64,000 nucleotides of DNA from Microthyrium microscopicum. Taxonomy: Eukaryota. Every line of letters starts with the position of its first letter. Position 1 is the stretch's first letter. The notes beneath the pieces are model-generated. The model saw only the letters and a list, made by a program, of their open reading frames with translations. It had not been told where the DNA came from and searched no databases. The stretch is from the NCBI GenBank assembly GCA_010405405.1, contig MU004236.1, positions 124,001 to 188,000 of the forward strand, given 5' to 3'. Positions 1 through 64,000 of the stretch are shown piece by piece. Both the position numbers and the translations under genes were made by a program.

Positions 1-1201
1 ACAACGGGGTACACTATATCGTTTGCGTTAATTCCTAGTCAACAAAGATGACAATAGACTTACGTGAAGAAGTCGGTCCATGGGAAACGTTTGCCAGCGG
101 AGCCAGCAGCAACTTCCTGTTCTTCCTCCTCCACGGAGGCCTTCATAACGAAGAACTCTTCTCTCGCCTGTAAAGTGTCGATTCCTCGAATCCGTTTCCA
201 GATTCTGTAAGCTTCCACAGGCTTGCCTTTGTGCATTAAGAATCGAGGACTTTCTGGCAAGAACAACATTCTGCATCAATTAGTTCAGGCTGTCAAAGCG
301 TTCAGAAGTAATACACTTACCCGGCAAACATGAGGATAGAGAAGACCACGGAGGACCCAAGAATATACCGCCAATTACCTTTGACGTGCAGAAATATGGC
401 AGCAACGACATAACCAAAGACTTCTCCCAAGGCGATGTTGAATTGGTACAGTGAGACCATGTTACCACGGATTTTTCTTTCGACACACTCGGCGACATAC
501 ACAGGGACAGTGCCGCCTTCAAGTCCAACGCCAATGCCAAGTATAACCCGGCCTGCAACAATCATTCCTGTTTCTCGTTAGTCAAGGGTATGGGAAAAGT
601 ACGAGGTTTTCATACCAAAGCTATTAGCTCCGGCCTCAAGAGCAGCACCGAGTGTATATAAAACAGTTGATAGGACGATGGACCATTTGCGACCAAACCA
701 TTCATTGCATGGCGAAATTAGTATCGCGCCTCCCACGGCACCCAAAGGCATTCCCGAATTGACCAAGCTGTTTTGCTGAACTGTAAGTCCGAGATCCTTT
801 GGCAAGAACAAGTTTGCTCCGCTGATAAGTGATTGATCGAGGCCAGAAAGCAGACCACCCATGGAAGCAAAGATGACCATGGCGATTGTGAAATGCTTTG
901 GAGATTTGAAATTGATTTCAAAGAAGTTTCTCTTATACCCAGCAGCTTTCTCTCGTTCTTCCATCTCAAGTATTAAAGCATCAATCTCCCAACCGCCAGC
1001 TTTGGCGACCTGAAGTGCTTCAAACTCGCCTTTGACTTCTGGCACTAAGCCTTCGTGGACTCGTTCTTGAATTTGTACAGCAGAGGGTCGTCTGTCTCCC
1101 CCAGCCTTGTAGTTCTCCATGGCAGATGAGACTGCGGTAGGATCTAGAGACGAGGCTCGCCTCTCCCACATGGCTTGGGTAGTGTCAAGTTCCTTCGGCA
1201 T
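1..1201 (-). CDS. MFS sugar porter, Frt1/Fsy1-like fructose:H+ symporter; 5' part only, runs off the window start
   Basis: Exons 1201-616, 567-321, 270-64 and 13-1, joined by GT-AG introns (615-568, 320-271, 63-14). Sugar-porter motifs GGLLSGLDQ, FGRK, GRVILGIGVG, PVYVAE..RG and PESPRFL. Confidence 0.85.
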
Positions 1202-2472
1202 GGCGTGTTGTTTCTCAATTGGATCAATATATGGATGAGAAGAGAAACTGATCAGCCAGTTTGAGTTCTCACACTATCCCAGGCTCGACCTCTTTCTTAT
1301 AAACCCGGCCCCAAAGCATGCCATAACTGTCTATCAAAGAACCACGATAGCTATCACCCTGAGCAGACGCGATCCGCTTCGCCTTCCCTTGCTCCGAACA
1401 CCACCATGCCTCTTCATAACTGGCCAATTCCTTCCTCAAGTTGCGCTTCCGAACATGTATCCACCAGGGCAACAAATGCATGGCTATCAATTAGCCAAGC
1501 GGGGTACACCCTGAGCGGTGGATATGACGATGGATGGCTATCACAACCAGGGTGTTGGGAAGCAGATTCAAGCAGTGCGCCCAACAATTTGGCCACCACC
1601 AAAACCTTCAAGCACACAAATGTCTCATCTCACAACTGACTGGCTCAATATCAGTCGTTCAAGGTCGCGCGACACTTCTTTGGTGATTGTACCCCGCAAA
1701 AGGCAAGATGCATGACCAGGTTGACATGATCCGACGAGCTTTTGTGCAGGAGGGTTCACACTCCGGCTACAGCCTACAGGATTTTACGGTGTATTGGTCA
1801 ATATCGACGATTGAATTGATGCTGTGCGTTGGTTCAGCATATCACTGGTTTCCGGGTTGGGCATCTAGAGTTTAAGCATGAGGAGAAGATGCACACTGGA
1901 GAGGAAAGTGATAGTATCTTTGCATTTATGGCGTCATAGATCTATCAATTCCACTTGATCATGAGATATTGAACGTCAATCAGATTGAATTTCGAGATCT
2001 ATCGCGAAGACATTTTCCGCCTCATTTACTTTACTTGCTCAATTCCCTTGCTCCAAAACATAAATTGTAAGTATTCACATCCGGGAGACATTCAGTTGAT
2101 ACCACTAGCATAAAGAACCTTGAGCATGCATTTAAGACATGGACATATTTCGCTACCAGGATACTGGGGCGACCCATAAGAGCTATTTTATATTGAACTA
2201 GGCTAAGAAGGCTTGAAAACGTGGACTAGACCAGGTACGATATCGGACCCGACATGAATTATCCGCAAAGAAGGATCCAATGAAACATGAAGCAGCGGAA
2301 CAGTTCCACCATCTGAGACTGGTTATGTGACTAAGATGAGGGAATTTCGACCATCGGAAGAAGAACAGTAGGCATGATTTCCAAAACTCGGGAACGAGAA
2401 AATGGAGAAGAAATTAAAAGGTTGAATTGACATTGAATCAGTATTGGTTACATGTAAGCTACGGATAAGACA

Positions 2473-3902
2473 TTATCCGACTTTCACTGAGTGGAGTGGT
2501 GCAATATCCTCTGCCTTGACTCTCCCCAAGCCTTCCCGAGCATAGTAATCCATCGGATACAGTGCTTCAGCATTACTATCATCCATCCAAGGAGCCTCTT
2601 GCTGATCCAGTGCGACCAATGCCTCGTATGGGCTCAGTAAGGGGCATGCAAATGCGTATCCCCAGTCAATACTGAGTCTAGGACAAGCGACCTGAACCCA
2701 AGCCCCGACATCACTCATCATAGCGAGCTTGCCTGGAAATATCTCGCTCATGGCAATATGAAAGACTTCAATATTCTTTGCTTTACAAAGCTGCTCAATC
2801 CTACGAAGCGTGTTTGGGTTTCCTTGCCGTCCTAGAGTACCGAGTATGAGTCCCCATTTTGTGGCCTTTTGAGCTTTAAGCACAGCCTGACGCCGGAGAG
2901 TATATAGCTCTTCATGGTCGTAGGACTCGCGGGTGAGTTTTCTTGAATATGGGTCGTATCTATAGGCTGGCAATTTCGGATTATGGATCATGGCAGATTC
3001 GAGATGAAATCTACCATCTCCGAGATACAGTAGGATGTCGGCGCCTTCAGTAGCATCTGATTTAAGAGCTATTCGTGGAGAGGTGCATCCAAGTATTTCG
3101 CCTTTGCTGAGTGGCGAAATTTGGGGAACGAGAATCCCATACCCGGCGCTCTTTAACTGTTGCATGACACCATGGATGGTAGCATTGAATTGTATCGTAC
3201 CTACCAAGGCAATGGTCTTTCCTGCTTGGAAGTTACGCTCGATGGTTGCTATGAGGTGTGAGACATCAATTCCGATATCGACGAAAACATAGAGAGTTTT
3301 GATGCTTGTCACGCTGACTGGTATCAAACAGCTATGTGCGTAGTGAATTAGCAGCTCACACCCCAGAGCTCTCGCGGTATAATCATCGACGCAGCATGCG
3401 CCGTATGTGACATCGCCCATGATCAGAGTCTCTGTTCCTGGACAAAACTGGGTCAAAATGTCCGATATGGTGGTCGCAAACAGTAGCAAGCCTTCTGGAA
3501 ACTGTAATGCGATTTTTTTAGCTCCACTCGTGCGGATGCGATGGATAGTTTTGGGTATCTCGAATGCATAATTTGATGGTAAAAGAGCTATGGCGGCCTT
3601 GATGTCCACGTTATCTGAAATTTCGGCGGGAACAGCATTTAGAGTGCGAGCCGAGCGTCGCGGTTGAGCAACTATTGTAAGTGAGCGATCGACCGCCATT
3701 ATTGGATATAGATCAAGGTACCTTGGACATGTGTACTAGACTCTATATTGCTTCCATCTTGGAACTCCGTCGAGGCTTTCTGGGCTGCTGTCTTGCGACC
3801 CACAAACCTTCGTTTTGGCTGCTTGGGCACCGTGGGTGAGTCGTACTGGACGTTTTCATCGCTAGATGGACCAAGATTAGTTTGATCTCGGTCTTCTTCC
3901 AT
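2473..3902 (-). CDS. DPH1: Diphthamide biosynthesis protein 1 (2-(3-amino-3-carboxypropyl)histidine synthase subunit)
   Basis: Exon 3902-3722, intron 3721-3672, exon 3671-2473. Motifs [61 protein letters not shown] and YPMDYYA. Confidence 0.95.
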
Positions 3903-4205
3903 GCTCTTGAATTCGATTCGCGTTGAAATCTTCCGCTTGGAAATTGATGATGCCTAGGAAAAATAGAGGTAGTAGAGAGCAGTATCTTAGGACTGAGGTT
4001 GGTGGGACTTCACCAGGTGGCAAGCTCACATCCACCACCCAATAGACCGACCATGGTATCACAATTCCTAGCTTTTGAGTAAAAACGATAATCGAAACTT
4101 TCAAGTGAATTGGTCACTAAACTCTAAAAAGATACATAGTTTCAACACTAAATTAACTATGTACGCGTGCGCGAAAAGAACATCAGCTTTATTTTCGCTT
4201 GTATA

Positions 4206-4404
4206 CGAAAGCGCATTACGGCCTACCCAGCAATATTAAAGAACACCAAAAACTTACATCCAAAATATATATTTTTAATAGTTTCTACCTTTCTTATACC
4301 CTTATTTTACCCTTTTTAAATTATATAAATAAGCTATTTTAATGTACTAATTTTTGGTTTTTAGTTTTCTTTAATATTGCCAGGTAGGCCGCAATACGCT
4401 TCCG
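4206..4404. mobile_element. 199-bp MITE, Tc1/mariner-type (TA target-site duplication)
   Basis: ~45-bp imperfect terminal inverted repeats (cgaaagcgcattacggcctacccagcaatattaaagaa versus the reverse complement of ttctttaatattgccaggtaggccgcaatacgcttccg). TA on both sides (4204-4205 and 4405-4406), AT-rich non-coding core. Confidence 0.8.
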
Positions 4405-4910
4405 TAGTCGTCTTACGATCTACAAGTTATTACACACTTTAAGAAGCTCGATTTATTGACTTGATATGATTGCATTACTCCACGCAAATTGACCGAATAT
4501 CGATATTGAAAAAATCCATATGCCCAGTTCTTGTCAGTACTTGATATGCCATGTCGATGAATCCTTTTGACAGGATCTTGCTTAGAAACATGTTTTCGAC
4601 CGGTACATTGTACTATTTTGTTGATTCAGTATTATTCTTATATTGATGTTTGGTGGCCTCTCTTTTTTTACAGTTGAACTTTGCTTGACGACCAGCCAAC
4701 GTCAGTCCAACAATTCAACTGGCTACATATTCTCTGATGCTGGAAATCTACCACTGATATTGCTAATCTTCGATCGAGTGAACTTTATCCAGACAAAGAT
4801 GATCTCTACTACCTAAACAAAACATTTCGCAGAAAACAATAAACAGTTTTGAGACCTCGCCACTAACCATAGTAATTCTTTTGTACCTAATGCGAATCAA
4901 TTTCGAGGAC

Positions 4911-6169
4911 TCAACTCGCACTCTGATCTTTACCAAAATGTTCCTTCCAATACGCAGCAATAAGTTCGCCAGTTTTCGGGTCTCCAGGTGGTAACATCTG
5001 CGTTGCAAAGAATCCACCAATGCCTCTATCTCTATTAACCATCCACACTGGACTCGTATATCCCGACCAGGTCAGCGTATTAGCCGGAATATTCAACTCC
5101 GGCACCCCTTCTAGCAACAACAATCCTCCTAAACCATAATTCACACTTGCTTCAGGAGGAGGCACCCCACCAGTATTTAGCAGCCAGACATAAGAGTTCT
5201 CTAACAGTCCTTGAAGTGCGGGCGAATCTGGCTGGAATTGTGAAGTGAACATCTGCTTCACGGTCTCTGGTTTCAACAACTTGGGCTCATCCTTCAACAG
5301 ATCAGAGAGTACGGCACAGTAGTCGGGGACTGTGAGTGCCAGTCCACTACCGCCATGTTCGTCTAGCGCGTTCTCACCGAATGGAGCAACAGCCTCTTTG
5401 AGTCCGCCGTCTTCAGTGCGTTCATAGCAGGTGACAAGCCGCGCTTTCATGTCTGGATGATCGCTGATATCAAATGTTGGAAATGGCGCTGTTCGTCCAA
5501 CAGGTTCAAATATGTTGGTTGTAAAGTAATCTCTCAACGATATATTTCCATTCAGTCGTCGTACCAGATATCCAGCCCAGTCAAGACCAGATCCATATAT
5601 CCAACCCTCTCCTGGTTCAAAAAGTAATGGAGTCGCATAACATTCCGGAACAGTTCCACTGATTGGATATACCATTGGTTCCTGGCCCCTTTCTGCTCTC
5701 CACGTTACGGAGGCTGGAGACATTCCATCATATGCTAGGCCACTTGAATGCGTGAGAAGCATCCTCAAGGTAATCTCCTTCGTGGGCTTGGTGAATGAGA
5801 TGGTCTTGCCTTCATCGGGGGTGTGGATGATTGGAAGGTCAGAGATCTCTGGAAGGATCTTGTAGACGCTTTCGCCGAGGCTGATGAGACCACGTTCGAC
5901 ACATTGGAGAGCTGCGATTGTGGTGATGAGCTTGGTGCATGAGGCTACTTTGAAGACGCCATTGTTGGATATTGGCGAGGCATCGCTCTCAATTGCATTT
6001 CGACCGTAACGTTTACTATAGGTTATGCCTAGAAGTTATTTAGCTTCGAGCTCATGTGCTGTGCAGCGAGATCTTATATACCTGTCTTATTGACTCCAGT
6101 CAAAATGGCGCCTTGAATTGTGCCACTAGGCTTTGTGGCCTCGTTGAAGATGGTGTCAAGCTCACTCAT
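4911..6169 (-). CDS. Beta-lactamase/transpeptidase-like serine hydrolase (LovD/EstB family)
   Basis: ATG at 6169, exon 6169-6082, intron 6081-6029, exon 6028-4911. SxxK motif ASCTK, LLTHSSG, PLLFEPGEGWIYG (catalytic Tyr) and LTWSG. Confidence 0.9.
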
Positions 6170-6784
6170 GCTAACTGTAGGTTCAACCTCGTTTTTTATA
6201 ACGAAGGAAATGCGATGGGAGATAGAAACGACCTTATGGAATAGCCACTCTTACTTTTGTAAAAGTTGCTGCTGTAAACAGATACGTACCTAGGTAGCTA
6301 TCATCAGTGGCACAGAATGACGATGTTTTGGGGAGGAGTTCGTTAGCCGAGGTGGCCTTCAAGAGCTCACGTAATGCCCAGAATTGGGTAGTACTTTAGA
6401 AGTTTTCTGACGACGATAATGCTCTACTATACTCTTAAGAAAAGGACTTTGATACGTGGTGGAGACGTTATGTTATCATGATTGATGTCGTAATAGTTGT
6501 GTATTGTGCTTCCCACCAATAATAGTCAAAATACAATCAACAGTCTTATCAGAGGAATTGACCATCTTCATTTACGTTTTCACTCAGCTAGAAAGAATCT
6601 GACGTAAGATATATACCTCTGAGCCGTTTCTAGGAAGGGAGTCAAACAGCTATCATAGATCATTTACAAAGAAGCACTCAAATCTCTACTCCATGGCCAA
6701 ATACCATCCAATTGATACCAGTGAGTATAGATCATCTCTTGCGATCATCTTTTTCAAATATGTAAGCTCTTCGCACTGCCTAAA

Positions 6785-7729
6785 TCAAGCATTCGTGAGT
6801 AAACCCCTTCGATGACTTCTCGACATCTGGGGCCGATGAGGTTTAACCAACGCTTTTTGTGCTGAATCAACAGCGGCCTGAGTAACATGGCCCAAAATCC
6901 GTGAAGACGGCATCAAAATCTCTTGCTTCCATGGAATAAATCTATCCAAAGCTGATAGCTTAGGTGGCGACCAAAGCCCGATCCCTTCCAGCAAATTCAG
7001 GTTGGTAGATGGTAGATTCATTTGAACCAGTGGTCGAAAGTCGTGCTTGACGCCATGTATGGTCAAAGGGTGTAGCTCATTAGAGAAACTCAATGGCTCT
7101 TCAATTACCGTTGTCCGATACGCAGGCATCAAAAGATGGAAATGAGGAGCTTTTGTGTTCCCTCCTCGCTCTTTGAAGTAGAGCCTGAGATATCTCATCC
7201 AAAGGCATAGTCCATCTAGATTATCGCTCATTCCATGGAAACGTTCAGACAGTGGTTCCCTTCGCTCTTTAACGATGTGATAGAACTCCGCATGCCAGTC
7301 ATCATCCGGGTGAAACACAAAGAAGAGATGTCAGGTATGAGAGCCACTCGTATTTTCCAGATGATATTCCAGCCATTTCAGAACTCTGTCTGCGAAGATC
7401 GTTGGTGCCATTAATGCAGTTTGCGCCTTCATCTCGGATCCAATTTCACGTACTGCTCTGACCATCTCGCCCATTTGGTATGCTTGGACACACTGAGCAG
7501 CCGCACCAGCAACGTTGACAAAATTCAAGAATCCACCATAATATTTCGAGTTTGTAGCCAATGTTTTGACTGTAGGAATGATTTCTCTGGCTGTTTCTTG
7601 AACAGCGATGGCAGTTTTCTCTACTGTATTGAGGGTAACTTCGGCGGTCCTGGCACAGGCTTCGACCGCACTGAATGCGGTTCGAACCGTACCTTTCTTT
7701 TTCGTTTTTCTTGGACCAAATAAGCCCAT
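6785..7729 (-). pseudogene. Hypothetical protein interrupted by one in-frame TGA (nonsense allele, readthrough or sequence error)
   Basis: ORFs 7729-7331 and 7318-6785 share a frame and are separated only by TGA at 7333-7331 (SGSHT*HLFFVFHPDDDWH). No intron signals span the stop. Confidence 0.55.
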
Positions 7730-8497
7730 GGCGATAGCTCTGAGGTTCCAAAAATTACGTCAGATAGTTCTCCAAGAGGTACTCAAAGTGGAAGCTGGCT
7801 GCCTGATTGTTGTTGTTGACAGAAGAAGGGCATTCGGTAGGGCTCTCCCGCCCAAACACCTCTCAAATACTGATATAGCCTCAGGCGAGCAGCAACGCAA
7901 CTTCTGGTGAGCCTTGAAAGTCACAAGGTGTGATTCTTCAAACAAAAAGAAAGGCCTGCGGGAAGTCACACGAAGCAGGAAAAGTTGAACAGCCCACAGG
8001 CAGATCTTCGCGTCCAGGCTGGGTGTAACTTGTGCCTGAAAGAACAAGGAATATGAGGATAATCTTGAAAGGACGTCTAGGGAAGCCTGTCAGACCCGCA
8101 TATGCATTGCATTTGGGGCGGTCTGAGAAAGGCTAGTATAAGAATCCACAAGGCTGCCCATTGGCTTGGGTTGCAAAAAGATTAGTACATAAAGACAGAG
8201 CACAAGAGTATGACAGGTAGGTACCTACCTAGCAGCTTGAATGTAATAGAACTTATAAAGGAAAAGCCTAGGAAAGCATTTTTCTAGTTCTATTGTAGCC
8301 ATCATAAATCGTCCGCCTCATATTGAAATCAAGTTACCTACTCGCTAAATAAAAGAGCTTATGTTCCCTTGGATAAAAATCAGGTTTGAAATGGATATAG
8401 GATATATCTCACCAATTTTTTCGGAACAGCACAAGAACCTCGCAAGTTCTACAACAATTCTATCCAAAATACAAGGTATGTAATTCAAGTCTCTGAT

Positions 8498-10519
8498 CTA
8501 TAAACTATCACCATCTCCAGGAACCTCCTCTATTTCCTCATGTACAAAAGAGACATGCTCATCGCAGGCCTCGGAGTTTGGCAAAATAGCTACACAAATC
8601 CAACAGAAGTTTATCTTGCATTCGGGACAAGCCATACGGCTATCGTTTTCAACCTTTTCTATTACCACTGAACATTTGGGGCATATTTTCGCATCGTGCC
8701 CATCTTTCAAAAGGTCTTCTATGCATTCAGTTTTGGTGAGTACCTCGTCTTTGTTGTTGGCTTCGCAGGATGTATTGGGATGGTAATATCGACACTTTGT
8801 ACAAATAGTGATCAAACAGCTTGGACAGGTCTGAACGCGTGGTCTTGTCGCATCTGAAGGCTCTGTCGATTCGCTGTCTATTCGGAACCAATGTTTGCCA
8901 CATGGACAAGGCTGTAAGGAACCGGTATGGCGTTGCTGAAATTGGTCATAAGGATTGATTGTATCCATATACTTGGCAAAAGAAGTTTCCAAGTTTGACT
9001 CCAATGCGGGTGCTGCCATATGCTTCTTCATGACGTCCAGAGTGAACATAGTGTTACAATTCCCGCCATTTCCAGGACACCTAATGGGGGCAACCTCATT
9101 TTTGTCTGACACCTGATATCTACAATACACCTCAAAACAGTCTAGGCATATTGTATGTCTGGGACAAACTCGAGTGGCATAGGCGTACGGCATGTGCAGC
9201 TTAGAATAGCATACGGGGCAACCTCCGATAATCCCATCGTCACTAACGACTGGTGACTCGGCTCTTCGGCTAACTTTCTTTGCTGGTTTGACTCGTACTT
9301 TGCTCCTTATAATGTCTGTTAATTCATAACAGAGCGCCTGTACTCGTTCTGGTGCACCGTACATCGACACCTGGCGTTTTACTTTGTCCACAACAATTGC
9401 GACCTGGGAGAACCTTTCAAGAGCTTCCAATTTTTTCAACGTGGCTGGAGAAAATAATGTTGGAAACCAGCAATATTGATCCTCATCATATAGTTTCTTT
9501 CCTTTTAGGATTTCCAGGAGACTTGTGACAACATAGGTGATCCGTTGCATAACGCTGCCTGAGATAACCAGAGAGGTAAAGTGCGAACCAATTCCAGATT
9601 GGACCTCGCAGCGTATGTGAGGATCATCCCACAGATCGGTATCCCATTTGCATCGGTCAAAATCTTCTTTGAGTTCTTGTCTCAAAGCAATATATATCTT
9701 GCTGGGGACCGTGATTTTGACCTGAAAAATTGGCACCACTGCCAGGACGTGGTCTCTATACGCTTTAGAGAGAATCCACGAGTATTTAGTGCATGCGAAT
9801 ACGGCATCAGCTTCATGTTTGAATCGACTGGTCATTGCACATGTATTGCCTTCCAAATTGTACTCCACATTCGCTTTGGTGAGTGGTCCACTACGCTCAA
9901 GATCATGGCGCAGGCTCTCTGCAATGAGGCTGTCGGAATTTTGGTTGTCTTTTTCGTTAATTCGACCGGCAGAGACTCTGGATGATCTCCAATCTATTCG
10001 GACCGTTCGACATTCGGCCTCCACTGACATGAATTCGCCTACAATCGAGCCACGATAGCCTCCTGGCATATATCTTATCGAGTCACATACTTGCTGTGCA
10101 ATTTCTGAAGTTCTAGTCGTGAAGGTAAGCGTCAGTGATTTGACTGATATGTCGTCTAAGTGCAGGTCCTGGAAATCCAAATCAACACCGTGGCTATCCA
10201 AATAGTGACGCGCATCGTTTAGAGACCACTGCGGTGGCAGATTCTCGATCTTAACTGTAGTCAAATCACCAGGAAGACATGTTTTGACAACCTGTCCGTA
10301 TTTGTTGAAGAAACATCTCACACCCTGTATATCTCGAGTGAATTCGTCTAGATAAGTCGTCTGGTCCTCGCTGATATGTGTATCTTCTGTCTCGGACTCA
10401 GGACCGAAATCTGACATAGAAGTATCATCCGTGTCTCGTAAGCTATCTGAGACTTCTGAAAGTTCAGAGTCCTCGTATTCTTCCACGTATGGATGGTGTT
10501 GGGGCGTATTCTCTTCCAT
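8498..10519 (-). CDS. RBR (RING-IBR-Rcat) domain protein with acidic N-terminus and possible RRM-like middle; catalytic motif degenerate
   Basis: Single long ORF, ATG at 10519. RING1 CPVC...CPRHTICLDC...CPGNGGNC, IBR CPCG...CPSCLITICTKCRYYHPNTSC, Rcat-like CPKCSVVIEK...MACPECKINFCWIC. Confidence 0.8.
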   Translation of the reverse strand: MEENTPQHHPYVEEYEDSELSEVSDSLRDTDDTSMSDFGPESETEDTHISEDQTTYLDEFTRDIQGVRCFFNKYGQVVKTCLPGDLTTVKIENLPPQWSLNDARHYLDSHGVDLDFQDLHLDDISVKSLTLTFTTRTSEIAQQVCDSIRYMPGGYRGSIVGEFMSVEAECRTVRIDWRSSRVSAGRINEKDNQNSDSLIAESLRHDLERSGPLTKANVEYNLEGNTCAMTSRFKHEADAVFACTKYSWILSKAYRDHVLAVVPIFQVKITVPSKIYIALRQELKEDFDRCKWDTDLWDDPHIRCEVQSGIGSHFTSLVISGSVMQRITYVVTSLLEILKGKKLYDEDQYCWFPTLFSPATLKKLEALERFSQVAIVVDKVKRQVSMYGAPERVQALCYELTDIIRSKVRVKPAKKVSRRAESPVVSDDGIIGGCPVCYSKLHMPYAYATRVCPRHTICLDCFEVYCRYQVSDKNEVAPIRCPGNGGNCNTMFTLDVMKKHMAAPALESNLETSFAKYMDTINPYDQFQQRHTGSLQPCPCGKHWFRIDSESTEPSDATRPRVQTCPSCLITICTKCRYYHPNTSCEANNKDEVLTKTECIEDLLKDGHDAKICPKCSVVIEKVENDSRMACPECKINFCWICVAILPNSEACDEHVSFVHEEIEEVPGDGDSL

Positions 10520-11307
10520 CGTTAAGGGCGAAGTGAGATGGTCCGGCGGCAAAAGTGCGTTCAAATGAAGTATTGTATCAGACAGTCTGGAATTGAACTT
10601 GGATCATACTGCCATTTTCTTTCAGAGCCAAAGAATCAATATCTAGCATGAAAGAGATTATTTTTGAATCCGGCCAAAGTGCTTTGTTTTGAATGAAGCT
10701 TACAAAACCTAAGGTAGGCAACAAAGGACCTCACCAAGTACTTCCTAGCTTTGAGCTCAAAACGGATATGGGTGTTTGGATTAGAAATTCGTAAGGCGGC
10801 TACTACTGTACCGTGTGGTATGAACCAAACTATATCAAGATAGCTCTCTTGACAGCACAAGAGCTGTATGCTTTGATTTTGAGTATTCCAATTGAGCTCA
10901 TCATTTTAGTATTGTTGTTCGCTATACGGATGATTCGGAGTCTTATAAGAGAGATTATGATCCTATTTTTTAATTTGTCGTTAAAGTATAGCAGTCTAGC
11001 AGAACATTCCAACAGATATCTGAATCAGTGGACGTGGACAGCCTGATGGCAGGCAATAACAGGGGTGGCCTGTCCATAAGTTTGATTTTTTTGGATTTCT
11101 ATTGGACGAATTACAGGCCCGCTGTTTATGTCTCGGCAGTACCTGACCGAATAGGCCTAGCGCAAACCACGATAACCAGTGGCGGCGTGTTTTCTCACCG
11201 ATACAGGACTTACATTAATACCAGTACATAGGGACATATAACCTCAACCTTCTTGCCACAGGTTTGGAGTTTTCCATTCCGAATCCAGACTGTCGCATCA
11301 CAATAAC

Positions 11308-12916
11308 ATGGACTCCTCCTTGATCGATGAACATCAACCGTTACTTGGAAGGGATCTAGAACGACACGCAAGTGTTGCAAGTCACTCTCACCTCAATGGT
11401 ATCGTAGATTTTCATGCCGATGGCGATAGTGACAATCCTGTCGAATGGCCGGCAGCTTTCAAGTGGGCCATAGTTGGTCTCCTTGCACTCATGGCATTTA
11501 CAGTGTTAGTCAATATGTTGATTTGTTATGACCTAAACTCACAATTTTTCCCTAGAACTTTCACATGCATCTCTGTGGTCCCAGTTGCGAGCCGCATAGC
11601 GAACGATCTCTCCCATGGAAACTCTACCAAATCTGCAAGCGTGCTACTTGTCACTATCTGGGAACTGGGCGAAGCTGGTGGTCCACTCTTGATTGCGCCC
11701 TTGTCTGAAGTCTTTGGACGATACCCAGTTATGAATGCTGCCAACGTACTCTTCATCGCCGCTACTATCATGGCAGCTCTCAGCCAGAGCACACCACTCT
11801 TTATCGCCGCTAGAGCTCTTACGGGTCTTTCTGTTGCATCCAACGTATTGAGTCCGGCGATTGTAGGCGATATGTTCATCCCGGAACAACGTGGATCGCC
11901 AATGAGCTTGATCATGCTGGCTCCACTACTGGGCGGCGCCATAGGACCAGCGATCGCCGGGGGTATTGCACAGAGTTTAGGATGGCGGCAAGTCATCTGG
12001 ATGAGCTCTGTTCTGGCTAGCACTTGTGGAATCCTGATCTTTTGCTGCTTCAAGGAGACATATAAAGTTCCAATTCTTCGAAAAAGAGCCGCCAAACTTC
12101 GAAGGCAAAGTGGAGATTTGTCACTGAAGACAGCATTCGATGTCAACGAAGAAAGTGATTTACGCAAACTTTGGGACTCGATCAGACGCCCTGCCGCAGT
12201 GTTCTTCGGTTCCAGTGTTTTACTTCTGCTGGCCCTATTTGGATCGATCAGCTTTACTTACTTCTACGTGCTTGCCGTAACTCTTCCAGATATCTTGCAG
12301 TCGAAGTACGGTCTGTCCCCTGCGCTGACTGGATCTACTTTTCTAAGCTTCAGTGAGTCTTTTCTTGAAACGCATTAGAAATTGAAACTCACCTCACATA
12401 GGTGTTGGATCCGCTATCAGCGTCGGTATCTGCAATTTGACCTTGGACAGAATCTACATCAAACTCAGAGACTCTGATAAATCAGATAACTCCATTACCG
12501 CAAAGGGAAAACCGGAATTTCGCTTGCCATTGGTGATTTTCGGCGCATTCACATTGCCTTTTGCTATCGCACTATATGGCTGGACTGCAGAGCTGCGATT
12601 GCCGTTGCCGCTACTCATCCTATCCATTTCTCTAATCGGATTTACGCTGATTCTTGCGTTTGTGCCACTGATGGCATATGTTGTAGATGCATTTGGTGTC
12701 TACTCAGCCTCCGCTTTGACGGCAATCATAGTTTCTCGTTGCTTGATGAGCACGTTTTTGCCGCTTTTAACCGCACCGTTGACAGACTCCCTTGGGTATG
12801 GCAAAGGTTTCACGGTGCTCTGCGGACTCAGTCTTGCTTTGGCACCAATACCGGTCATTGTTATGAAGTTCGGCTCTCGATTGAGACAGCGTTCAGAATT
12901 TTCAAGGGATGAATAA
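11308..12916 (+). CDS. MFS transporter, DHA1 drug:H+ antiporter family
   Basis: Exons 11308-11504, 11556-12352 and 12402-12916 (introns 11505-11555, 12353-12401). Motifs DSDNPVEW, APLSEVFGRYPV, GPAIAG, GWR, ETY, KPEFRL and AYVVDAF. Confidence 0.9.
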
Positions 12917-13524
12917 TGTTCTGCAATCAAATCTCTCCAAGATCGGTATCTCCCATTGTGCGCCAATTGTTGCGACGAGGCATCGTCCTTTTCACGTTCC
13001 AGGGAAAATTTATAGAGGATACCTATTGGCATTTAATATAATGACCAACTTATTCTAGAGTATGATCTCATTAGTCTCACCATGTGAAGCTTTAAAGAAA
13101 AAAGCAAATTGTTTCTAATCTTCTTGTATTTCAGCAAGAACATTGTCAAACATCCAAATTCAGAGAATGAACATTAGCATATCCATCAAGGAAATGTCAT
13201 TAAAGAATGATCCTTTAAAACGACGTGAACTGTTAACTTGGCGTAGGTAATGGCGACCTCCATCAGTAACGATCGGCGGTTTACCCGGTTGCGAGGGTCA
13301 TTCAAAGCTAACAACTTACATCATGACCTTATATCTCGAATTCTGATAACAAGTCGCTCATTTCCGACTTTCAATCACTGGCTTTGATTGAATTAGATAT
13401 TTCTGACCTTGTTGCGCCTTCTTTAGCAAAAGTATGCAACTTTCCTAGGAACCAACTTGCAATCGTTCCATTTTTACACCCCATCCGACCACGGAACCAT
13501 CCATGATCCATTGACATCAACAAC

Positions 13525-15658
13525 ATGGCTCCTCCCGACAACTACACTCTGCCCAATCCGGCCAGCCAACTTGCTGCAACTTCCTCAGCCACTGGACGAA
13601 TGCGACGGTCTTGGGCCTCGCCTTTCCGGGGAAGCAAACCCATGACAGCCTCTCAGCCCGTTGAGCGCGTAACTTCACGTCGCTCAACACAGACGGCGGA
13701 ACCAAAATGGTGGCGCGTGAAGTATTTTCGGGGGATGATTAATGATGTGAAGAGACGGGCGCCGTTTTATTGGAGTGATTGGAAAGATGCGTGGGATTAT
13801 CGGGTGGTGCCTGCGACTGTGTATATGTATTTTGCCAAGTAAGTTTTGCTATCATGAGGTTGGAGAAGACGCTAATAAGAACATAGTATCATGCCAGCAT
13901 TGGCTTTTTCGCTGGATATGTTTGCAAAGACGAACTCCAGCTTTGGTGTTAATGAAGTACTGCTTTCTTCGGTCATGGCTGCGGTGGTGTTTTCACTGTT
14001 TGCGATACAGCCTTTGGTGATTGTTGGAGTAACGGGCCCGATCACAGTTTTTAATTATACGGTTTATGATATTATGGCTTCGAGGACTAATTACTTTGCG
14101 TTCATGTGCTGGATCGGATTGTAAGTTGACCTCCGACGATGGAGATATTGGCTAATCCTGAATGAACGATAGATGGTCTCTGGTGATGCATTGGATTCTG
14201 GCTATTACAAATTCGTGTAATGGGCTGAAATATGTTACTCGGTTCTCTTGCGACATCTTTGGGTTCTACGTTGCATTCATATATCTGCAAAAGGGCATTC
14301 AAGTATTGACGAGACAATGGCAGGCAGGAGAGGCATCTGCATACCTTTCCATCATGGTGTCTCTGCTTGTCTTCATGGTCGCATACATATGCGGTGCGGT
14401 TGGTGAGAGCAAGCTTTTTCATCGACATGTTCGTAAATTCATCGAAGATTATGGCACCCCACTCACCGTTATCTTCTTCACCGGATTTGTCTACATTGGC
14501 AAGATGCGAGGCGTAGAGCTGCTGAAGCTCCCTACCAGCAAAGCCTTCTTTCCAACTCAAGACAGGAGTTGGTTCATCAGCTTCTGGGAGATTCCGGTCG
14601 GCGATGTGTTCATCGCCATGCCTTTCGCCATACTCCTGACTATTTTGTTCTGGTTCGATCATAATGGTAAAGCACAATCACTGTTCGACCAAAGTACCAT
14701 GCTAATGTTTCAAGTATCATCTCTCATAGCCCAAGGAACTGAATTTCCTCTTCGAAAACCTGCTGGTTTCCACTGGGACATCTTCCTTCTTGGATTGACT
14801 ACGGGTGTTGCTGGTCTTCTCGGCATCCCATTTCCAAATGGTCTCATTCCTCAAGCACCCTTCCACACCAACTCCCTCTGCGTGCACAAGACCGTCGACG
14901 ACTCCAACGAAGACTCTGATCACAAAGGTCATTCGCATCGCGTCGTGGATCACGTCGTCGAGCAACGCGTATCTAATCTGGCCCAAGGCCTGCTCACCCT
15001 CGGTACCATGAGCGGTCCGCTCCTAATCGTCCTGCATCTCATCCCGCAAGGCGTACTCGCGGGTCTCTTCTTCATCATGGGCATCCAGGCCCTACAAGCG
15101 AACGGGATCACCGCCAAACTAGTTTTCCTCTTCAGTGATAAGCGCCTAACATCACGAAGCGACCCAATCGCACGGATAGAACGACGCGCAGCAGTATGGG
15201 CATTTGTGGCCATCGAGTTGGTTGGATTTGGAGCAACTTTTGCCATTACGCAGACAATTGCGGCAGTTGGCTTTCCTATCATCATTCTGTTGCTTATTCC
15301 GGTGCGAACGTTCTTGCTTCCACGCTGGTTTAGCGCCGAGGAGCTCAGACTGTTGGATGCGCCAACAGCGAGTCCATTCACGATGGAGTCGGTGGGCGGA
15401 AATTACGGAGAGGTAGTGGACGATGTGAATGCCGATTCGAGCGCATCGGATGGCAGTGCTGGAAAGGATCAGTTGGCTGAAGATGAGGCGGAGAGAGGAG
15501 AGGCATTGGGCTTCCAGCAGGAGTCGGCGGAAGGGCGGACGAGATCGCGCAGTGGAAGGCGCAAGAGCTTTAGACGGAGTGGAGAAGGCGATGAGATTGA
15601 GCTGGGAAAAGTTCCGAGTAGTCATGCGAAGAAGGGAACAAATTCACGTCATGAGTAG
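13525..15658 (+). CDS. BOR1: SLC4/HCO3- transporter family, Bor1-like borate transporter
   Basis: Introns 13839-13886, 14121-14172 and 14667-14714 (in-frame; removing it restores DHNVSS). Motifs QPLVIVGVTGP, TRFSCDIFG, KPAGFHWD, NGLIPQAPFH and VVEQRVSN. Confidence 0.88.
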
Positions 15659-16082
15659 ATGTAAATATACAGAAGAATTTGGCCTGACTACCACAATGGA
15701 CATGGTCAATAGCTTGGCCGGAGATCATTGATGGAAGACACTGTTATGATCGACCTGTAAGCTCGAAAAACTATCCCTGATCAATAAGTGTCTCTGTATA
15801 GATCAATTTTTGCGGGAGTTTCCTGGAAGCCAGTTCAATGGCAGACGTAGGAAGCTCAAAAGAGTATTGAAGCTAACCTAACTGGGAAGGTATCGATTTT
15901 GTCGATCTGGATGGGGAGCTTTGAGTGATGCCTGCAGCTTAAGCTTAAGCTTCCCGCTGGTCGACCTTGTTACTCATACACTCCCCCAAAAACTCCCCCA
16001 AAAACTTACTGAAGATTGCCGATTGGAGTTTTCAAGTCCTGCGATTTCTGATCCATCCTTGTCAGTTAATGGGGACGTAAAA

Positions 16083-19000
16083 ATGCTCACGGCCTTTAGC
16101 GCGCGACCTCTGGTGGAGCTTCGTCAGCGGGACAAGAGCAAGATCGAGTCGCTGCTAGCATATGGTAAGTCGCGAGATACTGCAAAGATTGTAACAGCCA
16201 AACAGTATGGAGTTAACAGTTATTAGGCGATCGATTACTCGTCGGTCTAAACACCGGCTCCTTGCGCATTTACCGCGTCAACGAACCAAGTAGCACTCCA
16301 CAGTCAAGCTTGCCAGAAACACCAGATGATGGCCCACCACCTTCTCCTACCAAGAAAAAGCCTGTAGACCTCATGCGCGAGGAGGAGAAATTCTCAAAGA
16401 AACCTATACAGCAGCTTGCGATCATTAAAGAAGCCAGCATCCTCATCTCCCTATCGGACAACTACGTCTCCCTGCACGATCTACAATCATACAGTTTGCA
16501 GAAAAGATTAGAGAAGACCAAGGGCGCGACCCTATTTGCGGCGGCATCAAATATAGTTAAAGATGGCGAGGAAGGAATTCCATCCATCGTATCGCGTTTG
16601 GCGGTCGCTGTAAAGCGCAAGATCCTTCTCTGGTCATGGCAAGATATGGAGCTCACTGAAGAAGTCGCTGAAATTACACTTGTCGCTGCGGCAAAGTCAT
16701 TGACTTGGGCAAGCGGGACGAAGATTGTGGCTGGTCTTGATTCTGGCTTCGTCATGGTTGACATTGAAACCATGGAAATCACTGACATCATGAAGTCATC
16801 GGGCGTGGATGAAGTGGTTTCAAAATTTGGAGCTGTAAGCTCGACTGGCATGTCATACATGGGAATGGGAAGTTGGGTGCCGAAGCCTATGGCAACGAAA
16901 CTCTATGAAGACGAGATATTGCTTGCGAAAGACGTCCATACACTTTTCATCGACTCCAATAGCAAGCCGCTGGACAAAAGGCAGGTTCCATGGCCGACTG
17001 CACCTGAAGGAATAGGATACTCTTATCCATATCTTCTTGCTTTACAACCACCTGCGAAAGGAAATCTCGAAGTTCGAAATCCAGACACGCTCTCACTACT
17101 TCAATCGATACCGCTTCCAAATGCTACGCTTTTGCATGTCCCACAACCTAACATCAGTCTTGCTCATGCTGGGAAAGGATTCTTAGTTGGAAGCGATCGG
17201 TGCATATGGCGCATGACTGCTACTGGATACGATCGTCAAATCGAGGAACTAACAAGTAAAGAACTCTACGATGAGGCCATCAGTTTGATCAGCATGCTGG
17301 AAGATACTTTACTCCTGGACAAAGAAGATCGATTGCGAGTGATCAAAATGATGAAAGCACAAAAGCTCTTCGAACAACGCAAATATCGGGACTCATTGGA
17401 GTTATTTGCCGACGCTACCGCACCACCACACAAAGTCATTTCTATGTATCCGAAATCAATCGCTGGCAGCATCTCTATGGTCGATGGCGAAGACGTATCT
17501 GAAGAAGAGTTGGAGAATGAAGCTGAGACTGAGACAAGTCCAGAGGGAAAGAAGTCCGTTGAATCGACTCCACAATCCACGGTTAAGAGGACCATGTTTG
17601 GGAGGTTACGTGGAGAAGTTCAGAAAGCAGAAGCAGATACCGCCTCCGTCAAATCTGCGAAGATGTCCGAAGCGGGAGACTCTAATAAAGCTGGGGATGA
17701 TAAGCCTTTGGAAGGCAAAGATCTCATCAAGGCCGTGAACGAGCTGTGTGCTTTCCTTGCCCAGACAAGAGTGAAGCTACAAAAGATCATGACTCCTGAT
17801 GGAAAGTTGAAGCAACCACTACCAACCAATCCACCAAAAGATTACAGACCAGAGTTTCATCAGCTTATAGGACTCAGTGCAGATGAGCAAGAAGATGTTG
17901 ATTGGCATGAAAAGCTGATGGAAGTTGCCACCATCGTAGACACAACACTATTCCGTGCTTATATGCTGGCCCGACCAGGTTTGGCAGGCTCTCTATTTCG
18001 ACTGGCCAATTTCTGCGATCCAAAAGTTGTGCGAGATAAATTGTACGAAACTGGACGTTATGCTGATCTAATCGATTTCCTGCATGGCAAAAGACTCCAT
18101 CACGAAGCACTAGAAATGCTGGAGCGATTCGGAAAGGACGTCGACAACGAGACAATAAGTCCTGCGCTTAGGGGTCCGCAGAGAACAATTGCATATCTAC
18201 AGCAACTTCCTCCAGAGCACATAGATTTGATTTTGGAGTACGCCAAATGGCCAGTTCGTCAAGACGCCGACGCAGGCATGGAAATCTTTATAGCAGACAC
18301 AGAGAACGCGGAGACGTTACCAAGAGAGCGGGTGCTAGACTTCCTCCAGAGGATCAATCCTCTGCTAGCTACTCGATATTTGGAGCATATTATCACAGAA
18401 CTCAGCGATATGACGCCCGATTTTCACCAGCGGCTCATTGATTTGTATCTTGAGCGACTGCATACTGGACGAGAGTCAAAACCTGAGTATGGAGGTTTTA
18501 CAAATCAGGAAGAGAAGCTGGATTGCAAACAGAAGCTTGAGAGGTTCTTGCGAAGCAGTGAGCAGTACAACAGGTCGAGGATTTTTGTCAAGTTGTCAGC
18601 CGATGGTAAGAGCCCTATTGAGCGAACAAATTTGACACATTACTAACAATCAACTAGATGCTGACCTTTTCGAGTCGCGAGCCATCGTACTCAGCAAAAT
18701 GGGCCAGCACAAGCAAGCGCTCCAAATCTGCGTCTTCCAGATACAAGACTACGCCAAAGCAGAAGAATACTGCAACCAAACATATCTCACCTCACAAGCC
18801 CAAAACTTGACTTCCCCAGCAGTCCCCTTAACCGGCCCAGACAAGACCAACGACGACACTCCATCCATCTACCACACCCTCCTCTCCCTCTACCTCACGC
18901 CTCCCCCACCACATACCCCAAAACTCGAACCAGCACTCGATCTCCTCTCCGCCCATGGAGCACGCCTCCCAGCAAGCCAAACCCTCTCCCTAATCCCACA

Positions 19001-19316
19001 AGACCTCAAAATCGCCACACTCGAGTCTTACTTCACCGGGCGTATCCGCACAGCCAACACAGTGCTCAACAGCGAGCGCATAGTCGCGCAGCTAAGAGCA
19101 GTCCGGCAGGCAGCGACGCAAGAGGCGTATATGGGGGAACGCAACAAACGCGTCGTGGTCACGGAGGATCGTCTTTGTCCGGTTTGTATGAAGCGGTTTG
19201 GGAATAGTGCGGTGCGCGTGTATCCGGATGGCAAGGTGGTGCATTATGGCTGCTTCAATCGTGGTACTGGGGCGGTGGCTGGCTGGGGAAAGAGACATTC
19301 GGCGGGGTGGGCGTAG
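16083..19316 (+). CDS. VPS39: HOPS complex subunit Vps39/Vam6
   Basis: Exons 16083-16164, 16227-18605 and 18658-19316. N-terminal CNH-like region, Vps39_1 region (VDTTLFRAY, SLFRLANFC), C-terminal zinc finger CPVCMKRFGNSAVRVYPDGKVVHYGC. Confidence 0.93.
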
Positions 19317-19414
19317 GTCGTACTGTCGATAGTAAAATACGGCGACATGTCGATGTAGATGTATTGATATACCGCTTTTATTCAAGTGTTGGTTCCTCTA
19401 GTATTCAGAGGAGT

Positions 19415-19705
19415 TCAAGCGTCGTCCTCAGCGACTTCTTCGCCGTAGTTTTCTTCTTCCTTGGTGTCGTTGACTGCTGCGCCGGCGAGTGCATTGTCTT
19501 CTTGCATTTTTTGAGTGAGGAAGACGTTGATGTCCGCTTGTAGGTCGGTGATCTTTTGGCGAAGAGCACTAAGGAAGGTGGTTCTCTCTTGAGTGGAGGG
19601 GTTTGGTGGGTTGTTTGGAAGTTGTCGCTCCCAGTTGGTTTGAGCGTTGGGAGCTGTATACGACGCCTTGAGAACTGTATCGGATGCTTCAGGGTTTAAA
19701 GACAT
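19415..19705 (-). CDS. GON7: EKC/KEOPS complex subunit Gon7-like protein
   Basis: 96-aa acidic protein from ATG 19705: LKASYTAP, FLSALRQKITDLQADINVFLTQKMQED, EEENYGEE. Confidence 0.75.
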   Translation of the reverse strand: MSLNPEASDTVLKASYTAPNAQTNWERQLPNNPPNPSTQERTTFLSALRQKITDLQADINVFLTQKMQEDNALAGAAVNDTKEEENYGEEVAEDDA

Positions 19706-20060
19706 TGTTTGCGTCTGATGATGGTTGCTATTGTGTTTGCGGGAGAGATGGGAAATTGCAGTGGTTGATGGGAGAGGTGGAACGATTGGTGGGTGAGGCG
19801 ATTCCAGACTCAGCCTCTCCTCCTTTCGCGACTTCATCTCATCTCTCACGTCTCTGTCTCATGATTGCCTCCTACTTCCTGAACAACTTATCTTCCACCA
19901 CTACTCCTACCTTTGTCATACTTCTCAATACTGTTCTCTCCTACAAACCAACGCTTCCTCCTTCATCTGAAATAGTGCAACCGCAATATGATCCCCCACG
20001 GTTTATGCCTGCAGCCCTGATAGTGATAGTCCTGTTACACTACCTAACATCCTGCCAAAA

Positions 20061-22736
20061 ATGGCAACCTCTCCACTTAGATCTCCCTTTACCACCAAGC
20101 CCTCCGTTTCCGCTCTTCGCCGCAATTCTACCGACGACGAAGACGATCGCGACTTTGACTCAGATCCTGCCTCCACTCCAACTACCGCTCCTCGATCTCC
20201 CTATGCCACCCGTAGAGGTGCTGCCACTCCAACAAATCCTATCCATAACCATTCAAATGTGACTCCGACAGCCATACATAACCTACGACCCCTTCCTAGC
20301 GATACCTCCAACATACGTCCACAAACTGCTCGCACTCAAAGTCCCATAGATCATAAACAGACTTCCCCGTGGCAACCCGGCCATCGTCCTCGTCAGCATT
20401 CACAAGGCTTCTTCGAACCCTCCCTACCCTCTGCCAATAGTACGAATGCGAATCAGCAATCTCACAATGTCATGGCTACCGCCTTAACAACGTCGCAAAT
20501 GGCGGCACAAGCTGCCATGCATGCTCAAAATGCGCAGCATAGTCGCAAACGCTCCCAGACGCTGCCTGACCCGGCAGGTGCTGCTGTACAACCAAATGGA
20601 AACGGACAACAAGTACCACAGACGGCGCGGTATCCGCTGCAGACAGAGCGCAGTTTTAATCCTCTGCCCACCAGCCAGAATTTACGGTCCATAGACGGTT
20701 TCTTAGGAGGTCATAGTCTTGCGGCGGCGACGGCAGCGCAGGTAGCAACATATCCGCGAACCCCTCAGTACTCTCCCGCTCCAATACCTGAACGTGCCCC
20801 ACCACCAGTTCCAGAAAAGGATCAGAAGCCGAACAAAGAGAAGAGCAAGATGAAGTTGTTTAGTAAACCGAAGAGCATCGCTTTACACAAGGACAAGGCG
20901 GAGATAGATCGCAAGTTTCCTGCTCTCCCGTCCCCTAGTAAGATGAGTTTATACAGCAATTCAAACATGAAGTTGTCAAACGCATCGACAACGAGCTTGG
21001 TTGACTCGACCATGTCAAGCGCGGCATCATTTTACTCGAGCGCCAACGCATCTACTAGCACGCTCGTCCCAGCAGATAGAGCTGTTGAAAGAGAAAAGGA
21101 AAAACACAAGCACCACTTTTTAGCGCGACAGAAGAATAAACTCTGGGGTCAAGATGATGCGCATCTGCCACTGTCATCAGCAAACAGTATATCGAAACCA
21201 GTTGATCCGAATGCACCACAACCTCTCTACTCGTTTGCACCTTCTTCACCAGCTAACCCAAGTGCCTTTGCGAAGAGCGTTAGTGGCCTCGATCTAAGAC
21301 ATGGCGGAAGAGCTTTGCGTGAGAAGAAAAAGGAAGACAAAGCCACTTCGAATCTAAGCACCACGACCTATCTAGATGCGCCATCCACACGGGAAAGAGA
21401 AGGTTCTATGATCTCGTCGGAATGGCCAATATCTGGCTATGGCTCGACTGTATCTCTACCGCCTGGGACTGGATCTACACTTCATGCCGATCTATCATTT
21501 ACTCCAGCCGAAGTAGCTCATCTTGGGGCGACTTTCGGGGTTCCGGGCATTACGCCAGACGATGCGTGGCCTCTGCTTAAGGCGCGCCTGCTACACATAT
21601 TCGAAGGCGAGGATCCTCGACCTCCTATTGAGTCGTTCAATGCTCTGGTATCCGTGCATCTTCGAAGATGCATACAACGAAGAGCACCAACTATGGTGAT
21701 AGAAGACTTGACTGAACTACTCCAGACTGGATTTGGCTCTTTAGGACAAACACTAAAGGTTGTTCCAGACGAGAGATTGGTTCCACAACTGGTAGCCATG
21801 TGGTCATTGGTATTCAACACTATTCTTCCATTTCTTCAAGCTGTCTTTCTCCCATTGGATCTCGAGTTCAAAGGCAGAGGACCTATCATGTCTGCCCGAG
21901 AAGCAGCCGACTTTTGGGGCGTTGCTCTACCAGACACAGATTTGGGCGCAGATGTCAATGCTCGAAACGTCCCAACTTTGGGCGAAGAACTTGATGTGCG
22001 AAGGATGATCTTACTCACATTCCGAGATACCATATTTCTTCCTCGTTATGATGCTCTCATGGCAATATTTTCTCGTCTGAGTCTTGAGAGCATCGATGGT
22101 GTTCCTCGCTCTCCACAGCCAGATGACAACGAGCCTTTACAACCTCCTCCACCACTTTCAGATGCTCGCCCTGGAACCGCATCATCCAATGATATTGCTC
22201 TAAGCTCACTCACTTCACCAGGAAGTTTTCAATCATCTGGAACTACTCTCCTCGACTCCTCAGGTGGTGCTTCATCCTTTAGCTTACTGGATAGTGCGAA
22301 TAGAAGTCGTGCTACTAGCAACACATCGGCCGGTAGCTGGGCTTCTGGTCCTGGCCATCTCACACCTCTACAGACATCACTTTCAAATCACTCGGCATCT
22401 AACACGCCATTGACCGCCTTCCCCAATGGCACTGCTCACTCTATACATCAAAGTAACGCGTTTGCGGCATACTTGCAGGCTCAGCAGACCATTCTAGACA
22501 CTGGTGCGAGACTGACCGAAATGGTCGGTCGAATGCTTCAATGCGTTTCTGTTCTCGCAAGCGTACAGTCTGGTGATGATAAGCAGAATATGATGGAAAC
22601 TCTCACCAAGACACTCAAGTACAATTGGCTCGGCCGAGGTCGAACTGGTCGTCAACGGAGAGGTTTTGTCGGCACCAAAGTCCGAAAGGGCACAACGAGT
22701 AGCTCAGAAGCTCCGGAAATTGGAGTCGCTGGCTAA
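20061..22736 (+). CDS. HbrB/Bit61 (PRR5-like) TORC2-associated protein
   Basis: 891-aa intronless ORF. Disordered S/P-rich N-terminus, then DDAWPLLKARLLHIFEGE, WSLVFNTILPFLQAVFLPLDLEF, LDVRRMILLTFRD and RMLQCVSVLASVQ...WLGRGRTGRQRRGFVG. Confidence 0.85.
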   Translation: MATSPLRSPFTTKPSVSALRRNSTDDEDDRDFDSDPASTPTTAPRSPYATRRGAATPTNPIHNHSNVTPTAIHNLRPLPSDTSNIRPQTARTQSPIDHKQTSPWQPGHRPRQHSQGFFEPSLPSANSTNANQQSHNVMATALTTSQMAAQAAMHAQNAQHSRKRSQTLPDPAGAAVQPNGNGQQVPQTARYPLQTERSFNPLPTSQNLRSIDGFLGGHSLAAATAAQVATYPRTPQYSPAPIPERAPPPVPEKDQKPNKEKSKMKLFSKPKSIALHKDKAEIDRKFPALPSPSKMSLYSNSNMKLSNASTTSLVDSTMSSAASFYSSANASTSTLVPADRAVEREKEKHKHHFLARQKNKLWGQDDAHLPLSSANSISKPVDPNAPQPLYSFAPSSPANPSAFAKSVSGLDLRHGGRALREKKKEDKATSNLSTTTYLDAPSTREREGSMISSEWPISGYGSTVSLPPGTGSTLHADLSFTPAEVAHLGATFGVPGITPDDAWPLLKARLLHIFEGEDPRPPIESFNALVSVHLRRCIQRRAPTMVIEDLTELLQTGFGSLGQTLKVVPDERLVPQLVAMWSLVFNTILPFLQAVFLPLDLEFKGRGPIMSAREAADFWGVALPDTDLGADVNARNVPTLGEELDVRRMILLTFRDTIFLPRYDALMAIFSRLSLESIDGVPRSPQPDDNEPLQPPPPLSDARPGTASSNDIALSSLTSPGSFQSSGTTLLDSSGGASSFSLLDSANRSRATSNTSAGSWASGPGHLTPLQTSLSNHSASNTPLTAFPNGTAHSIHQSNAFAAYLQAQQTILDTGARLTEMVGRMLQCVSVLASVQSGDDKQNMMETLTKTLKYNWLGRGRTGRQRRGFVGTKVRKGTTSSSEAPEIGVAG

Positions 22737-22921
22737 TGATACGATTTGTCTGACGCAGTTCTCTGTACGTGTTATTGTATGATATATGAATGAACCCAAA
22801 AGTCCTGAAGGACTGTTTTATGACATCTTATAGATCTTCTATTCGTCTAGTGCATATACGTCTATCTCGCCTGGCATCTGTCTATCTGATATACAAAAAA
22901 CACTTCGAGGTGCTTGTAAGT

Positions 22922-24135
22922 CTACAACCTCGCCTGCGCCTGCTCCCACTCCTGCGAGAATGGATAGTCCGTATATCCTTTCTCCCCTTTGGTATAAAAC
23001 GTCGGCCTATCATATTTGTTAAACGCAATCCCCTCCCTGATGCGAAAGGGCAAATCCGGCGTCGATATAAAATACCGCCCAAACGCAATCGCAATGTTAT
23101 ACCCAGGATACACCTTCTCCACCTCTTCCTCTGCAGTCTGCGCCGTAAACCCACCCGCCAATATCAACGGCCTCGTCTTCCCCCACGCCTCCACCGCCCA
23201 ACCCATATCATCCGTCGGATGCGCCACGTCGACCCCGCCCTGAACCCTCGGAGTCGTCATATGCAAATACACCAGCTCCAACTTCGCCAACTCCTTAATC
23301 AAGTACGTGAACCCCGGCTCCGGATCCTCCATCCGCATCCCCTGAAACTCACTATACGGACTCAACCGTATGCCCACCTTCTCCCTGCCCACCGCCTTCA
23401 CAACCGCCTTAGCAACCTCAATACCAAACCGCGCTCTCTTCTCCACACTCCCGCCCCAGCCATCCGTCCGCCTATTACAATTATCCTGCGTAAACTGATC
23501 CACCAAATATCCATTCGCGCCATGAATCTCCACGCCATCAAACCCAGCCTCCTCAACCGCCTTTTTCGCCGCATCCGCATACGCGCCCACCATACTCCAC
23601 ACTTCCCCATCCGTCATCTCTCTTGGCATACTACTCTTCTCATTTATCGGCACCGCACTACTGGATACAACATCTAACCCCCTCTTCGCCAACACCTTCG
23701 CTCCGCCTGCGCGTCCCAGAGCCCAGAGCTGCGCATAGATATAACTGCCCTTGGCATGGACGGCGTCCGTGATGGTTTTCCAGCGCGCTAGTTGTGCGGA
23801 ATCCCAGAGACCGGGGACGGAGTCGTAGCCGCCGGCTTGGGGTGATATGAATGCTGCTTCGGTTATTAGGAGGGTGCCGGGGGTGGAGGCGCGTTGGGCG
23901 TAGTAGGTTGCTGCGAGGGGGGTGTTGACGTTTTGGTCATCTGGGGAGGTTGTTAGCATGGTGGTGAAGGATGCCCCCTGGCGGGGCGGGGGATGGTGGT
24001 GAGGATGATATGGTGGTGGTGAACGGAGGAGGGAGGTAACTTACCGGCGCGGAAACGTGTTAGGGGGGCCATTATTATGCGGTGTTTGAGGGTTATGGGG
24101 CCGAGCTGGAGTGGCTCGAAGAGTTTGGATGGCAT
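22922..24135 (-). CDS. Old yellow enzyme (NADH:flavin oxidoreductase)
   Basis: Exon 24135-24045, intron 24044-23941, exon 23940-22922. Motifs HRIIMAPLTRFRA, YYAQRA, QLWALGR, GFDGVEIHGANGYLVDQF, FGRYFISTPDLP and GYTDYPF. Confidence 0.95.
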
Positions 24136-25849
24136 TTTGAAGGTGTGGTTTTGATGATTATCGCAGGTTTGTTATGAGCCGAAGATGGACGAAGGGGTTA
24201 TGGATGAGTGCGTAATTGGGAGATTTCAAACAGTAGAGACTGTAGATATATGTGCAAATGCAACGGTCTTTGAAATCACGAATCTCTAGGGCCATAAACT
24301 TGTTGATTGATAATGCAAAATGGCGGAATTGTCTTCGCACACCTCGGTACATGACAATTAATTAGATTAGATTGTACTAGTCTGCGGAACAAGTGGATAA
24401 CGATGATATCTAACGTGCTCGGCTAATAGCGTGGAGATAGCGAATGTATCTGATCAATCATGATTAGTATTTAGTGAAGGCTTAACAACACACCAAGCGT
24501 CTATATCGGACATATCTTGATGCTCCGAGACTTGGTGTTGAAAGTGAAGTAAGCTCTAAACCGAATCGTATCTTTTGATATTGGATCGTCAGGCTCGGTA
24601 CGCGGGCCGACAACCGAAACAATTGAGATGGATAAAGAATGAACGAGGTAAAAACAAGAAAAAGACGGCCGATCGCTGCTTCGCTTGTTGTAGCAATGTA
24701 ATTGGCTGATCTGTGGTTATTTGTCTAGCTTATTTTATTCTAGTTCAGCCTTGTCGGTTCTCTGTATCAAAAGGTACATCAAAAAGCATTTGAGTGGGCA
24801 TCTCAGGTCTTGTTGGAGTTGGTGGCGGCCATGGAGAAGACCCTGAGGTTTGGACCCGATAGCTGTTGTTTGTTTCGGATGCGATCTTGAGTTGACTGGA
24901 GATCCATATGAGCGATTACTGTATGTAGTAGTAACGTCCGTGGACTACAAGGCTTGTTGTTTTGCGCTGCCATGCTCTTTCTGTAGCCTAGTAGATTCTA
25001 AGCGAGACGCGCTTGTAAGCAGTTTCAATTTCTAACTCATAGACATCACTGAAACGTTATAGTCTAGGTGAATTTAGGAAGGCGAGTTGGTAACTCAATG
25101 CTTCCACTGCTCCATGTACTCCGAAGTAAGATCAAGAAGCACCGACATGAGGCCGGGTCTATCCCATATTCTGGTCCATCATGACGCACCAGATTCGGGA
25201 TCTAAAATCGAGTACCAGAGCTCCAAATTGAACTCGGAATTTAAAATCGAGTACCAGAGTCGCCAAATAATTCGCAACTATAGTTCGCCTAGAGCTTAAA
25301 TGCACCTAATCGCCCATCCCTTAACATCTGAAGCTATAAATAGACCTCGTATTAGCGTGCGGAACCCTTACCCCTTTAGGCCTAATATTATAGGTCGTAA
25401 GAGAATTATGAACCTTAAAATTTTACTAATTAACTAAGCGTTCTTAATCCCTAAAGCATTCTTCCTACTAAAAATAGAATCATTAAATATACTACTTTTA
25501 GTTTAGTTAATATATAAATTATCTTAAGTTTTAGTGTTAAATTAGCTATTTAGTACTTTAGTAATAAAACTTTAAGATTTTTTAGAGTCTACTACTTATT
25601 TATAGCTCTTTCTTATTTTATAATTAATTATTCCTTACTCTACTACTTCCTTACTACTATAGACGACCTATTATAAGATCTTAAGCTAGAATTACTATTA
25701 GATATTAAAAATAAGATTTAAGGAGTAGAATTAAATAGTCTTAATAAGCTAAATATAAAGAATATAGTTTTAGATAGTAAAGAAGAAGATTTAAATATAG
25801 ATACTAAGGAAGAAGATTTTTATATTTTACTACTACTAGATAGTAGGCA

Positions 25850-27793
25850 AATGCTTCCTAGAGATAGAGAAATAATTAACGCGCAATTTAAAGGTACTAA
25901 AATAATTATTTAGAGATATAATAGATTTAAATTTAAGCTAATATTGCTACTAGATTATACTAAATTATTTATTTAACTACCTATTAACTTCTACAACTCT
26001 ACTACCTCTTAACCTAAAGAACTTTATATTAAATTAGGTTCTAGAACTATTAATATTATGCCTTTAATAGAATACGTTTCCTTTCTTAATATTAATAATC
26101 TAATAATACGCTTTAATATACCTTTATAATTCTTTAGCCTATTTATTTAGCAAGAAGATTATAAAGAGATTACTTTTAATACTATAGAATATATACGTTA
26201 TTAGCTTAGTCTTTAGCTTAATAAAGCTATTCCTATACTAATTATATTAGGTAATATTAAGATATTCTTTAGAATCTATATCTATTTAGGTACCTATGCA
26301 ATTACTAAAGCTTTAGATTTTTAGTGCTTTAATAGCGTAAATCTATATTATACTATATAGTATTTTATACTACAATATAAATTCTAGTATATTAAGAAGT
26401 ATTTCTACCTAAGCTATATTTAAATATAAAATACTAGACTATTAAGAGAATTAGATTCTACTTCTACTACTAGGAATCTATAGCGTAAATAAGAGTTAGT
26501 TTTTAATAAATTAGAACTACTAGCGTTAAATATCTCTTAGTACTTTAAATTATATATTATTCCTTCTAGCTACCTTATAATTAATAAGATAATAGTAAAA
26601 TTTATAGATAGATTAGCTAATATACTTTATATTAAGGGTAAACTAATCCTAAAGAGGTATAAAATACTTGTATTATATAATTATAAGTATATTTATAACT
26701 TATTATATACTACGCGCGTAGGAAGGCCTTAATTAATAGGTAAAAATATTAATATTCTTGCCTATAGGCTATAATAGACTCTACCTATTAAAGAACCTAG
26801 TTTCTTTACTAAATTAACTACTATAGCGTAGGTTATAATTTAAATATATTTAACGCTACCTAATAATAAGAAATTTATTATTTATTATAATAACTTCTTT
26901 AGTTCTATATACCTATTTAGCGCGCTTTATTTTTATAGAATCGCTATAGTAGGTATAGCTTATTTAATATAATCTAAGTACCCTTAATAGTATAAATTGC
27001 TTAATAAAAAGAAGAATTATTAAAAATATAGTTATTAAGATAATATAATAGTTTAAAATATTATTTCTATAGTATAAAGAAATTATGTTCTTATAAGATT
27101 CCTAAGTACGTATTATAATATTTATAGTACTAAAACTACTTAAAGAACTTACCTTACCGTTATAAAGAAGATAATACGTTATAAGAAGAGTAAGATAAAT
27201 TAAATTTAGAGTAAAGATCCTTAAAAAGAGCTTAAATAGCCCGCCATTACTATAGATTATAATACTTATATAAATAGTATTAATTTAGCTAACTAGTAGC
27301 GTGCTTATATTATATTATATTAAATAAGTAAGTTCTTTCCTTCCTATATATAACTTTCTTATTTTAAGTCCGTTTATCTTAAAAATAGTACTATTAAAAA
27401 GCTCTCCTCTTTTTAAACTAATATATATTTATTAAGCCTTAAGAAATTAGTTTCTACTACTTTATTTTAATATCGATAGAGTTAGTATAAATATATATAT
27501 ATTAGCTTTAAAGATTAAGCTAATAATATAGCCTAATCTTACTAAAAGAACTAGTAACTACCTACTATAATATCTATTAAATTTAAAGCAATTTTGAACT
27601 AATCTAGCCTAGAATTTAGTTATCTAAGGGTATTTTAATAATATTAGACCTATACTAACTGCTAAATTTATTAATAATTATACTAAAAGTAAGGTAAATT
27701 AGCTTTATAGTTATAGGTTATATAAAAGGGTTACTATTTATACTCTACTACTAATATTTTAACTTTCTATAAGTAAGTACTACTATATAAAGC
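25850..27793 (+). pseudogene. piggyBac (DDD) transposase remnant
   Basis: Translated fragments PSSYLIINKIIVKFIDRL...IKGKLILKRYKI (equivalent to vDEmmv.F.GR...KP...GyK after G>A/C>T changes) at ~26.56-26.67 kb and IYYNNFFSS (equivalent to DNFFSS) at ~26.89 kb. Many TAA/TAG stops; boundaries approximate. Confidence 0.75.
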
Positions 27794-28016
27794 TATAAGG
27801 AGCTAATAGGCACAATAGGCAAGCAGAAAGTAGCTAGTATTATAGAATCTAAGTACAAAGAGAAGAGATCTAGAGATATAGCTATAAATATAAAGAAGTA
27901 GAGGCCTAAGATATCCTTAAATATACTAACCTTAAATAGGATAAAGAGATCTTATCTACAGGATTAAATCTTAGTATCTAAATACTATAATACTAAACCT
28001 ATAAGAATTCCTTATA
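27794..28016 (-). repeat. LTR of element A (3' LTR)
   Basis: Direct repeat of 42854-43076. Ends TA...TA, the RIP-altered form of TG...CA. Confidence 0.9.
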
Positions 28017-29414
28017 TAACTTCCTCCCTCTAAAATAAACTTTATAAGCTATATTCTAATCTAATTCATTCTAGTCTAGTCTAAGCTAATCTAGGCTAGG
28101 CTAGACTAGTCTATATAAATATAAAACTCCTTTATATATATTACTACTAAGAAATATAGTAATATACTATCTACTTACTTTAGTACTATCTAAATCTATT
28201 TAATAAAGAAAAGAATATCTATTTAAGCTAGTTTATAGTATTCTATAATTCCTTTAATAGCATAAATTAAAAACTAAACTAGGAGTATAATATTATTAGT
28301 AAAAATAAATAAATATAATGCTTTTTATACTATATAATCCTAATCTATAAGTAGGCTATTAGTATTATAATCTTCTTCTTTAACTTCATTTACTAATAAG
28401 GACTAAGAAGAGTATAGACTAAGCTTCTAAGGATAAAGCCTATAGAATTCTAATATAGTATTAGATATATTAATAGTATCTTTCTAGAGCTACTAAGTTT
28501 TATTATAAAATCCTATCTATTTAATTTTATATTTAAGCACTTTATTCTTACTTCTACTATTTTATTTACTATTAATAATAGTATTAATAAGCTATTCTTC
28601 TTTACCTTCTTTTTTACTAATAACTACTAAAAGTAGGTTTAATTTCTATAATAAGTATACGTTATTATTAATTAGATATAATAGCTAGGTATAAAATATT
28701 AAGTATATCTTTATTAATTTAAGAAAATCTAATTTATAGATTACTCTATTAATTTTACATAATATCTTAAAGGAACTAATACTTTTATTATTAAGTATTT
28801 TTAAAAAGCAAGTTATATTATAATTTTAAACATTAAGTTATACCTAGTCCTTAGAATAAAGATTTAGTACTAGATATTAATACTTATTAGTATAGAGCTT
28901 TTATTAAGCCTAAGCTTATACTAATTACTTCTTTAAGAACTTATAAAGCTTCTCTTAACTATCTTATACTTAATTAGTAGCAATAACTTTTTTACGTATT
29001 ATAATAGAAGCGTATAATGCTTTAGGTAGTAAATAGTAAGTAGACTTAAGTCCTAATTTTAGTAAAAAACTATTTTATGCCTTAAAAGGTATAAAACTAG
29101 TAGTAGTACTTATAGTAGAATTTACTACAAATTTAGTAAATAGTAATAGGGCTACTTAATTATTCTAATCCTAATTAATAAAGAATTTAAGATACTATTT
29201 TAAGGCAATAATAGTTATTTTAGTAATGCTATTAGATTCTAGATACTATATAGTACTTAATTTTAATATTACGCCTATATATTTATATAAGTAACTCTAA
29301 AAGGTAAATATAAATTAAGTTCCCTAATCTAAAAGAATAGAATCTAGCTAACTATATAGCTTTTATACTTAATTAATAAATGCTATAATTATTATTTCTA
29401 CTAAAAAACTTAGG

Positions 29415-29576
29415 TATTAGGGGTTGAACCTCCTAAAGCTATGCTTATTTAGGCTACCCCTATTGTATATAAATACTTTAATTAAAGAGTCTCTTAACTC
29501 TTCTTTCTCTCTAAGTTACCTTCCTATTTAGTAGGCTTATAATATAACTTATCTCTTCATTATCTAACCTATAATA
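29415..29576 (+). repeat. 5' LTR of element B
   Basis: Direct repeat of 36812-36973. Confidence 0.9.
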
Positions 29577-32500
29577 TTAGGTAACTTTAAAACTAACCCT
29601 TCTTTTTATCTACTTTCTCTTCGTCTATTAATAAATAGCTAGAATAGTAAACTAAGATTTCTTTCGCTTAATAACTATTAAATAAGATAGAGAAACGTTC
29701 TTTAAGGGCTTTACTTATAAGAATATAGAAGTATACTTTATATATATTAACTAATAATAAATAAAGCTATAAAACTACTTAGACGTATCCTAAGAAGTAA
29801 CTAATAATAGCTTATAATAAGTAATAAATAGCATTTTACTACTTAATAATACGCTTAATTTATCTATCTTATAATTACGTATAACTACTACTAGTTATAA
29901 ATAAGCCTTATAATAACTAAATAAGTTAACTAGTAAAATTTATATATAATTAAATAAAAATACGTAATAAATTATAGTAGTTTATACTAAACTCTAAGCC
30001 TAAGTTAATAGCTAGAATAAATAGCTTACTAATATCTATATTAGTAGTAAAATCTTTATATAATAAGTAAATAACACTACTTATAAGACGCTAACCTAGT
30101 AGTAGTAGTAGAAATAAAAATAACTCTAAAGAGAATTTATAACGCTTAGTATAACTCTTTCTTTAATATTAGCTATATTTTTTATTAAAGAAACCTTTAA
30201 CTATAACTATTACTCTTCTCTAATTCTATAAACTAATCCTTCTTAGACTTTAATTACGATAGCTAGATTAGTAGCTCTTCCTTTACCTTCTTTAATAAAT
30301 CTTTTAACTACTTAATATAAGTTACTTTAACTACTATTATAAAACCTTTAACTAGCTCTTCTAAACTTAAAATAATATTTATATAAAGACCTAACCCTTT
30401 ATCTTAGTTTTTACTAAATAATTAAAGTAAAATTATATATTAATAAATAGATTTACGTAGATAACTACGCCTAAATCTACTATATATTTAACTAGCTTAT
30501 AAAAGACGCTACTTAATAAGTCCTTCCTTAAATCTAGAATTCTACTAGCTATAGTATTATAAGTTTTAATAAGTTTATAAAATAGATAAACCTTTTCTTT
30601 TATAACCTATATAAAGAAATAAGAGCTTTAGTAAACTTTTAAAAAATCTAATAAAGAGGTAAAGAATAGAGAATCTTTTAGGCTAAGTTTTAGTAATATC
30701 TTATCTATACTAGAGTATAATTTTAAGCTACCTTTATCTAAATATAGTTCTTAAAAAATACTATAGATTCTAGTCTTAGGATAGCTCTAATTACTTACTC
30801 TTAGCTTAATAATTTAGATACCTTTACCTAAGAAGCTTTAAAGACTTAAGATTAAATAGTTTAAGCCTATATAAGCTATTATAGCCTAAGAAGCCTAAGC
30901 ACTAAAATAAGTACTTAGTAGAGTTAACTATTTAAGAATTAAGACCTAAACGTAATAGAAGGCATCTAAGTTAAAGCTAGCTAAGCCTAGTATAACTATT
31001 ATAAGTAAAATAACTTTTATTTTTATTATAGCTTAGTTAATTATAAAATTTAGGATTATAAATAAGTACTCTAAGCGTTATTTAGAAGTTAGAATTTCTT
31101 CTATAGCTAGGTTAGCTATAAATAAAAATAAGATAGAAGAGATACTACTAGAGGTAAATACCTATAGAATAATACTAATAAATTCTAGGCTAATATTATT
31201 AATACTTTAAATATTTTTTAAAGTAGCTAGCTAATAAGGATTACTATTACTTAACTAAGAAATAATAACTTTTATAATAATTTATATAATATTACTAATA
31301 TGGAATTAAAAAACTAATAAGCTTAAATTAAAAACGTAATACTAAGCTAGAAAATTATAAAAATATTATTTTAAGATAGCGTTAAAAATTCTTTACTTAG
31401 GATATAGTTATAAAGCCCTTTTTAATACTTTTAATAGTAAATTAACTTTCTTTATATATAGGCTTTATTAATAGTAGCTACTTAATCTATTCCTTTATAA
31501 ATCTCTACTTTACCTAAAGATATAAACTTAAATATATACTATTACCTTAGGTAATTCTTATTAAAAAAATAAATAATAAGGCTAAAGAAATCTATAAAAT
31601 AGTAATTATAAAAATTAATATTAAAGGCTATAAAGAAACTATTTAAGCCTTTATAGTAAAAAAGACCTTAAGCTATAATATAATCCTTAGCCTACCTTAA
31701 ATAAAGAAATAGGATATTATTCTCTATATAAAACCTAAGAAGCTAGTCTTTAATAAAATAAGTTATATAGTTATAAGTCTAAAGACTCCTTAAAAGAAAT
31801 ATAACTATATAGTAATTAGGGCTATAGTATTTAAGATACTTACTTAATAAGCTAAAAAGTAAGTAAAATAGTCTTAAGAAGGCTTAATACTAATTATATA
31901 AGTCTTTACTATAAGTCTTTATAACTTATAAAAAGCCCTTACTCTAAAGAAGTATATTAATCCTTATAAGAAGCTTTTTAAATAGTATTTAGATTACCTT
32001 AACCTTTTTTAAAAAGAGCTAGCTAATAAATAGTTATTTATCTAAGGTCTTTTTATAGACTATAAGATTAACCTAATCTTAAACGCTAATAGAAAAGAAC
32101 CTTAGTTACTTTAGTAGGTATTATACTCTATAAATTAGGATAAATTATTAGCTCTTAGAAGAATTCTTAATAATCTATTAAAAAGTAAGTTTATTTAAGT
32201 AAGTAACTTACTTACTAGAGTATTAGTTCTCTTTATTTATAAAGTAGATAGATTAATTTAGTTTTATTATAACTACTACGTATTAAATAAGTTAATTATA
32301 AAGAACTATTATTCTTTATTACTTATTTATAAGATACTAAACGCCTTAGAAAAAATATAATAGTTTACTAAGCTAAACGTATCTTAAGTATTTTATAAGA
32401 TTTAGATATATAAAGATAATAAATAGAAGATAGCTTTTTAAATACGATATAGCTTATTTAAATAGATAATAATACTATTTAAGTTATTAAATACTCTAAG

Positions 32501-35500
32501 CACTTTTTAAAGGTTTATTAACTTTACTCTTTAGAATATCTTAGATAACTATATTTCTATATACTTAGATAATATCTTAATCTTTAGCTTAAGTACTAAG
32601 AAGTAATATAAAGCCTATGTCTATAAAGTCCTTAAGTAGCTATAAAAAGTAGAACTCTACCTTAATATTTAGAAGTATAAATTTATAACTACTTAGATAA
32701 TATATTTAGGCTATATTATTAAAGCTAGATAAAGAATCTTAATAAACTTAGCTAAAGTTAAAGTAATCTAAGAATAGGAAGCTCTTAAGAACGTTTATAG
32801 AGTTTAAGCTTTTTTTAGCTTTATTAACTTCTATTATAGGTTTATACTAAACTTTTAAATAATTATAAAACCTCTTATTTAACTTACTTAGAAGAACGTT
32901 CTCTTTTTATTTAAAGACCTAAAAAGAGCTATATTTAAGGAACTAAAATAACTTTTTACTACTAACTAAATACTAGCCTTATTTAACTATAATAGAGAAA
33001 TTCTTATTTATATTAACTTTTCTAGTTATTTTTTAGGAGCTATACTAGTATAAAAGGATAAAATAGGTAAGTTTTAACTAGTAGCTTATTTCTTTAAAAA
33101 GTATAACTTTATTTAAAGTAACTACCTAATCTATAATAAAGAGATACTTATAATTATACTTACTCTAAAAGAATAGAACTTAGAACTATAAGTAGTAAAG
33201 AAGTTTAAAGTAATATTTAATTATAAGAACCTAGAGTATTTTATAAAACTATAAAAGCTTATAGAAAGATATATTTAATAGTTTATTAAACTTATAAAGT
33301 ATAATATAATAATTAAGTATTAACTAAGCTTATAGAATAGCGTAGTAGATAGTTTTTCTTATTATAAATAAGATATACTTTAAGACCTAACTAATAAGAG
33401 AATCTAAGCTAAAACTTTTTAACTACTTTATACTTAAGAAGATTAATTATTTAAACTACTATAAGCTTTATTTATTTATATTACTATTCTTTCTATAGTA
33501 ATTAAAAATAAATTAGTAAAGACTCTACTAGCTAATAAAGCTTTAATCCTTAGCTTACTACTACTAATATTAAACGTTTCTAAACTATTAATAACCTAAT
33601 AGAATAAAGTAGTATAGGTTAATAATATCTATTAAGTAGCTTATTAAATAATTAAAGCTAGTAAATAAAAGTTTCTTTTATTAATTATAAATATTAAGAT
33701 CTCTATTTCTAACTACTTAATTAATAGTAAGGATTACCTTTACTAGAGAGAATAACTATAAATTCTAAATTTAAAACCTTTATAGATAGTAATATTATAA
33801 ATAGCTTATATATTCTTAATTTAAAGCTATCCTAGCTATAAAAGTACTTATTAAGCTCTATAGCTATACTTCTTCTAGCTTAGAATTATAGCTAATATAA
33901 AGCGTTTTATAAAAAATTATAATATATATAGCTAATTAAAGGTTAATTATAAGTAGAAAAGAAGCTTCCTAAAGCCTTTACTTATTCTAAGCTAATAATA
34001 ATAAGAACTATTTATAGATTTTATAATAGACCTTCCTCTATTAAATAGATATATAATCTTAATAGTTATTACTAATTAGCTAAGTAAAGAAGTAATCCTA
34101 ATCTCCTTTACTTAGAAAGAAGCTAAAGACGTTATAACTATTTTTTTATAATACGTCTATTCTCTTTATAGTATTCTTAACGTAATTATTTATAATTATA
34201 ACTTAGTATTTATAAAAAACTTCTAGATAAAGTTTTATATACTACTATAAATAGAGCTATAGCTATTAACTATATTTTACTCCTAAATAAATAGCTCTAT
34301 AGAATAGTAAAATTTAGATATTAAAGCTAAAATATAAATATATATAAATTATATATAATTAAACTAGTTTTTACTAATATTAATACTTTAACTTATACTT
34401 AACTTATAATGCTTATTTATAATAGAACTCTTACTCTTCTTTCTATTTTATAGCTTTAAAAACTCTATTTTCTTAAACTTTCTTAAATAAGCTCTCTTAT
34501 TTAAATAGAAGAATACTCTAAAAAAGAAAAAGAAAAAAGCTACTTATATAATTTTAAAAGCTATAAAATAAGCTTAAGATACTATAACCTTTACTTAAGA
34601 AAGGATATAAGAATAAGCTAACTAAATAAGGATTTAAATACTTAAGTATAAAGTTAGTAATTAAGTCTAGCTAGACCTAAAGAATACTAAGACTAAATAA
34701 GCAAAGAAGAAGTTTAATTACTATTACTCTAAGTTCTAAGTTATAAAGGTAGTAAGCTTATATATAATTATACTAAATATACTATAGAGAATTAAGAAAT
34801 TTTATATTAACTTACTTAGACTAGTAATAGATAACCTATTCCTAAGTTAAAACGCTAATAATTCTTATCTACTACTAATCTTAGTTAAAAACTTAGATAA
34901 AGAGAAATAAAAGAAGTAGCTAATAGAAGAAATTATAGCTAAAAAATATAAGAAAATAATAAAGAGTAAACTTTATATAGTCTATATTATTAAATAAGTA
35001 AGTTATCTAGATATAATAAAAGAATTAATTAACTTTATTAAATAGTTAGAAGCCTATATAAAGTAGATAAAAAAGATAAAGTATATATAAAATAATTATA
35101 AAAGATTAGTACTAAATTAATTTATTCTTTAAGTATAACTAAGATTAAAAACTAGCCCTTCTATTATAGTAATTAACTCTATAGAGATATAATTAAAGGT
35201 ACTATTTATAATCTATATATAGAAATACTTTTTTTTTATTTATATTAAGACCCTCTTTTCTACTAAATAAAACTAAGAAATTATAAAAATATAAGAAAAC
35301 TAAAGAAATAAGATATATTTAATAAACCTCTACTATTAAGGAAGATAAACTTAAGTAGTGCCTTAGGGTATAAAAGAACTAAAGTAGATAGTTAATAGTA
35401 AAGGATTCTTATTCTTCTTAGTAATCTCCTCTTTATTATTATAAGAATACTTCTTACCTAAGCTAATATTATTATTATAAATATAGTTTAAATATATATT

Positions 35501-36811
35501 ATTATAAAATTCTAAAAGCTAAACATAATCTATATATTATAGCTAATTCTTTAAATTAGAATAGTTAATATAATAAGTATAATACTACTCTTTATAAGTC
35601 TTATTTTACTTATTTTTAGTAAAGAATTATAGAATATTTATATAATAAATACCTAAGGCTTTAAGATAACTAGCTTAGCTACTAGTTAACTAAATCGTGC
35701 TAAAGAAGCTTTAATAAATTATAATACTATAAATATTAAGCTATAAATTATTAATAAATTCTTTAAAGAAGGTATTTAATAAGTTAAGATGCTTATTAGA
35801 AGAGCTAAGAGGATAGTTAGTTATAATATAAAGGGCCTTACTTTATAAATATGTTAGTATAAATTAAGAAAGGCTAAAGAAGTATATATAGTCTAGTTAA
35901 TATAAAGTGCCTTAAATAAAGTATAGTTTTATAAATTATAATAGTTAATAACTATATATATCTTTTTATATTAGAAAGTAGTTAGTAAATAGAGATAAGA
36001 GTTATAAATAATATTATTCTAGTAATAAAGTAAAACTTAGTTAAGAAGGTAAAGGTCTTTATTTATATCGTTCTAGTAGGCTTTATATATAGCTACCTTA
36101 TATATAGTAAGTAAATAAGGTTAAGAAGCATTATAGTTAGTAACGTATATATAAAAAGAAGTAATAATAATAAGGATATAACTATTAAAGCTAATAATAT
36201 TATTAAAAGCGTTAATAATTAGGGTAGCTATCTCTATATAGTTAGTAAAGCTATAGCTATTATAATAAATAACTTATCTAATTAATTAATTAATTAATTA
36301 GGTAAGGAAGAAGAAACTTAATAAGAACTAATTAGAAGAGAAGAAGCTTTTTTAAAGTATAATAAAGAAAGAATAGTTAACTTTATAGAATAATATTACT
36401 TTATACTCTCTAAACGCATAAGTAGAAGCATAGTAACTTAACTATAGTTACGTTCTTTTAATCTTATTCCTTAATATTATAATAGAGCTCTAACTAAGTA
36501 TAAATAAAATAATTTATTAATTAAGTAACCTTTACGAGATTATAACTAAAAAGAATTAATATTATATACTAAGAAAGGGGCCTTATATCTAGAATTTAGT
36601 CTAAAATAGGCAAAATACTAGTATAGAACTAATAGTTAATAATCTAAGCTTTATATTTTATATCTAAAAGTAAATATATAGATCTATACGTTATAAATAA
36701 AAGCTTCGTCGTAAACTATAAGAATAGTAAGTATTAAATATAGCTAGATAAGATTAAGATCTTATAATTAACTTAGTATTTTAGCTAAAAATTTTTAGAT
36801 AGGAGGAATAA

Positions 36812-36973
36812 TATTAGAAGTTAAACCCCCTAAAGCTATACTTATTTAGGCTACCCCTATTTTATATAAATACCTTAATTAAAGAGTCTCTTAACTCTTC
36901 TTTCTCTCTAAGTTACCTTCCTATTTAGTAGGCTTATAATATAACTTATCTCTTTATTATCTAACTTATAACA
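36812..36973 (+). repeat. 3' LTR of element B
   Basis: Direct repeat of 29415-29576; ends in ...AACA. Confidence 0.9.
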
Positions 36974-39900
36974 TTAGGAGGATAATAAACTATTATAATT
37001 ACATTAAACGATTAATAATAACTATAATATACTAGTAGACTATACCCTAGTAGGTATAGTATAGTAATAAAATAGTAAAGTCTATAGAGATATTAGATTA
37101 AGCCTAATTTAGTAGAAAGAATAAGTAAAAGAGCCTTTACTTCTTTTAGTATACTAGTTTTAAAAAGATATAGTAATAGCCTTTAATATATTTCTTAATA
37201 TATTCTAATATTCTTAGCTACTAATAATCTTATTAAAGGTAGTAGTAGGTTATTATAGTTCCTTTATAACCTATAACTTTATATTAATATACTTATTTTA
37301 TTACTTTATTTTATAAATACGTCATTAGTATAAATAACTTTTATTAATAAAGAATAGTACTATTTAGTAAAGCCTTATAATCTATTAATTTAATTTAATC
37401 CTAATCTAGTATATTAAAGAGTAAGAAGTAGTCTTTCTATACTTTTACTAGTTAGATTATAATAAGTAACTTATCTTTCTTACTTATCTTTATTATTTTC
37501 TATATAAACTACTCTAGGTTAAAATTTAGGGATTTAGTATTAATTAGTAGTAAATTATCTAAACTAGCTAGAGCTTTATTTTAAGAGCTTCCTATAATAG
37601 GTTCTAAATTAGACTCCTCTACTATAGTAATATTTAGCTTATCTAATATAAGTATAGCTATTTATATAAAGGATAAGATAATAGGATTAATAAGTATTAT
37701 AGCTATTTTAATAGCTTATTTAGTACTAAATTAATATAAGAATAAAAGTAGTTAATACTATTACTTAACTTATAAGTCTTTATTACTTTAAGATATATCC
37801 TATAATCTTTAGGTTAAAGCATTAGCTTTACTATTATCTTTATTAAGATAATACTTAATTAAGAAGTAAAACTATAATAGGAATTTAGCCTAGCATATTT
37901 AATAGCATATAAGCTTCTTAGTTTTTATAAAGATTTAAAGATTTTAATAATCTAAGAATACCTTTATAATATCTTTAGTACTAAATAACTTAGGCTTCTA
38001 TTCCTTAAAAGTATAGATAATAATAAGTAGTTTCTTATTATAAATATTATAATTATATTCTATTAGTAATATCTTTTTAGAGAGGAAGATAACTAGTCTT
38101 AGATTACTATTTATATCTTTCTATAATAATATAGCAATATAAGCCTAATCTAATACGTCTATCTCTATCTAAGTTTTCTTAGTATAGTTAAAGTATTAAA
38201 GTATTAGTACGTTAGTAAAGTCTACTTTTAACTTCTTAAAAGCTTATTCTTTAGGCCTATTAGGGTCTTAAGGAAATATAGCTAAAGCATCCTTTTAAGT
38301 AAGATTTATTAAGGATACTACTATAGTAAAGTAATTAAAAATAAACTATTAATAGAAGTTAGCAAATCTAAGGAATACTTAAATATCTTTAAGATAGCTT
38401 AGTTATTCTTAGTTAATTATTATATTAACCTTTAAAGGGTCTATCTTAATGCTTTCTATAGTAATAATTAAACTAAGGTATTTTACTTCTTAAATAGTAA
38501 ACTCTAACTTCTTAATATTAAGGAATAAGCTTATATATTCTAATACATTTAGTACTAAATATATATAGGCGTTATATTCTTCTAGTATCTTACTAAATAT
38601 TAGAATATTATCTAAATAAATAGTTATAAAATTATTTAAAAACTATATTAGCGTATAATTAATATATACTTAGAATATCCTTAGTTCCTTTATAAGGCTA
38701 AAGGGTAGTACTTTAAACTTAAATAGGCTATAGCGTATTAAGAATACTATCTTATATTTATTTTTAAGTTTAATATAGATACGTTTAAAAGTAGTAATAA
38801 TATTAAACTTAGAGTAATACTTTACTTTTATAAGGCGTATAAGCGTCTTACTAATAAGTAGTAGAACGTTACTATTTTTAATAGTAATATTATTTAACCT
38901 ATAGTAATTAATATAGACGTAAATACCTTTTCCTAGCTTGCTTATATAAAGTATAGGTATAGTATATTAAGATTTTAAACCTATAGTAAAACTATACTAA
39001 AGTAGACTCTTAATATATTATTTAATAACTAAGGCTTATTTTAGTAATATTAATATAAGTTAGTGTTTTAGAATTTTAGTATTAGGAATAAAGTTAATAG
39101 CATAGTTATATTTATTATAATAAGGCGTAAGAATATTTAAACGCTTTAGATTAAAGACTTTAAAATATTAGTAGAAACGTTTTAGAATAAGTTTTAAGAT
39201 CTTCTCTTTTAATAGGTAAGGATAATCTTACTTATTTTACTATTTAAGATAATCTTCCTCTAATATAGTATATATAGTAAAGTTTATAGTAAATCTATTA
39301 TTATTATCTTTATTACTATTAAGAGGTTTCTTTTCTTTTTTATTATTAAAATCTTTAGGTTAGAATATATTAACTATAGCGTCTTTACGCTTTATTAGTT
39401 TTTTAAACGCTACTATAAATATTAAAGCAATATTTAATTCTTTAAGTAATTCTAAGTTTATAGATTATCCTTTTAAGTCTATAGTAATTAGGCGTTATAA
39501 TATAATATAATTTATAATATATTTTATACTATAGAAGGTTAATATTCTTAAATCTTTATATAGATTAACTTTATATTAATCTAGCTAGGGTACTTTTAAA
39601 ATTAGATTATAAAAGGCTACTTCTATAATAAAATAGCTAATCTACTTAACGTAATATTTAATATATAGGTTAAGGATAATAGCTTTATTAACTATAGATA
39701 CTAACTTATTATTAGTAAGTATTACTAAGTATAGATATATAAGTTAAAAAGTAGGAATATTATATTACTAAAGATAATAAGAGTTAATAATTCCTATTAC
39801 TCTACTACTAGTATTAATTAAAATATTAGTATTAAAGTAGGTTAAATATTATAGTATAAATACTAAGCTAATAGTAGTCTATTATAATCTAATAATAAAA

Positions 39901-42853
39901 TCTTTTTTTTTAATATCTTAAGGCTATACTACTAGTATAATAAAGGCTAGTAAAATATAAATAGTATATAAGTATACTAGTAAGACTTATCTTTTATAAA
40001 TAGTATCTTTATACTTAAGGTACTAAATATACTAGTAAAGGTAGCTAAGTATCTTCTTAGTCTTCTCTTATACCTTCTCTTTAATATTTTTATAGTCTTC
40101 CTTAGCCTAATAGAATATTTCTTTAGCTTTCTTAGTATTTTAGTATTACTCTTTATTATATTAATAAAATATCTCTTTTATACGCTTAGTATTAGTATTA
40201 AAGATACGTTTTTTTCTTTTATTATATATTTTAGTCTTATTTAGCTCCTCTTTATAACTTAGTAAAGAAGTATCTAGTTTAAAGACTAATAATTATTATC
40301 CTTAATAGCATTCTTTATAGAAGGTTATTATTCTTTTTAAACTTTTATAAATATTACTACTAAAGATATAACTAAGGCTTTAATTTTATTATTAAATAAG
40401 GGTTCTTAATTTTTATATAGCATAGTCTTATTAAAGTAGTAGTAATCCTTTTACTTATAATAGATATAACGTTTATTTATTTTTAAGGCGTTAAAAACGT
40501 CTATAGGACGATTAATGTTACTAGTTTTATTATTTTAGGCCCCTTTATTAGTAGACTAATTATTATTATAGCTATAAGAGGTATTATTTATAGTAATAGG
40601 CTTATAATTAATTTAGCACGTAACTAAGTAAAGTTAGGTATAAAATATAGCAAAATTACTAAAATACTAGCCTACTAGTAGGTTTATAAACTTATAATTA
40701 ATAAGATCTTATAATTTAATAATCTTCTTATGCTTAGATAGTTCTATATCTACTAAATTCGTTAAGAAGTAATTAATAAAGGCTTAAAGACTTTTTATAT
40801 TTTTTATCTTAATATCTAAGGACTTTAACTATACTTTAATATCTTTAAAAGTATTCTTAGAGTAGTAATAATTATCTAGATCTACCTATATTTCTTCTAT
40901 AGTATTATAAAAATTCTTTAACTTATAACCTCTATATATAATTATAATACTATAAGCAAAGTTAATATAATAGATACGAATAAACTTAATTTTTTTCTTT
41001 TTAATAGGGATATATAAGTATATATTCTTATTAAGAAGTATATCTAATATCTTCTTTTTTTATTATTTATAATATATAGGTTTATTTTTAAAATTATTAG
41101 GTTCTTTAAACTTTATAAGTATTATTAGGAAGGTATTATTAGCTATTAATAATAATAAGATATAGCGTATTCCTTAGGCTTAAAGCTATAAGTATAAAAC
41201 TACTAGATATATTACTTATAGTATAGAACGACTTAAGAAGATATTATCCTTTAAATTATTTAGGTTAATATAGGCTTAGTTTAAATTTATTTAAAGTCTA
41301 TTTTTAAGTTCTTAGACCTAGTAGTAAAGGTTAATAATTAACTTATAATATTATAAATTAGTATTATACTTTTTTACTAATTTAGTAAGAGCTACTTATT
41401 TATTTAAACAAGTAGTAGTTAGTACTAATTTATAGTTATAATAAATTTAGCTAGTAAGTACTTTAAGATCTATTATTATCTACTAATAAGTAGCTACTTC
41501 TTCTTATAGTACTTCTACTAATTTACTTAGTTAACCTACTTCTATATTAGCGTCTATAAGTTCTCTTATTAGCTAATTTTAAAGTTTTTAAGCAGACTAG
41601 TAACGTAATATTATGATTTAATTAATTACTAACGCAATATATAGTTATTTAAAGAATTAATCTTTTTCTATAAACTTAATATATTAGTCTAGATACTTAT
41701 TATTAGATATTAATATATAATATTTCTAGAGAATAGTAGAATTATTAGAATTATCCTAAAGAACTACTAATATCTATTTCTTTACCTTTAGTCTAACTTT
41801 ATATAATGCTTATATAAATAAAGGCTTTATACTAGTAAGTAATATAACTTTACTATTAAGGTTTACTAGTTTTAAAGGTAGATAGGATAGAAATAATATA
41901 AGAATATTATAAGGTTCTTTTTTGTATATTAGTAATTCTAGCTAATAGTAGATATTAATAGATAATTTTACTTTTAACGTACCTTTATCTAGTAGACTAT
42001 TAATAATAGTACTAAAGGTTAATACCTCTTTATCTTTTAATCTTAGCTCTTTTATTATATTTATTAGTATAATAGATACTATAGTTAATAGTCTAGTAAT
42101 AATCTTATAAGGTTATTAAATATTAATACTAACTTAAGTATTTTAATAGAAAAATTCTTTATCTTTATTATTTAAAGCTACTTTAGGTAATAAAAGTAAC
42201 TTTTTAATAGATTTAACTATTAAGATACTCTTTTACTATAGTATTAATATAATAATAGACTATTAATTAGTTTTTATATTTAGGATAACTAGCTTCTTAG
42301 TAAAATAGCTATCTCTACTATAATAGAGTAAAACTAAGCAACTTTAAATACTAATATTACTACGCTTATAGGCAATATAAGAGTTATTTAAGAATACTAG
42401 TTTAAGACTAGAAATAAGTAGCGCCTTACTTATAGTAATATATAGCTAAATAATATAGTGTTTCTTAATAAATTAGAACTAATTTAATAGATTAATAGAT
42501 ATAAATTTAATAAAGAATAAGGTAAGTATATTTTATAGTTAGTAGAAAGAAAGTAGTATAAACGCCTCTATAAATCTAAGAAGAATACTATAAGGTAAAG
42601 CTTAAGCCTCTAAGTAGTCTTTATTCTAGTAAATAATGCTAAATTTACGTTACTTTAGTTAGTATTTATAAATTTGCTAGCACCTTTAGTAATACTAATC
42701 CTAATTAAGGGTAATATTACTAAATACTAATTAGTTAAATCTATAGCATAACTATAGTAATTTGATAGGAATTATTAAACGCCTCTATGTATTTATTAAT
42801 AATGCGTAAAATATATATAGAGCGTAAAATTTAATATAGAGGTATTTAGATTA

Positions 42854-43076
42854 TGTAAGGAGCTAATAAGTATAATAGGCAAGCAGAAAGTAGCTAGTAT
42901 TATAGAATCTAAGTATAAAGAGAAGAGATCTAGAGATATAGCTATAAATATAAAGAAGTAGGAGCCTAGGATATCCTTAGATATATTAACCCTAAATAGA
43001 ATAAAGAGATCTTATCTATAGGATTAGATCTTAGTATCTAAACACTATAATACTAAACCTGTAAGGATTCCTTACA
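42854..43076 (-). repeat. LTR of element A (5' LTR)
   Basis: Intact TGTAAGGA...TCCTTACA termini; direct repeat of 27794-28016. Confidence 0.9.
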
Positions 43077-44263
43077 AAAGCTCTCTTATGATAGTAGAGG
43101 ATTATGCTTTTACTATTAATAGTAAAAGGTACGCAAGGTACTTAATAAATACGTTATTAAAACTAGATACTACTATTTAAAGTATCTTAATATTTACCCT
43201 CTTTATTTAGTATATTAGAGGGCATTTTATAACTATAGTAAGTATATATTTTATTAACATTTTAGATAAGAACTAATTAAGCTATCTTGTAGTAATAGAA
43301 GGAGATTATATAAATATTAGTAGATAAGTTAAATAAAACTCTAAGAATACTAAAATTCTTATCTTAAAAGCTCTTTAGACGCTATAGTTAGCATAATTTG
43401 AGATAATTCCTTAGCCCCTTTATAGAATAGCCTCTTAGACATTCCTTACAAATATTGTATATAAAGTAACCACTTTAGTATTAGTCGCGCGGAATCCGTA
43501 CGGTGGCGGCAAGCCCAAAGGTCCTTCAGATATTAAGGGATAACACTCTGTCTACTGCTTAAACTCTCATAAAATTACGCCCGAGCTGTTGTCGGTGAAG
43601 ACCCTTGGCCTTTCCAATGACCCCAAAGCGAAGCCATTTGTGTCATCATTTCCTAATCCAGCACAATCAGTCTGCAGTGTTACAAGAGAGAAACGCCTAA
43701 TCTATCCAGAGCCCAGACGAATAATTGGCCGAATTATCCGGTGTGAAGACAAACTAGGAATGGCGAGTTGTGAGGCATCAGAATGTTTGTTGCACAGCAG
43801 TAGGCTCGCGTCTGTAGAGTGTTTTCTCGCTTATTGCGGCACAAAAGCACCCTGAAGCCCAGCGGCAAAGCTCCCCCCAGGAGGACAATTTTCTACAAGA
43901 TGCTATTCGTGGGATATAGGTTTTGATGCAACGGCAGAGAATACTTTGCGATGATCGTTATCGACGTGTACAGTGGTAGACTGGTAGTACACGGCAACGT
44001 GCAGACCAAGTCCTCGGAAACTGCTGGCATACTCTACTTTGGGGATTTTTGCGGCTATCTTCTTCTGAATTGACTGAAATTGTTGCTCGAATTTGTGCTC
44101 CGATAGACGCAGTGGGGATTGTGGAGTATGCCACAGTAAATTGAGAGCTGGAAAGCTCCGTAAGGCTACTGTACTCTAGGGTAGAGTACGGAGCCAAGGG
44201 TAATGTAGAGTCGTTAATTGGAATATGCAATGGGATAATTGCTTGTTTCTGGAGAGGTAGGAT

Positions 44264-44302
44264 TGGGCGTGTGGGCATATGGGCGTATGGGCGTATGGGC
44301 GT
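44264..44302. repeat. Short tandem repeat of an 8-bp unit (atgggcgt), about 5 degenerate copies
   Basis: tgggcgtgtgggcatatgggcgtatgggcgtatgggcgt, read directly from the sequence. Confidence 0.7.
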
Positions 44303-44949
44303 TGATATGTGTACTAGTATGGATGAAATGGCTCGATTCGACGAATGGCTACCCGATCCTTTGAACAAAGACACAACATCTATCGCGTCTACTTCTCCTA
44401 CTGCTACTAATACCAATAATACATCCATCTCTCTATCCGCAAACTTACAAGAGGCCTTTTGGCTCCAACCTCATCTCTTGTTAGACTTGATCTTAGCCGG
44501 TCAAGTGCGTGCGTGGTTCAGCGCCTTGTTCGCCTGCTCTGTACCTTCATGTTCGTGCAATAACCCAGACTTAAAATCCTCGCCCCGAACTCTCCATCTT
44601 CCACTCCTCCCTCTTCTCAATTCGGCATCTCCCCCAGGCGGAGATCATTCGTCGTACACTTCCTGTGAGTTCTTACCTAGCCGAAGTTTATTAGAACTTC
44701 AGCTTTTAAGGGTGTTACTCTAGGAGTTGTAAATACAAGCTCCTCTCTACCCTCTCTACGCTTCCAACAATCATACACTCGTCACGTCTTTGCCAGGGCC
44801 ATACTGCTGAAAATTGCCCAGTGCTGGACCTATCTTGGCTTTTTGCTACATCACCCTATCACAACTCTTCTAGTCTGCTGCGAAGTCTCCATTCAGCCTG
44901 ACTGCTTGCTTCTACGTCTTTGCTATCTTCCCCTCATCCTTTAGCCATC

Positions 44950-46053
44950 ATGACCGATCAACCTTCGTACATTCCCGAGTACGCGACTACAACTCCTCTC
45001 GTTAGTCCAACAAACTCAAGCGCATTTTCCGACGCGGCAGGCATGGAACAACAATTTAGTGTCCAAAACTACAATGTCTATCCTGTTCCCAATGTACCGG
45101 ATATGAATTTCGAACAGCAAAATTGGTACCAATCCTTGCCATTGGAACAAACAGCTCCCGCGCCTCAACCTACTCCAAAGCACCATCTTCATCACCAGAC
45201 AATATATCAGGTTCCCCAACCAGCACCACTAAATACTGCGCCGGTATCTTATCCCCAACCCGCCAACTCACCAACATGGATCCAACAACAAGTTGAAATC
45301 CATCACGCACCCCAACTCCCTCCCCAACCATCGCCAATCCACCACCCACTCCCGCAACAATGGCGCCAACAAATATCCCATCAACAAATGGAACACCAAG
45401 TCCACAGTCCCCAGACCACCCTCTCTATCCAACCAACTATCCCTCCATCAGAAGAAATACAAGAAATACACACAACCTCAACCTCGCCCACAATCCACAC
45501 ACCCACAGTCTACCCAACGCGCTATCCCTCCAACGAATCCCCCATCTCCCCCGACTCTTCCATCACCAGCCCAAATACAATCACATCTCCAAGCACCCAC
45601 CACAACACCTTCCAACCCACCAGCCCAACAACTTCCCTCCCCTCCCCACCGCGCCTCCCCGAAAAGCGCAAACGCGGCCGTCCTCGCCTCCCGCGCCCCG
45701 ATCCAGATCCAACAAAACCTAAACCACCACGTGTCTCGCGCCGCCAACCACATAATCAAGTCGAACGGAAATATCGCGAGGGCTTGAACGCGGAAATGGA
45801 TCGTTTAAGGGCAGCGATTCCGCCGATGCCAGCGGAACCTGCGAGTAATAATAATTCGGCGGGCCAGAAACCGAGTAAGGCGCAAGTCCTGCAGAGTGCG
45901 GTGGTGGAAATCCAGACACTCAAGGATAAATTGGCAGCGTCAGAAGCACGTGCGGTGTCGCTAGCGGCTGAGAATGGGGTGTTGAAAGGCCGATTGGAGC
46001 GGTTGGTCAAGGGCGGTGCTGGTGTTGGGATGGGGATGGTCGGCATCGTGTAG
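44950..46053 (+). CDS. bHLH-ZIP transcription factor, SREBP-type basic region (Hms1/SrbB-like), with AT-hook
   Basis: ATG at 44950. P/Q/T-rich N-terminus, AT-hook KRKRGRPR, bHLH HNQVERKYREGLNAEMDRLRAAIP...KPSKAQVLQSAVVEI, short zipper. Confidence 0.85.
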   Translation: MTDQPSYIPEYATTTPLVSPTNSSAFSDAAGMEQQFSVQNYNVYPVPNVPDMNFEQQNWYQSLPLEQTAPAPQPTPKHHLHHQTIYQVPQPAPLNTAPVSYPQPANSPTWIQQQVEIHHAPQLPPQPSPIHHPLPQQWRQQISHQQMEHQVHSPQTTLSIQPTIPPSEEIQEIHTTSTSPTIHTPTVYPTRYPSNESPISPDSSITSPNTITSPSTHHNTFQPTSPTTSLPSPPRLPEKRKRGRPRLPRPDPDPTKPKPPRVSRRQPHNQVERKYREGLNAEMDRLRAAIPPMPAEPASNNNSAGQKPSKAQVLQSAVVEIQTLKDKLAASEARAVSLAAENGVLKGRLERLVKGGAGVGMGMVGIV

Positions 46054-46578
46054 ATGTGAAATGGAAGAGAGGGACAAGCAAGGAAAGATACCATGCCATT
46101 TTCGATTCTTTGCGATTTAATGACTGCCACGATAAAAACGAATGTTTTCGGTGTGTAATAATGGTACGGAGGTGGGTTAGCGGTTCTACTTCGAACTGAT
46201 ATCTTTCTACGCATTTGCCGAATTGAAGCGCCAGATATCTGCAAGGAAACCATCTCACGCGGCGCATGTTTATGATACGGCTATACACCATCCTATTTCG
46301 GTATGTTTAGGGAACAAAACCTTTTTCTGGGCGGCGATATCTGGGGGTTCAAACAGGAGAGCACGATACCAGTCTGCCCCTAGGCGTTTTTCTCTTTTTG
46401 AGATTTTTAATGGCATACGTTAGTGTCACATCTTCATAGCTTGGAGTTGGTGGTAGTGTCTGTAGCATTGAATAGTATACAGAATCTACAACCGCAGTAT
46501 TATTAATCATCAACAATAGCCATTCATGCTTTGTACTCGTAGCGATGAGCCATGGATTTTTCTGTGACCAGCCAAACA

Positions 46579-49014
46579 TCAAGCAACGCGACGGCGTTTA
46601 CCAGTACCGGCAGTGACACTGCTTTCCTTGGCATCGTCCTCCTGACTTGGGCTCATCTCGCTCTCTGCTCTCTTGCGAGCGGCAGTCGATGCCTCAGCGG
46701 TTTTTTCAGCACTTCGGAAGTTTACCAAACTGGCTTCGGCCGATTCAAACATCTCCCGAGCATCAGCAACGACACTGTCTTCACCAGGATTGAACATGAC
46801 CGCATTAGCAAACATCCGCATGATTTCAGACTCCAGTTGTGCCGAGTTGACAATCGCCTTTGGAGGAATCAGATCTTCAGACCAAGGCAGCATAGAGCCA
46901 GTTGAGGACGCATCTGCTGGAACATTGGCCGCGTTCACAGCACGAGCACCGGCGCCAATAGCAGCCTTGATGGTCTTGAGATCCGTGGGTCGGCGAATCA
47001 TAGTGCTGTAGCCTTCCGCATCCCGATCTCGAACTGGATGGCTGAAAAGTGATGCATGCTTGTGCGATACAATATCGTTCATCACCGTATTGCTCAATCG
47101 AGGAAAGTTTCGCACTACAAAGACGGAATCCCGCTCAATGGGTTGTGGATATTGTACCTCGGCTGGCTCAGCTGTACCTTCGCCTTGGTATCCGGACTCA
47201 GATGTGGCATCAACATCTACGCTTCGCTTGCGCTTGTTACGAGTTGATCTACGACTGACTGCATTAGGCGCTGGCATTGGTGTGTCCTCGCCCATAGATA
47301 CATCCATTTGTTCATTTGGTGTGGATGGTTCAGGTTTTGGAAGTTGATCGGTAGACATGTGTGAAGCAGCAGATTCGCTGCGAGTTCTACCTCGAGCTGA
47401 TGAATCTATAGCCGATGAGGCTGTGCTAATTCCTCGCATGTTCCGGGTTGAGACTCGGTTAGATCTTGTACTGGGGGCTGTCGGTTCTGTCAATGATGTC
47501 TCTTTGCTTGGTCCTTTCGATTTTCTTCCCGCCCCTCTGCGTTTTGGGCTCTGCTCTTCCGGTTCAGGGGACGCGGCATGCTCACTAATAGGACTAATGC
47601 TTCGTGGCCTCTCCGGTGACGAAGTTGGCGCATGCATTGATGCGTCTGTCCATATGGTCTCTGCCCGTCTCTTACCCGAAGTGGGGCTTTGGACGGGTGT
47701 GTTGTTACGCGACAGCGCTGGGTTGGACAACATTCTACTAATTGATAATACCAACGGTGTGGGACCTGGTCGTGGTTTCCCTGATAATGGGGTAGTGATA
47801 GATTCCGGATTGGTAGTCACCATCCGAGGAAGAGTTCGTGGTTGTGAAGCAACAGGAGGTAGTCCAGTTGATTGTTGTTGCTGCAATGGAGTTGGAACCT
47901 GGGGAGAAACTTGAAATGGTTGAAGCATGACTCCGCCTCTTTGAGACGGATGAGGAGAAGCCCCATATTGTGGAGCCCCCACAGGTCTGCCAGATGGAGG
48001 GTATGGAGGTGGTGTACCAGCAATACTTGATGGTGCTGGTGAATGTTGTTGATTGGGAATGGTTGCTAAAGGCGCAGATGGGGTATTTCTTGCGGGAGGC
48101 TGATGAGACTGGGCCAAAGGAGTGGTTGCTTGTCCTTGAGGGAGATGCACTGGAGACTGCGGGTTCAACGGGCTCGCTGGTCGATCGATTGACAAGCGTT
48201 GTCCATACACAGCCTGAGGAGTACTCGTTGGATTTGCACGATACGGAGAGGGAGCGATTGCTGTTTGACTGTGGCCAGGAGAAGACATTGACATGCGATT
48301 AGGTGCGGCCAAAGGAGTAGAAGCTTGCTGAGCTGACAATAACTGACGGGGAACAGTTTTAGGCAGTTCAATGGTTGTTGAGCTTGGCGATGGAGAGCGC
48401 GTGGCCTGATCCCTTCGCTCAATAACCGGGCGCAGGTAACTTCCCATAGACTTGGAGGCTGTGGGCATATTTGCTCGAGGAGTTCCATTAGGCCTCGTAG
48501 GAACTTGTGCCTGCCGTCGTTGTTCCAAACTTGTTTGAAGCTTTGTATCCCAGTCGCCTCGCCGTATTTCCACCAGCTCTTGCTGCAACTTGTCATATTT
48601 TTCTTCTGCTTCCTGTATTTCCCTGACTGCATCTTCTCTATAATTATTGTATAGTTTCAAGATTACCTTGGGTAATAATTCCAGGTTCTTTTGCGCATCT
48701 TGTATAGTGGGTAGGCTTGGACTTGGAGCCTTTCGCTTGCGCGGAGAGTTATTCGGAGCTCCATTCTGAATATCAGAATCGCCAGAGACCTTTTCTTCCT
48801 TTCTTACTTCGTCCTTCCATATTCGTAAAAAGAACTCTCGCAGAGCATCAGGACTCAGTCGGCCAGGATCGTAGCCATTTGTGTCGCGAATCTGGGGATC
48901 ATCTTTCAAATTCTCGGAGACTTTATTGAATACCGTCGGAGAAATGCCATAAGCCCGAAGGTATTGAAAAAGAAGGAGTGCTTCAAGTCGAGTATAGGCG
49001 GTTGGACCAGGCAT
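46579..49014 (-). CDS. Bromodomain protein, Brd8/Bdc1-like (probable NuA4-associated)
   Basis: ATG at 49014. N-terminal YTRLEALLLFQYL plus coiled coil, long disordered middle, C-terminal bromodomain HASLFSHPV...GYSTMIRRPTDLKTIK...IMRMFANAVMFN. Confidence 0.8.
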   Translation of the reverse strand: MPGPTAYTRLEALLLFQYLRAYGISPTVFNKVSENLKDDPQIRDTNGYDPGRLSPDALREFFLRIWKDEVRKEEKVSGDSDIQNGAPNNSPRKRKAPSPSLPTIQDAQKNLELLPKVILKLYNNYREDAVREIQEAEEKYDKLQQELVEIRRGDWDTKLQTSLEQRRQAQVPTRPNGTPRANMPTASKSMGSYLRPVIERRDQATRSPSPSSTTIELPKTVPRQLLSAQQASTPLAAPNRMSMSSPGHSQTAIAPSPYRANPTSTPQAVYGQRLSIDRPASPLNPQSPVHLPQGQATTPLAQSHQPPARNTPSAPLATIPNQQHSPAPSSIAGTPPPYPPSGRPVGAPQYGASPHPSQRGGVMLQPFQVSPQVPTPLQQQQSTGLPPVASQPRTLPRMVTTNPESITTPLSGKPRPGPTPLVLSISRMLSNPALSRNNTPVQSPTSGKRRAETIWTDASMHAPTSSPERPRSISPISEHAASPEPEEQSPKRRGAGRKSKGPSKETSLTEPTAPSTRSNRVSTRNMRGISTASSAIDSSARGRTRSESAASHMSTDQLPKPEPSTPNEQMDVSMGEDTPMPAPNAVSRRSTRNKRKRSVDVDATSESGYQGEGTAEPAEVQYPQPIERDSVFVVRNFPRLSNTVMNDIVSHKHASLFSHPVRDRDAEGYSTMIRRPTDLKTIKAAIGAGARAVNAANVPADASSTGSMLPWSEDLIPPKAIVNSAQLESEIMRMFANAVMFNPGEDSVVADAREMFESAEASLVNFRSAEKTAEASTAARKRAESEMSPSQEDDAKESSVTAGTGKRRRVA

Positions 49015-50519
49015 CCCCCGTAGCGATGGGGGATGGTAGGTGGGAATGGTGAGGAGTAGGGGAGCCAGAGCTGATGGGAAGCTCAAGACTCATAGGGTTG
49101 AAGATGGACGGACAGGGTGTTCTGATGGAATTGGGTTGGTGATGGTGTTGATGAGGATTGTAGAGAGTTGAATGTAGAGTGCTACAGTCGCAAAAGTCAC
49201 AGTATCGTCTGGGGCAGCTTTAATTGGGCCATGCCAAGTCGGCTCATTTTCGGAGTAAACATTGGCGCCTTGCAGCCTTCGAAGCCTTACTCATCCATAA
49301 ATCGCAACGTTCAATGTTGATCTCACGATCTCATATCGTCCCCCTTTTCTGAACCAGATGATAGATCTACTTCCGTATTGATGGACGTCGACAAGACTCT
49401 TTTCATTCATTGTCTATCACTTCTTGTTCTCTTCTATAATGGGTGCCAGCATATAGCCATTTATGCCAATATTTTTCTGCTCATCCTCTTACTTCCGAAC
49501 ATGTCGGGAGAAGGCTTTGTCTCTTGATCAACGACTGGGCTATTTTTTGCTAGTCACCATGTTCCTGCATATTTCAGCACATCTCCCAACCGTACGCCCC
49601 AATGGCAATGACGAGCTATGGCAAGTATATGCTCAATTAGCCCTGTTCTCGTCATTTGAGGACCACGAGCGCACTGTGCCCTTGATAATCAGTTGTCCAT
49701 TCTAGCCAGAGCTCACAGCCTCACACCTATGATCTGTCATTCTATGACCGGATTTTGTCATTTCCCCAGAGCTCATATGGCTTGACATAGCAGACTACGC
49801 GGAAGATCTGGAGCTGAATTCTCGACATCGCATCATGGTGGCCACCAAGCATTTATTGCCTCCGTGATTCCGTATACACTGCTAATCAGGATTGAGCTCG
49901 ACTACATATTATACCAGGATATGATAGCCTACCTAATCCTGGCTGTAAATCGATCCGTGCCGCAATTTTTCACAGCGATCTATGGATGATAATAGGTCTG
50001 CCTGTCATATTGTGCATAGCAAGTCCCGGATTTGGGGAACCCTCATCTATTTTACCTCAAACATCCTCTGCTTATCAGTATATCTTGGCCCAGATCGTAA
50101 AGGGCACATCGGTCCTATTTGTATTACCACCTATAGAAACCACGAATCACACATCCTGGACTAACCAGTCGCTGCTCAATTTCGTGGCAATAGTCACGGC
50201 TATGGCAAATCACATCTGTCCCATAATAAGATCTAGCCTATAGGCATTCGATCTTTAACGTTCTAGAATATAACCGGGATGATTTTCAAGAGGAAGGATC
50301 GCTATGGGGCGAACCAGTCACTTACATCTAGCCTCTAAGGATTTTGCATTGATCATGATATATATTCACCTTTCAATTCATGCGATTGCTTCGGTCACTG
50401 CACGCTTTCAGCACAGTTATAGTCTGGTAACCGAACGACTCGATCACCCGACAAGCCATCATTCTTTTGCAGCTAGCATTCTAGTCGACACTCTTTGCTG
50501 TGGAGCTACCTACCAGACC

Positions 50520-51764
50520 ATGAAAACATTCATTATCACAGCACTCCTTTGCCACCTTGCGCTCTCAACTCCTCTCACATCTTCAAACATCTTACCTCGG
50601 GATATTCCGGCGGCGAAACCAGTATGGCAACCGCCTCTCGGAGCTCGCTTTCAGATCGTACTCAGCAGAGGACTGGCACGTACACGCCGCGACGTCCAGG
50701 CAGGTAACGCAACCATACTAGATCTGGATCTCTTCGACACTCCCAAGGCTCAAATACAACAGCTTCAAGCGCAAGGCAAGCGCGTTATCTGCTACTTCAG
50801 TGCCGGATCCTCAGAATCATGGCGAAGTGACTACAAGCAAATCAAACCTACAGACATGGGCGAGGCTCTTCGCGACTGGCCAGCTGAGAAATGGCTCGAT
50901 ATTCGAAGTCCGGACATTTTCACACTCATGCAATCTCGCATCAAAATCGCTGCAGAAAAGGGCTGCGATGCCATCGATCCCGACAATGTTGATGCTTTCG
51001 GCGACGAGAGTCGCAAAGGCGGTGGGTTTGCAACTCCACTGAAACAATCTGATTCTGTGGCTTTTATCCGCAAGCTTTCAGCCGAGGCTCATCAGCATGG
51101 TATTGCTATTGGGTTGAAGAACGCAGATGCTATTCTGAACCAGGTTTCTGATGTGGTTGAATTCGCTGTCAATGAACAGTGCGCAACCGATTCCTCGGGG
51201 TGTTCAATGTATGAAAAGTTCGTCAATCGTGGAAAGCCAGTATTCCACATTGAATATGCGAAATATACGTCACCAGATGGGAAGAACGTCAGCATTTCTT
51301 CAGAGGAAGGGAACTCTGGCAGGTTGACCAAGATGACGAGCGAAGAGCTACAAAAACTCTACTGCCTACAAAGTGGCCTGGGTAACAGAAGAGTTGTCAG
51401 TGAGAGCACAAGACAAAAGGTCTCGACGGTCATTAAGCAAATGAACTTGGATAACTTTGTCCTGTGGTGCGATGGAACTCATGAGGGTGCGACTTTCAAG
51501 GCTGAAAAGCCATCCAAAGCACCAAACTCGCCTCCTTCAACTCCAAGACCTGCTCAATTGCCTCCAACTCTTCGGCCGAATCCAAACCAGGTTCAACGTC
51601 CAACGCCATCCAAGAATAGTCCAACTGCTCAAGCAACCCAGACTGGGAATCAAAGGCAAAACCAGAGACAAAACCAGAATCAGAAGCAAAGCCAGAATCA
51701 AAAACAAAATCAATGGCCCACACCACCCCGGAAAGGTTCTTTTTCTGATAATGATGAAGAGTAG
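50520..51764 (+). CDS. Secreted glycoside hydrolase family 114 (endo-alpha-1,4-polygalactosaminidase, Ega3-like)
   Basis: Signal peptide MKTFIITALLCHLALS. Motifs WQP, DLDLFD, VICYFSAGSSESWR, EKWLDIRS, GCDAIDPDNVD, GLKNA, FAVNEQC and KPVFHIEY. P/Q/N-rich tail. Confidence 0.9.
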   Translation: MKTFIITALLCHLALSTPLTSSNILPRDIPAAKPVWQPPLGARFQIVLSRGLARTRRDVQAGNATILDLDLFDTPKAQIQQLQAQGKRVICYFSAGSSESWRSDYKQIKPTDMGEALRDWPAEKWLDIRSPDIFTLMQSRIKIAAEKGCDAIDPDNVDAFGDESRKGGGFATPLKQSDSVAFIRKLSAEAHQHGIAIGLKNADAILNQVSDVVEFAVNEQCATDSSGCSMYEKFVNRGKPVFHIEYAKYTSPDGKNVSISSEEGNSGRLTKMTSEELQKLYCLQSGLGNRRVVSESTRQKVSTVIKQMNLDNFVLWCDGTHEGATFKAEKPSKAPNSPPSTPRPAQLPPTLRPNPNQVQRPTPSKNSPTAQATQTGNQRQNQRQNQNQKQSQNQKQNQWPTPPRKGSFSDNDEE

Positions 51765-52180
51765 TGTAAATATACTAGTACATATCATAGTCTGTAAATA
51801 AAACAGCATACCAATATCCTATTCACTCTCATTTTCCACTTTTAATCATGTCCTGTATTCTCAGATCCATATTCATGAGCCCCAGGCCTGTCTTTCCAGC
51901 TTACTTATGCGTGCTTACTGCCCCGATATTTCCGTGCATATATCCGAGTGTGACATAACAGGTTCGAATACTATAGATAACAGGTACCAGTGTTGGCTCA
52001 TCGCGGGGCTTCGGAGGCAAGAACCTTATTCTTGTCAGACGCAAACTTCAAATGCTTACTCTTCATCCATTTCGAACCAGTCAGTTATGATGCTGGATTT
52101 GGTCAAGCTAGTTTCCATCTGGGGGCCAAATATCTGGAATGTAGGGGCCAATTATAACCTCCCTTTCCATGTTCACTGCG

Positions 52181-52188
52181 TATAAATA
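52181..52188 (+). promoter_or_regulatory. Putative TATA box of the SDR gene
   Basis: TATAAATA about 90 bp upstream of ATG 52274. Confidence 0.4.
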
Positions 52189-52273
52189 AGAGTGAATCCC
52201 TTTCAAGATTCTGGCCACCTTTTCAACGTCTTCAAGCCAGTCCAACTAAGAAAATCCAACATATACATCGGAG

Positions 52274-53317
52274 ATGTCTGGAAACACGATCATTGCGCCG
52301 TACTCTGAGCTTCACAAGTCGCCAAATGGCCCCGGAGATGGAAGACCAACCGCGTTGAAGATTGTGCAAGATGAAGACCTAGTCGGTAAATGGTCTGACA
52401 AAACCATTCTTATCACTGGAGCATCATCTGGAATTGGCGTGGAAACAGCAAGAGCACTACATGCCACCGGCGCGAGGATCTTCATCACTTCAAGGGACAT
52501 GGCCAAGGCAGATTCAGTCGTCGAAGACATAATGTCAACAAGCCCTTCGAAAGTACCAATCGAGACGCTCCCTCTAGATTTCAACTCCCTAGACTCGGTA
52601 CGCTCTGGTGCCCAAGACTTCCTTTCCCGCAGCAAGTATCTCAACATTCTCATCAACAATGCTGGTGCAATGTCGAAGGAAGAGAAAGTCGTGACCAAGG
52701 ATGGCTTCGAATCTCTCTTTCAAGTCAACTACCTGGCACCATACTTGCTGACCAAAATGCTACTTCCCACGCTCGTTGCCTCCTCCACTCCGGACTTTGC
52801 CTCGCGTGTCGTCAACGTCAGCTCCATGGGCCACATCTGGCACAGCCCTGGTGGCCTGACTGATGAAGCTTTAGCCGACATCAACTTTGAACACAAGCCT
52901 TTCCAACCATGGCTGCAATACGGCCAAACAAAGACGGCCAATATCCTGCATGCTAACCAGATCGAACGTCTTTACGGCTCAGACCCTGAACATCCTGTTC
53001 ATGCGTTTAGTTTGCACCCAGGCGCAATAACGACTGAAATCTGGCGCTATATGAAAGATAAACTCAGCGAACGGGAGCAACAGTTCAAGAAGGTGTGGAA
53101 AAGCGTTGACCAAGGAGCAGCTACGTCGGTTTGGTGTGCTTGTGCAAAGGTCTGGGAGGGTAAAAAGGGAAGATATTGCGAAGAATGTCAGGAAAGTGTG
53201 CCGCTGGCTAAAGATGCGCCGAAGGGCAGTCAAGGTTATGCGCCCTGGGCATACGATGAGGTACAGGAGAAGAAATTGTGGGACATGAGTGAGGATCTGG
53301 TCAAAAAATGGGCATAA
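52274..53317 (+). CDS. Short-chain dehydrogenase/reductase (WWOX/retinol dehydrogenase-like)
   Basis: TGASSGIG, NNAG, VNVSS, catalytic YGQTK and LHPG. Confidence 0.93.
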   Translation: MSGNTIIAPYSELHKSPNGPGDGRPTALKIVQDEDLVGKWSDKTILITGASSGIGVETARALHATGARIFITSRDMAKADSVVEDIMSTSPSKVPIETLPLDFNSLDSVRSGAQDFLSRSKYLNILINNAGAMSKEEKVVTKDGFESLFQVNYLAPYLLTKMLLPTLVASSTPDFASRVVNVSSMGHIWHSPGGLTDEALADINFEHKPFQPWLQYGQTKTANILHANQIERLYGSDPEHPVHAFSLHPGAITTEIWRYMKDKLSEREQQFKKVWKSVDQGAATSVWCACAKVWEGKKGRYCEECQESVPLAKDAPKGSQGYAPWAYDEVQEKKLWDMSEDLVKKWA

Positions 53318-53580
53318 AGCCTTGAAACTTTTATCTACCTTGAACTCATGGCAGAAGAGGCTTGGTTTTATGAGATATGACTGGTATGTATGAAGCTCTG
53401 CAAGCTCTGTAGGGCAGCGAGTTATTTTATCCACATATCGCAATCCTAGGCTTATCGCACTATGATGTCGCCTATGACTCAGCAAGGAACCAATGTACGA
53501 TAAAAATAAAGAATGGACCTGCTTTTAGTCAACATCCAACTACTTCGTGAAAAGTCTTGTGCAAGGGACAAGCGTGCAAT

Positions 53581-54616
53581 ATGAAAACAAGCTTAGAGCT
53601 TAGACTAGGATGGATAGGTAAGTATATCAATAAAGAATATGACTAGAAAATAAGTTCTTACCATCTTCAAAGGGTTGGGTTCCATGGGTATTGGGCTGAC
53701 CAAAAATCTTCAGAAATATATCTCCGCAGACTCGCTGACGCCACTCCATTACACAAACCGTACACTTTCTCGAGGCGATTCACTCAAAGAATTGGGAGCT
53801 GTTCCATGTAATACAATTGGCGAACTTGCACAATGTTGCGATATCGTTTTCTCTTCAATCAGTGACGACTCGATTCTCTTCTCACTTGTGGAAAGCTTCA
53901 TCGCGTCTGGAAACGTCGCTGGCAAGATCCTCGTCGACACTTCCACTGTCCATCCCGACACTTCCCGTCTTGTAAATGTCAAACTTTCAGAACTCGGAGC
54001 AAAATACATTGCGGCCCCAGTGTTTGGTGCATCTCCAGCCGCAAACGCCGGAACAGTCCTCTTTGCTGTTGCAGGCTCGGATGCCGCTGTGTCAACCGTT
54101 CTCCCATTGTTAAACGCCATGAGTCGTAAAGTACTCCGCACCGGAGAGGAGCCTCGAAAAGCGTTGCTCCTCAAAACCACGAGCAACTTCCTCATGGCAG
54201 GACTCATGGAACTGGTCGCTGAGGCACATGTATTGGGGGAAAAGACCGGCCTGGGTACGACAGCCGTGGAAGAATTACTTCAAGAGAATTTTGGGCCGGT
54301 CATATACAATGATTCGATTCGTATGACTACCGGAGTATATGCACCTCCCAAAGGAGTTGAGCCATGGAGCGCAGTTGGTTTAGCCATCAAGGATGTAAAG
54401 CATGGCATCGACTTAGCAAAGCAGAGCGATGTCAATTTGCCAATGGGTCTGTTGGCACTGGATCATCTTGAACAGGCAAGTGCTTGGGGAGATAAGAATG
54501 ATAGGGACCTGGATTCGACTAGTATATATGGTGTGGTGAGAGAAGAGGCCGGACTGGATTTTGAGACAGAAACTGTCAAGGATAACTGTATCAAGCACAA
54601 AAGAAGTGGAAACTGA
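53581..54616 (+). CDS. Beta-hydroxyacid dehydrogenase (3-hydroxyisobutyrate/6-phosphogluconate dehydrogenase-like NAD-binding family)
   Basis: Exon 53581-53617, intron 53618-53672, exon 53673-54616. Splicing gives GWIGLGSMG; also DTSTVHP, APVFG, LKTTSN and KD. Confidence 0.9.
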
Positions 54617-54655
54617 TCTCAGTTTATTATTCCGTGCAGAAGAATGCCTCTCCAG

Positions 54656-54873
54656 GGACAAATAAATGAGCTGTCTGAATGGAGCTCCTATCGATTACCA
54701 TGGCTGCCATAACACTTCTCAAAGAGTGACTGCTTTAATTCCCTTGCACGTCGTAAAACTTATATCAGATTATCGAATACGATGGTAATTGAAGCAATAA
54801 CTCTTCAAAAAGTTCTATGGCAGCCATTGTGATCGATGGGAATACTCGTCGAAACGGCTCATTTATTTTGTCC
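54656..54873. repeat. ~220-bp imperfect inverted repeat (foldback)
   Basis: Left arm ggacaaataaatgagc...tcctatcgattaccatggctgccataacacttctcaaagagtgactgctttaatt pairs with right arm aattgaagcaataactcttcaaaaagttctatggcagccattgtgatcgatggga...gctcatttattttgtcc. Confidence 0.75.
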
Positions 54874-55785
54874 ACGAAAAGATGCGCAAGCGGCTAATCA
54901 AATTGTGTTGGATGTATTCGTGTTAGCATGCTGTCGTACCAAGACTGACATCTGAAGGATTTGGGTTTAGATCTTTTGGTAGCTGTGTCACGCCGTGAAT
55001 CAAAAACATTGGCACTTATTGCGCTTCTCTTCTTGCATCAGGTACGAAATTCATTGCATTTGTTTTCCATACATGATAGAAGTCAGTAGAGTCGAGTTTG
55101 AGCATTAGAGTCTTGAGACCCAGACGTCGGAAATCTGTTCAGTCCACGATTTTACTAGTGCGTACGATAGGGCTGGCCTGGAATTGATAAGGCGACTTTT
55201 TCTTTGTTTTTTTCGAGGTTGTCATGTTGTTGACCTGTCTTGCCTGTTTGCCTTAGCTTGTTTACCTCAGGAGGCAGCCCCTTTTTCATAAGAAGCTGCA
55301 ACCCCTTTTCATATATCAGGACCCAGAAAATAGGAATAAACAAGCATAAAAAGATTTGATCTGAATTGTGGTTCCGACAAGCCCTGGTTATGAAATTTAT
55401 ACCCAATTGAGTATTAGAGAGCAGACAGTTCGACAAAATTCGTCTGTCGGCTGTAGCGATATCGTGGCGTTTCTGGCTTAAGCCTAAAGAGTCTGGATTG
55501 CAACCACCAGCACCATCGTGGCCACGGTCTCAAAACTAGCGAATCAAAGACCGCAATTGTGGTTCCAGCGTCTTCCTGAATGTTTCTTTTAGGCGAGCTA
55601 AGAGATAACTTAGATCCCGTTGCCATTTTAGGAATTCGCGGCTGAAAGGATTCAATGTACCTTTAAAGGGACTTGTGCGTCCTGGCGTATCGCCATGAGG
55701 TTGTCGATTTCCAATTTTGATCAATTTTGCGTATCGCGTAATGTGGTTGTCGTAAGGTCTCGTCTCTAGTCTTTCATTTCAGTTC

Positions 55786-58700
55786 ATGATTATAATCATG
55801 CCAGTCATTCGCTTAATTCACACTCTTTTGCTTGCGTTTGCAATTCCCGCGCTCGGCGCTGCGCTCCCTTCTGATGGAGCTCCTGGTGATGTGATAACTT
55901 TGGAAGGCCTCATTCGAGTGCCAGTAGTCACAGTCGACGCAGCAGAAGTCCAAAACAATGTCACGGATAGTGGTATATCTAAACGACAATCAACGGCAGA
56001 TCTCGACAACTTTGGAGGCAGCTTTTACCTCATTACTTGTGAGTATACGCCACAGATGCAGCAGCATCGTCCCGATCACTGCTAATCATATTTCGCTCGA
56101 CAGTATCGTTGGGATCAAATAGTCAATCTGCTATGGTACAATTGGATACTGGAAGTGTAGAGCTATGGGTCGATCCAATTTGCGCATCTTCACAAAGTCC
56201 GGATTTCTGCAACGCTTTGCCACGATATGACCCTACAACATCAACAACTTCGCACAACTTGCAGACACAATTCGGTATTCAATACGGCTCCGGAAGTGTT
56301 CAGGGAACCTACTATACAGATACTGTAGCTAGTGGATCCGCTTCCATTCCAGGATTACAATTTGGAGTAGCGACTCAAAGTGACTTTTTGTCTTTTGGAA
56401 TATTGGGTCTAGGCCCAGTCATCTTTCCAGCACCATATGAACCTTTTATTTATCAGCTTGCGACTCAAAATACTATCGCCAGTCCTGCCTTCAGTTTGGA
56501 TCTACGTTCAATCAATGACCCCGAAGGATCCATCATCTTTGGAGGACTGGACACCATGAAGTATAAATGCAATCTGGCAAAAGCGCCAATCATTCCTTAC
56601 TATCAAGCACCCGATGGTGTTCCACGGTATGATATCAAGTTCCAACTCACAGCCCTGAGATCTGTCGTATCTAACAGCTTACAGTTTTTGGATAAACTTC
56701 AACGGCGTAGCAGTCACCACCGCGTCTGGATCTAATGCTATCCCTCTTGCTCAACCACAACCAGTATTCTTGGATTCCGGGGCTACTTTAAGTTACCTTC
56801 CTGCTGCTCTGTTCAACGCTATCGGAGCCGCGTTCCCTGGAGCGACATACTATTCCCCTACTGGATACTACATTGCGCCTTGTAATACAGTGGGATCGCT
56901 GGATTTCACTTTCGGGAACACTCTTGTTCAAGTCCCTTTTAGTGAGTTCTTACTCGTTGCCGACAACACTGGCCAAACATGTATCCTTGGAATGCAAGCA
57001 GCGTCTGGTCCTCAATACATTCTTGGTGATTCCTTTCTGAGAGCGGCTTATGTGGTTTTTGATCTCGGAAACAGCAATTTATGGATTGGTCAAGCTGATG
57101 ACTGCGGCAGCAATCTTGTTGCTATTGGTTCTGGAGCAAACTCTGTGCCTCAAGTTCCTGGCTGCAGTTGCCCGGTCTCTTCATCGTCTAGTATGACTTC
57201 TACCGCATCATCGACGTTGAGTTCATCCTTAACAACGTCCAGTGGTGTTACATCAAGCACCAGCTCTGTTACGTCAAGTTTCAGTCCTATCGCATCAAGC
57301 AATAGCTCTATCGCATCAAGCACTAGCTCTATCGCATCAAGCACCAGCTCTATCGCATCAAGCACCAGCTCTGTCGCAACAAGTTCTTCAATCAGCTCCT
57401 CTGCTGCTGGCTCATCAGTTACCAGCTCCAGCTCATCAATCGCTAGTTCCAGCTCTGCCGCATCTAATTCTACAGTTAGCTCGTCTGTTGCCAGCTCCAG
57501 CTCGTCTGTTGCCAGCCCCAGCTCGTCTGCTGTCAGCTCCAGTTCATCAGTTGCCACTTCTAGTTCATCAGTTGCCATTTCTAGTTCAATAGTTGCTACT
57601 TCTAGCTCTATCGCGTCAGGTTCTACAGTTAGCTCGTCTGTTACTAGCTCCAGCTCATCGGTTGCCAGTTCTAGTTCATCAGCTACCAGTTCTAGCTTTG
57701 TCGCGTCAAGTTCTACAGTTAGCTCATCAGTTGCCAGTTCTAGTCCATCACTTGCCAACTCTAGCTCTGCCGCATCAAGTTCTATAATCAGCTCATCTGT
57801 TGTCAGTTCTAGTTCGTCTGTTGCAAGTTCGTCTACTGCAAGTTCGTCTACTGCAAGTTCGTCTACTGCAAATTCGTCTACTGCAAGTTCGTCTACTGCA
57901 AGTTCGTCTACTGCAAGTTCTTCTATTGCAAGTTCATCTACTGCAAGTTCGTCTACAGCAAGTTCTACTGCAAGTTCGTCTACTACGAGTTCTTCTGCAA
58001 CAGGTCTGGCTACTTCCAGCTCTTCGACCCTGACATCAAGTGCTTCTTCATCGACTTATTCTTCATCGACTGCTTCCCCATCGAGCATGTTATCCTCCAG
58101 CGCATCATCGAGTGCAGCTTCATCGAGTGCGCTGTCGTCCAGCTCGTCATCCAGCCTCTCGTCCAGTATTCTCTCGTCATCCTTTGCTTCGTCGTCTTCG
58201 GCTACTAGTACCACTTCCGGCTCTTCGTCTTCCGTTGCTGTGTCTAGTAGCTCAAATCCAACTATCACATCGAGCTCGATGATGAGCCAGCCTTCAAGCT
58301 CCACAGTAACTAGTTCAGCCGTGAGCAGCAGCAGCAGTCAGACGTCAAGCTCGATCTCCTCGTCCTCTGAGAGCAGCAGTCCTACTTTGTCGGCCAGCAG
58401 TAGTGTTCCATCGGGCAGTTCTGTCTCTCGAACGTCTAGCAGCATTGCATCCTCTAGCTTCATTTCAATGTCCACGGAAAGCAGCAGCATTGGATCTTCA
58501 AGCAGCTCATACATTCTGTCAAGTGCTACCTCATCCGTCAAACCCAGCACAAAATCGTCTTCTACGAAATCGAGTTCGACCAAATCGAGTTCGACCAAAT
58601 CGAGTTCGACCAAATCGAGTTCGATCGTGTCGAGTACGAAGTCCTCCTCTGCCAGTATTAGCTCAACTACATCTAGCAAACTTAGCTCCACTTCTTCGTC

Positions 58701-59411
58701 TTCGAATTCCAAGACTTCTTCATCGACTCAATCGACCAAGGCTACATCCTCTACCACTTCGACGAAGGCTACATCATCCATCAAGTCGACTTCGTCTGTA
58801 CTCAGCAAAATATCGAGTACCTCTTTGCGTCCATCATCAAAAACAACGGCAACGTCCTCTGCACGCACGTCTAGCAAATCTAGTTCTCGCGCCTCGTCAT
58901 CTAAGCCAGCCACATCCTTTCATTCGTCCAGTCAAACATTCAAAACATCAACCAAGACTTCGACGACTTCAACGATTCCATCGGTTTCTGGAGCTGTTGA
59001 CCCAACTGGTAATGGAAAATGTGGTCCTCTTAACAAGAATTACGTTTGCTCCAACAGCGAATGCTGCAGTATTTAGTAAGTTGCCCCTTGAAAATTAAAT
59101 CCATTTTACTGACAAGACTAGTGGCTACTGTGGCACTTCCAAGAGTTATTGCGGATCAGGAAACTGCAACCCATTATTCGGCACATGCACAGATCCTGCC
59201 TCAGCGCCCGTTAACGTCGATCCTACAGGTGAGGGAAAATGCGGTCCAAATAACGGTGGCTTCAAATGCTCTGGTTCTCAGTGTTGCTCCCAGTAGTAAG
59301 TACTTCAAATTCGTGTTTTGTTCATAACTAATGCGAAGCAGTGGATGGTGTGGAACAGGGAAGGCATACTGCCAGACAGGTTGTCAGTCGGCATTTGGAA
59401 CCTGTACTTGA
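55786..59411 (+). CDS. Secreted A1 aspartic protease (yapsin/SAP-like) with Ser/Thr-rich stalk and two C-terminal hevein-type CBM18 domains
   Basis: Exons 55786-56038, 56104-56626, 56685-59075, 59122-59295 and 59342-59411 (start may be ATG 55798). Signal peptide, KR pro-site, DTGS and DSGA catalytic motifs, YGSG flap, ILGDSFLR. Tail CG...C...CCSIYGYCG...YC...C and CG...C...CCSQYGWCG...YC...C. Confidence 0.88.
57289..58625 (+). repeat. Coding minisatellites in the Ser-rich stalk
   Basis: 21-nt ATCGCATCAAGCACCAGCTCT (IASSTSS) at ~57289-57372, 15-nt GCAAGTTCGTCTACT (ASSST) at ~57823-57985, 15-nt AAATCGAGTTCGACC (KSSST) at ~58552-58625. Confidence 0.85.
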
Positions 59412-59621
59412 AGAGACTCCATTTGACAGTTCTGAAATCCATACCATGTGATTATACCCCAAGTGAGCGAACTTTCTCGCCTCGTCCTTATCTCCACTGG
59501 TTGGCATCTTCAGAAAAGCGGTGCTTAGCGTGGTTGCAAGTAGTGTAAATTTCAAACGTCCTCCGAGCTTATGGAAATTCGAGTACTTTCATATATAGCG
59601 ACAAGCTGGTAGCATTGGCTT

Positions 59622-61318
59622 CTATGTCTGTCTCGATCCTGCAAGTCGTTTTCTTAAGAGATAGACTGCAAGACCAACAATCCACACAATGATGAGAATA
59701 GCAGCTTGCAAAGGTGCAAACAGTGCTCCCCTAATAACAACAAATCCGCTTACAAGAGCAAAAATTACAGGAATCAGTATGAATGTTTTGTAAGGTCGAG
59801 CCAGATCTGGCTCACGATAGCGTAAGACTAAAGCGCCCAGAACGGTGAGGAGAAAGAACGTATATTCTCCTAGTCCATTGAATGTAAGGAGCGCTCGAAA
59901 GTTACCCAGGAGAATATAAAGTGCTGAGATGACGGTTGATAAAAGCAAAGCATTTCTAGGTGCATCCGATTTGCTTGCCTCATTTTCCTGGTCGCCAGAC
60001 CCTTCGAAGCTATCGCTTGCAGCTGGTTTTATCCCAACGTGACCGACAATTGCAAAGAATTGGGGAAACCAACCCATGTTAGCAGCTGCTACTGCCATAC
60101 GTGATGCAACAAAGGAGTTCCCAAGCAAAGAGCCCGCTACTACCAAGCAAATCAGTATCGCGGCGACAATACCAAATCCGAATCCAAGAAGTCGAGTGAT
60201 GGCAGTGACTGCTACGCTGTCCGTCGTGGAAACGACATCCCACGGTAGCAAGACATAATATGCCACGTTAATTGCCAGGAAACTACCAATAATAGTTGGT
60301 ATAGCTGTATTGATGGAAAGTGGCAGTTGACGAGCCGGGTGCGACATTTCCGCAGAAATATAAATGGCCTTCATGGAGTTAGAAGATGGTTTCAAACGGA
60401 TTTGCACCAACGCACCTTGTCCCAGCCAGAGTATGCCCATAGAGAACCATACAAAGCTGTACTCAAGTGGCCTAACGTCTCCCACTCGTTGAGCTTCTTC
60501 CAGTGCGTCTCACTCCCATCAGGATTCAAGCTGTCCCTGTAGGAAAGCCAATTTCTAATAAACCAATCTCTTCCTCCCAGATCATCTCTATTGGGATTCA
60601 AAGACTGAAAGATAATAACCGCAATGCCTGCTATCACTACAGCTGCAATGGTGACAAACTTGGTTACAACGAAGAAGTTGTTAAGCTGGGTACTAACTTT
60701 TGTACTGATGGAGTTAATTCCGTTGATAATGATAAGCACAAGTACCGATAATAACTTGTGCTCGATTCTGTCAGCTTGATCAGTGACTCCAGATGCTGTG
60801 AAAATGCTTTCAATGAAGACGATGCTGAGAATAGCCAGCGTAGCAGGCATTACAGCTACTATCCATGTCCAAGCTGCTAGAAAGCCAAAAACGTCTCCGA
60901 ATATGTAACGAAGATAGGGCTGGACGCCTCCTGTTGAGCATTCAATACAAGCTAATCGATGCTCTTACTATCATGACTTACCTTCTCCAGGAATTGCAGT
61001 TCCTAGCTCTGCCAAAGTAGCTGCTCCGGTCCAAGCCAGAACACCACCAACAAGCCACACTATGAGAGCTATACCAGGCGATGGTACATTACTATCGATA
61101 GACCCGGGTGATGTAAATATCCCACTTCCAATCACTATGCTGATGATGATTGCAAACGCCTCCAGTGTTCCCAGATTTCGAATAAATGTGCCGTGATTGG
61201 CGACCGGTTCCAGTTCATTCTGATTTCCATTGATTCCCTGGGTACCATAATCCTGGTCTTGGGGATCTGCGAGTAGCGGTCTCTCCACTCCTCCGTCCGG
61301 CTCCGTTCTTGAAGACAT
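59622..61318 (-). CDS. APC-superfamily L-type amino-acid transporter (LAT/Mup-like permease)
   Basis: Exons 61318-60982, 60930-60416 and 60368-59622. Motifs IGSGIFTSP, AELGTAIPGEGG, LWAYSGWD, AEM..P.RQLP and LRYREPDLARPYK. Confidence 0.9.
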
Positions 61319-61800
61319 GTCTTCAACGAGGCTATTGGTGTGACAGATTTTGGAGTTGTTTTAGTCTGCCAAGCACAAAAGGGTTGTACGAATCTACGAC
61401 TTCAAAGTTATAAGAGGTTGAAGTTGGAGACATCGAGTCATCAAGATACCGTGTTCCCCACCCGGCCCCCGACTTTCATTATATAAAGCCCCCCTTATAG
61501 GCTATGACGAAAAATTGGTCATAATGATGGCATTACTAGCGTGAAGGGATTCAAGAAAAGAATCTTTAGCCTCGTAGCTAAAATATTCGAATGAAGAAAT
61601 GTTTCTGAAACTCCAACGAGAGCAAGATGGTACTTCCAAAGTTCCAAAACTACTAGTACCTTCCGAATTAGATATTGAACGAATGGTCTGAGAAGAATAT
61701 TATTGGAAGAATCTGGCCGAAAACTAAAAGTAATAAAGAGAGTTGATGTTGGCGTCCAATAGAATATGAGGTAACTACGGCATTTTATAGTTCATTGCCC

Positions 61801-62871
61801 TTAAGGGATTTCTGATAGTACGATATCTCCAGGTTGGGATTTGACTTTGAATGTCAGGCCGGTTTGACGCTCTTCTGCCCACTTTCTAACATCTTCATAG
61901 TTCTTGCACTTGTGCTTTGTGTTGAAGTCTACCCAAGCGCCTACATCTTTGACCCAGTATTGACCAAAAATGCTTGTATCGGCTGTACACATTAACTGTT
62001 GGCGAAGAATATCTAAGCAGTGACCTGTTGCACCGCGGTTAATGGATTTGGTTGTATAAGCAGATTGAATTAGAACATGCCTGCGTGCTGAATGATAACA
62101 GGTTCATCGTTCGCGAAAGGTCCAAGTCCTTGCTTTTGATAGTATCGATAGTTCCAGAACGATGTTTGGCGTAGTAAATTCTACACTTTTAGCAACCTTA
62201 ACGTATAATGGCGAAGGGGTTCGCTCACCAGACAGTGCATATGATGCATTGCTTCAACATAACCGACAAACCCTCCTCCAGCCGATTGCTCCAACTTCAC
62301 TTGACCTTTGTGGAGTCCAAACTTCGGTCCTTCTTTTGCAGGAATTGAAACGGGCCGTACTATTAAGTTGTAACTTAGTGCCTCAATACTAGGAAGTTGA
62401 TCATAGCGATGGCTCACTTACAGTCAACTCCGAGTGCAATCCATGCTTTATCAACATCGTACCCACTGCCGGCCAGTTGTCGATATATCGTCGGTTTTGA
62501 AAAACTGCCATTGAAAGGTACGGTATTGTAGCTAACACCAATGTCCTGAAAGATTGGTGAGTCTATACGACTGTCAGCATTGTCAACCCTGGGTTCACTA
62601 TGTGGAGAAACGAACCATACTGTTCCGTATACCGGCTACAGACACGATCTAGATCATGATGAATGGTGAATCCGAAAATAAATATCACGTTTCCAATCAG
62701 TGAGGCTGCAAATGTTGTGTATATGACTGCCAACAGTACTCTTTTTCTTTGCTCCGCCTTGCAAATGTTCTGACCTATATCAATGTCATCTTGAAGCAAA
62801 TTGGCTTGAGACGAGCTTGCATGAAGTGTCTCTTCGCCATGGTAGCTGATATTCAATACATGATAGTCCAT
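61801..62871 (-). CDS. DUF3328 / UstYa-family oxidase
   Basis: Five exons: 62871-62616, 62562-62422, 62359-62229, 62180-62081 and 62024-61801. N-terminal transmembrane helix, VDKAW, two HxxHC motifs (HHMHCL and HAGHCLDILRQQLMCTAD), C-terminal DFNTKHKCKNYEDVRKWA. Confidence 0.92.
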
Positions 62872-63647
62872 GATGCTTTCTACAGTGCGACAGAAGTTCC
62901 AGCTCCAGGAGTATTGAAGGTGCAAAAAGCCCAGATAGAGCCGACTTAGACGACTATTTGAGAAATTTGTAAAACAGCTTCACTCGGAAACCAGAGTAGA
63001 ATGTTGGGGAGATCTGTAGGTAGGACGAGGTACAAACGCTTGTCGAAGCAGTCCTAGAGAGATTCCTAGCATTACAATCTGCTTTCTAAGACAATTGTTC
63101 AGGCATTGATACGCGACACTATCTGAGTAGATCCAGCTTGTCTATATTGAGCTGTTCCTACTAATCTGCCAGGTCTCGCCCCTTTACTTTTATCTGATCT
63201 GTGCCCATATCGCCGAGTGATATATGTGACATTCGGTTGCATTGAAATCCTTTCGCACCAATTTAGGTAGATAGAATATACTATTTTGGGATTGACTGAT
63301 TCATGCCAATAGCCGACGTGGGTAGCCTGTTGGTGAAACACTTCAACGTTGCGCTCCTGTGGAATCTAGGGAATATCATGGCTCCTTCTGACGCAAAAGA
63401 CTTGCCTGATCAAGAAGGAGTTAGTTCAAGAGCGGCGATGCATGAGCGGCGAAGGTTTGGGATCTGTCCGAGGCACCGAAACAGTGCAGTCCTTCATGGA
63501 GTCGATTTGTGAGTTGGCCTTGCGTCTCTGTCGTCTTTATAATGAGCTCATCAGGTCGTCAAGCCATTCAACAATCCAATTTTCTATCATTTTCAGCACC
63601 AAACCATAATTGTCATCCTTACCAAACAACCAGACCATTTCTTGATC

Positions 63648-63872
63648 ATGTTGAGCCTCGTATTCTTGGGCCTCTTTGCTGCCGGAGCTGTGTTTGGAGC
63701 TGCGATACCAAAGGAAGCCGGTGTAAGACTCCATTGCATATTTTTTTCCCTACCGGATCCAATAATCGTAGCAGAACTGACAAATTCTCTCGTACAGGTT
63801 GGTGAACCCATTCAATTTTATGGACAGTACAGTCAATACTCTGGCTATGTACCAACAGTGAAGGCAGAATAG
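63648..63872 (+). CDS. 49-aa secreted Tyr-rich peptide, candidate RiPP precursor
   Basis: ATG in catcATG-like context (gatcATG). Exon 63648-63722, intron 63723-63797 (GTAAGA...CTGAC...CAG), exon 63798-63872. Product MLSLVFLGLFAAGAVFGAAIPKEAGVGEPIQFYGQYSQYSGYVPTVKAE. Confidence 0.7.
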   Translation: MLSLVFLGLFAAGAVFGAAIPKEAGVRLHCIFFSLPDPIIVAELTNSLVQVGEPIQFYGQYSQYSGYVPTVKAE

Positions 63873-64000
63873 CTAGAGGTGGAGGCGGCTGTCTTCAACT
63901 AAACCAGGCTGGACAGTACTAGATGTTCATAGCATAGCATAGCAGTTTATGATCCATGAGCCATTCAAATTCACTGTGTCGTGTGCTATTTAAATAAGTA

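What the first reader, a model, noticed from the sequence alone, without database searches (positions are those of the whole stretch)
61801..63872. Candidate new fungal RiPP system: DUF3328/UstYa oxidase divergently paired with a tiny secreted YxxYxxYxxY peptide
Seen: a complete five-exon DUF3328 gene with two HxxHC motifs shares a ~780-bp divergent intergenic region with a two-exon 49-aa ORF. The ORF has a signal peptide (MLSLVFLGLFAAGAVFG-A), a short spacer and the core FYGQYSQYSGY, with Tyr at i, i+3, i+6 and i+9. Established: UstYa-family enzymes oxidatively macrocyclise secreted precursor peptides, often through Tyr ether links (ustiloxin, phomopsin, asperipin-2a), and those precursors carry multiple core repeats separated by Kex2 KR sites. 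This peptide has a single core and no dibasic site. Inference: a minimal two-gene dikaritin-like pathway making a multiply Tyr-crosslinked peptide or a crosslinked secreted mini-protein, which Kex2-repeat-based mining and standard gene callers could miss.
Basis: partly seen in the sequence, partly recalled or inferred. Interest (0 to 1): 0.88.

Follow-up and report, generated by a model that had tools for sequence, protein, structure and literature searches.

The report
Copper oxidase gene beside tiny peptide
A fungal gene for a peptide-modifying copper enzyme sits back to back with an unannotated 49-codon reading frame for a secreted, tyrosine-rich peptide that could be its substrate, but nothing yet shows that the peptide is made, conserved or modified.

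Summary
On the minus strand, 62871-61801 is a complete five-exon UstYa/DUF3328 gene: 283 aa, PF11807, two HxxHC motifs and one N-terminal membrane helix. Its fourth intron is GC-AG. The public model of the same gene (Microthyrium microscopicum, 240 aa) skips exon 4 and so loses the second HxxHC. A two-exon, 49-codon ORF starts 776 bp upstream on the other strand (63648-63872). It has a signal-peptide-like start, a canonical 75-nt intron, gene-like codon usage, a TATA-like box and the core FYGQYSQYSGY. It has no Cys and no dibasic site.

The interpretation stays untested. Three protein searches and one language-model search found no relative of the peptide, and no public protein covers the ORF. 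Synteny could not be checked because no fungal genome collection was available. The 61.8 kb to the left holds no Kex2-repeat precursor, tyrosinase or methyltransferase. The window ends 128 bp to the right of the ORF. The enzyme belongs to a patchily distributed paralogous UstYa clade.

My odds:
- Enzyme-substrate pair: about 0.3.
- Real but unrelated peptide gene: about 0.3.
- Chance ORF: about 0.33.

If true, this is a new variant (single-core, Kex2-independent) of a known kind. Interest 0.5.

The parts
61801..62871 (-). UstYa/DUF3328 gene, five exons (62871-62616, 62562-62422, 62359-62229, 62180-62081, 62024-61801), 283 aa
   Evidence: Model built. PF11807. Exons 1-3 and the end of exon 5 are identical to public protein P0001. 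The full length aligns with 23 of 23 chosen homologues at 36.6-48.0% identity.
62025..62080 (-). Intron 4, 56 nt, GC-AG (donor GCATGT). The public model misses it, skips exon 4 and loses the second HxxHC.
   Evidence: Exon 4 plus the start of exon 5 restore the block ending in HAGHC, which is present in all 23 aligned homologues.
62683..62739 (-). Predicted single membrane helix (residues 45-63), following a roughly 44-residue N-terminal tail
   Evidence: Highest 19-residue Kyte-Doolittle mean is 2.02. This matches the type II architecture described for CctR (PMC12435403).
62232..62246 (-). First HxxHC motif (HHMHC, residues 171-175)
   Evidence: The H and HC positions of the motif are invariant in the alignment.
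62017..62087 (-). Second HxxHC motif (HAGHC, residues 208-212), split by intron 4 (62087-62081 and 62024-62017)
   Evidence: The H and HC positions of the motif are invariant in the alignment.
62872..63647 (.). 776-bp divergent intergenic region
   Evidence: No Rfam match over 61500-64000.
63538..63542 (+). TATAA, 110 nt upstream of the small ORF's ATG. Apart from one ATG at 63542 that overlaps the box, there is no ATG between it and the start codon.
   Evidence: This is a consensus match only.
63648..63722 (+). Small ORF exon 1 (25 codons): signal-peptide-like start, with A at -3 of the ATG
   Evidence: crude hydrophobic-core and -3/-1 rule. Codon score is 0.166 and is the best of six frames.
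63723..63797 (+). Putative 75-nt intron: GTAAGA ... ACTGAC ... ACAG, in frame with no stop
   Evidence: It is the only match to the strict intron pattern in 61-64 kb. Its codon score in the ORF frame is -0.044.
63798..63872 (+). Small ORF exon 2 (24 codons plus stop)
   Evidence: Codon score is 0.232 and is the best of six frames.
63816..63848 (+). Proposed core FYGQYSQYSGY, with Tyr at i, i+3, i+6 and i+9

Best explanation
Shown: 62871-61801 (minus strand) encodes a UstYa/DUF3328 protein.

By family knowledge, this is a type II membrane protein. Its domain sits in the lumen of the secretory pathway, works as a disulfide-linked homodimer, and binds two coppers through the HxxHC...HxxHC histidines. 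It uses O2 and electrons to attack C(sp3)-H bonds.

Probable: 63648-63872 (plus strand) is an unannotated two-exon gene for a 49-aa pre-peptide. It enters the same compartment through a signal peptide.

Inferred: the two genes share the 776-bp divergent promoter. The enzyme cross-links the single core FYGQYSQYSGY in the ER or Golgi, most likely through Tyr-O to beta-carbon ether bridges as in ustiloxin, phomopsin and asperipin-2a. Signal peptidase and unidentified proteases, not Kex2, then release the product. This would be a minimal, single-core, Kex2-independent dikaritin-like pair.
For: Enzyme:
- PF11807 at 73.1 bits.
- Both HxxHC motifs, a membrane helix at residues 45-63, and Cys at 78, 175, 212, 222 and 249.
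- Full-length alignment with 23 of 23 homologues.
- Mechanism of the family: PMC12435403 (part 1 of 3 read, plus passages), which also reports that the cyclase AprY depends on copper and O2.

ORF gene-likeness:
- A crude signal-peptide rule finds 7 ATG ORFs of 40 aa or more in the window. Four are inside transporter genes, two are one antisense ORF at about 16.44 kb, and one is this ORF. Shuffles give 1.1 +/- 1.2.
- The spliced codon score is 0.198 bits per codon. True in-frame windows average 0.152 and stop-free wrong-frame windows average 0.001. Only 8.4% of 620 wrong-frame windows score as high.
- Unspliced, the ORF ranks 3rd of 40 intergenic first-ATG ORFs. The antisense control scores -0.048.
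- Both exons score best in the proposed frame, and the intron part scores lower.
- The strict intron pattern matches once in 61-64 kb, exactly here. The chance rate is about 7.75 per 88 kb of strand.

Fit to the chemistry:
- Asperipin-2a has the core FYYTGY, cyclised through Tyr ethers by one DUF3328 enzyme in a four-gene cluster (PMC6514808 passages).
- DUF3328 genes peak at the position next to precursor genes. 65.6% of DUF3328-linked repeats contain Tyr, against 38.2% of unlinked ones (PMC7329392 passages).
- A single-core precursor has been raised as a possibility for lichen DUF3328 clusters that lack repeats (PMC12048977 passages).
Against: - No relative of the peptide was found in about 5.8 billion clustered proteins (1 candidate, none at E<=10; 291 candidates, none).
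- In 1.84 billion representatives there were 2 hits. Both are repetitive junk, matching only query residues 13-44, which is the signal-peptide end plus translated intron.
- The ESM Atlas gave no usable hit.
- No public protein covers the ORF, although the neighbouring gene is annotated.
- No paralogue of the peptide lies in the window.
- The 31 largest ORFs of the window include no tyrosinase, methyltransferase, S41 peptidase or Kex2-repeat precursor.
- 68% of 9399 DUF3328 genes are not near any Kex2-repeat precursor, and the family also tailors non-ribosomal peptides. An orphan enzyme therefore needs no adjacent substrate gene.
- The ORF stays open without splicing, so the intron is not needed to explain it.
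- The strict intron pattern is no more frequent in the window than in shuffles (5 against 7.75).
- The Tyr periodicity was picked after the fact.
Confidence: 0.3

Rival explanations
1. The small ORF is a chance open frame in the enzyme gene's upstream region. The UstYa protein acts on a substrate encoded or made elsewhere.
For: - No homologue and no public annotation.
- Signal-peptide-like ORFs arise by chance at about 1.1 per 44 kb, and one clearly spurious example exists in this window at about 16.44 kb.
- The strict intron pattern is not enriched over shuffles.
- 8.4% of stop-free wrong-frame windows reach the codon score.
- The ORF is only 49 codons, so every statistic is weak.
Against: Several independent gene-like features coincide in one 225-nt stretch:
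- a signal-peptide-like start;
- a canonical donor, branch and acceptor;
- the best-of-six-frames codon score in both exons but not in the intron;
- A at -3, and a leader with no ATG apart from the one overlapping the TATA-like box;
- a position where a divergent gene is expected.
Confidence: 0.33
2. The ORF is a real gene for a small secreted, Cys-free peptide, but it is functionally unrelated to its neighbour. The UstYa enzyme tailors another metabolite or protein.
For: - Gene-like features as above.
- DUF3328 enzymes carry out hydroxylation, halogenation and isomerisation on non-ribosomal peptides as well as RiPP cyclisation.
- Most DUF3328 genes are not next to recognised precursors.
- Adjacent fungal genes are usually unrelated (general knowledge).
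Against: A small secreted peptide with four Tyr in eleven residues, lying directly beside and divergent from a member of a family known for Tyr cross-linking in the secretory pathway, is an unlikely coincidence if the gene is real. No alternative substrate-related gene is visible in the window.
Confidence: 0.3
3. The two exons are the 5' part of a longer gene. Its last exon(s) would lie beyond the window end, for example by use of the GTGAAG 14 nt upstream of the stop codon as a donor.
For: - The window ends 128 bp after the stop codon.
- A GT donor-like site lies just upstream of the stop, as read from the sequence.
Against: - No public protein of 131-2000 aa shares the exon sequences at E<=10.
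- The frame closes with a stop followed by an A/T-rich tail.
Confidence: 0.07

Closest known systems
Asperipin-2a locus of Aspergillus flavus (aprA precursor, aprY DUF3328 cyclase, aprT, aprR)
   Same: - A very small cluster in which a single DUF3328 enzyme makes several Tyr-ether macrocycles.
- The core FYYTGY is Phe/Tyr-rich, like FYGQY... here (PMC6514808 passages).
- AprY is reported as dependent on copper and O2 (PMC12435403 passage).
   Different: - AprA carries many core copies separated by Kex2 sites. Here there is one core and no KR or RR.
- No transporter or reductase of the apr types was seen next to the pair.
- No sequence comparison with AprY was possible, because its sequence was not on hand.
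Ustiloxin and phomopsin dikaritin clusters (UstA/UstYa/UstYb/UstQ; PhomA/PhomYa-e/PhomQ)
   Same: - A DUF3328 enzyme with two HxxHC motifs.
- A secreted precursor with Tyr in the core.
- Tyr(i) to residue (i+2) ether rings (PMC7329392 and PMC6514808 passages).
   Different: Those clusters have multi-copy Kex2-processed precursors, a tyrosinase, a methyltransferase and several DUF3328 paralogues. None of these is in the window.
CctR (cyclochlorotine hydroxylase), the biochemically defined DUF3328 enzyme
   Same: - An N-terminal tail, one membrane helix and a lumenal helical domain.
- The HxxHC(x)nHxxHC motif and conserved C-terminal cysteines.
   Different: - CctR hydroxylates a non-ribosomal cyclic peptide inside an NRPS cluster.
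- No NRPS lies in this window.
Lichen DUF3328 clusters without repeat precursors (Parmeliaceae clans R1/R2)
   Same: These are DUF3328 genes with double HxxHC for which no repeated precursor could be found. The authors raise a single core peptide as one explanation (PMC12048977 passages).
   Different: - Those clusters hold further biosynthetic genes, and no candidate single-core peptide was named in the passages read.
- Here a concrete candidate ORF exists but no further cluster genes.
Plant BURP-domain copper cyclases (burpitides)
   Same: A binuclear copper site of four histidines that cross-links Tyr/Trp side chains of ribosomal peptides. The analogy was drawn by the CctR authors.
   Different: An unrelated fold and kingdom. 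Cores are often fused to the enzyme. This is an analogy only.

Membership tests
UstYa / DUF3328 (Pfam PF11807) | Match to the family HMM above the curated cut-off | tested here: met
   The exon-5 piece scores 73.1 bits against a cut-off of 25, E=3.8e-20. The exon-3 piece scores 20.2 bits. All 120 listed homologues carry PF11807.
UstYa / DUF3328 (Pfam PF11807) | HxxHC(x)nHxxHC motif | tested here: met
   HHMHC at residue 171 and HAGHC at residue 208. Their H and HC positions are invariant in the 24-row alignment.
UstYa / DUF3328 (Pfam PF11807) | Single N-terminal membrane helix with a lumenal C-terminal domain (type II) | tested here: met
   The hydropathy peak is 2.02 at residues 45-63, with no second peak examined by a dedicated predictor. 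The architecture is as described for CctR. Orientation was not tested.
UstYa / DUF3328 (Pfam PF11807) | Copper binding, disulfide-linked homodimer, O2 dependence | not testable with these tools
   Cysteines at 222 and 249 lie in conserved columns. Biochemistry is needed.
Dikaritin RiPP cluster (classical definition, Ding et al. as quoted in PMC12048977) | [quoted passage not shown] | tested here: inconclusive
   It passes a crude home-made rule. No SignalP-type predictor was available, and expression is unknown.
Dikaritin RiPP cluster (classical definition, Ding et al. as quoted in PMC12048977) | Repeated core/recognition motifs separated by Kex2 (KR) sites | tested here: not met
   There is one core and no KR or RR. 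No tandem repeat lies in the ORF. No KR-rich ORF lies outside other genes near the locus.
Dikaritin RiPP cluster (classical definition, Ding et al. as quoted in PMC12048977) | Tyrosinase, methyltransferase, several DUF3328 genes, transporter or S41 peptidase nearby | tested here: not met
   None was found among the 31 largest ORFs of the window. There is only one DUF3328 locus. The neighbours are an amino-acid permease and an aspartic protease. The right flank beyond 64000 was not seen.
Dikaritin (wider definition: DUF3328 as the class-defining enzyme, Montalban-Lopez 2021 as quoted in PMC12048977) | A ribosomal peptide modified by a DUF3328 enzyme | not testable with these tools
   This needs expression and mass spectrometry.
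Kex2-processed repeat proteins (KEPs, Umemura 2020) | Signal peptide plus multiple repeats flanked by dibasic sites | tested here: not met

The most novel reading that the evidence does not exclude
A minimal two-gene fungal RiPP system. One UstYa-family copper oxidase would install up to three consecutive Tyr-based ether (or aryl) bridges along a single (Y-x-x)3-Y core of a 49-aa, Kex2-independent precursor, giving a ladder-like polycyclic peptide. This would show that single-core precursors, invisible to repeat-based mining and to gene callers, accompany some of the many 'orphan' DUF3328 genes.
Probability: 0.15. Interest if true: 0.8.

Novelty: new variant of a known kind. Interest (0 to 1): 0.5.

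Why it matters
About two thirds of fungal DUF3328 genes are not near any recognised precursor (31.8% of 9399 are; PMC7329392). Authors working on lichen clusters have already wondered whether single-core precursors exist (PMC12048977).

A verified single-core, Kex2-independent precursor beside one enzyme would give a new search rule for fungal RiPPs. It would also give a very small system, one enzyme and one short peptide, for studying DUF3328 copper chemistry now that in-vitro assays exist.

If the ORF is not expressed, the locus is simply an orphan UstYa gene with an annotation error.

Tried and rejected
1. My first exon 1/2 junction (donor GTATGG, acceptor at ...TTTCAG) broke the frame. I replaced it with GTTCGT...ATAG, which agrees with the public model and the homologues.

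2. I considered that the enzyme is a universally conserved housekeeping orthologue, because homologues occur in powdery mildews and many classes.
- A 50-row tree rejects this. It used 49 of the 120 listed hits, all named and mostly full-length. Unnamed jgi/lgn/ena rows and short partial rows were left out.
- It shows two paralogous clades, each with SH-aLRT 100.
- The window protein lies in the patchier clade A: 18 rows, comprising Onygenales plus scattered Dothideo-, Leotio- and Chaetothyriales members. Many of the non-Onygenales members sit on end branches near 1.0 (the window's own is 0.93).
- The Eurotiales, most Leotiomycetes and the powdery mildews are in clade B (32 rows).
- Amylocarpus and Elasticomyces have copies in both clades.
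- The class labels in that tree are mine, recalled, and do not come from a call.

3. HMMER hits P0121 and P0122 are repetitive translations that match only the translated intron region.

4. ESM Atlas on residues 51-74 gave no usable hit.

5. The PDB sequence search with homologue P0002 gave 0 hits at E<=1.

6. Rfam on 61500-64000 gave 0 hits.

7. The paper search for 'UstYa' alone was swamped by an author name. The search for 'Microthyrium microscopicum' returned 22 papers, and none of the 10 listed concerns RiPPs by title. The search for 'single core peptide' plus 'fungal RiPP' returned 4 papers, 3 listed. None describes a characterised single-core dikaritin in the passages I read.

9. Synteny was not checked. 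Linkage in other fungi therefore stayed unchecked.
Full report
**What is there**

The region was read directly and all stop-to-stop frames were listed. On the minus strand I built a five-exon gene. Its exons are 62871-62616, 62562-62422, 62359-62229, 62180-62081 and 62024-61801. That gives 852 nt and 283 aa, with introns of 53, 62, 48 and 56 nt.

My first guess for the exon 1/2 junction broke the frame and I replaced it. Intron 4 has a GC donor (GCATGT...CAG).

Pfam places the exon-5 piece in PF11807 (UstYa) at E=3.8e-20, 73.1 bits against a cut-off of 25. The exon-3 piece scores 20.2 bits. Exons 1, 2 and 4 alone, and both translations of the small ORF, matched nothing.

**Whose gene it is, and an annotation error**

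I searched the exon-5 piece against longer proteins. This gave 202 proteins at E<=0.001 among 206 candidates, and all 120 listed carry PF11807.

The best hit is P0001, which NCBI names as a hypothetical protein of Microthyrium microscopicum (240 aa). That species belongs to the Dothideomycetes, order Microthyriales. P0001 is identical to my model through exons 1-3 and the end of exon 5. It jumps from just after the first HxxHC to the middle of exon 5. It therefore lacks 43 residues, including the second HxxHC.

My model aligns over its full length with 23 of 23 homologues, which I chose from the 120 as full-length and named. Identity is 36.6-48.0%. The H and HC positions of both HxxHC motifs, VDxAW, RQQxMC and DFNTxHxC are invariant or nearly so. 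The five-exon model is therefore the better one.

**What the enzyme is**

The protein has the following features:
- an N-terminal tail of about 44 residues;
- one hydrophobic helix at residues 45-63;
- HHMHC at residue 171 and HAGHC at residue 208;
- cysteines at 78, 175, 212, 222 and 249;
- an NGS sequon at 103.

This is the architecture described for CctR. CctR is a type II membrane protein of the Golgi, endosome and vacuole. It is a disulfide-linked homodimer, and its four histidines hold two coppers. It needs O2 and electrons (PMC12435403; part 1 of 3 read; passages). The same paper reports that the asperipin cyclase AprY also depends on copper and O2.

No solved structure matches homologue P0002 by sequence.

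**Where it sits in the family**

I built a quick IQ-TREE tree of 50 rows: the window model plus 49 named hits. Unnamed and short rows were left out, and the class labels are mine. The tree splits into two clades, each with SH-aLRT 100.
- Clade A has 18 rows and includes the window protein. It holds all the Onygenales plus scattered Dothideomycetes, one Leotiomycete and one Chaetothyriales member. Many of the non-Onygenales members have end branches near 1.0, and the window protein's own end branch is 0.93.
- Clade B has 32 rows. It holds the Eurotiales, most Leotiomycetes including two powdery mildews, and others.
- Two genera have copies in both clades.

The window gene is therefore a member of a patchy paralogue. 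It is not the widely kept copy, which fits an accessory role but proves nothing.

**The small ORF**

The ORF lies on the plus strand. The ATG is at 63648, exon 1 runs to 63722, the 75-nt intron is 63723-63797 and exon 2 runs to the stop at 63872. The intron has a GTAAGA donor, an ACTGAC branch 16 nt before the ACAG acceptor, is in frame and has no stop. The product is 49 aa spliced or 74 aa unspliced.

The rest has no Cys, and Lys only at 22 and 47. The core FYGQYSQYSGY is at 63816-63848. The ATG has A at -3. A TATAA lies at 63538. Apart from one ATG at 63542 that overlaps that box, there is no ATG between it and the start codon.

**Is it more than chance?**

- *Signal peptide.* A crude signal-peptide rule finds 7 ATG ORFs of 40 aa or more in the window. 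Four are inside transporter genes, two are one antisense ORF near 16.44 kb, and one is this ORF. Shuffles of the 44 kb of normal G+C give 1.1 +/- 1.2.
- *Codon usage.* I trained codon log-odds on 15 long ORFs of the window. The spliced ORF scores 0.198 bits per codon. True in-frame 49-codon windows average 0.152 (n=248) and stop-free wrong-frame windows average 0.001 (n=620). Of the wrong-frame windows, 8.4% score as high.
- *Frame preference.* Each exon scores best in its proposed frame. The intron part scores -0.044.
- *Rank among intergenic ORFs.* Unspliced, the ORF ranks 3rd of 40 intergenic first-ATG ORFs. The spurious antisense control scores -0.048.
- *Intron pattern.* The strict intron pattern matches only here within 61-64 kb. 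However, it is not enriched in the window overall (5 observed against 7.75 +/- 2.6 in shuffles), so it is weak on its own.
- *Tyr motif.* YxxYxxYxxY occurs once in the 44 kb, against 0.105 expected. Looser Tyr-rich 11-mers occur 8 times.

Taken together, I put the chance that this is a real gene at about two in three.

**Conservation**

- The word-indexed search found 1 candidate of 40-130 aa and 291 of 131-2000 aa. None scored E<=10.
- The exhaustive HMMER search of 1.84 billion representatives found 2 hits. Both are repetitive translations that match only residues 13-44, which is the translated intron.
- The ESM Atlas gave nothing for residues 51-74.
- No second copy lies in the window.

So the peptide has no detectable relative, and the public protein set holds no model over it. 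Short, fast-evolving, unannotated precursors would give the same result, so this is weak evidence against. Linkage beside related enzymes in other fungi, which is the key test, could not be run because no fungal DNA collection was on hand.

**Neighbourhood**

Pfam on the 31 largest ORFs gives, to the left of the enzyme gene:
- an amino-acid permease (59.6-61.4 kb, minus strand);
- an aspartic protease followed by a Ser/Thr-rich stalk of about 600 aa (56.0-59.1 kb);
- two dehydrogenases;
- a GH114 hydrolase.

There is no tyrosinase, methyltransferase, S41 peptidase, NRPS or second DUF3328 gene. No tandem-repeat or KR-rich precursor-like ORF was found. The window ends 128 bp after the small ORF, so the right flank is unknown.

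**Reading**

The enzyme family and gene structure are shown. That the ORF is a gene is probable. That the peptide is the enzyme's substrate is inference from four points:
- adjacency and divergent orientation;
- a shared compartment;
- a Tyr-rich core like asperipin's FYYTGY;
- published statistics that DUF3328 genes peak next to precursor genes and that their precursors are enriched in Tyr.

Against it stand the missing conservation, the missing accessory genes and the fact that most DUF3328 genes have no recognised precursor nearby.

My odds are:
- pair: about 0.3;
- real but unrelated gene: about 0.3;
- chance ORF: about 0.33;
- part of a longer gene: about 0.07.

**Comparison and novelty**

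The enzyme is a member of UstYa/DUF3328. The locus fails the classical dikaritin definition, which requires repeated Kex2-flanked cores and a tyrosinase, methyltransferase and so on. It could only qualify under the wider definition that takes the DUF3328 enzyme as class-defining (as quoted in PMC12048977).

In the papers I could search, single-core precursors appear only as a conjecture. If confirmed, this would be a new variant of a known kind. As it stands, it is a well-formed hypothesis with a cheap decisive test.

Noticed in passing
window 62025-62180 (minus strand): The public protein model of this gene (P0001, 240 aa) skips exon 4 and the start of exon 5, apparently because intron 4 is GC-AG. 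It therefore lacks the second HxxHC motif. Motif-based mining for 'double HxxHC' DUF3328 proteins would miss it.
   Followed up: yes
window about 25500-43000: An 18-kb block of about 20% G+C holds only one ORF of 90 aa or more (38670-38966). It has a strong RIP-type dinucleotide signature. TpA/ApT is 1.65 and (CpA+TpG)/(ApC+GpT) is 0.08, against 0.68-0.71 and 1.31-1.32 in the flanks. It is probably a degraded repeat island.
   Followed up: partly
window 56043-59076 (plus strand): An aspartic protease domain is followed by a Ser/Thr-rich, tandemly repetitive stalk of about 600 aa ending in a Cys-containing tail. It lies two genes from the small ORF. The peptide has only monobasic sites (Lys 22 and 47). 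Whether such a protease could process it is pure speculation.
   Followed up: no
proteins P0002-P0120, tree: The nearest UstYa homologues fall into two paralogous clades, each with SH-aLRT 100. Amylocarpus and Elasticomyces have copies in both. Many are named 'Tat pathway signal sequence' in public records, a name that does not fit a eukaryotic lumenal copper enzyme.
   Followed up: partly
window 16273-16446 (minus strand): A 58-aa antisense ORF inside the Vps39-like gene also passes the crude signal-peptide rule, but it has a negative codon score (-0.048). It served as a spurious control.
   Followed up: yes
proteins P0121, P0122: Two library 'proteins' of 539 and 294 aa are tandem repeats of a motif of roughly 30-60 aa that looks like translated non-coding repeat DNA. 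They matched only the translated intron of the query.
   Followed up: no
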